Positions 1 to 33,589 of a stretch of 33,589 bases of DNA are shown one piece after another. Source of the stretch: a virus (lineage: Duplodnaviria > Caudoviricetes); IMG/VR virus record IMGVR_UViG_3300042695_000544, positions 1 through 33,589 of that record; one strand, 5' to 3'. A program made the translations under genes and the position numbers. The first letter of the stretch is position 1. Every line of letters starts with the position of its first letter. A model generated the notes under the pieces. That model saw nothing but the letters and a program-made list of their open reading frames with translations, was not told the DNA's origin and did no database searches.

Positions 1-104
1 GCCTGGCCGACGTAGCCCTCGCCGACCTGATTACGGAAGACGCGGACGTGCGGTTTAGATCCAGCGGCGCGGAGGATCAGGGCTTGGAGTTCGGATTCGG
101 TCAT
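1..104 (-). CDS. VRR-NUC-like nuclease, N-terminal part (runs off the window)
   Basis: Not in the ORF track. ATG at 104 overlaps the helicase stop (ATGA). Reads MTESELQALILRAAGSKPHVRVFRNQVGEGYVGQ, matching the typical 'E..lQ..I....vFRnnvG' start of phage VRR-NUC proteins, which commonly sit beside SF2 helicases. Confidence 0.75.
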   Translation of the reverse strand, partial: MTESELQALILRAAGSKPHVRVFRNQVGEGYVGQ

Positions 105-1465
105 AGAGATTTGCGTTGACGTGCTTGCCAGCGGAAGAAGGCCCAGCCTAGCTTATATCCCCGCTGCTTGGCGAGTGCTCGGAAGTCGTCGAGCGTTTTG
201 CATTTGCCTTCTTCACGGCGATCTTCGCGTTTCTTGGAGATGTCTTCGATCGACAGACGTTGAAGCTCACCATCGACTTCTTCGATTTCGCGAGCGGCTA
301 TCTCACGCTGCGATCCGCACTGAGGGCAAACGGTTCCTGCAAAAATCGCGAAGCACTTGGAGCACTGCTTGGTTTCGACGAGGGAGGATTTCTTCAATCG
401 CTTCTCGCGCCCGCTAAGGTCCCAGTCGCGCTCCTGCTCAGCGAGTCCATGGCGGAGACAGTTCCCGACGTGATCGAGGATGATCGCGTTAGCCTTGCCC
501 GGGTACGGCCGCAGGGCCCGGCCCACCTGCTGAAGGTGCATAGACAGAGACTGAGTCGGCCGAAGCAGGATGGCCGCGTTCACGGCAGGCAGATCGAATC
601 CCTCGGAAATGAGTTCGCAGGATGTAAGGACCAGGATTTTTCCAGCGGTCAGATCCTCCACGCGCTGCTTACGAACATCAGGCTCAAGGGTTCCATCGAT
701 GCTAGCAGATGGTATTCCGCAAGAGTTAAACGTATCGGCGACGTGCTGAGCGTGAGCGACCGATATACAGAACGCGACGGCCCGCTGTCGGTTACAGAAT
801 CTTACGTAATGAGTCACGGCATCGCCTGTGATGCGTGGCGTATCGACGATCTCCTCGGTCTCGGAGCGATCGAAGTCGCCGGCAATCGTGTGGACCTGAG
901 ATAGATCGACTGCCTCACGAGGTGCGTAGTACACCGGCTGCGCCAGGAATCCGTTGTCGATGAGCCACTGAACCGACGGACCCATGACCATGCGGTCGAA
1001 CATGACCCCGAGGCCCTTGCCATCGAGGCGCTCTGGGGTCGCCGTCACGCCGATAAACTTGGCGGTCGGCCATGCTGCAAACATCTGAACGTAGGACTTG
1101 GAGACCGAGTGGTGCGCTTCGTCGATGATAACGAGGTCTGGAGCGGGTATAGTATCCAGGCGCCGCGCTAAGGTCTGGATCGAAGCGACCATGGCAGGCT
1201 GAGTGGACGCGGATTTACCCGCCTGAATGAAGCCATGAGGGACGCCAACGCGCTTCAGAGTGGCGCTGATTTGATCAAGGATTTCGCGGCGATGCGCGAT
1301 GATGATAACGCGAGACCCCCGCTTGAGGACCTGGGACGTGATGTAGGAAAAGAGGACTGTTTTACCGGAGCCAGTAGGGCTCACCGCCAGCGGGCGGTTT
1401 GCTCCAGATCCGAACGCCCCTCTGATATCGTTTGCCAGCTGGTTTTGGTAAGGCCGGAGTTCCAT
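101..1465 (-). CDS. SF2 (DEAD/DEAH-like) helicase with C-terminal Zn ribbon
   Basis: Q motif LRPYQ, Walker A SPTGSGKT, IIDEAHH, TATPER, SEGFDLP, QQVGRALR, then CSKC...CPQC. Start placed at MELRPYQ (1465), just after the upstream TAA. Confidence 0.93.
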   Translation of the reverse strand: MELRPYQNQLANDIRGAFGSGANRPLAVSPTGSGKTVLFSYITSQVLKRGSRVIIIAHRREILDQISATLKRVGVPHGFIQAGKSASTQPAMVASIQTLARRLDTIPAPDLVIIDEAHHSVSKSYVQMFAAWPTAKFIGVTATPERLDGKGLGVMFDRMVMGPSVQWLIDNGFLAQPVYYAPREAVDLSQVHTIAGDFDRSETEEIVDTPRITGDAVTHYVRFCNRQRAVAFCISVAHAQHVADTFNSCGIPSASIDGTLEPDVRKQRVEDLTAGKILVLTSCELISEGFDLPAVNAAILLRPTQSLSMHLQQVGRALRPYPGKANAIILDHVGNCLRHGLAEQERDWDLSGREKRLKKSSLVETKQCSKCFAIFAGTVCPQCGSQREIAAREIEEVDGELQRLSIEDISKKREDRREEGKCKTLDDFRALAKQRGYKLGWAFFRWQARQRKSL

Positions 1466-1470
1466 AGGTG

Positions 1471-1674
1471 TTACCCCACGCGAATCAGCCGGTTTCTCCA
1501 GCAAAACATCGCGATTTCTTCGGTATCTCCATCTTTGATTAACCGAATATTTCTTCCTTTGAAGCGGATTTCTTTGAGCGTGTAGATGGGGCCTAGAACG
1601 CCATCATTGAGCCATTGATAACGGGCACCGATTTCAAGTTCGTCTGCCCTGGTAAGTCTGTTTTGTTTATCCAT
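1471..1674 (-). CDS. Small hypothetical protein (67 aa)
   Basis: MDKQNRLTRADELEIGARYQW... Fills the gap between the predicted leftward promoter and the helicase, stopping 5 nt before the helicase ATG. Confidence 0.7.
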   Translation of the reverse strand: MDKQNRLTRADELEIGARYQWLNDGVLGPIYTLKEIRFKGRNIRLIKDGDTEEIAMFCWRNRLIRVG

Positions 1675-1684
1675 CGTGAGCCGT

Positions 1685-1729
1685 AGGCTGCGTTCTGAGG
1701 CTTGACGTGTCAAGCATAAGCTGCACACT
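1685..1729. promoter_or_regulatory. Divergent sigma70-type promoters built on a palindrome (candidate operator)
   Basis: GCTTGAC-GT-GTCAAGC at 1700-1715. Plus strand: TTGACG(1702)-16-CACACT(1724)-6 nt-ATG 1736. Minus strand: TTGACA(1713)-17-CAGCCT(1690)-10 nt-ATG 1674. Confidence 0.7.
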
Positions 1730-1735
1730 GCCGGC

Positions 1736-1927
1736 ATGAAAAACACGGTTCGAGTGAGCTACAGATTGCCGATCGAAGTGGCGAAGATGCTTGAGGATGA
1801 AGCGGTGCGTGCCCGGCGCACGAAGACTGCGGTGCTGATTATTGCGATCGAGGACCACGTTTTGCGGTGTGATGATGAACGGTCGGATTGGGTCGAAAAA
1901 CCCGTTGACACTAAGAAGAAGCGGTAG
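1736..1927 (+). CDS. Ribbon-helix-helix (CopG/Arc-like) DNA-binding protein
   Basis: Alternating strand VRVSYRL followed by P.EV..ML...A....RTKTAVL..AI, the RHH pattern; 63 aa. Confidence 0.8.
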   Translation: MKNTVRVSYRLPIEVAKMLEDEAVRARRTKTAVLIIAIEDHVLRCDDERSDWVEKPVDTKKKR

Positions 1928-1933
1928 AACGAT
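1905..1933 (+). promoter_or_regulatory. Candidate promoter for the capsid operon
   Basis: Perfect TTGACA at 1905-1910, 17-bp spacer, AACGAT at 1928-1933, directly ahead of the long non-coding leader. Confidence 0.55.
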
Positions 1934-1934
1934 A

Positions 1935-2134
1935 CCTGCACGACGCATAGCTTGGTTTCGTCAACCAGGCGCGAACTGGGCGCGTAATTCCAGTTGGCAA
2001 AGAGTGCTGAAGAGCACTCGCCGGTTCCACGGCTCGGGCTCGCCACCGAGGTTGGATTGATGGTCTTAGGACCTGCAATCTGCCTCGTTGTCTCGGAGGG
2101 GTAGATCAAGTAAACCCCGGGCAGGAGAGCCAAT
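1935..2134 (+). ncRNA. Structured 5' leader / candidate cis-regulatory RNA upstream of the capsid gene
   Basis: Six near-contiguous hairpins: 1950-1970, 1974-1995, 1996-2022, 2033-2050, 2055-2080 and 2078-2106. AGGAG at 2123-2127 lies 7 nt before the ATG. Confidence 0.55.
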
Positions 2135-3730
2135 ATGGCCAGTGGAAATGTAATCAGCTGTAAACAGTTTCAGTCTTTTCTTGTCTCGCAGGAACCTGTG
2201 TATGACAAGGAGATCCTCAAGGATATCCGCCCGTTTGACGGGTTGATCGGATACTACAACACCGGATCGTTCGACGCGTATTCCGGCACCACTCACACGT
2301 TTGACCGCTTTAACAGCGTGTTCCCGAATGTGACTGGCGCTTGGGAGAACCCGACCGGCGCCGCCTGTACTGGCACGCCTTGCGATACGGAAGAGAACAA
2401 GATCGGTTGGGGCTTCACCCGCAACACCTACTCGCTTGAAAAGCAGGCGTGGGGTTCGGACCTGTTGTGCTTCGACCAGATTATGACGAAGACGAAGGCC
2501 AAGGAGCACTTCCGTCAGATCATCGACGACGTTCTTCGCCCTGCGACGAACTGGATCACAACCTACTACCTCCAGCGTAAGGCGATGGAGCTGTCTGGTT
2601 ATGATGTTCTCAGCAATACCACCCCTGGCGCTTTTGCTTGTACGGCTGGTCTGCCGGCGATCGCTTTCTCTTGGGTTGGCACTGGTTATTCGGTGCTGCG
2701 TGTTACGAACGTTGCCGCCGCTCCTATTGTCGCCGCGACTGTTGGTCTGTTGACTCCGGACATCCTCCGAAGCCGCGTGACCCGTCAATACTTCCTGGGC
2801 GCCGTTCAGGCCGGTAAAGACGGTTACGACAGCCTCCAGCTGCACACCGACAAGGAAACCTTCCGTTACCTGTCCAAGGATAATCCGTTGCTTGTTAGCT
2901 CCTGGCGTTTTGGTGAGTTCGCTCCCGCTGCCAAGGAGTTCTACAAGTACGGCTTCATGGGATTCGTCGGCGACTTCATGGTGAAGGTGCTGCAATTCCC
3001 GCTGCGATTCGTTTCGACTGCCAACCCTGGCGATTACCGATTGGTTCTTCCCTACAGGAACGTCGTAGCTACCCAGGGTATCCGGTCTGAGTTCAACCCG
3101 GACTACAACGCCGCTCAGTACCAGATCAGCTACATCAACAACCCGCGTGCGTTGCGCGTGTTGCCGTTCCGCCCCGAGGCCGTGAACCCGAATATGCCGT
3201 TCCTGGTTCGGGATTACGGTGGTCGCTGGAAGTTCGCGACCAACGACTTGGGCGCAGATTGCTCCGGTAAACCGATCGACAACAGCCGTGGGAACAAGGG
3301 TAAGTTCATCGCCGACTTCCAGTTGGCCGTGAAACCTGAGCATCCGGAATGGCTTGAAGCGATCTTCCACAAGGTTCAAGGTGCGTGCCCTGTGATTGTT
3401 ACTGGTTGCGCTGCGGATCCTGGCGATCTCGCTCAGAATTACAACTCTGCGGACCCTGTCTGCCCGCGAGTGATTCAGTTCACGGCGACTACTGTCGTTG
3501 GCGGAACTAACTTTGTGCTAAACGCCAATACCAGCATCTTGTGTAATGAAAATTACATCACCAGTGTTGCTATCAATGCTGCAAATGTAGCGGCCTTGGT
3601 GGTTGCAATTCAGGCGGCTTGGACTGCCGAGTTTGGCGCTGGCTCTGGAACCTGGAGCGTTGTCTCTGGCAACTTGATCCAAATTAGCGGAACTACCTGC
3701 GACAGCGTCACGTTGGAGTTCTCGATTTAA
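2135..3730 (+). CDS. Probable major capsid protein with C-terminal extension
   Basis: 531 aa with strongly biased codons (C-ending, CGT/GGT/GCT), an SD, an upstream promoter and a downstream terminator, as expected for the most highly expressed structural gene. No other capsid candidate is in the window. Fold not confirmed. Confidence 0.75.
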   Translation: MASGNVISCKQFQSFLVSQEPVYDKEILKDIRPFDGLIGYYNTGSFDAYSGTTHTFDRFNSVFPNVTGAWENPTGAACTGTPCDTEENKIGWGFTRNTYSLEKQAWGSDLLCFDQIMTKTKAKEHFRQIIDDVLRPATNWITTYYLQRKAMELSGYDVLSNTTPGAFACTAGLPAIAFSWVGTGYSVLRVTNVAAAPIVAATVGLLTPDILRSRVTRQYFLGAVQAGKDGYDSLQLHTDKETFRYLSKDNPLLVSSWRFGEFAPAAKEFYKYGFMGFVGDFMVKVLQFPLRFVSTANPGDYRLVLPYRNVVATQGIRSEFNPDYNAAQYQISYINNPRALRVLPFRPEAVNPNMPFLVRDYGGRWKFATNDLGADCSGKPIDNSRGNKGKFIADFQLAVKPEHPEWLEAIFHKVQGACPVIVTGCAADPGDLAQNYNSADPVCPRVIQFTATTVVGGTNFVLNANTSILCNENYITSVAINAANVAALVVAIQAAWTAEFGAGSGTWSVVSGNLIQISGTTCDSVTLEFSI

Positions 3731-3746
3731 TCGGGTCGATAACAAC

Positions 3747-3775
3747 GGGGCTCTCCTTCGGGAGGGCCCCCTTTT
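3747..3775 (+). terminator. Rho-independent terminator after the capsid gene
   Basis: GGGGCTCTCC-TTCG-GGAGGGCCCC stem with cUUCGg tetraloop, followed by a short CTTTT tail. Confidence 0.85.
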
Positions 3776-3816
3776 GAGGTGCTGGTAGCCGCCCGAAGCG
3801 TTCGGGATGCTAGCAG

Positions 3817-3842
3817 CCTCTCACCAAGACCTCTCACCAAGA
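3817..3842 (+). repeat. Perfect 13-bp tandem duplication
   Basis: CCTCTCACCAAGA at 3817-3829 and again at 3830-3842. Confidence 0.9.
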
Positions 3843-3864
3843 TTTTAAAGAAAAGGATTTTACG

Positions 3865-4131
3865 ATGTACGGACAAATGATGGGTAAACGAAAGATGGAC
3901 GGCATGGGCCGTATGGAACCCGAAGTCGAGACCGTCGAGTTTACTCCGCCCAAGGAGCTAAGACTCGAAGGCGACTCCGGAACCGCAATGGTTGACTGGC
4001 GCACCACGGCGCGTGGCACCATCGAGATTATCGGATTTGACGGCATCACACTTGGTGAGTCCGGCCGGCAGGACGTAGAAGAGATGGAAGGCGCCGAGAT
4101 GGAGATGGATGACATGGAGGAGGAAGCCTAA
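3865..4131 (+). CDS. Small acidic hypothetical protein
   Basis: 88 aa with an M/G/K-rich N-terminus and E/D/M-rich C-terminus; AAAGGA upstream; abuts the next gene. Confidence 0.75.
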   Translation: MYGQMMGKRKMDGMGRMEPEVETVEFTPPKELRLEGDSGTAMVDWRTTARGTIEIIGFDGITLGESGRQDVEEMEGAEMEMDDMEEEA

Positions 4132-4132
4132 T

Positions 4133-4540
4133 ATGCCAGTCTTAACCCCCCAAGAACTCGCCGATACGGGCGGTTGTTTTGACTGCATGATGCCCGTCTT
4201 GCAGCAGACGATGCTGCTGTCGCTGCTCCAGCAGATTCAGGTTGCTTCAACTGACGCTGCCCGCATCACAACGAGCCCAAGTGGACTCCTGACTGCGACT
4301 GCAACGGCCGCTGCCAATCCTAATCGCCGTCGGTTTGTAATCCAGAATCAGAAGACTACCGAGCATCTCCACCTAAAATTTGGAACTGGATGCACAACGA
4401 TTGACTACCACTACACTTTGCTGAGCGCCGCAACCGCTGGCGCCCACGCATCATCCCTGACTTTTGAAGGCTACACTGGCGCGATCAGTGTCGCTACTGC
4501 CACCGGAACCCCGTCCTACACCTTTGCTGAATTTGTATAA
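4133..4540 (+). CDS. Putative virion/decoration protein
   Basis: Start at MPVLTPQEL (4133). Short N-terminal helix, then a beta-rich domain (NPNRRRFVIQNQ...LHLKFG...YTGAISV) of a kind common in phage structural regions. Confidence 0.7.
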   Translation: MPVLTPQELADTGGCFDCMMPVLQQTMLLSLLQQIQVASTDAARITTSPSGLLTATATAAANPNRRRFVIQNQKTTEHLHLKFGTGCTTIDYHYTLLSAATAGAHASSLTFEGYTGAISVATATGTPSYTFAEFV

Positions 4541-4543
4541 CCT

Positions 4544-5689
4544 ATGTCTACTCCTTCAATTCAAACCCTTATTACGCAGGCTCAACAGGTTTTAAACCTG
4601 AAGTCGTCTAATGAGATCCGCGCCACGCTTGCCGCCGTCCTGGCTAACGCAAACGTCGGCACCCCGCTCAATCCGAACCTGACCACGCAACAGCTGTGGG
4701 ACGAGTTCTACGAGATCGTTCGCCAGCCAAGCGACGACATCATGTCGATCATCACCGATCAGATGATGCGGATGGTGTTCTCCCCGCCGGCTCCGGGTGG
4801 TGCTGGTGCGGATAAGCAGGTGATTTTTAATGATGGCGGGGTGTTGGCTGGGGATGCAGGGTTGACTTACAATAAGACGACCGATGCTCTCACCATCACC
4901 GGCGCACTGACGGTGGACAGCCCGACGCTGGTGGTTAATGCGGCTGGATATGCTGATCGAGTGGGTATTGGTACGGCAACGCCTGCGTATTTGCTGGATA
5001 TTGCAGATGCTAGTGCTGCAACCCGTTTCGCTGTTACAAATACTAACAACTCTGCATTCGGGGCTGGCATTTATCTCAAGACGATGAATGGCGCATCAAT
5101 GGTTAGTAATGCGACATTAACTACATTAAATGATGGCACGTTTAATTTATTTACAGGAACAAGTACCGATAGTTCAAAGTTGTCTATTAATACTTCCGGC
5201 GACGTAAATATAGCTCTCGGCAACGTAGTGATGGCTACGTCCGGCAAAGGCATCGACTTCTCCGCGAATAATCCTGATCCTGCCGGAAGAACCTCCGAGC
5301 TACTGAACGATTACGAGGAGGGGACGTGGACGGCCACACTAAAAGGCAGCGTTTCTGATCCGACGACTCCGGTGACGGCGACGGGGAGATACACAAAAAT
5401 AGGTCGCTCTGTTACAGTTACTGTTAATTTTACTGGTGTTAATACAACAGGAGCAAGTGGTGATGTTAGTCTTATTGGTTTACCATTTGCTAACGGTTTA
5501 GTGGCGTGTATTGGAAGTGCTGGAAATGGTGCTAGTTTGGCTTATTCAGGAACTCTTACATCGGTTGTTGATGTGTCAGGAACAACGGTTTTTTTAGTTA
5601 GTCAGATTTCATCATCCTACGCCTCTCTTGCGACTCACGTCGCAGGTACAAATAAAAACTTAACAATCTCAATCACCTATTCTGTATAA
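4544..5689 (+). CDS. Fibre protein (head or tail fibre)
   Basis: Fibre-shaft motifs QVIFNDGG, RVGIGTATP, GKGIDFSA; C-terminal LNDYEEGTWT...GRYTKIGRSVTV...GLPF, typical of phage fibre tips. Confidence 0.8.
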   Translation: MSTPSIQTLITQAQQVLNLKSSNEIRATLAAVLANANVGTPLNPNLTTQQLWDEFYEIVRQPSDDIMSIITDQMMRMVFSPPAPGGAGADKQVIFNDGGVLAGDAGLTYNKTTDALTITGALTVDSPTLVVNAAGYADRVGIGTATPAYLLDIADASAATRFAVTNTNNSAFGAGIYLKTMNGASMVSNATLTTLNDGTFNLFTGTSTDSSKLSINTSGDVNIALGNVVMATSGKGIDFSANNPDPAGRTSELLNDYEEGTWTATLKGSVSDPTTPVTATGRYTKIGRSVTVTVNFTGVNTTGASGDVSLIGLPFANGLVACIGSAGNGASLAYSGTLTSVVDVSGTTVFLVSQISSSYASLATHVAGTNKNLTISITYSV

Positions 5690-5693
5690 CCCT

Positions 5694-5939
5694 ATGCTAA
5701 CAGAACGCACCATTTTCTCGCTCTGCGAGGTTCTTCCTTCAACCGTCCTTCAGGTTCGCCTGTCGGACCAGATCGTCGATGGAGAAGCCGTGAAGGCTTC
5801 CACTTTCCGCCGCTATTGCTTGACTCCCGGCTCAGACCTTACGGGTCAGCCCGAGCAGGTTGTCGCGATTGCTGGAGCCGTATGGACTCCTGCCGCGATT
5901 GCCGCTTACAACGCCAACCTCAAACCCACCATCCAATGA
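5694..5939 (+). CDS. Small fibre-associated protein (paralog A)
   Basis: 81 aa, immediately after the fibre gene; YCLTPGSDLTGQPEQVVAIAGAVWTPAAIAAY. Confidence 0.8.
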   Translation: MLTERTIFSLCEVLPSTVLQVRLSDQIVDGEAVKASTFRRYCLTPGSDLTGQPEQVVAIAGAVWTPAAIAAYNANLKPTIQ

Positions 5940-6196
5940 TCGTACCAGTTGATATTGTCTCAGTGCAGGTAAACCAGAACAACTCGCTGTTCGTCACGAC
6001 CGGAATCGATTACGACAGCGACGGCGCGGTTGTGGGGTCTGAGATTACCGCTCAGTACACACTAAACCCCGGTGATTCGCTGGAAGGTCAGCCAACCGAG
6101 GTGGTGAATATCGCCAATGCGCTGTGGACTCCGGCGGTTGTGGAGGCCTACAAAGCGGCTAATCCGGTGGTTGAAGCCGTTCAGCCTACTGAGTAA
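5936..6196 (+). CDS. Small fibre-associated protein (paralog B)
   Basis: ATGA-coupled start at MIVPVD (5936); YTLNPGDSLEGQPTEVVNIANALWTPAVVEAY aligns with paralog A. Confidence 0.8.
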   Translation: MIVPVDIVSVQVNQNNSLFVTTGIDYDSDGAVVGSEITAQYTLNPGDSLEGQPTEVVNIANALWTPAVVEAYKAANPVVEAVQPTE

Positions 6197-6366
6197 TGGA
6201 ACCAACGAACAGCAGCACCAGCCCTGGACTCAGCCTTGCAGCAGCGGCAGGTGCCACCGCTGCATCATTCCTGCCAATCCTAACCGATTGGGTGCGACTG
6301 GTGACCGCTGTGGTTGGTCTCTTGTGCGCCTGTTACGGAGCCTATAGGCTGTTCAAATCCAAATGA
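6196..6366 (+). CDS. Small membrane protein, holin/antiholin-like (56 aa)
   Basis: Not in the ORF track. TAATG-coupled start; MEPTNSSTSPGLSLAAAAGATAASFLPILTDWVRLVTAVVGLLCACYGAYRLFKSK has hydrophobic segments and a basic C-terminus; its stop overlaps the next ATG. Confidence 0.75.
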   Translation: MEPTNSSTSPGLSLAAAAGATAASFLPILTDWVRLVTAVVGLLCACYGAYRLFKSK

Positions 6367-6557
6367 AAAACACGAAAACAACTCTCGCCGGTATCGGTGC
6401 AATCCTTATCGCTGTCGGTGGCGCCCTTCGGGCTGCCTTCGATGCCGATCCCAGCACCAACATCGACATCGCTTCGACCATTGCAGCGGTGACCGCCGGC
6501 ATTGGTCTTATAATGGCCAAGGACGCCGAGAAGACTCCTGTCGTTCCTCCGGTTTGA
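6363..6557 (+). CDS. Holin-like protein with two TM segments
   Basis: MKNTKTTLAGIGAILIAVG...IAAVTAGIGLIMAKD, a recognisable small-holin pattern (K.WKTT..G / GLI.AKD type). Confidence 0.75.
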   Translation: MKNTKTTLAGIGAILIAVGGALRAAFDADPSTNIDIASTIAAVTAGIGLIMAKDAEKTPVVPPV

Positions 6558-6721
6558 ACTGGATCTACCAACTCGTGAAGGCTCTCTTGGATTTCCTCCG
6601 AGAGACGCCTGCACCAAAAGTGGAAGATGGAAATGCGCCAAAGCCTCTCAAAAACGATTTGGCTGCTCGTGTTGCCAATCTGCCTGGGCTGCCAGCAGAC
6701 AAAAGTAATCCTCGTTCCTAG
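6554..6721 (+). CDS. Possible short i-spanin (Rz-like)
   Basis: TTG start overlapping the holin stop (TTGA); (M)NWIYQLVKALLDFLRETPAPKVEDG...; its 3' half overlaps the lipoprotein gene as in Rz/Rz1 pairs. Confidence 0.5.
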   Translation: MNWIYQLVKALLDFLRETPAPKVEDGNAPKPLKNDLAARVANLPGLPADKSNPRS

Positions 6722-6851
6722 CGGTGATCCGGTGATGCTAGCAGAGCCCGTCCGCGCCCGCGTCTACGCGTTCGATAAGGACGGTAAGCTCTCTGGGCCG
6801 AGTCGGGTTACACTTCCAGCTGGGTGGTACGTACTACCGAAAGCCAAATGA
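6633..6851 (+). CDS. Lipoprotein, o-spanin (Rz1)-like
   Basis: Signal peptide MRQSLSKTIWLLVLPICLG-C with lipobox, then a Pro-rich mature part; lies in the lysis cassette. Confidence 0.65.
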   Translation: MRQSLSKTIWLLVLPICLGCQQTKVILVPSGDPVMLAEPVRARVYAFDKDGKLSGPSRVTLPAGWYVLPKAK

Positions 6852-7093
6852 TTACCTACCGGGGCCAGAAATTCGCCGGGTACAACAAACCGAAGTCAAC
6901 CCCGGGAGCTTCTAAGAAGTCTGCCGTGCTGGCTAAGGAAGACGGCAAGGTCGCTCTCGTGCGCTACGGTGATCCCAAGATGTCAATCAAGAAGCACATC
7001 CCAAAGAACCGTAAAAGTTTTCATGCCCGGCATGGTTGTGACACACCGGGCACGAAGCTCTCTGCAAAGTATTGGTCGTGTAAGGCCTGGTAG
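6848..7093 (+). CDS. Small basic conserved-type phage protein
   Basis: ATGA-coupled start at MITYRG; VRYGDP...RKSFHARHGC...SAKYWSCKAW, a motif set I recognise from small basic phage proteins of unknown function. Confidence 0.8.
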   Translation: MITYRGQKFAGYNKPKSTPGASKKSAVLAKEDGKVALVRYGDPKMSIKKHIPKNRKSFHARHGCDTPGTKLSAKYWSCKAW

Positions 7094-7094
7094 C

Positions 7095-8342
7095 TCAGTA
7101 CGCCGACGGCAACTCGTCGATCGCGTCTTCAGCACTCTTAGGAGCCATGCGCGTCGCAGTCGAAGTCCCCTCACCCTGACCGGGTTCCGAGGATCGGACC
7201 TTTCCAACCTTCTTCTCCAACTCCGCCACCTTTTGCTGGAGACGGATTACTCGCAGGCGCTCACGGCCGTAGGCCCGAGCACGTAGTGCAACCTGGGCCT
7301 GAGCCTTAGTAATGAGGTCAACCTTGTCCTCGTAGCCCATGTCAGCATCGACGCCCTCGCCTTTCAGCGCGATTCGGATCAGCCGATCGCTTTCGTCCAG
7401 GAGCTTGTTGCCATCATCGTCACCATCTTCCCTACCGAACAGCTGCGGGTGGCTTTTTTCGTAATCCGAGAACTGCGATTCAAACAGCTCACGCGAACGA
7501 GACTGGCGCCCCTCTACCTGCTTCGATCGCTCAACCTCACGCTGCGCTCCCTTTTCCTTCCATTCAGCGATGGACTTGTCGCGAGACTGAGTGAGTTCGA
7601 GTAACCGGCGGCGGTGAGTCATTATCTCAGGCGCAGCTGCACCAAACATCTCCTGGGCGATAATCGCGGCCTTGGCGACCGGCACGTTCAAGATCGCCAT
7701 GATGTCATGGTGACTGGCGTCGCGCTCAGTGCCATCGGCATCAGTGACGCGGATTCCATCAATATCGCCTAGGGCGGTCTGCCACGCTTCGCGCAGAGGG
7801 GTCTCGTACTTCTGCTTGTACTCACCAGAACGCGTGTAGTTCAGATACCGCACCTCGGTGTCCAGCTCCTCGGCGTTCTTCCGGATGGAATCCATCTCGG
7901 CCTTCAACGACTTGGTAGCCTCTTCGACTTCCTTCCGAGTGCCTTCGGACCTAGCACGCTCAAGCTCAGAGACCTTGGCCGCAAAATCATCGCGCTCCTT
8001 CTTGGTCAGGTCGTACTGCTCACGGAACTGCTTGATAGACGTGGGCTCAGGCTTGGCGGGCTCAGCCTTAGCGGTCGGCGCTGGTTCATCCTTCTTGGGG
8101 GTGAACTTATCGAGGTTAAAGAAATCCTCGTTCTTGGGCTTAGCAAGGTCAGCGGGGGCAGCCGCCTGAACCTCTGGAGCGGATACCGCAGGCGCAGGTG
8201 CTACCTCTTGAGGAGTCTGCTGGGACGGTGATCCCATCGGGTTGTCTAGCCCGCTGCCTTCGATGGCGTCGATTCCTGCAAAGGCGTCAGCGTAATCCGC
8301 CCCGCGATCAGTTGGGGCATCAGGTGATAATAGGATTCTCAT
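7095..8342 (-). CDS. Probable capsid scaffolding protein
   Basis: Acidic, A/P-rich N-terminus, long coiled coil, no Cys, located two genes downstream of the portal. Confidence 0.7.
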   Translation of the reverse strand: MRILLSPDAPTDRGADYADAFAGIDAIEGSGLDNPMGSPSQQTPQEVAPAPAVSAPEVQAAAPADLAKPKNEDFFNLDKFTPKKDEPAPTAKAEPAKPEPTSIKQFREQYDLTKKERDDFAAKVSELERARSEGTRKEVEEATKSLKAEMDSIRKNAEELDTEVRYLNYTRSGEYKQKYETPLREAWQTALGDIDGIRVTDADGTERDASHHDIMAILNVPVAKAAIIAQEMFGAAAPEIMTHRRRLLELTQSRDKSIAEWKEKGAQREVERSKQVEGRQSRSRELFESQFSDYEKSHPQLFGREDGDDDGNKLLDESDRLIRIALKGEGVDADMGYEDKVDLITKAQAQVALRARAYGRERLRVIRLQQKVAELEKKVGKVRSSEPGQGEGTSTATRMAPKSAEDAIDELPSAY

Positions 8343-8596
8343 TCGAGGTTTTGAGTGGTGGTCGGTTTTTCTTTCCGCATCTCTGCAAGCCCGTTGAGTT
8401 CATCAATCAATGCCTTTGCGCCCTGTCTGCGACAGTTTGCATTCCATCCATGTTGAGGATTCTCTGAGGCTGGCAGGTTCCAGCAGAAATTATTGAACGC
8501 AACGAGTAGGGCAGCTTGTAAGTCCTGATTATCCAGGAGGCGCTTAAGCTCGTTGAGGCGCTGTTGGTTTTTTTGAAACTCTTGTTTTGGGGTCAT
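8339..8596 (-). CDS. Small protein between portal and scaffold
   Basis: 85 aa helical, ATGA-coupled at both ends, ...RRQGAKALIDEL. This position is conserved in many podoviruses. Confidence 0.75.
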   Translation of the reverse strand: MTPKQEFQKNQQRLNELKRLLDNQDLQAALLVAFNNFCWNLPASENPQHGWNANCRRQGAKALIDELNGLAEMRKEKPTTTQNLE

Positions 8597-10866
8597 TGGT
8601 TGAGAATATTAGCCTGAGTCTTGAGATCCATGGCAGCAATGTCTGCGCGAGTCAGAGCGCCTTTACGCTGAGCCTCAGCGATCGTGCTAGCATTCTTGCG
8701 CTGCTGATCTTGATCGAACGCGACCTGCTTCTGAGTCCGCTTCTGTTCGGAGTTTGCCGCAGCGATCTGCGACTTGGACTGCGCGGTGATGAGCATCGCC
8801 TGGATCTTCGCAGCGGTCTCGGGATCCATTCCGTTGCCAGCTGCGCCGGCTTCGGCTTGAGCTTGAGCCTGCTCTTGAAGGCGCTGCACGTAGCCCTTGA
8901 TGTAGTTTGAAGCCTGGCCGATGCCGTCGTTGTAGAGCTTGATGTTCTGCTCCTGGCCCGGGTCCTGAGAGATCAACTGGATCTGCTCCTGGATATGCTG
9001 TATCACGTTGGCCAATCCCAGCACGCGATCCATCGTGGTCATGCCGCCACCTTCCTTTTCAATGCGGCCAATGGCGCCACCAAGCATCTGAAGCAGCGTC
9101 TGGATGTACTCGGGGCGATTGAGTGCGCTTGCGATAACGACAGGTTGACCGTCGATAAGCGTGCCCCACGCTAGGGTAGCGCGTTCGACAGCCGGGGAGA
9201 CCGGCTTGTTGTCGATCGGAGCCAAGCGATTTGCCAGGAGGGGATCATCAGTGTTGGCCTCGACATACATGTGCACAACCTCGGCCTGAGAATCCGGAGC
9301 TAGCAGCGGTCGGATAGCCATCAGGCGGTCAGCCTGAGCAATCTCCAGCATCTTGTTGCCGGAACCCATGACGCGCTCGGGCATGATATCCCATGCGTCG
9401 AGGTTGTTCCAGACGGAGGGATCAACACCGTCAGCCTCGCACTTACGACGGAACTGTTTGCAGTCGGGGTGGTCGATCGTGCAGAACCGGCGAGCGATCT
9501 CGCGGTACTGGAAATTCTGCTGCGTGTAGGCGCGTGTAAGCATGGAGCCCATGAGCGCGTTGGCGTTGTTCACGCGAGCCATAACCTCGGTAGCGGTCAG
9601 CTCCTTCGATGATCCGTCATTCACGTCCTGCGTGTAGGCAGCACTCGACTCAGACATGATCTGTCGGTGCATCGCCATAGCGCCAGACAGCATCGGGTAA
9701 TCGACAACGTGACGCTCAGACTGCGGAACCCAGGAGAGGCCCTCGGGAATCACGCCCATGTTCACTAGGTCGATCTTCTCCATCCGTTCCATGTCACCAT
9801 CAGCGACATTACGGAAGAGCCAGAGCATCTGCTCGAAAACGGAGTCGGTGAACTTACAGCGCAGGCGATTCTGGAGGTGGCACACCGCATAAAGCAGGTA
9901 GCCAAGGGAACGCACCGAGTGCCAGCGGAACGGCGGAACCACAGCGCCGTCAGCGAACTGGATGTGCATCAGCTCGAAGATATCCCGGCCGTAGCAGCGG
10001 TCGCCGGCATTGAAGAGCCATTCGCCAGCGGTCTGCATATTACCGATGCCGCTGTTGTACTGGTCAACGATGATGCGGCGGCGCCAGGAAGGATCGTCGC
10101 TGGTCGTGTCTAGGAAGTAGAAATCGTAGCACCGCAGCACCGGAGTCGCATCGGAACCCCAGTAACCAGAGTTCTCCTTGAAGTCTTCCTCAATCTTTTC
10201 AGGGAAGTATTGGCCGGACCAATCGTTCACCTGGAGACTCGATGCCTCGCGCTGGATCATCGCGGCCAACAGCTCGTTCACCAGCTTTAGGTTCCAGCCG
10301 GGATCGACGTTCTCACCGCGAGTCATGCGGATTAGGTCCGCAGCTGTGAAGGAGGTGTAGATCGCGAAGTGCGACATATTCTCCATCGTGGTCAGCGTGT
10401 TCGTAGGAACCAAAATGTCTTCGGTTCCACGAGCCGACGGGCACCATTCACGATCACGTAGCCAAGTCACCGGCCCGATACCGTGCAGAACCGTCGCAGC
10501 AAACTGAGATTCCAAGACCGTGGAATACTTCGGAGATCGCTTCATCACGCGGTTCAACTGCTTCGTGATGATGTTACCCCACTCAGTGCGCTTATCCCGG
10601 GGGCCGGTATCAAGGCCCACAGAAAAGTAATTCTGAGGCTTCAGGAACGCGTTCGTAAACTGCTGGCGTGCCGCATGAATGATGCGCGTACCTTCCAGAA
10701 AGTTGACGTTTGTCTGGATCTTATTGTCGCGAGCCTCCTCTTCGCTGTATGGAGGATTACCGTTAAAGGTAGCGTTAATGCGAGCGCGATTGCGAGAACG
10801 AGGCTGTTCAGCCTCTAGCATCGCACTAACAACATTCCAGACTCTACTTGGTTCTTTGAAACTCAT
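8593..10866 (-). CDS. Portal protein (P22-like, long helical C-terminal barrel)
   Basis: About 757 aa from MSFKEP; TATEV motif (ELTATEVMARVNNANA), Q/A-rich coiled-coil tail; downstream of TerL and upstream of the scaffold. Confidence 0.85.
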   Translation of the reverse strand: MSFKEPSRVWNVVSAMLEAEQPRSRNRARINATFNGNPPYSEEEARDNKIQTNVNFLEGTRIIHAARQQFTNAFLKPQNYFSVGLDTGPRDKRTEWGNIITKQLNRVMKRSPKYSTVLESQFAATVLHGIGPVTWLRDREWCPSARGTEDILVPTNTLTTMENMSHFAIYTSFTAADLIRMTRGENVDPGWNLKLVNELLAAMIQREASSLQVNDWSGQYFPEKIEEDFKENSGYWGSDATPVLRCYDFYFLDTTSDDPSWRRRIIVDQYNSGIGNMQTAGEWLFNAGDRCYGRDIFELMHIQFADGAVVPPFRWHSVRSLGYLLYAVCHLQNRLRCKFTDSVFEQMLWLFRNVADGDMERMEKIDLVNMGVIPEGLSWVPQSERHVVDYPMLSGAMAMHRQIMSESSAAYTQDVNDGSSKELTATEVMARVNNANALMGSMLTRAYTQQNFQYREIARRFCTIDHPDCKQFRRKCEADGVDPSVWNNLDAWDIMPERVMGSGNKMLEIAQADRLMAIRPLLAPDSQAEVVHMYVEANTDDPLLANRLAPIDNKPVSPAVERATLAWGTLIDGQPVVIASALNRPEYIQTLLQMLGGAIGRIEKEGGGMTTMDRVLGLANVIQHIQEQIQLISQDPGQEQNIKLYNDGIGQASNYIKGYVQRLQEQAQAQAEAGAAGNGMDPETAAKIQAMLITAQSKSQIAAANSEQKRTQKQVAFDQDQQRKNASTIAEAQRKGALTRADIAAMDLKTQANILNQ

Positions 10867-10873
10867 ATTGATC

Positions 10874-11266
10874 TCAGATTGCTTTCCGTTCCTGCGAAAT
10901 CCAGCATTTATCAGGCATTTCACGATCGCCTAGGTAACTCAATGGCACCCAGACCTTGAGCTTCAGGTAGCAGCCGCAGACTTCGCAGGTGCCAGCATTA
11001 GACTCACCTTGAAGAATCATAGCCATGTCGTGGCGCAGCTGCTCCTGCTCAATGATAACCTCAGCGACAGTCTTCTCGATCGCGTCTGGCTTCGTTGGTT
11101 TGTTGTGTAGGCAGTGCAGACACGTATCAAGACGATGCTGCGCTACTGAGCGATCAACGGGAATACCGCCATCGCCCAGCCATTCCGCAAGAATCCTTAC
11201 CCCTTGCGCCGTATTTTTAACCCTTTCCACCGCACGAGCGACAGCCTGATACCCTTGGTTGAGCAT
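10874..11266 (-). CDS. Cys-motif (putative Zn-binding) hypothetical protein
   Basis: Start MLNQGY (11266); RLDTCLHC...CEVCGCYLKLKVW...PDKCW. Confidence 0.75.
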   Translation of the reverse strand: MLNQGYQAVARAVERVKNTAQGVRILAEWLGDGGIPVDRSVAQHRLDTCLHCLHNKPTKPDAIEKTVAEVIIEQEQLRHDMAMILQGESNAGTCEVCGCYLKLKVWVPLSYLGDREMPDKCWISQERKAI

Positions 11267-11495
11267 TAGTTTGAGTGGATTGAGTTGTTGTTTGCTGGGG
11301 AAGACGAGCTTTTGTGTAGGCTTCCAAATCACTCACCGCTTTTTCAAATGACGACGGAAGGTGGTTAGCAACCCGGTGCTGCTGGATCAATCGCGCCATC
11401 GAATGAAAATCGTAATTCATCGGGTTTGGCGCGGTCCACTGGGTTGCAGGTTCGTAGAACTGCCATCCACCATTTGGAAACGTGTTGTAACTCAT
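11217..11495 (-). CDS. Hypothetical protein ending in GCRSCGG
   Basis: 92 aa, starts 12 nt after the ssb stop, overlaps the next gene by 50 nt. Confidence 0.7.
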   Translation of the reverse strand: MSYNTFPNGGWQFYEPATQWTAPNPMNYDFHSMARLIQQHRVANHLPSSFEKAVSDLEAYTKARLPQQTTTQSTQTNAQPRVSGCRSCGGKG

Positions 11496-11507
11496 GCGGC
11501 TTGATTT

Positions 11508-11924
11508 TTAAAACGGCAGATCATCGGCGTCGAGATCAGGCTTCGGCGCGGCCGGGGCCTGAGCCCTCGGAGCCGGCGTGGCACCTTCATCACGTCCCTT
11601 AAGGAACTGGAAGGTTTCGATCATAATCCGCGTAGTAGACCGCTTGTCTCCGGTCTTCTTGTCGTCCCACTCTTCCCGGGTCAGGCGCCCTTCAATCATC
11701 AACGGATTACCTTTCCTGACGTATTGAGCGATCGTCTCGGCCTGCTTCCCAAACGCCTTGCACTCAGCAAAGTACACGTCTTCCTTTTCCTCACCAGCCT
11801 CGGTCTTCCAGCGGCGATTCACTGCCAAGCTCAGGTTGCAAACGGCAGTCCCTTTCGGAAGGTACTTGAGTTCTACGTCTCGGGTGAGGTTGCCGATCAG
11901 GATGACTTTGTTGAATGATGCCAT
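11508..11924 (-). CDS. ssb: Single-stranded DNA-binding protein
   Basis: FNKVILIGNLTRDVEL...FGKQAE...IEGRL OB fold; acidic tail DDLPF. Confidence 0.96.
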   Translation of the reverse strand: MASFNKVILIGNLTRDVELKYLPKGTAVCNLSLAVNRRWKTEAGEEKEDVYFAECKAFGKQAETIAQYVRKGNPLMIEGRLTREEWDDKKTGDKRSTTRIMIETFQFLKGRDEGATPAPRAQAPAAPKPDLDADDLPF

Positions 11925-11928
11925 AAGG

Positions 11929-13701
11929 TTAGGAATAGGTTAGCGAATGTTCAGTATCCATCGTGCGACGCTTATCTGACAGACGTGTCAGCCACTTTGG
12001 TGTCTGTCGCTTGACAATACCAACCCCCTGCCCGCCTGCAATCTCAAATCCCGTTCTGCGAGCCATTTCGAGTGCGACCACGAAAGAGTCCCATAAATCA
12101 GGGGATCGGCCCATGCGTTCCTTGGTTTTGTGCTTGGGCTCCACGTCGATCAAACCAGTGCGGGAGATTCCCCATTCGCGCATTGACCCTTCCTCGGCGA
12201 CTTCCCGGGGAAGTTTCCTCAGCTGCTTGGATTCGATCAGCAGGCGCGACGAATACCAAAGGGCCGTGACCATCTTGCCGTAGGCTTCCCGCTCAGTCTT
12301 CGGATCACCTTTCCGAACAGGGCGATCTGTCGGGCGACCGCCAAACTCGATCGGCACCACCTCGGGTGACCACAGGCGGGCGAACGCAGACATCAGCGTG
12401 CCGCGTCCAGTGGAATCGAATCCCACCTGATTAGGCGGAATGTTGCGCTGCTTGCAGTACAGGAGCACGTACTCGGCAATCTGCTCCTCCGCCTGCTGCG
12501 CTTTGACGGCCGTCACAGGGATTACGATCGGGGCCTCAGCAAATGCTAGCACGATGCGTCCAGTGCTGTCCGGGCCGTACTGAAGGTCGATCATAACGCA
12601 TCGGTCACCACCGATGCCTGAGTACGCCGCGTCGATCCCGATGATTCGCGTGATCTTGTCGGCGCCCTGCCACACGATTTCATCGAACGCCTGGTTCTGC
12701 TCACACAGCGACATAGTGACCACGCGCCGCGTACCGCCGTCTCGGGGCAGCAGCCCGAGGTTCATCATCGAGAACTGCAACGAATCTCGGCCGTAGTAAT
12801 CCAAGTCCGCCTGAATCTGCTCCGGAGTGATAATGCCTCGGTACGGATTGGTTCCTTTCGGAAACTTCGCGTTCGGCGTGTCGTACCCGCACAGCTGGAC
12901 AGCAACCCCTCCTGGCGCCCGCGTTCTCCAGGTGCGTGTCTGCTCAAGGTATTCAATGCCTTCCCAGCCGCCCATCGTAGAGTGCGGCTCGCAGACTACC
13001 CCAAGCGCGTCGTTGCGATCCTTGGGATTTCCCATCGCGATCAGCTTAAACTCCGGATTCTTGCGAAGGTTAGCGACTGAATCGAGGAATCCCCGGCTCA
13101 TCAGAGACGCCTCGTCTGCGATTAGCATCACTCGGTCGTTCTTGAGTCCGACGTAGTTCGAGAGACCAACGAACGTGCCGCCGACCTTGCACGCTACGCC
13201 GATGATTCCGTCGCGGAAGTCCTGCGCCTCGGCGTCTTGGTCAGAACTGGTCAGGATAAACCGGCTCTCGATAACGCGCCCAGGAAGCCATTCCCGGCGG
13301 GCCTTGGCCTTGTTGTGCAACTCCTTGATCGAGCCCCAGATTCGCAACTGGAGACCCTCACGCGTCGTTGACGACATGATGATCGAGGTGCCAGTCGGGT
13401 AGATGTAGAACGTGCAGAGCCCGAATGCTGCGGAGGTGTAGGTCTTGCCAGATGATCCTGGGCCCATGATTCCAACCTCTTGATTTTCCGCGAAAGTCTT
13501 GATTAGCAGGTCAGACCAGATGTGCCAATCGAAGTGAGGCCAAAGCGCCGTCATGGCTGCTTTAAAGTGATGATATTTCCCGCATCCGTACTTGACGCCG
13601 CCGGACATTATGTAACCGCCGCGACGAACCATTTCGGCTTCGATGAGAAAGCGGTCTTTTGTACGCCACGGTATAGACAGGTAATCTGGGCTTTCATTCA
13701 T
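11929..13701 (-). CDS. Terminase large subunit
   Basis: Start MNESPD (13701). Walker A GPGSSGKT, Walker B LIADEA, coupling motif MGNP, nuclease motifs GIDAA..GGD, FDSTG, RSPDLWDS. Confidence 0.92.
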   Translation of the reverse strand: MNESPDYLSIPWRTKDRFLIEAEMVRRGGYIMSGGVKYGCGKYHHFKAAMTALWPHFDWHIWSDLLIKTFAENQEVGIMGPGSSGKTYTSAAFGLCTFYIYPTGTSIIMSSTTREGLQLRIWGSIKELHNKAKARREWLPGRVIESRFILTSSDQDAEAQDFRDGIIGVACKVGGTFVGLSNYVGLKNDRVMLIADEASLMSRGFLDSVANLRKNPEFKLIAMGNPKDRNDALGVVCEPHSTMGGWEGIEYLEQTRTWRTRAPGGVAVQLCGYDTPNAKFPKGTNPYRGIITPEQIQADLDYYGRDSLQFSMMNLGLLPRDGGTRRVVTMSLCEQNQAFDEIVWQGADKITRIIGIDAAYSGIGGDRCVMIDLQYGPDSTGRIVLAFAEAPIVIPVTAVKAQQAEEQIAEYVLLYCKQRNIPPNQVGFDSTGRGTLMSAFARLWSPEVVPIEFGGRPTDRPVRKGDPKTEREAYGKMVTALWYSSRLLIESKQLRKLPREVAEEGSMREWGISRTGLIDVEPKHKTKERMGRSPDLWDSFVVALEMARRTGFEIAGGQGVGIVKRQTPKWLTRLSDKRRTMDTEHSLTYS

Positions 13702-13710
13702 CTTGCGGGA

Positions 13711-13739
13711 ATGCTGCTGCGGCCTTTCAATAGGTTCAA
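13711..13739. promoter_or_regulatory. Divergent promoter region between TerL and the tail operon (43-bp gap)
   Basis: Minus strand: TTGAAC(13739)-17-CAGCAT(13716)-9 nt-ATG 13701. Plus strand: TAGGTT (13731-13736) 8 nt before ATG 13745, with no good -35. Confidence 0.5.
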
Positions 13740-13744
13740 GCGTC

Positions 13745-15784
13745 ATGGTCGCAGAAAAAAATCGCATAGTAGATGGCCTCCTCACCGCTGAAGGTGGGGT
13801 GGATAGCGGTTTTTCGCCCTCACTCATTCAACCCAACCAGCTAGCATGGGCGGTGAACACGACAGTGCGCGGAGGATTCCCGAAAGCGCGGCCGGGGATT
13901 TGGACCAAGCTGCTGACGTTTAACGATCCCGCCGTTCTCTACAACGGAGGTTACTACAACGCTGCGGTGCAATCGGCGTTTAAAGAGGGGTTTTTTCAAG
14001 GGTGCGGATCTTACACCAACGACAACGGAGACCCTTACATTTACGCTTCAATCGGAGGCAAAGTCTTCCAGATCGACATAGGAAATAATTTCCTAGTCAC
14101 AGATCAAACTCCGCAAACCAGCACATTTTCCGTAAGCACACGTGGCCGCGTGTCAAATGTTGCGACTTACGTCTGCGGAGCGCCGCATGGATTATTTCCA
14201 GGAATGGTGGTGCGACTTCCGGAGCCTGTTGCAGCAAGTTTTTCCGCAGGATTTTTCGGAGACTTCATTGTCCAGACGATTCCCAGCCCAACAACTTTCA
14301 CGACCTACAGCCCAGGAGTTGATGCTGGACCTCTTTTGGGACCGAATTTCACCGGATATTTGCTAGCGGCAAATAATCCGAATGCGGATCACGTTTACTT
14401 TCAGCAGGCAGAGAACTGGTTAATCATTCAAGACGAGCAGAATGCGCCATATCTCTACGACGGAACTTCGTTTAGACGAGCTGCAAGCAATGAGGTTCCC
14501 GTTGGAGGCCCGATGGCTTACGGAAAAGGCCGGCTCTGGGTTGCCAATGGATCGGAATACTACGGCGGAGACCTAGTCTACGGCGATCCTGCTTTTGGTC
14601 GAGACAGCGTGATTCGATTTACGGAAAACACGTTCATCAATGAAGGCGGCGCCTTTGCGGTCTCAAACGGTCCGATTACAGGGCTGGCATTCGCGGCCAA
14701 CCTGGACACGTCCCTTGGCGACGGCGACCTGCTGGTGTTCACCCCGACCGCCACTTACGCGTTCAACGCGCCTGTGGACCGGGATGTTTGGAAGGATCTC
14801 AGTTATCCTATCCAGCGATTTGCACTCCTGAACTTCGGATCGTTCAACCACGAATCCATCGTGCCGGTAAACGGTGATCTTTTCTTCCGTGCTCAGGACG
14901 GTATTCGCTCGTTGATCTACGCCAGGCGCGACTTTACTGAGCTTGGAAATACTCCGATCAGCCGACAAGTGACCCGTGCGTTGGCTTACGACACGGATTT
15001 TTACCTGACGGCTGCTAGCTCCGTGAACTTTGACAATCGGATGCTGATGACCATTCAGCCTCAGAAGGTCAACAACCGAGGTATCGTACACCGAGGGGTC
15101 GTAGTGCTGGACTTTGATCTGGTCTCGGGCATAGGCAGAAAACTCCCGCCGGCATGGGAGGGAGTCTGGACTGGAGTCGATGTGTTCCAGATGCTGACGA
15201 TCCGAATCCAGAAGCAAGAACGCTGCTTTATGTTTGGACTGAATCAAGGGGACATCGGTCTTTTTGAAGTCACGAAGAACGGCCAGTTTGATTTCGATGG
15301 GTTCGATGATGTACCGATCGACTGGACCATTGAGACCCGCTCACTGACGTTTGGTGAACCTACAAACAAGAAGCGCCTTGTTAGCGCCGAGCAGTGGTAC
15401 GACCAGGTGATGGGCAATATCGAAGCTAAGGTCTACTTCAAGGCTAACGAGGGCGAGTGCTGGCAACCATGGGCTGAGATTAAAGACTGCGCCAAGTACC
15501 GCAACTGCGAGCCAGGCGAGATTTCCTGCCCTCCTGCGGTGATTAACTGCCAAGAGGTTAAATACTACCAGCCTCCAGCCAGATCGCGAATTGCCCTCCC
15601 ACAGCCTCCGGACAAGTGTGACGTGCAGACCGGCGGATTTACCCGCGATGGCTATGAGTTCCAGTTGCGCTACGTGAACACTGGCCGCTTCCGACTCAAG
15701 CGCGTGGCGATGGTTGCCCAGCGACTCCAAGAGGATATTTACGGCGACCTCAGCCGCGTCGCCTGCCCGTTACTCTCCGAATAG
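13745..15784 (+). CDS. Tail nozzle / packaged-DNA stabilisation protein (P22 gp10 / T7 gp12-like)
   Basis: Start MVAEKN. Beta-propeller-like composition (GRLWVA, DLFFRAQDGIRSL, PISRQV) and size; carries one inserted HGL..G repeat and a Cys-rich C-terminus. Confidence 0.75.
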   Translation: MVAEKNRIVDGLLTAEGGVDSGFSPSLIQPNQLAWAVNTTVRGGFPKARPGIWTKLLTFNDPAVLYNGGYYNAAVQSAFKEGFFQGCGSYTNDNGDPYIYASIGGKVFQIDIGNNFLVTDQTPQTSTFSVSTRGRVSNVATYVCGAPHGLFPGMVVRLPEPVAASFSAGFFGDFIVQTIPSPTTFTTYSPGVDAGPLLGPNFTGYLLAANNPNADHVYFQQAENWLIIQDEQNAPYLYDGTSFRRAASNEVPVGGPMAYGKGRLWVANGSEYYGGDLVYGDPAFGRDSVIRFTENTFINEGGAFAVSNGPITGLAFAANLDTSLGDGDLLVFTPTATYAFNAPVDRDVWKDLSYPIQRFALLNFGSFNHESIVPVNGDLFFRAQDGIRSLIYARRDFTELGNTPISRQVTRALAYDTDFYLTAASSVNFDNRMLMTIQPQKVNNRGIVHRGVVVLDFDLVSGIGRKLPPAWEGVWTGVDVFQMLTIRIQKQERCFMFGLNQGDIGLFEVTKNGQFDFDGFDDVPIDWTIETRSLTFGEPTNKKRLVSAEQWYDQVMGNIEAKVYFKANEGECWQPWAEIKDCAKYRNCEPGEISCPPAVINCQEVKYYQPPARSRIALPQPPDKCDVQTGGFTRDGYEFQLRYVNTGRFRLKRVAMVAQRLQEDIYGDLSRVACPLLSE

Positions 15785-15785
15785 T

Positions 15786-18700
15786 ATGCCTTCTTCAAAC
15801 CCAGTCGATTACGGCGCCGATCCCTGTGGACTGAGAAACAGCGCGTGGGCGATCAATGAATGCCTATTCGCTGCGCTGCGCTGCGACTTTCCAGTAGGGA
15901 CATTCCTGCTTGGGTCGAGTCCTGGTGCGAAGATTATCGACCGTGTCCGCACCGCAGGCGTTGCGACGTTCAACACGTCCACACCGCACGGGCTAGTGGT
16001 CGGCGAGAAGATCACCTTGTACGGGTTTACGGACGGTAGCTTCAACGGGACCGGGCCGTTACAGTTTGGATTTGCGGTTCTCAGTATACCTACTCCGACG
16101 CAATTTACAGCAGCGGTTCCTGGAGCTGATGCACCTCTGGTAACCGAAGATGGTTGGATCAACCTGATCGGCGGCGGTTACACCTCGTCACTTGTGATGG
16201 GATACCCACCGTTGACGGGCGTCATCAATAACATCGCATTCACCGGCCAGGGCATCGGTAAGACCACCCTGAAGTTTGCCGACCACACCTCCACGAAAAG
16301 AGGGGACACTTACGGCTTCAACATTCAAATGCTGAAGACCTTAGGGAATTACCCAGGGTTTGGAGTTGTAGGGGCACCTGGAGCTTATGCAGGTGCGCCG
16401 CTAGACAGCATCAACTGTAAAAACACTCTAATCGAAGGAATCACGTTTGACGGCAACTACGCCAACAATTCGGTCGCAGACACTAAGATAATTTCCATTC
16501 AACGAACAAGCGGTGTAAACACTTACAATACGGCGTATCCACACTTCATTACACCGACTACAACACCGGCCTACACTCCTCCGGTTGTTCCTGCTCCGTA
16601 CACCAATGTTAGCGCAGTCAACCAGTACATAAGTAATGTAATTACAGTTGGACCAGGAAACGATTCTTCGTTTGTTGGATTTGGTCAGGTTGAAAACATT
16701 ACCTCGATGTCTTTTCAACGCGATCTCAGGGCTGTAATTATTGGTGCACTTAGGGTAAATTACATTACTTTCAGCTACATAACACTAACAAAACACCCGT
16801 CTTGGAACTTTGGATTTACCGTTGGTGATTCAATCATTGTCACGGGGATGACGGATGCAACATTCAACGGAACTTTTACGGTTGCAGGGTTTGTTTCAGC
16901 CAACGAAGTTTACTTTCTTGATACTGCACCAAATCCAACCATTACGCTTCCCGCTCAAAACGGACGCGTCTACTCTCCGACACAATACCCAGATGTCTTG
17001 TTGACGGCTCAATCAACAGCTGGCGTAAACTCGTCATTTACCGTCGCGGGAATCAACCACGTCGGCGAGAACGCGCTCATTCAGAACAACCAGTTCTACG
17101 ATTTTGGAGTTGGAATTGCGGATGCCGAGACGTTTATCGTGAAGTCGTTTCTTCCGATGAATGTTCCTGACAACACTCAGGGAGCAAGAGTGCTGAACAA
17201 CGATTTCAGCTACCAAGGACGCAACTCGATTCAAAGCACCCTGTACCCCGGTAGCGCAGAATCGAACACTCAGTGTGTGGTTGGCGGGTTTTCGAGTCTG
17301 ATTAACCCGATCAATGTGGTTTCTCGCGTTGGTGGAGTTGCGACCTACACCTGCGTGATGAAGCACACGTTGAGGGTAGGGGATGTGGTGCTGGTGACGA
17401 TGACTGCGGTTCAATTTGCTCAGCGCAATGCTGGTATAGCTACGTATACGACTTATGGAAGGCATTTCGCCAATGTTGGCGCAACGGTTAAAATTCAAGG
17501 TATTGTTACTGATGCTTCATTTAATGGAACTTGGACGGTTGCATCTATTATAGACGATTTGAATTTTACTGTTGTTCAGGCGTTACCAAACGTATTTCCA
17601 GCAGTAGTAGCTAACGTCACACTTTACGTAAATTCGACAGTGGTAAGCATTCCGGACGCGTTTAAGTTTACTGTTGCCGCACCTGGTCCAGACATACTCC
17701 CCGGCCTCTACCTCGACGGCCAGGTAACCATGCTCCGAAGCCAGCGCATTTTTGCTACAGGATGCGAGTTCAAATACAACCGGGTTCAGGGTGGACCCGA
17801 CCCCGTTAATCAGCAGAGTCCGGTTACTGCTATCACCGTTCGTGAAGCCAACGGCGCGGATATCAGCTACAACAATTTCGACGGGTTCCGTGGCACCTGC
17901 TTCTACGTCGATTCCTACCAACACAAGGGAACCCACATCCATCACAACTCGGCGCTGAACATATCAGCTTTTATTGCCTTGGTTGTGCAGGATTGGTTTA
18001 CGTTGATTTCAGGGGTTCCAACTATTACTAACCCAGAGGCTTACTCAACCTTGATCTCAGGGCATAAGGATATGTTGATCGAGAACAACGATGTTCTCCT
18101 GACAGGACCGGGATCGTGGTTCTACCAGACCGCGTACACCCCCTTGGACGCCGTTTTCCTGGTCAACAACCATGATGTCAACAAGTCCACCTGGTACTAC
18201 CCGACGGACTACCAGATACCGATCAATCCTCCGCTTGCGGTTCCGGCGGGCGCGTCAAGAGATGGTAGCGGTATCTCAACATTCACCACCACATCAGCTC
18301 ACGAGCTTCAGGTGGGAATGGAAATTTCGACGATTAGCGTGTCAGACGGCACGTTCAACGGGGTGTTCACGGTCCTTTCCGTTCCAGCTTCGAATCAGTT
18401 TACGGTTTCCAATCCAGGTGTGGTCACTACATCTTCCGGCGGATTCCTCGGCATCAACAGCCCGATCAACTTCCCGTGGGAAATCAAACCCATCGGATTC
18501 CAGCGCACCGCTGGAGTGGCCACGTACACGACAAACAAGGCGCACCAGATACTCCTTGGATACCACGTGACCGTTGAGGGGCTCAGCAACGCTTCGTTCA
18601 ACGACCAAGTAATCGTAACCGGAACCCCGACAACCACGACGTTTACCTGCGCGAGTCCTGGCCCAGACGTGGCGTTCACCTCCTCGATCGGCAACTTCTT

Positions 18701-18932
18701 TCGGTACGTCGATAACATCCAGATTGGATGCAACAGCGTCCGAAGGCTCAGTGGACAAGGTTTGGTCCGCAATAACGGAGGCCAGTTCGGTAACGCATTT
18801 CTCACAGGGCGCCCGAACCGCTGTGTTGCGCCTCTTGAGCAGTTCTTCTATTTCGATTGTCCCGAGGGCTGTTTGGCGCTTGAATGCGACCCAGGCCCGT
18901 GTAAGCCAAACGACTACCTTTACCGCATCTAG
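15786..18932 (+). CDS. Tailspike: right-handed beta-helix with about seven inserted repeat modules
   Basis: Pectate-lyase-3-like start NPVDYGADP.G...AIN...FPVGTFL; coils IEGITFDGN, IQNNQF, ISYNNF, IHHNS, IENNDV; repeats R..GVAT.TT...H....G..V...G..D..FNG.F.V. Confidence 0.8.
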   Translation: MPSSNPVDYGADPCGLRNSAWAINECLFAALRCDFPVGTFLLGSSPGAKIIDRVRTAGVATFNTSTPHGLVVGEKITLYGFTDGSFNGTGPLQFGFAVLSIPTPTQFTAAVPGADAPLVTEDGWINLIGGGYTSSLVMGYPPLTGVINNIAFTGQGIGKTTLKFADHTSTKRGDTYGFNIQMLKTLGNYPGFGVVGAPGAYAGAPLDSINCKNTLIEGITFDGNYANNSVADTKIISIQRTSGVNTYNTAYPHFITPTTTPAYTPPVVPAPYTNVSAVNQYISNVITVGPGNDSSFVGFGQVENITSMSFQRDLRAVIIGALRVNYITFSYITLTKHPSWNFGFTVGDSIIVTGMTDATFNGTFTVAGFVSANEVYFLDTAPNPTITLPAQNGRVYSPTQYPDVLLTAQSTAGVNSSFTVAGINHVGENALIQNNQFYDFGVGIADAETFIVKSFLPMNVPDNTQGARVLNNDFSYQGRNSIQSTLYPGSAESNTQCVVGGFSSLINPINVVSRVGGVATYTCVMKHTLRVGDVVLVTMTAVQFAQRNAGIATYTTYGRHFANVGATVKIQGIVTDASFNGTWTVASIIDDLNFTVVQALPNVFPAVVANVTLYVNSTVVSIPDAFKFTVAAPGPDILPGLYLDGQVTMLRSQRIFATGCEFKYNRVQGGPDPVNQQSPVTAITVREANGADISYNNFDGFRGTCFYVDSYQHKGTHIHHNSALNISAFIALVVQDWFTLISGVPTITNPEAYSTLISGHKDMLIENNDVLLTGPGSWFYQTAYTPLDAVFLVNNHDVNKSTWYYPTDYQIPINPPLAVPAGASRDGSGISTFTTTSAHELQVGMEISTISVSDGTFNGVFTVLSVPASNQFTVSNPGVVTTSSGGFLGINSPINFPWEIKPIGFQRTAGVATYTTNKAHQILLGYHVTVEGLSNASFNDQVIVTGTPTTTTFTCASPGPDVAFTSSIGNFFRYVDNIQIGCNSVRRLSGQGLVRNNGGQFGNAFLTGRPNRCVAPLEQFFYFDCPEGCLALECDPGPCKPNDYLYRI

Positions 18933-18934
18933 CC

Positions 18935-19918
18935 ATGCCAACCATTGACATTTCCGCTGGCACACTGCCGCCACCAACCTGCTACGCCTCGGAACAGGAT
19001 CGGCTTGACGCCTACGCCGCCGCGTTGATTGGTAACCTGAACACTGGAGCAGAGTGGGCAAGCTCTCAGACCGTGCCCGGGAACACTGGACTCTACTGGC
19101 TTCGCACCGACATCAGTAATCGCCCAGTTGAGGTGTTGAAGTTTTCGTCGGCGGCCGGAGATGCTCAGTTTATTCGACTGTCGAGTGAAGTGGTGTTTGC
19201 CGGAACTGCTAGCGGCGCCGCTGGAGCTTACGCAGTCATAAACTCGCCGCCATATCCAAGCCCAGGGTCCGCCTATCGGACCGGCCAGATTTACACCTTC
19301 CTTGCGAATCACACCAACACTGCCGGCTGTACGTTGAACGTCGATGCTCAGGGCGCCAAGACGATCACAAAGGACGGCACAGCGGCGCTAATAGCAAATG
19401 ACATCCTGATTGGGCAGGTGGTTTCAGTGCTGTACGACGGGGTGAATTTCCAGTTGCTTACGCAGAAGCGGGATTTTACACGGCTGAGTTTAAAGCAGTT
19501 TTTGACGTATGCGTCAGCACCAATACCAATCGTTCAGAATGGCGTTCTGATGCCGTTTAATCACGGTTTTGGCGTGATGCCGTTCATGGTTCGAGCCGTG
19601 CTAATTCGTCAAACTGGTGTCCCAGGTTCGTTTAGTACCTTTACCGATTCACTGCCAAGCCCTGCGGTGACTTTTGATTGGTACGAAGGCCAAGAGGTTG
19701 ACTGCTTAAATTTCGTTGCGGATCGAACAAGCGACTTGCCGGCCTTCAAATATCTTTGCGATCCAACTCAAGTTAATGTCCAAGCGGTTGCGTTTAATTC
19801 GACTCTTGGCGGCATCATTTTCCCCTACATGACGCCGCCGCTTGGAACCTCAAGTAACGCGTCAGATTACAGAATCAAAGTCTACGCTACCGCACTAAAC
19901 CCGGCTTACGTCCCATGA
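18935..19918 (+). CDS. Tail fibre/virion protein
   Basis: YRTGQIYTFLANHTNT...TLNVD..GAKTI...DI..GQVV.V.YDG.NFQL is a common phage fibre domain; then FNHGFGVMP. Confidence 0.75.
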   Translation: MPTIDISAGTLPPPTCYASEQDRLDAYAAALIGNLNTGAEWASSQTVPGNTGLYWLRTDISNRPVEVLKFSSAAGDAQFIRLSSEVVFAGTASGAAGAYAVINSPPYPSPGSAYRTGQIYTFLANHTNTAGCTLNVDAQGAKTITKDGTAALIANDILIGQVVSVLYDGVNFQLLTQKRDFTRLSLKQFLTYASAPIPIVQNGVLMPFNHGFGVMPFMVRAVLIRQTGVPGSFSTFTDSLPSPAVTFDWYEGQEVDCLNFVADRTSDLPAFKYLCDPTQVNVQAVAFNSTLGGIIFPYMTPPLGTSSNASDYRIKVYATALNPAYVP

Positions 19919-21012
19919 GAAAAACCCTCGCCCAAGCCAAGAACTCCACGATCCCGCAGGCAGTCGGTCTGGCCACCTGCGACGAGCGTTTCGTCCAGCT
20001 GCTTAACGAGGCTCAGGCTCGCTTGGCGGACATGGGTAAGTGGTGGGGTACGTACAAGAAGCTGCGCGTCTGCGTCACCGCTGGCTGCATCACCTGGCCT
20101 CGCGAGGTCAAGACGATCGAGGCGATGAACCTCTGCGGCTACAACATCCCCATCCAGAACCAGTGGTACGAGTTCCAGACGGACACCCGGGCACCACGCA
20201 CCGGATGCGGCCGGGAAGGATGCGAGCAAGACCAGCTGCTGGATCGTGGCATGGTGACGCAGTTTCGGGATTTCACAGGCGCGTCTAAGATCCGCATCTA
20301 CCCGCAGCTAGCAGCTGATGCAGGCAAGCGCGTGCTGCTTCAGGGTTTGAATGCTGCCACCAACCAGCCGATCCGGACCTTAGATGCGGTAACTGGAGAG
20401 TACGTCTGGGGTGAGTACGTGACGCTACCCAACCCATCGGTGGTCGCATACGTCGAGACATCCGCAATAAACATCTTCAAGATGCCAGGTCTGACTGGCG
20501 CCCAGAAGCCATTGACCCAAGGGAGTCTAACGATCAACGCGGTTAACACGACGACCGGCGTACAGACCCAGATCGCCATTTGGGGCCCGAGCGAGCAGAA
20601 CCCTGAGTACCGACGCACCTACCTTGTCGGGATGCCCGAGGTGTGCGGTGGCGCCAACTCGTGCAGCACCACTCAGGACAACTGCTGCATCGACAACGGA
20701 GACGGCTGCGTGCCAGCAGACGAGACTTGCACCAACACGGTCGTGGAAGCGATCGTTCGCCTGGACTTCATACCGGCGATCGTTGATTCAGACTGGCTGT
20801 TTATCGGGAACCTCCAGGCGATCAAGCACATGATGAAGGCGATCCAGAAGGAAGACCGGAATCAGTACACCGAGGCTGAGCGCGAGATCCAGCTAGCACT
20901 GCGGTCGCTTCGGAATGAGCTTGAGGCGTACAGCCCCAACGAGCGCAGCGTAATTAACGTGCAGCCGTTTGGGTCCGCGAAGATTCAATTTCGGTTCGGT
21001 GGATTCATCTGA
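19915..21012 (+). CDS. Probable head-tail adaptor / tail tubular protein
   Basis: N-terminal helix LLNEAQARL..W, C-terminal helical A..E...AL..L; size and position fit a T7 gp11 / P22 gp4-like role. 12 Cys. Confidence 0.6.
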   Translation: MRKTLAQAKNSTIPQAVGLATCDERFVQLLNEAQARLADMGKWWGTYKKLRVCVTAGCITWPREVKTIEAMNLCGYNIPIQNQWYEFQTDTRAPRTGCGREGCEQDQLLDRGMVTQFRDFTGASKIRIYPQLAADAGKRVLLQGLNAATNQPIRTLDAVTGEYVWGEYVTLPNPSVVAYVETSAINIFKMPGLTGAQKPLTQGSLTINAVNTTTGVQTQIAIWGPSEQNPEYRRTYLVGMPEVCGGANSCSTTQDNCCIDNGDGCVPADETCTNTVVEAIVRLDFIPAIVDSDWLFIGNLQAIKHMMKAIQKEDRNQYTEAEREIQLALRSLRNELEAYSPNERSVINVQPFGSAKIQFRFGGFI

Positions 21013-21476
21013 TGACTGAGGAGCTTCCAGTAGCCGTTCAACCTGTTACGTGGCTCGATATCCTGACGGATGAGACCATCACGTTCGACGATCGTTTGGA
21101 CAGATGGGAAGCGTTCGTGGCGAATCTTCCGCAGCAGGAGTGCCCGCTGAAGCACACGTTCCCAGAGGGGATGTACGTGCGTGAAATCTTCATGCCGGCC
21201 GGGTCAATCGTAACCAGTCGCATCCATAAGTTCGACAATCCGTTCTTCATCACCAAAGGCAGGGTCACGGTGGTTAGCGAGAACGAGGGTATGGTGACCT
21301 ACACGGCGCCGTATTCGGGCATCACCAAGCCAGGAACTCGCCGCGTGCTGTTGATCCATGAGGACACCATTTGGACCACGGTTCACCTCAATCTGGATAA
21401 CAAGACGGATCACGAAGAGCTTTTGAACGACCTCACTTACGTGGGTCAAAACCAATACTTACTATGTCATTCGTAG
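21012..21476 (+). CDS. Cupin-fold protein
   Basis: HTFPEGMYVREIFMPAG....SRIHK...FITKG.V.V...PGTRR....HEDTIWTTVH, a double-stranded beta-helix pattern. Confidence 0.8.
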   Translation: MTEELPVAVQPVTWLDILTDETITFDDRLDRWEAFVANLPQQECPLKHTFPEGMYVREIFMPAGSIVTSRIHKFDNPFFITKGRVTVVSENEGMVTYTAPYSGITKPGTRRVLLIHEDTIWTTVHLNLDNKTDHEELLNDLTYVGQNQYLLCHS

Positions 21477-22234
21477 CATCGGCAGTTGGGCCAGTAATCG
21501 CAGGCGGAATTGTGTCGGCAGGAATTGGCGCCGGTATGTCGGCATCGTCTGCTAGCGCCTCGCGCCGGCAGGCCCGTGACGCCGCTAACCTCCCGGGAAT
21601 CAACATTGGCTCAGTGATGGGAGAATCCTCCCTAAACGCGCCTCGTGCCCGTGAAATGGAGGCTGAGCGAAATGCGATTAGTCGCGCCCAGCTGCTGGAG
21701 TCACTCGGCATTCAGATTCCTGGTTATCAAGAAGGCCAAGCTCAGCGCACGCAGAACGCGCTAGCGCTGCTTCGAGGGGAACTGCCACCTGATGTGCTAG
21801 CTCAGGTTCAGCGCAAGGCCGCTGCTCAAGCTGTTCAAGGAGGTTACGCAGGAAGCGGAGCTGGAAGGAATCTCGTGGCGCGAGACATCGGCAGGAGCAG
21901 CTTGGATATGGCGAATCTTGGCGCTCAACAATTCGCCAACATCATCGGAACCACACCAATGGCACCGCTAGCCAACTACGAGTTTACCCCGCAACAGATA
22001 GCGGCCCTACGAGGTGGTGAGCGTGGCGCCCAGCAACAGGCGCTACTTGGTGTTGCCGGTATGCCAAGCGGAACTGGTGTCGCGGGTCAGGCGTTGGGAT
22101 CGCTTGGATCAGGGTTGACTAACCTTGGATTCGCGCAGCTGGGGGCGCAAACTCGCGCTGCCGGCAGCGGAGGTGGTGATTGGAATTATTCAACCGGAAT
22201 GCCGACAGGTTACGGTCGCCAAGGACTAAGCTAA
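21464..22234 (+). CDS. Ejection / DNA-transfer protein 1
   Basis: G/A/Q-rich with hydrophobic Gly-rich termini, IPGYQ motif, no Cys; first of three genes of increasing size. Confidence 0.7.
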   Translation: MSFVASAVGPVIAGGIVSAGIGAGMSASSASASRRQARDAANLPGINIGSVMGESSLNAPRAREMEAERNAISRAQLLESLGIQIPGYQEGQAQRTQNALALLRGELPPDVLAQVQRKAAAQAVQGGYAGSGAGRNLVARDIGRSSLDMANLGAQQFANIIGTTPMAPLANYEFTPQQIAALRGGERGAQQQALLGVAGMPSGTGVAGQALGSLGSGLTNLGFAQLGAQTRAAGSGGGDWNYSTGMPTGYGRQGLS

Positions 22235-22240
22235 AATTTT

Positions 22241-23446
22241 ATGGCAAACCCCTTCTCAGGACTCGAAAACATCGGACAATCGTACCTCGCAGGACTCCAG
22301 CTGGCGAATCAACGCCAGGCCAGGGAGGAAGCAACAGCGCAGCGTGGTGAAGAGACGCGGATGCGAGGGCAGTATTATACCCAGATGGGCGCCGACCGGG
22401 AGGCTGCCTTGAAGGAACGTATTCAGGCGCGACTTGATGCGGCAGCTAGCCAGTTTGGTCAGGATTTAATTTTGAATCCTCAAGGTTTACCCGACTACGC
22501 AGGATCTGCTTTGAGACGCGATCAAAGGTTGAAGGCTCAGAATTTGAGTTCAGCTTACGGCTTGCGAGCTGGTGAGTTTAACATCACCGAGCCGCTGGCT
22601 GCGGAAATAACTGAAAGCCCAGAATTTAAGACTGCATTTAATCAGGGGCTTGCTCGAAAACTTCAACGGGAATCAACCACTGAAAATGCGCTAGCACGTC
22701 GTGGTTTGGTTAAACTTCCAGGAGCGGTCGAAGATCAGATTGCTGGCCGGCCGACCATGTTCGGTATTCTTGAGGGACAGCAGGATATGTCTCAGTATCC
22801 TCAGACTACCATCGGTGGCTCCAGGTACGCCTACGTTGGACCAAGCCCGAGGTCTGCGGCGTTAAAGGGACCCAAGATTATCATCGAAGAAGGACCAGAG
22901 GGTCGTAAAAGGAAGTTTGAAGGAACTCTTGAAGAAGCTCGCGCTTACGAGGCTTCGTTGCTAGCTAAGCCTGATAAGGAGCCTGGCATTAACGATGACA
23001 TTGACGCGGCGCTGAAGAAGCTCAGGACGCTAGGCGCTAGAGACGCAGGTGAAGTTAATGTCTATCGAACCAAGACAGGAGACATTGATGTACGCCCTGA
23101 TACGTTTGGTTTTGGGGACGAATCAACCGGCCTTAGCGTAGCTGATGCCATAACCCGGTTGGAAAACGAACGCTTGCGGCGCGCTGAAGCACTTGGCGGC
23201 ACGCCTGCTACCGGAAAACCCAAGAACCGCGCTGAAGCGGCAGCTCAGCAAGTCAAGAGGTTTACTCTTGAACAAGCCATGGGAACGCTGCCTCGACGGC
23301 CGGCACCGCTTGGTGCTCCGGTAATTAAACCCGGCATTCCAACGACTAACTCTCCGGCCGCACCTTCCGGACCAATCCAGTTGTCACCGGAAGACTTGGA
23401 CCTCATCCTGAACCAGCTAGATAGCGAAAACCCCGTAGAACTCTGA
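22241..23446 (+). CDS. Ejection protein 2
   Basis: MANPFSG...GLQLANQRQAREE helical start, no Cys, between ejection proteins 1 and 3. Confidence 0.65.
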   Translation: MANPFSGLENIGQSYLAGLQLANQRQAREEATAQRGEETRMRGQYYTQMGADREAALKERIQARLDAAASQFGQDLILNPQGLPDYAGSALRRDQRLKAQNLSSAYGLRAGEFNITEPLAAEITESPEFKTAFNQGLARKLQRESTTENALARRGLVKLPGAVEDQIAGRPTMFGILEGQQDMSQYPQTTIGGSRYAYVGPSPRSAALKGPKIIIEEGPEGRKRKFEGTLEEARAYEASLLAKPDKEPGINDDIDAALKKLRTLGARDAGEVNVYRTKTGDIDVRPDTFGFGDESTGLSVADAITRLENERLRRAEALGGTPATGKPKNRAEAAAQQVKRFTLEQAMGTLPRRPAPLGAPVIKPGIPTTNSPAAPSGPIQLSPEDLDLILNQLDSENPVEL

Positions 23447-23447
23447 T

Positions 23448-26400
23448 ATGCCCATCGAAGTCGATTTTGGAACGGAGCTTGGAACCGTAGTATTCCCTGA
23501 AGATTACACCCAAGAACAAGCATTCGACTTCGTTAAGCAGAATCGAAAGCAGATCCAGCAAAACCTAATCCAGCGGCGGCAGCAAGAAATGGCCGGCGAG
23601 ACTGAGCAGCTGGAGGCGGCTAAGTACCGTGCGGGCGAGTATGGAGCCGTCGAGACTGCGCTTAACACACTCTCCGAGTTGCCGCGTATGGCGCTTGAGG
23701 GAACCGGCGTAACACTCAAGGGAGCAGCTAGGGCCGCTAAATTTTTTCCTCCTCCAACAGTCAATCCTTACACCGGAAGGAAGATTGAGCAGACTGCCGA
23801 AGTCCCACTGGAGCAAGAGCCTCTTTACCGCGCCGGTCAATCCATTCAAGAGTTTGGAAAAGAAACCTACCCGGGTCTCCCTGGCGTGCGAGAGTCCATA
23901 CCCGCTCAAATTATGGGCGGCATTGGAAGTACGGTTGCTACACTTCCAGCTGCGCTGATTGCTGGTCCAGCCGCTCCTCTTGGGGCTGCTGTATCTTACG
24001 GCCTCCAATCAGGTGAATCAGCAGCTGAAGACGCTGATGCCACGATCAACCGTCGTATTTCCGAGGCTCTGGCAAACCAGCAGTACGATGTCGCTGCGGA
24101 TCTTCAAGATCGCCGCGAGCAGACGAAAAACTTGGCATTTATCACAGCCGCTCCGATTGGCGCCGCTACCGAGGGTTTGTTGGGTGCTGCACCCAAGGTG
24201 GCAAGGCGTTTCGTCACCGGCCAGATTGGAGGCATCGGAACACGACTGGCCGAAAGCTTGGTGCCTAAGTCTGCAAAGTTCCAAAGTAAATTCCTTGGAG
24301 CCACAGGTGCTGAACGTGTCCGGGGCGCTGTCGAGGCGCTAGCCACTGAGGGCGTCCAAGAATCAGCTGAGCAGCTTGGAGGAAACATTGCCGCAGCTGC
24401 GGTCTACGATCCCGAACGCGGATGGCTTGATGGCGTTGCACAAGCGGGCTTCGTTGGTTCCCTATCTGGAGGCATCGTTGGCGGTCTCGTTGGTTCAAGC
24501 CGCAATGCTAAATTAGCTGGTGCTGCAAACGAAGCACTTGGAGGTGATCCGACAAACCCGCTGCCGCGTGCTAGCTCAACGGTTGCAGGTCTTGAAGACG
24601 GTCCTCAACCCACCGGCCCGATCGACATTGAGCCCGAGATTACGCCGGAGGATGTCCTGCGAATGTCTCAGGAAGCTGGGATTCCCATGCCGGCCGAAGA
24701 GGTGGCCCCTGTGCCCGCCCCGGTGGTTACCCCGGTGGTTGCGCCTGCACCAGAACCGCAGGCCGTCGTAACTCCCGCCCCGGCTCCCGCCCCTGCGCCC
24801 GCCGCCCCCGCCGCAACTGTCGATTCCGAAACCGGCCTAGCTCCCGACGAGCAGGATGAACTCGACCAGTTACTCACGGCCGAAGATGCCGGCCTGCTGA
24901 GCGAAGAGGGTGCTATCACTCTTGCAGGTTACCGCGCCCGATTGGGTGGGGTTGAGCCTGCTGCAATACAAACTCAACCTACCATATCCAGTGCCGTTCA
25001 AGAACAAGGCCCAAATGAAGGCGTGCTACGCGCAGAAGAGCAGCAACCCCCAATCGAAGTGGGACTGCGACAAGTGGATCAAGGAGGGCGGCCTGCCGAA
25101 AGCAGCGGGGCCGAAGTCCAAGTCACCCCGCAAGAAGTACGGCAAGTAAAGGCACGGGTAGCGCCAGCTCCGGTGGTCGAGGTCACCACATCCACGAAGC
25201 TCCCCAAGAATCTTGCCGGTGCCAAGCCCCGTTACAGCATCTCTCAGGATACGTACCTGCCGAGATTTGACAGCGACTTTGATCTCGCTGCGTACATCGT
25301 GACGCAGACAAAAAAATCTGATAGCGACGCGGATTATTTGAAGTGGGCAGTCGAGCGGTCTGGAATGACTCCAGAGGAAGTCCGTAAACACGGCCTTCAG
25401 GTTCGTGCTGAACTCAAGAAGCTAGCAGCTAAGACGAAGGCTGGAACTGCACAGAAACCTGCTGCGTTGGTTGTGCCTTCGGTGACGATTACGATGCCGG
25501 AGGTGGAGGCTACGGCGACTCCAGTGTCGGCGCCGGTTGCGGCCCCGGTAACCCCTGCCCCTACTCCAGTAGCGCCTACTCCGACTCCCGCCCCCGAGTA
25601 CACTCCAGCACGAATAAACAGCCTACTCCGAAAGCTCAAGGCCAAGGCCACAGCTGTCGGCAAAGGGTTGTACGAGATCAAAAATCTAGCCCCAGGACAG
25701 AGGTTGGTTCTCCGCACCCGCTTTGGAGGGCTTCAGGAAACCGACCAATTTCTGCTGCAAGAGAAATCGCAGGTTACAGGATATCCTTCAGACGAAGGGT
25801 TTATACTGCGCGACAAGCAGGAGGCCGTGGCTGGCGAAACGCCGAGGCCTGCGCCTAAGCCCGCTCCTATTGGTCCTAAGCCCGATGATGAACTCACCGA
25901 GCAGCAATACTACGACGCACGGGTCAAAGAAATTGCCCGGGACAACAAAGCTACCCAAGCCGAGGTACGCGAACAGTTTTCACGTGAAGACTCGAATCTC
26001 GAACATTGGCAGGCGATTCGGAATGCTGCTGAGTCTGGAAAGCAACTAAAGGTCGAAACGCTAAATCGACTGCCGGAAGCGCGGATTGAATTTCTTCGTA
26101 AGCAGTACCCTCAGTCTGTGCCGCAGGGATACATGGCGCCAGCAGTCAGTAAATCGGTCGCGGAAAAGCAGGCTGAAATGCGGGCGGCAAAACGTGGCGT
26201 TCGTCTTGCGCCTGCACCTGCAATCTCGGAGGAAGTTGAACTCAACGAGCTTCGTATCTCCAAGCAGCAGCGCGGCCGTTTGGGTCGCCTCACTGAAGAG
26301 CGGCTTCAGGAATTAGAGAAGAAGCTAGCACCTACACCTGCCGAACCTGTAGTCGCCGAACCCACCGAAGCCGAACTTCAAGCAGCTGAGGAAGCCCGCC

Positions 26401-29400
26401 TAGCTCAAGCTGAGCAAGAGATCGACGCTGGCCCCATTGGCCAAGCCAAGCAGAAGTTGGAGGATGAAGGCTCCGACATGAAAAAGAGCCAGGTTAAAGC
26501 CATGGCGCGTAAACTGGAGGCTAGCGGCGTCATTGATGACTCTGAGTTGGATGATGAAGGCCGTGACACTGGAGTGGATGAGCTTGTCGGTCAGCTGCTA
26601 GAACGCGTTGAGGAGGCCCGGGATACGGCGATTCAAGAGCGGGAACAGGAGTTGGCTGATGAGGCGAAGGCTGAAAAGGCAGCTCCCAAAACAGCCGCCC
26701 AATCCGCCATCGACGCCATCGACAAGGTCAGCAAAGGGCTGTCAGAAAATTCATACTCCGATCCGTTGTTTTTGACCCCGCTGGCAAAGCTAGCACTGCA
26801 AATTGCCAAGGGACTAATTCAGGTTGGTGTTGCGGTTGATAAAGCAATTCGCCAAGCCATCGCGCAGGCTAGACAGCAGTTTCCGAATGATCCTACTGAC
26901 GACATCCAGTTGGCCGATCGACTGATTCGAGATGCGGAGTATACCGCAGCTGTTGCAGCTGGTGACATGGAGACAGCGCAGCGGATGGTTGATGAGGCTG
27001 CGGTAAAGGCGGGGTACAAAACCAAAGGATTTCACCGCACACCGAAAGCGTTCACCAAGTTTATTCCTGGAGGACCTAAAGCTGAGGCTCAATTCTGGAC
27101 CACCAAAGCAGGAGAATTTAGAACCCTGTTTGGTCAGTCAGGAAGAGCCATTTGGTTTGGATCGTCTCCAGAGAATCTTCCTGCATACCATAACGAGCCA
27201 AGTGGAAAAGGCGTTGTGCTTGAGGTGTATCTGAAGAACCCATCACCACTGCAAATTGATGATGACACCAGAGCTTGGGGTCGAGACATCTACGCAGATG
27301 GGTCAAAGCAATTTCCACTTCTGCTGTCCGATGAACACATTCAGAGCATCAGAAAGGACGGCTACACTGGCATAGAATATTGGAATAACGGCAAGACTGC
27401 TGATAAGTCGGCGCCAGATGAGATGGTGGTTTTTGATCCCACCCAGATTAAATCCGCCGATCCCGTCACTCGCGACGATGAGGGTAACGTCGTTCCGTTA
27501 AGCCAGCGTTTCCAAGCTAGCACGGCTGACATTCGAGGAGCATCCGGTTTAAACCGTGGAATCGGAAAGCGGCTGTCCGATTGGGCTAGGAATGATACCG
27601 ACGAAGCTACTCGCCGGGTGCGATTTACGAATCCATCGACTGGAGAACAAGCGACCTTTGGAGATGTTATCTCCGATCTGCAATCAATCTCGGATGAGGC
27701 TGCTCCAGAATACGTTCGATGGCTGCAAAGCATTCCGAACAAATCTACTGCGACTGCTGACATTGTCTCCGATATTACCTTTATTTCCCGATTGGATGCT
27801 GAGGCTGAGCGCAATCAACGCCCCGACTCCGTCGAAGCCATCCTCCAAAAGGTAATCGCCGCTACCGATCCCAAGGGCAAGGTATTCGAGGCCATAACCG
27901 GGTTGTCGAACTTCGTGATTTATCAAGCCTCGAAGATCGCGCTCCGGATCTACCAGGCTACCAAGTCCTGGGTGGCCGCCCGTAATGCTGGCATGGACTA
28001 CATCAAGTCCCATGTCCAGCTGAGCAACGAAGCGGAGACTGCCGCTAACTTCGAGGAGTACATCAAGGCTTTCCCGAACCAGGAGATTCCCGCTGGGGCT
28101 CCTGGCCAGCCTCAGCCTCCGTCTCCAACCGAGCGCGTTGAATCACGAGGCATCTTCCGTGGTGATGTAGCCCGAGACACCGATGAAAACTGGCAGTCCG
28201 AAGCCCGCAAGTGGGTAGACTTCTACAAGGGGAACCTGGAGCGGGCGTTTCAGGGTTTTATGGGTCGCGACATTGATAAGTCGTTGCGGGAATACATTGG
28301 CGGAGAGTTGCTTCAACAGTCTGAGCTTGAGGTTGCCCGTGCCAAGAATCCGATTGACCTACTGCGGGCGCTGAATCTTCAAACACGCATCGCGAACGCT
28401 TTGGTTCAAGCGGGTTCTGACTTCGGTAAGCAAGGCCGCGCTCGCCAGCTGACGTTCGCTCGTTATGCGTGGATGGTTCCGCAGCTGGTGTATCGCCGAC
28501 TGGTAAACGAACGGCAGAAGCAAAAGATCCCATTCCCCGAGATCGTTGCCCAGCAGGTGCGTAAATGGCTTGTCGAGTCCGGCCAGCAGGCGATCGACCA
28601 AGTCAAAGAAGCTATGAAGCAGGCGGACAACGTGTTTGCCCGCGAGTTTAAGAAGATCAAGCAGGTCCCCGGTCAACCTAAAGGTCCCCCCATCGAGATC
28701 AAGTGGCAGGATATTCTAACTAAGTCCCTGCAAACCCAGGGCTCTGTGCGTCAAAAGATGCTTCAGGTTATCCTGGCCGATCCTCGGCTGAAGAACCTCA
28801 GTCCTGCTGGCATCGCTGAGATCACGAATCTCCTGACCAACGCTTGGGAAAAGAAGCGCGATCAGATTTTTAGATCCGAGTTTGCTAAGAAAGTTCCGCT
28901 GCCGACGGTCAAGCAAGATGCTCGCGAGAAGCTCTTTCGCTCTCTGCCTCGCATCCTGAAGTACGCCAACATCGCCAGGGCTACAGCTGGAGATCAGATC
29001 ACGACCGATGGCCCCGACACATTCCTTCTGTGGGATCAGGCTTTCCGAGATGCAGTGGCGCCAGAGTTTGGTGTGGCCGAGATCAACGGCCTTACCGCTC
29101 GCAAGCTCACCGAGCTAGCACAGCGGGCACAAGCCGCTCAGGGCGTTAACCGAAACCAGATTATCCAGGAGATGTTTCGCCTTATGGCCCGCGACGGCGG
29201 CGTGCGGTTCCCGGATGTCCTAAGAGATTACTGGTACGCGGCTGTGCTGTCCGGTACGCGAACTCAGCTGGACAACGCGCTCAACATCCTCAACGGCGCA
29301 CTGAACACGGTTATGCTTGCGGGCATGGCCGGTAAAGAAGCCGGGCTGGTTACCAAGTCTGCACTCAAAGGGCTCAACGAAGGTCTCCGAGACTTTTGGC

Positions 29401-30989
29401 CAATGCTCTGGCGCGGCGAGCTTTACCGCTCAGTGAACTTCAATCCAGACCAACCCGGCAACGCACTCGAAGGTCTCGGAGAATCTCGCAACCTGTTTGC
29501 CAAGGGAATCAGTCAAGCCAAGTACGTGAGCCGGCTGATGCTGGCACTAGATCACGTTACCGCCATGATGTCTGACGGAGCCGCGAAGGCTTACGCGCTC
29601 AACAAGGAGGTCGGATCCGAAGAAGCACGCAACCTGATGCTTCCAGAGGCGGACATAGTGAAGGCCGCCCGCGATCGCGCCATCGCTGAAGGCACCCGCC
29701 CTGACCTAGTCAACAAGCGCACCCGTGAGATTCTCCAGGAGAGCTTCCCGGTCGATGTCTTGATGACCTCTAAGGATATCCGCGAGGCCGTGACGTTTAC
29801 CGAGGTTCCGCAGGGTGTGATGGGTTCGCTTTACGAAGGACTGAACGCCGCTTCACGTAAGTTCCCGGCACTGAAGTTCCTGACTGGAACCAACTTTGTT
29901 CGCTTTGCCGCCAACTATACCAACGAGCTTCTTAACTACGCGGCTCCGATTGCGGTCTATCGTTGGGTTCAATCCGCACCTGGCAAGTCTGACCAGCCCG
30001 GCGGGCTTCAGTTTACACCGGCTCGACGTGACCTGCTGCTAGCAAAGGCTTCACTAGGTACGGCGTTGGGCGCAACGGCAGCCGCACTGTTTCTCGGGGA
30101 TGATGACAAGGAAGAGGATCGTGACATCGACATCACTGGATCGTTCAAGTCCCTCGATCCAAACAAGCGAAAGCAGCTGCTATCAGAAGGCCGACAACCC
30201 TATTCGATCCGCGTTGGCGATACCTACGTTTCCTACCGTCAGCTAGGATTCGGAGGTTTGCTTGGCGCCATCGGTGAACTTCGTGATCGCCAGCTGTTTG
30301 AACCAGAAAAATGGAATGAGGAGGGCATTATCGCCAAGGTTCAGGATGCAGCCACGGCCGGCCTGTTCATCGTGAAGGACTCATCTGCGATCTCTGGTCT
30401 CACGGAGTTCTTAGGCTTCGCTAACGCCTACAAGTACGACACCAACGAGGTTATCGAGAAATCAATGCCGCGTTACCTAGCACGGCTTGGTGGGTCGTTC
30501 GTTCCCAACATCCTCAAGGAAGTCGATGCTTGGTCTGACCCGTCGATATTCAAGGCTGAACCCGGTGGTCTCGGTCACGAATACTTCCTTCAGCAGGTGC
30601 CGTATGCCCGTCGCGAGATTGGGCCAGGTCCGATCCTGAACGTCCTTGGTGAGCCAGTGCGCGTCGAGCGTTACCCGTACAGCCGCTGGATTACTCAGCG
30701 TTCAGAAGACCCCGCCTGGAATACCCTCGGCCAGCTCGCAAGCAAAGGCGTCTTTATGCCGGTGCCGGCAATCACGGTTAAGGTCAACGAAAACGGCACG
30801 CGTCGAGAACTCACACGCGAAGAGAAATACGCCTACCAGCAGGCCGTTGGTCAGGGCTACCGCAAGTTTATCGAGCAGAATCGGGAGCGGCTGCTAGCTC
30901 TTCCGCCTGCCCAGGCATCCGACTTCATCGACAAAAATGCAGATCGCATTCGTCGAAATGCCCGAACAAATCTGAAAAATTCGTTCTGA
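23448..30989 (+). CDS. Large ejection / polyvalent protein (2513 aa) with an internal ART-like domain
   Basis: N-terminal Gly/Ala TM-like region (EALATEGVQE..EQ), P/A linkers, ART-like segment at about 26937-27512, C-terminal GRQPYSIRVGDTYVSY typical of large internal virion proteins. Confidence 0.85.
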   Translation: MPIEVDFGTELGTVVFPEDYTQEQAFDFVKQNRKQIQQNLIQRRQQEMAGETEQLEAAKYRAGEYGAVETALNTLSELPRMALEGTGVTLKGAARAAKFFPPPTVNPYTGRKIEQTAEVPLEQEPLYRAGQSIQEFGKETYPGLPGVRESIPAQIMGGIGSTVATLPAALIAGPAAPLGAAVSYGLQSGESAAEDADATINRRISEALANQQYDVAADLQDRREQTKNLAFITAAPIGAATEGLLGAAPKVARRFVTGQIGGIGTRLAESLVPKSAKFQSKFLGATGAERVRGAVEALATEGVQESAEQLGGNIAAAAVYDPERGWLDGVAQAGFVGSLSGGIVGGLVGSSRNAKLAGAANEALGGDPTNPLPRASSTVAGLEDGPQPTGPIDIEPEITPEDVLRMSQEAGIPMPAEEVAPVPAPVVTPVVAPAPEPQAVVTPAPAPAPAPAAPAATVDSETGLAPDEQDELDQLLTAEDAGLLSEEGAITLAGYRARLGGVEPAAIQTQPTISSAVQEQGPNEGVLRAEEQQPPIEVGLRQVDQGGRPAESSGAEVQVTPQEVRQVKARVAPAPVVEVTTSTKLPKNLAGAKPRYSISQDTYLPRFDSDFDLAAYIVTQTKKSDSDADYLKWAVERSGMTPEEVRKHGLQVRAELKKLAAKTKAGTAQKPAALVVPSVTITMPEVEATATPVSAPVAAPVTPAPTPVAPTPTPAPEYTPARINSLLRKLKAKATAVGKGLYEIKNLAPGQRLVLRTRFGGLQETDQFLLQEKSQVTGYPSDEGFILRDKQEAVAGETPRPAPKPAPIGPKPDDELTEQQYYDARVKEIARDNKATQAEVREQFSREDSNLEHWQAIRNAAESGKQLKVETLNRLPEARIEFLRKQYPQSVPQGYMAPAVSKSVAEKQAEMRAAKRGVRLAPAPAISEEVELNELRISKQQRGRLGRLTEERLQELEKKLAPTPAEPVVAEPTEAELQAAEEARLAQAEQEIDAGPIGQAKQKLEDEGSDMKKSQVKAMARKLEASGVIDDSELDDEGRDTGVDELVGQLLERVEEARDTAIQEREQELADEAKAEKAAPKTAAQSAIDAIDKVSKGLSENSYSDPLFLTPLAKLALQIAKGLIQVGVAVDKAIRQAIAQARQQFPNDPTDDIQLADRLIRDAEYTAAVAAGDMETAQRMVDEAAVKAGYKTKGFHRTPKAFTKFIPGGPKAEAQFWTTKAGEFRTLFGQSGRAIWFGSSPENLPAYHNEPSGKGVVLEVYLKNPSPLQIDDDTRAWGRDIYADGSKQFPLLLSDEHIQSIRKDGYTGIEYWNNGKTADKSAPDEMVVFDPTQIKSADPVTRDDEGNVVPLSQRFQASTADIRGASGLNRGIGKRLSDWARNDTDEATRRVRFTNPSTGEQATFGDVISDLQSISDEAAPEYVRWLQSIPNKSTATADIVSDITFISRLDAEAERNQRPDSVEAILQKVIAATDPKGKVFEAITGLSNFVIYQASKIALRIYQATKSWVAARNAGMDYIKSHVQLSNEAETAANFEEYIKAFPNQEIPAGAPGQPQPPSPTERVESRGIFRGDVARDTDENWQSEARKWVDFYKGNLERAFQGFMGRDIDKSLREYIGGELLQQSELEVARAKNPIDLLRALNLQTRIANALVQAGSDFGKQGRARQLTFARYAWMVPQLVYRRLVNERQKQKIPFPEIVAQQVRKWLVESGQQAIDQVKEAMKQADNVFAREFKKIKQVPGQPKGPPIEIKWQDILTKSLQTQGSVRQKMLQVILADPRLKNLSPAGIAEITNLLTNAWEKKRDQIFRSEFAKKVPLPTVKQDAREKLFRSLPRILKYANIARATAGDQITTDGPDTFLLWDQAFRDAVAPEFGVAEINGLTARKLTELAQRAQAAQGVNRNQIIQEMFRLMARDGGVRFPDVLRDYWYAAVLSGTRTQLDNALNILNGALNTVMLAGMAGKEAGLVTKSALKGLNEGLRDFWPMLWRGELYRSVNFNPDQPGNALEGLGESRNLFAKGISQAKYVSRLMLALDHVTAMMSDGAAKAYALNKEVGSEEARNLMLPEADIVKAARDRAIAEGTRPDLVNKRTREILQESFPVDVLMTSKDIREAVTFTEVPQGVMGSLYEGLNAASRKFPALKFLTGTNFVRFAANYTNELLNYAAPIAVYRWVQSAPGKSDQPGGLQFTPARRDLLLAKASLGTALGATAAALFLGDDDKEEDRDIDITGSFKSLDPNKRKQLLSEGRQPYSIRVGDTYVSYRQLGFGGLLGAIGELRDRQLFEPEKWNEEGIIAKVQDAATAGLFIVKDSSAISGLTEFLGFANAYKYDTNEVIEKSMPRYLARLGGSFVPNILKEVDAWSDPSIFKAEPGGLGHEYFLQQVPYARREIGPGPILNVLGEPVRVERYPYSRWITQRSEDPAWNTLGQLASKGVFMPVPAITVKVNENGTRRELTREEKYAYQQAVGQGYRKFIEQNRERLLALPPAQASDFIDKNADRIRRNARTNLKNSF
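24991..25149 (+). CDS. Overprinted small basic protein (52 aa) in the +1 frame of the large ejection gene
   Basis: GTG start; (M)PFKNKAQMKACYAQKSSNPQSKWDCDKWIKEGGLPKAAGPKSKSPRKKYGK resembles the 'MPFKSKAQ' type of small phage proteins; A/C-rich upstream tract like other starts in this genome. Confidence 0.65.
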   Translation: MPFKNKAQMKACYAQKSSNPQSKWDCDKWIKEGGLPKAAGPKSKSPRKKYGK

Positions 30990-30995
30990 AATTGC

Positions 30996-31024
30996 TGGAC
31001 ACTTGACGCCACTTGCCATACGTT
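30996..31024 (+). promoter_or_regulatory. Candidate promoter for the recombination operon
   Basis: TGGACA(30996)-17-TACGTT(31019)-9 nt-ATG 31034; extra TTGAC/TTGCC copies at 31003, 31013 and 31023. Confidence 0.55.
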
Positions 31025-31033
31025 GACTGACGT

Positions 31034-32035
31034 ATGAGCAACCTACAAGTCGCAACGCAGCAAGCACAACCTCTCAGCGCCTTCTCTTCGGAGAACGCGT
31101 TCGTCTCAGTCCAACGCATGGCCAAGGCCCTTGCGTCCAGCACCCTTGTTCCCGACGCCTACCGGGGCGAGGCCAACCTCGGCAACTGCATTATCGCGTT
31201 GGAGTTATCCCAGCGCATTGGCGCCTCAGTCATGGCTGTCATGCAGTCCATGGTTCCTATCCACGGCAAGCCAACGTGGTCTGCCTCGTTCTTGATCGCC
31301 ACCGTCAACAGCTGCGGTCGCTTCTCTCCGATGCGATTCCGCTGGGTTGGCAAGGAAGGCACCGATGAGTGGGGCTGCCGCGCATTCGCGATCGAGCGCG
31401 AGTCAAACCTGGAACTCGTTGGCGCCCTCGTGACCATTGCCATGGCGAAGGCTGAGGGCTGGTACGGCAAGTCTGGCTCCAAGTGGAAGACCATGCCGGA
31501 GCAGATGCTTCAGTACCGGGCTGGTGCCTTCTGGTGCCGCACCTACGTGCCCGAGATCGCACTGGGTATGCACACCTCGGAAGAGGTTCAGGACACGCCT
31601 GTGGCCCAGCAGGTGGTCCAGTCGGTCAGCGCGACTGTCAGTTCATCCATCGTAGACGTGACACCGACGCCGGCCGAACCGAAGCCGCGCAAGAAGAAGG
31701 AGGCCGAGGCTATCGCAATCGTGGAACCGCCCGCTCCCGCCGCTCCTAAACCCACACCGGAGATCGTTGAGACCGCCCCACTTGCACCCACCCCTATCAT
31801 CCCACTTACCCCTGTTCCCGCGCCGGAGCCTGAGCTTGAAACAGTCGAAGGGACGCTAGCATCCGCTGGGATCACCTACGAGCAGCTGGTGAAGCTCGTT
31901 GAGGATCTTAAGTGGTGGGAAAGCCCCGAAGACTATCCCACGGTGGCAGACCTTCCTCCTGATATCTGCAACTGGATCATCCGGAACAAGCGCGGTATCG
32001 GCCGTGCAGTGGTGAAGGCGGGAGGTGCGCTGTGA
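31034..32035 (+). CDS. RecT-like single-strand annealing protein
   Basis: AKALASSTLVPDAYRG...NCIIALE...VMQ....IHGKP.W...KW..MPEQML.YRA..FW.R...PE..LG; adjacent to an exonuclease gene. Confidence 0.75.
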   Translation: MSNLQVATQQAQPLSAFSSENAFVSVQRMAKALASSTLVPDAYRGEANLGNCIIALELSQRIGASVMAVMQSMVPIHGKPTWSASFLIATVNSCGRFSPMRFRWVGKEGTDEWGCRAFAIERESNLELVGALVTIAMAKAEGWYGKSGSKWKTMPEQMLQYRAGAFWCRTYVPEIALGMHTSEEVQDTPVAQQVVQSVSATVSSSIVDVTPTPAEPKPRKKKEAEAIAIVEPPAPAAPKPTPEIVETAPLAPTPIIPLTPVPAPEPELETVEGTLASAGITYEQLVKLVEDLKWWESPEDYPTVADLPPDICNWIIRNKRGIGRAVVKAGGAL

Positions 32036-32826
32036 ATTTAGTCCACCCCATCGACGTAAACACCTACCGCAGTCACCCGGCGATCAACATATCCAGCCTC
32101 AAGGCGTTCAGCCGGTCGCCAGCGCACGCTATGATTGGCTTCGAGGAAGAGCGCGAGCCGTCCGAGGCCATGGCTATCGGCTCCCTGCTGGATCACAAGG
32201 TCCTCGGGACGCCGTACCTTTGGACCACATCTCCCTACGACGACTTCAGAACCAAAGAAGCACGCGCCTGGCGAGAGGACCAGGAGTACCGCCGGGTCAC
32301 CGTGTTCAAGCAGGACGCGATCGAGACCGTCGAGCGCATGGTTAAGTCCGTCCGTGAACACCCGGTCGCCGGCCGTCTACTGGCCGAGCCGGGTAAGGCC
32401 CAGGTCGGGATGTTCGGTGAGTTCGATGGCTGCGACCGGAAGGGCCTGATCGACTGGCTTCCAGATGCGACCCCGGTAATCGTCGATCTCAAGAAAACGA
32501 GGGATGCTAGCAAGGCTGGGTTCCGCCGGCAGATCGGCCAGCTGCGCTACGACGTGCAGGCGGCGTACTACCGGGACCTCTATCGGGATATCACCGGGGA
32601 GACTCGCGCATGGCAGTGGATTTGCGTCGAAGACCAGGCGCCCTACGCGGTCGCTGTTTACCAGATGGACACCGAATCCTTGGACAAGGGTTCAGCCACA
32701 TGGCAGTCGTGGATCCGACAGTGGATGGTCTGCGAGGACACCGACAGCTGGCCGGGTTACAACGGCGACTCCATTCAAATCATTCAATCGCCCACCTGGA
32801 TTCTCAAAGATGAAACTCTCACGTGA
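32032..32826 (+). CDS. PD-(D/E)XK exonuclease (RecE/ExoVIII C-terminal-like)
   Basis: GTG start; Y...PAI..SSLK, GSLLD, KGLIDWL, IVDLKKT, YDVQAAYY, VE...PY, WPGY. Confidence 0.88.
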   Translation: MNLVHPIDVNTYRSHPAINISSLKAFSRSPAHAMIGFEEEREPSEAMAIGSLLDHKVLGTPYLWTTSPYDDFRTKEARAWREDQEYRRVTVFKQDAIETVERMVKSVREHPVAGRLLAEPGKAQVGMFGEFDGCDRKGLIDWLPDATPVIVDLKKTRDASKAGFRRQIGQLRYDVQAAYYRDLYRDITGETRAWQWICVEDQAPYAVAVYQMDTESLDKGSATWQSWIRQWMVCEDTDSWPGYNGDSIQIIQSPTWILKDETLT

Positions 32827-33064
32827 AGCCATTGAACGCCTGATGGGTCCACAGCCCACGATCGCAAAAACCGTTGTAGTCGAGAAATCTAAGGAAGGCT
32901 GGAGCCCGATGACCGAGAAAGAGAAGGCGGCCATCGAGCGGTTTGTGAAAGACAACCCCACGTTTTCCTACAAAGAGCTATCCAAGAAGTTCGGCCGCGC
33001 TCCGAGCGTGATCTGTGGTTTGTGTAAAAAAGCTGGATTGAAGATTCAAAAGAAACGCCCATGA
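32810..33064 (+). CDS. HTH-containing hypothetical protein
   Basis: Start MKLSRE (32810); SYKELSKKFGRAPSVI helix-turn-helix pattern. Confidence 0.7.
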   Translation: MKLSREAIERLMGPQPTIAKTVVVEKSKEGWSPMTEKEKAAIERFVKDNPTFSYKELSKKFGRAPSVICGLCKKAGLKIQKKRP

Positions 33065-33309
33065 ACTCACTCATCCAAAACGCAGTGGCCCGAGGTTGGA
33101 TTAGTTTCCCCCACCCAGCTGCGGTGACGGCACATCCAGACGTGGTCAAGGCACGCCTCAACTCACCAGACTACAACGCCCAACGCGCCTGGAAACTGTG
33201 GAACGAAGGCCAGAGCTTGGCCTACGTGGCGAAGGCTGTCGGCGTAAAGAAGCGGTGCGTGATGGCAATTATTGAAGAGGGGAAATCGAAAGCGAAGGAG
33301 GTAAAATGA
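33061..33309 (+). CDS. HTH-containing hypothetical protein
   Basis: ATGA-coupled; LWNEGQSLAYVAKAVGVKKRCV. Confidence 0.7.
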   Translation: MNSLIQNAVARGWISFPHPAAVTAHPDVVKARLNSPDYNAQRAWKLWNEGQSLAYVAKAVGVKKRCVMAIIEEGKSKAKEVK

Positions 33310-33589
33310 ACATCGAAGAAACTAAAGAAGCCATCCGCGTGATGCAGGCATTTGTGGATGGGAAGGACCTAGAGGTCTTGGGTCCTGTTGGAAAATGGGA
33401 ACCAGTACATTTCCCTCGGTGGGGCTGGGACGACACAAAGTACCGAATCAAACCCATTGCTACAATCCGCCCATGGACTGCGGATGAGGTGCCGCTGGGA
33501 ATGCAGGCGAGGAATCGTGAATACCCCAAAACACGTTGGTTGATCGACCGCACATCTAGCGAAGAGAACAGAAAGGATTGGTGTGAAAA
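33306..33589 (+). CDS. Hypothetical phage protein (partial, runs off the window)
   Basis: AAGGAGGT SD and ATGA coupling; MNIEETKEAIRVMQAFVDGK...W.W....YRIKP. Confidence 0.8.
   Translation, partial: MNIEETKEAIRVMQAFVDGKDLEVLGPVGKWEPVHFPRWGWDDTKYRIKPIATIRPWTADEVPLGMQARNREYPKTRWLIDRTSSEENRKDWCE

Follow-up and report, generated by a model that had tools for sequence, protein, structure and literature searches.

A 52-codon reading frame nested in a giant phage gene is very probably a real gene of a widespread and frequently embedded family

A freshwater phage record raised the question of whether a 52-codon open reading frame (ORF) lying wholly inside a giant gene is a gene in its own right, which of the two frames is the older, and what the small product does. 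The window, i.e., the whole stretch of DNA that was analyzed (33,589 nt), is a 33.6 kb record that is about 61% complete and contains terminase, tail, RecT-like, and exonuclease genes. The sequencing runs matching the window were lake metagenomes; of 24 runs considered, 23 are possible sources of the DNA and one is an RNA run, covered as assembled contigs. The features considered here are as follows.

24991..25149, + strand: nested 52-codon gene with a GTG start and a TAA stop, encoding a basic microprotein of the MPFKxKxQ family, two-cysteine subfamily
24967..24990, + strand: G-free C/A tract ahead of the GTG, characterized by base composition, retention in relatives, and folding
24954..25179, + strand: variable block containing the tract and the small gene, delimited by comparison with relatives without the gene
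23448..30989, + strand: giant host gene, 2513 aa, polyvalent-type, with an ART-PolyVal domain at aa 1223-1338, assigned by family match and position

The only family match of the giant protein was ART-PolyVal (E 2.6e-8), and no match was found in a PDB sequence search with the protein. From its position after the tail genes, the giant gene likely encodes a virion or ejection protein. Its middle part (L163-L186, host residues 340-1500) was highly mosaic among close relatives, in which methylase-like, helicase-like, and ART modules swap; such swapping is expected of polyvalent proteins. Elsewhere in the window, a 531-aa likely major capsid protein (2135-3730) had no PHROG, Pfam, or NCBIfam match, and a second small, very basic protein of 81 aa without an NCBIfam match is encoded in the structural region (6848-7093). 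The terminase, a likely portal (757 aa), and a likely scaffold (415 aa) occupy 7095-13827 on the minus strand, inverted relative to the other structural genes, and this block includes an SSB-like gene (11508-11924).

The initial annotation had described a hidden Lys-rich gene in the +1 frame of the giant ORF, and its counts were reproduced. The ORF encodes 52 aa with 13 Lys, 47 of the 52 codons have G or C at the third base, and the overlapping host codons end in A in 24 of 54 cases, compared with 18.5% in the remainder of the giant gene. As regards openness, 15 of the 80 +1 stop-to-stop segments in the host gene were at least 52 codons long, and the +1 frame stayed open in 40% of 20,000 synonymous recodings of the host frame. 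Thus, in the window alone, the open frame is at chance level, and the case for the small gene depends on its relatives. The G-free C/A tract was also confirmed: of the 90 out-of-frame starts in the giant gene, none but the nested GTG is free of G at -20..-2. Its claimed resemblance to the start of the window gene at 5936 was partly borne out: that start likewise has no G at -20..-2, but it overlaps the stop of the 5694 gene (ATGA) and is therefore an unclean model for independent initiation. The genes at 5694-5939 and 5936-6196 are tandem paralogues (81 and 86 aa, 50% identity over 46 residues) behind a tail-fibre-like gene and possibly encode fibre chaperones.

A search with the peptide gave 305 candidate viral stretches; 244 were confirmed, and the analysis used the best 80 of these. 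The ORF was nested in the +1 frame of a longer ORF in 77 of these 80 and was free-standing in the other three. A single nested copy, in L009, carries TAG at codon 24, the conserved Trp24, and is otherwise intact to the usual stop (5001-5159); this may represent a recent loss, a read error, or readthrough. The host genes were either giants or a gene of roughly 397 aa between the portal and capsid genes, which was taken as the head scaffold gene on the basis of its position. Among cultured or isolate genomes, the nested ORF was carried by Flavobacterium Elemovirus phages (68 records matched, two opened; in elemoA_7-9A, MT497017, the nested ATG is at position 54224) and by prophages in two Paraburkholderia genomes. 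Both opened Elemovirus records annotate only the giant "structural protein", in line with the suggestion that gene callers miss the nested gene.

Since relatives found through the peptide are biased toward its conservation, a second sampling was performed through the host genes. Scaffold loci were found with the C-terminal 261 residues of the protein, without regard to the ORF, and the best 80 of 586 confirmed loci were analyzed. A +1-frame ATG-MP[FI] ORF of 36-52 codons, starting with ATG in every case, was carried by 64 of these 80, corresponding to 59 distinct peptides that were very divergent beyond residue 8. The 16 scaffolds without the ORF include the unscorable L122 as well as L160, which has a degenerate candidate. 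For the lineage of the window, 24 loci were found with the first 301 residues of its giant protein; nine carried the whole ORF (two being near-copies of the window), nine lacked it, and six ended too early. In relatives chosen independently of the ORF, it is thus open and conserved inside the host frame.

The distribution was further examined with 120 loci obtained by a DNA motif scan, in which the small gene was nested in the +1 frame at 72, alone at 41, at an edge at six, and ambiguous at one; two of the 72 are doubtful, with short GC-rich hosts, and three of the 41 are scaffold-nested copies with short flanks. The IMG/VR stretches holding the motif numbered about 1,800 (narrow) or about 7,600 (broad). 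When the host genes were clustered with the overlap masked, a scaffold cluster, four giant clusters, and two giant singletons were obtained, together with three doubtful short ORFs, with the limit that truncated giants may conceal relationships. Nesting was therefore seen in at least seven host-gene groups without detectable similarity outside the overlap. The nesting hosts that were identified comprised only scaffold genes, giant structural genes, and one likely small terminase. The arrangement had been tied to ejection proteins, whereas it is commonest in head scaffold genes. The anticipated stand-alone relatives do exist, and the family is large. At one locus (L279), the upstream gene ends inside the small gene, and each of three complete genomes held one copy. 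Free-standing members in S-CBS2 (L396, 4001-4111), C75C1 (L397, 4001-4105), and P-RSP2 (L399, 4001-4123) are unannotated in GenBank.

Selection in the overlap was evaluated with 28 independent scaffold pairs and four window-lineage pairs, drawn from ORF-bearing loci only, the distant pairs including multiple hits. In the scaffold pairs, the differences at host codon positions 1/2/3 were 128/59/53 in the overlap (687 codons), compared with 680/441/1597 in the domain (6979 codons; p 3e-27). The flanking linkers gave 156/110/225 and 201/102/301, and against them the overlap differed with p 3e-11 and 1e-12. In the four window-lineage pairs, the counts were 19/10/2 in the overlap and 106/65/333 outside it (p 8e-10). 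Changes that were silent for the small gene and altered the host occurred at 0.29 per opportunity (0.27 in giants), and those silent for the host that altered the small gene occurred at 0.06 (0.02 in giants). Constraint in the overlap acts on the small gene and leaves the host sequence nearly free. The proposed check on synonymous sites therefore came out in favor of a real nested gene under purifying selection, since the variation follows the +1 frame in both sets of pairs. Judged from these sequence comparisons, the 52-codon ORF is very likely a translated gene missed by annotation.

The direction of the overlap was then considered. The -1 frame of 43 free-standing copies spells the same acidic motif as the host linker; it is stop-free over 36 codons in 11 of the 43, and stops interrupt this "host" frame in 32. 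The host-frame motif occurs only together with the small gene, whereas the small-gene frame is also found free-standing and across unrelated hosts. In these terms, residues 515-568 or so of the giant protein are what the nested gene spells in its -1 frame. Distribution and selection indicate that the small gene is likely the frame that came first, with the acidic A[IV]QEQ "linker" as its shadow, and the term "overprinted" used by the initial annotation for the small gene consequently describes the linker instead. An overprinted gene in the usual sense is a younger and narrower nested frame, and this description was rejected for the small gene because of its free-standing copies and unrelated hosts. 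A tree of the small gene (97 rows, only 43 columns) implies 15 changes of context; the supported clade of the window (100/96) mixes five contexts, namely, scaffold genes, three giant classes, and two free-standing copies.

Relatives without the gene indicated how the block behaves. In five of them, the conserved anchors are 114-126 nt apart instead of 258 nt, an in-frame difference of 132-144 nt, and a shorter Pro/Ala/Thr-rich stretch replaces the block. In a contig from an RNA run, the joint is from 24953 to 25180 with 82 nt between, and the RNA-run contigs hold mostly the block-less allele, which bears on the allele present and not on transcription. Because the block is absent in-frame from lineage relatives, the host-frame motif is dispensable for the giant protein, which agrees with the earlier view that this region is tolerant. 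The small gene and its tract are present or absent as an in-frame unit, that is, as a movable block. The small gene is dispensable as well, being absent from 16 of the 80 scaffolds and nine of the 18 scorable lineage giants, and no replacement copy was found elsewhere in 10 records lacking it (24-77% complete). Moreover, L016 has a giant gene related to that of the window (43% identity over 1026 aa), followed after 22 nt by a free-standing copy of the same subfamily, the only one in the record. The downstream RecT-like gene of L016 gave no alignment with that of the window, and thus the synteny of L016 depends on the giant gene alone.

Translation of the nested gene would require a start inside the giant mRNA. 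Among the 90 out-of-frame starts of the giant gene, the window GTG had the least structure. Start accessibility ranked 1-2 in all 15 lineage loci, was in the top 10% in 23 of 25 giant-gene loci, and was in the top 25% in 58 of 64 scaffolds. The G-free tract is conserved in 12 nested lineage loci, and a tract of the same kind precedes the free-standing L016 copy. The start tract was less structured than 199 of 200 shuffles, and an Rfam search of the start region gave no match. Shine-Dalgarno-like GGAG/GGGG motifs precede the nested ATG at six loci (the two Paraburkholderia prophages, L021, L280, L296, and L336); L021 and the two Paraburkholderia loci have lower accessibility ranks and Shine-Dalgarno-like motifs instead. 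An upstream weight matrix, trained on mechanical ORF starts, ranked the window start second of 90 and was weak elsewhere (median quantiles of 0.13 and 0.22). Signals for initiation are thus present as accessibility, the G-free tract, and the six Shine-Dalgarno loci, with the weight matrix contributing weakly. Positions 24967..24990 likely form an initiation region that lacks structure, works independently of a Shine-Dalgarno sequence, and moves together with the gene.

The product was characterized from its family. In the 97-row alignment, M1, P2, and Q8 are invariant, and the window ORF matches the family profile with an E of 1.9e-12, the profile including the ORF itself. The window peptide is predicted to form helices at 6-18 and 26-33, followed by a disordered Lys-rich tail (pLDDT 69); for a free-standing member, AlphaFold gave a pLDDT of 88 with the 97-row alignment. 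The median net charge of the family is +11. No hydrophobic segment was found in the 97 members (maximum 17-residue hydropathy of 0.55; -0.73 in the window), nor was a lipobox-like motif (0/97). The window peptide had no match in Pfam, PHROGs (including phrog_1375), or NCBIfam, while other rows of the family, nested and fused members, match phrog_1375 through weak links. The nearest named cluster by language-model features was DUF3008 (PF11450; 0.87-0.88, under 0.9), which opens with a similar MPxKS motif; none of the 32 members scanned matched Pfam, and DUF3008 is a lead only.

Searches of PDB by sequence and fold revealed no likeness to any characterized protein. The narrow profile gave no PDB sequence hit, hits to designed beta-propeller repeats were rejected as summed weak hits of about 2 bits per repeat, and the fold search gave nothing with an E under 9; the best Z among 48,161 chains was 2.1, which has little weight for 43 residues. 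The viral fold library matched only uncharacterized proteins. The best fold matches to the window model were from Harvfovirus (E 0.03, 37% identity) and Terrestrivirus (E 0.06, 28%), and, on these models, the family may reach giant viruses of protists. The tblastn hits in E. coli and Salmonella jumbo phages (E 4-9) were taken as chance.

Genome context was determined for 26 stand-alone loci. Genes for terminase, portal, capsid, or tail lie within 2.5 kb of 14 of them; the other 12 have no head, packaging, or tail gene nearby, and a recombination gene is near one of the 26. In cultured actinophages, gp3 of Mycobacterium phage Indlulamithi comes after the portal gene and gp4 of Gordonia phage MScarn sits between the terminase subunits, while gp48 of Streptomyces phage FlowerPower directly precedes a holin. 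These MPFKSKAQ proteins of PHROG 1375 share the domain (pairwise E 1e-11 to 1e-16) and the head-module location; the named members are free-standing, unlike the two-cysteine member of the window, which has no phrog_1375 match. Longer proteins were also examined. Of 214 longer hits, the best 120 were used, and 84 of these reach at least 150 residues; the domain is N-terminal in 83 of the 84, on bodies forming 42 unrelated clusters that include NUDIX, cupin, lysozyme, DUF5661, and DUF6321. By eye, a recurring KxA, or in others xGG, follows soon after the domain in many of the fusion proteins (P0008-P0127), L026 (2724-7810), and neighbours; the window peptide has EGG at 32-34, and protease cleavage or targeting marks are a possible explanation of these motifs.

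By analogy, the fusion pattern suggests an N-terminal head-loading tag like that of T4. For T4, whose internal proteins are otherwise diverse, the capsid-targeting sequence is described as the sole conserved part and can carry foreign cargo into the head (PMC3012670). The likeness is a short conserved N-terminal leader on diverse proteins, as found here, and this serves as the working analogy for function. Unlike the present family, the T4 genes are not nested, and the likeness is one of fusion pattern. Against the analogy, a distant homologue in 201phi2-1, gp383 (pairwise HMM E 2e-9), lies outside a head module; on the strength of length and profile match, it was equated with the fold hit B3FJP3. 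In GenBank, gp383 lacks the mark "identified as virion protein by mass spectrometry", which its neighbours gp382 and gp439-442 carry; Lys-rich peptides would be easily missed by trypsin, which in the Elemovirus protein, for instance, yields a single peptide of 6 or more residues.

Several explanations were weighed against these data. It is tentatively proposed, with somewhat less than even probability, that the gene is translated from an internal start on the giant mRNA and that its product is loaded into the head through an MPFKxKxQ-helix leader; the part of this proposal that makes the small product a head-loaded leader or filler, by analogy, is held with the same reserve. About equally likely is a real late gene with a product that remains cellular and binds, at packaging or late in infection, nucleic acid or a protein of phage or host, for instance to assist the terminase or assembly or to counter host defences. 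A cytoplasmic accessory of this kind is a serious possibility, although short of probable, as it draws on the same conservation, selection, and accessibility, and the patchy presence typical of accessory genes, the missing mark on gp383, the many stand-alone copies adjoining terminase, and the strongly basic charge all fit it. However, it does not readily explain the strict N-terminal placement on the 42 unrelated bodies, and it leaves unexplained why the identified nesting hosts are scaffold and giant structural genes plus one likely small terminase. Lysis genes offer the same embedded +1 architecture, and a lysis accessory comparable to Rz1 (within Rz) or to gene E of phiX174 (within D) would suit the holin behind FlowerPower gp48 and one fusion with lysozyme; with neither a hydrophobic segment nor a lipobox-like motif in the 97 members, and with host genes that are not lysis genes, it is highly unlikely, and a two-component spanin was rejected on the same two features.

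The remaining explanations concern the ORF itself. A programmed +1 frameshift would truncate the host protein and add a basic tail at its C-terminus, and the +1 frame of the window is indeed open for 30 codons upstream of the GTG. Nevertheless, codon 1 is ATG or GTG in all 77 nested loci and in all 64 scaffold ORFs (the start being part of how the latter were defined), 53 of the 64 scaffolds have a +1 stop no more than eight codons upstream, and the domain is N-terminal in nearly all natural fusions, all of which makes a frameshift extremely unlikely. The chance-level openness in the window would also suit a shadow frame of a conserved host motif or an RNA element; this is largely refuted by variation that tracks the +1 frame and not the host frame, and the interrupted "host" frame of most free-standing copies, the loss of the host motif from close relatives, the lack of an Rfam match, and structure below that of shuffles leave it scarcely any probability. 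Finally, a selfish or hitch-hiking cassette like ShiLan, kept for its own spread, would account for a disjunct in-frame block with a GTG start. The 52 residues hold no nuclease or recombinase, the target gene is not fixed, and the relatives are mostly ordinary free-standing genes of head modules with one copy in each of the three complete genomes; such a cassette is very unlikely.

Fully embedded genes of tailed phages are treated as rare and mostly lysis-linked, and gene E of phiX174 is nested in the scaffold gene D. Lambda Rz1 lies within Rz in the +1 frame, where the host protein has a linker that tolerates mutation (PMC5295617), and ShiLan has an out-of-frame HNH gene in an actinophage methylase (PMC11855218). 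Embedded +1 genes are thus already known, and these two are the closest precedents, neither being the same system. Rz/Rz1 shares with the present case a fully embedded +1 gene in a tolerant host linker; it differs in being a fixed pair of lysis partners with Rz1 a lipoprotein (PMC5295617), whereas here no membrane feature was found and the host gene varies. ShiLan shares an in-frame insertion, a stop-free host frame, its own GTG and TAA, no Shine-Dalgarno sequence, and a patchy distribution (PMC11855218). It is, however, a homing endonuclease targeting methylases (PMC11855218), compared with a basic peptide of 36-58 aa that is far commoner and lies in unrelated structural hosts. A ShiLan-type homing insertion was rejected for the 52-aa product, which has no Pfam, PHROG, or NCBIfam match and hence no HNH assignment. 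No publication was found on the family or on its recurrent embedding across unrelated virion genes in a search that covered literature outside subscription journals, and the available passages of the Elemovirus paper mention neither nesting nor mass spectrometry (PMC7077304).

With the head-loading proposal as the working explanation, the following course may be envisaged. Ribosomes would start internally on the mRNA of the giant gene at the nested GTG. Read in the -1 frame, any member would give a stretch of low complexity and acidic character ([DN]A[IV]Q[EKV]Q...), often without stops, so that recombination could insert the gene and its tract into a tolerant virion-gene linker and leave the host frame unbroken. 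Such capture would have occurred several times, in scaffold genes and several kinds of giant genes, and would also have been reversed or lost. As the weakest step, the leader would act like the T4 capsid-targeting sequence, and the stand-alone peptide, consisting of the leader and a Lys-rich tail, would serve in the head as a non-essential accessory whose tail binds the prohead core or packaged DNA. A broader form of this proposal is doubtful, though conceivable by analogy: MPFKxKxQ would be a widespread head-targeting leader, used alone and on dozens of unrelated cargoes, and its gene would move by means of its harmless -1-frame linker, lie hidden in thousands of aquatic phage genomes, and supply new linker sequence to scaffold and giant virion proteins.

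The family is embedded in the majority (72/120) of the motif-based sample. Being embedded this often, and in seven or more host-gene groups, the family systematically escapes annotation. The loci also form a natural series for the origin of overlaps, in which the small gene stands alone, overlaps the end of its neighbour (L279), lies fully inside its host, stands alone again behind the same gene (L016), or is missing. Moreover, the cultured carriers (Elemovirus, Paraburkholderia prophages, and actinophages) make expression and function directly testable. If the leader does load cargo, it would constitute a second and much more widespread capsid-targeting signal beside that of T4.
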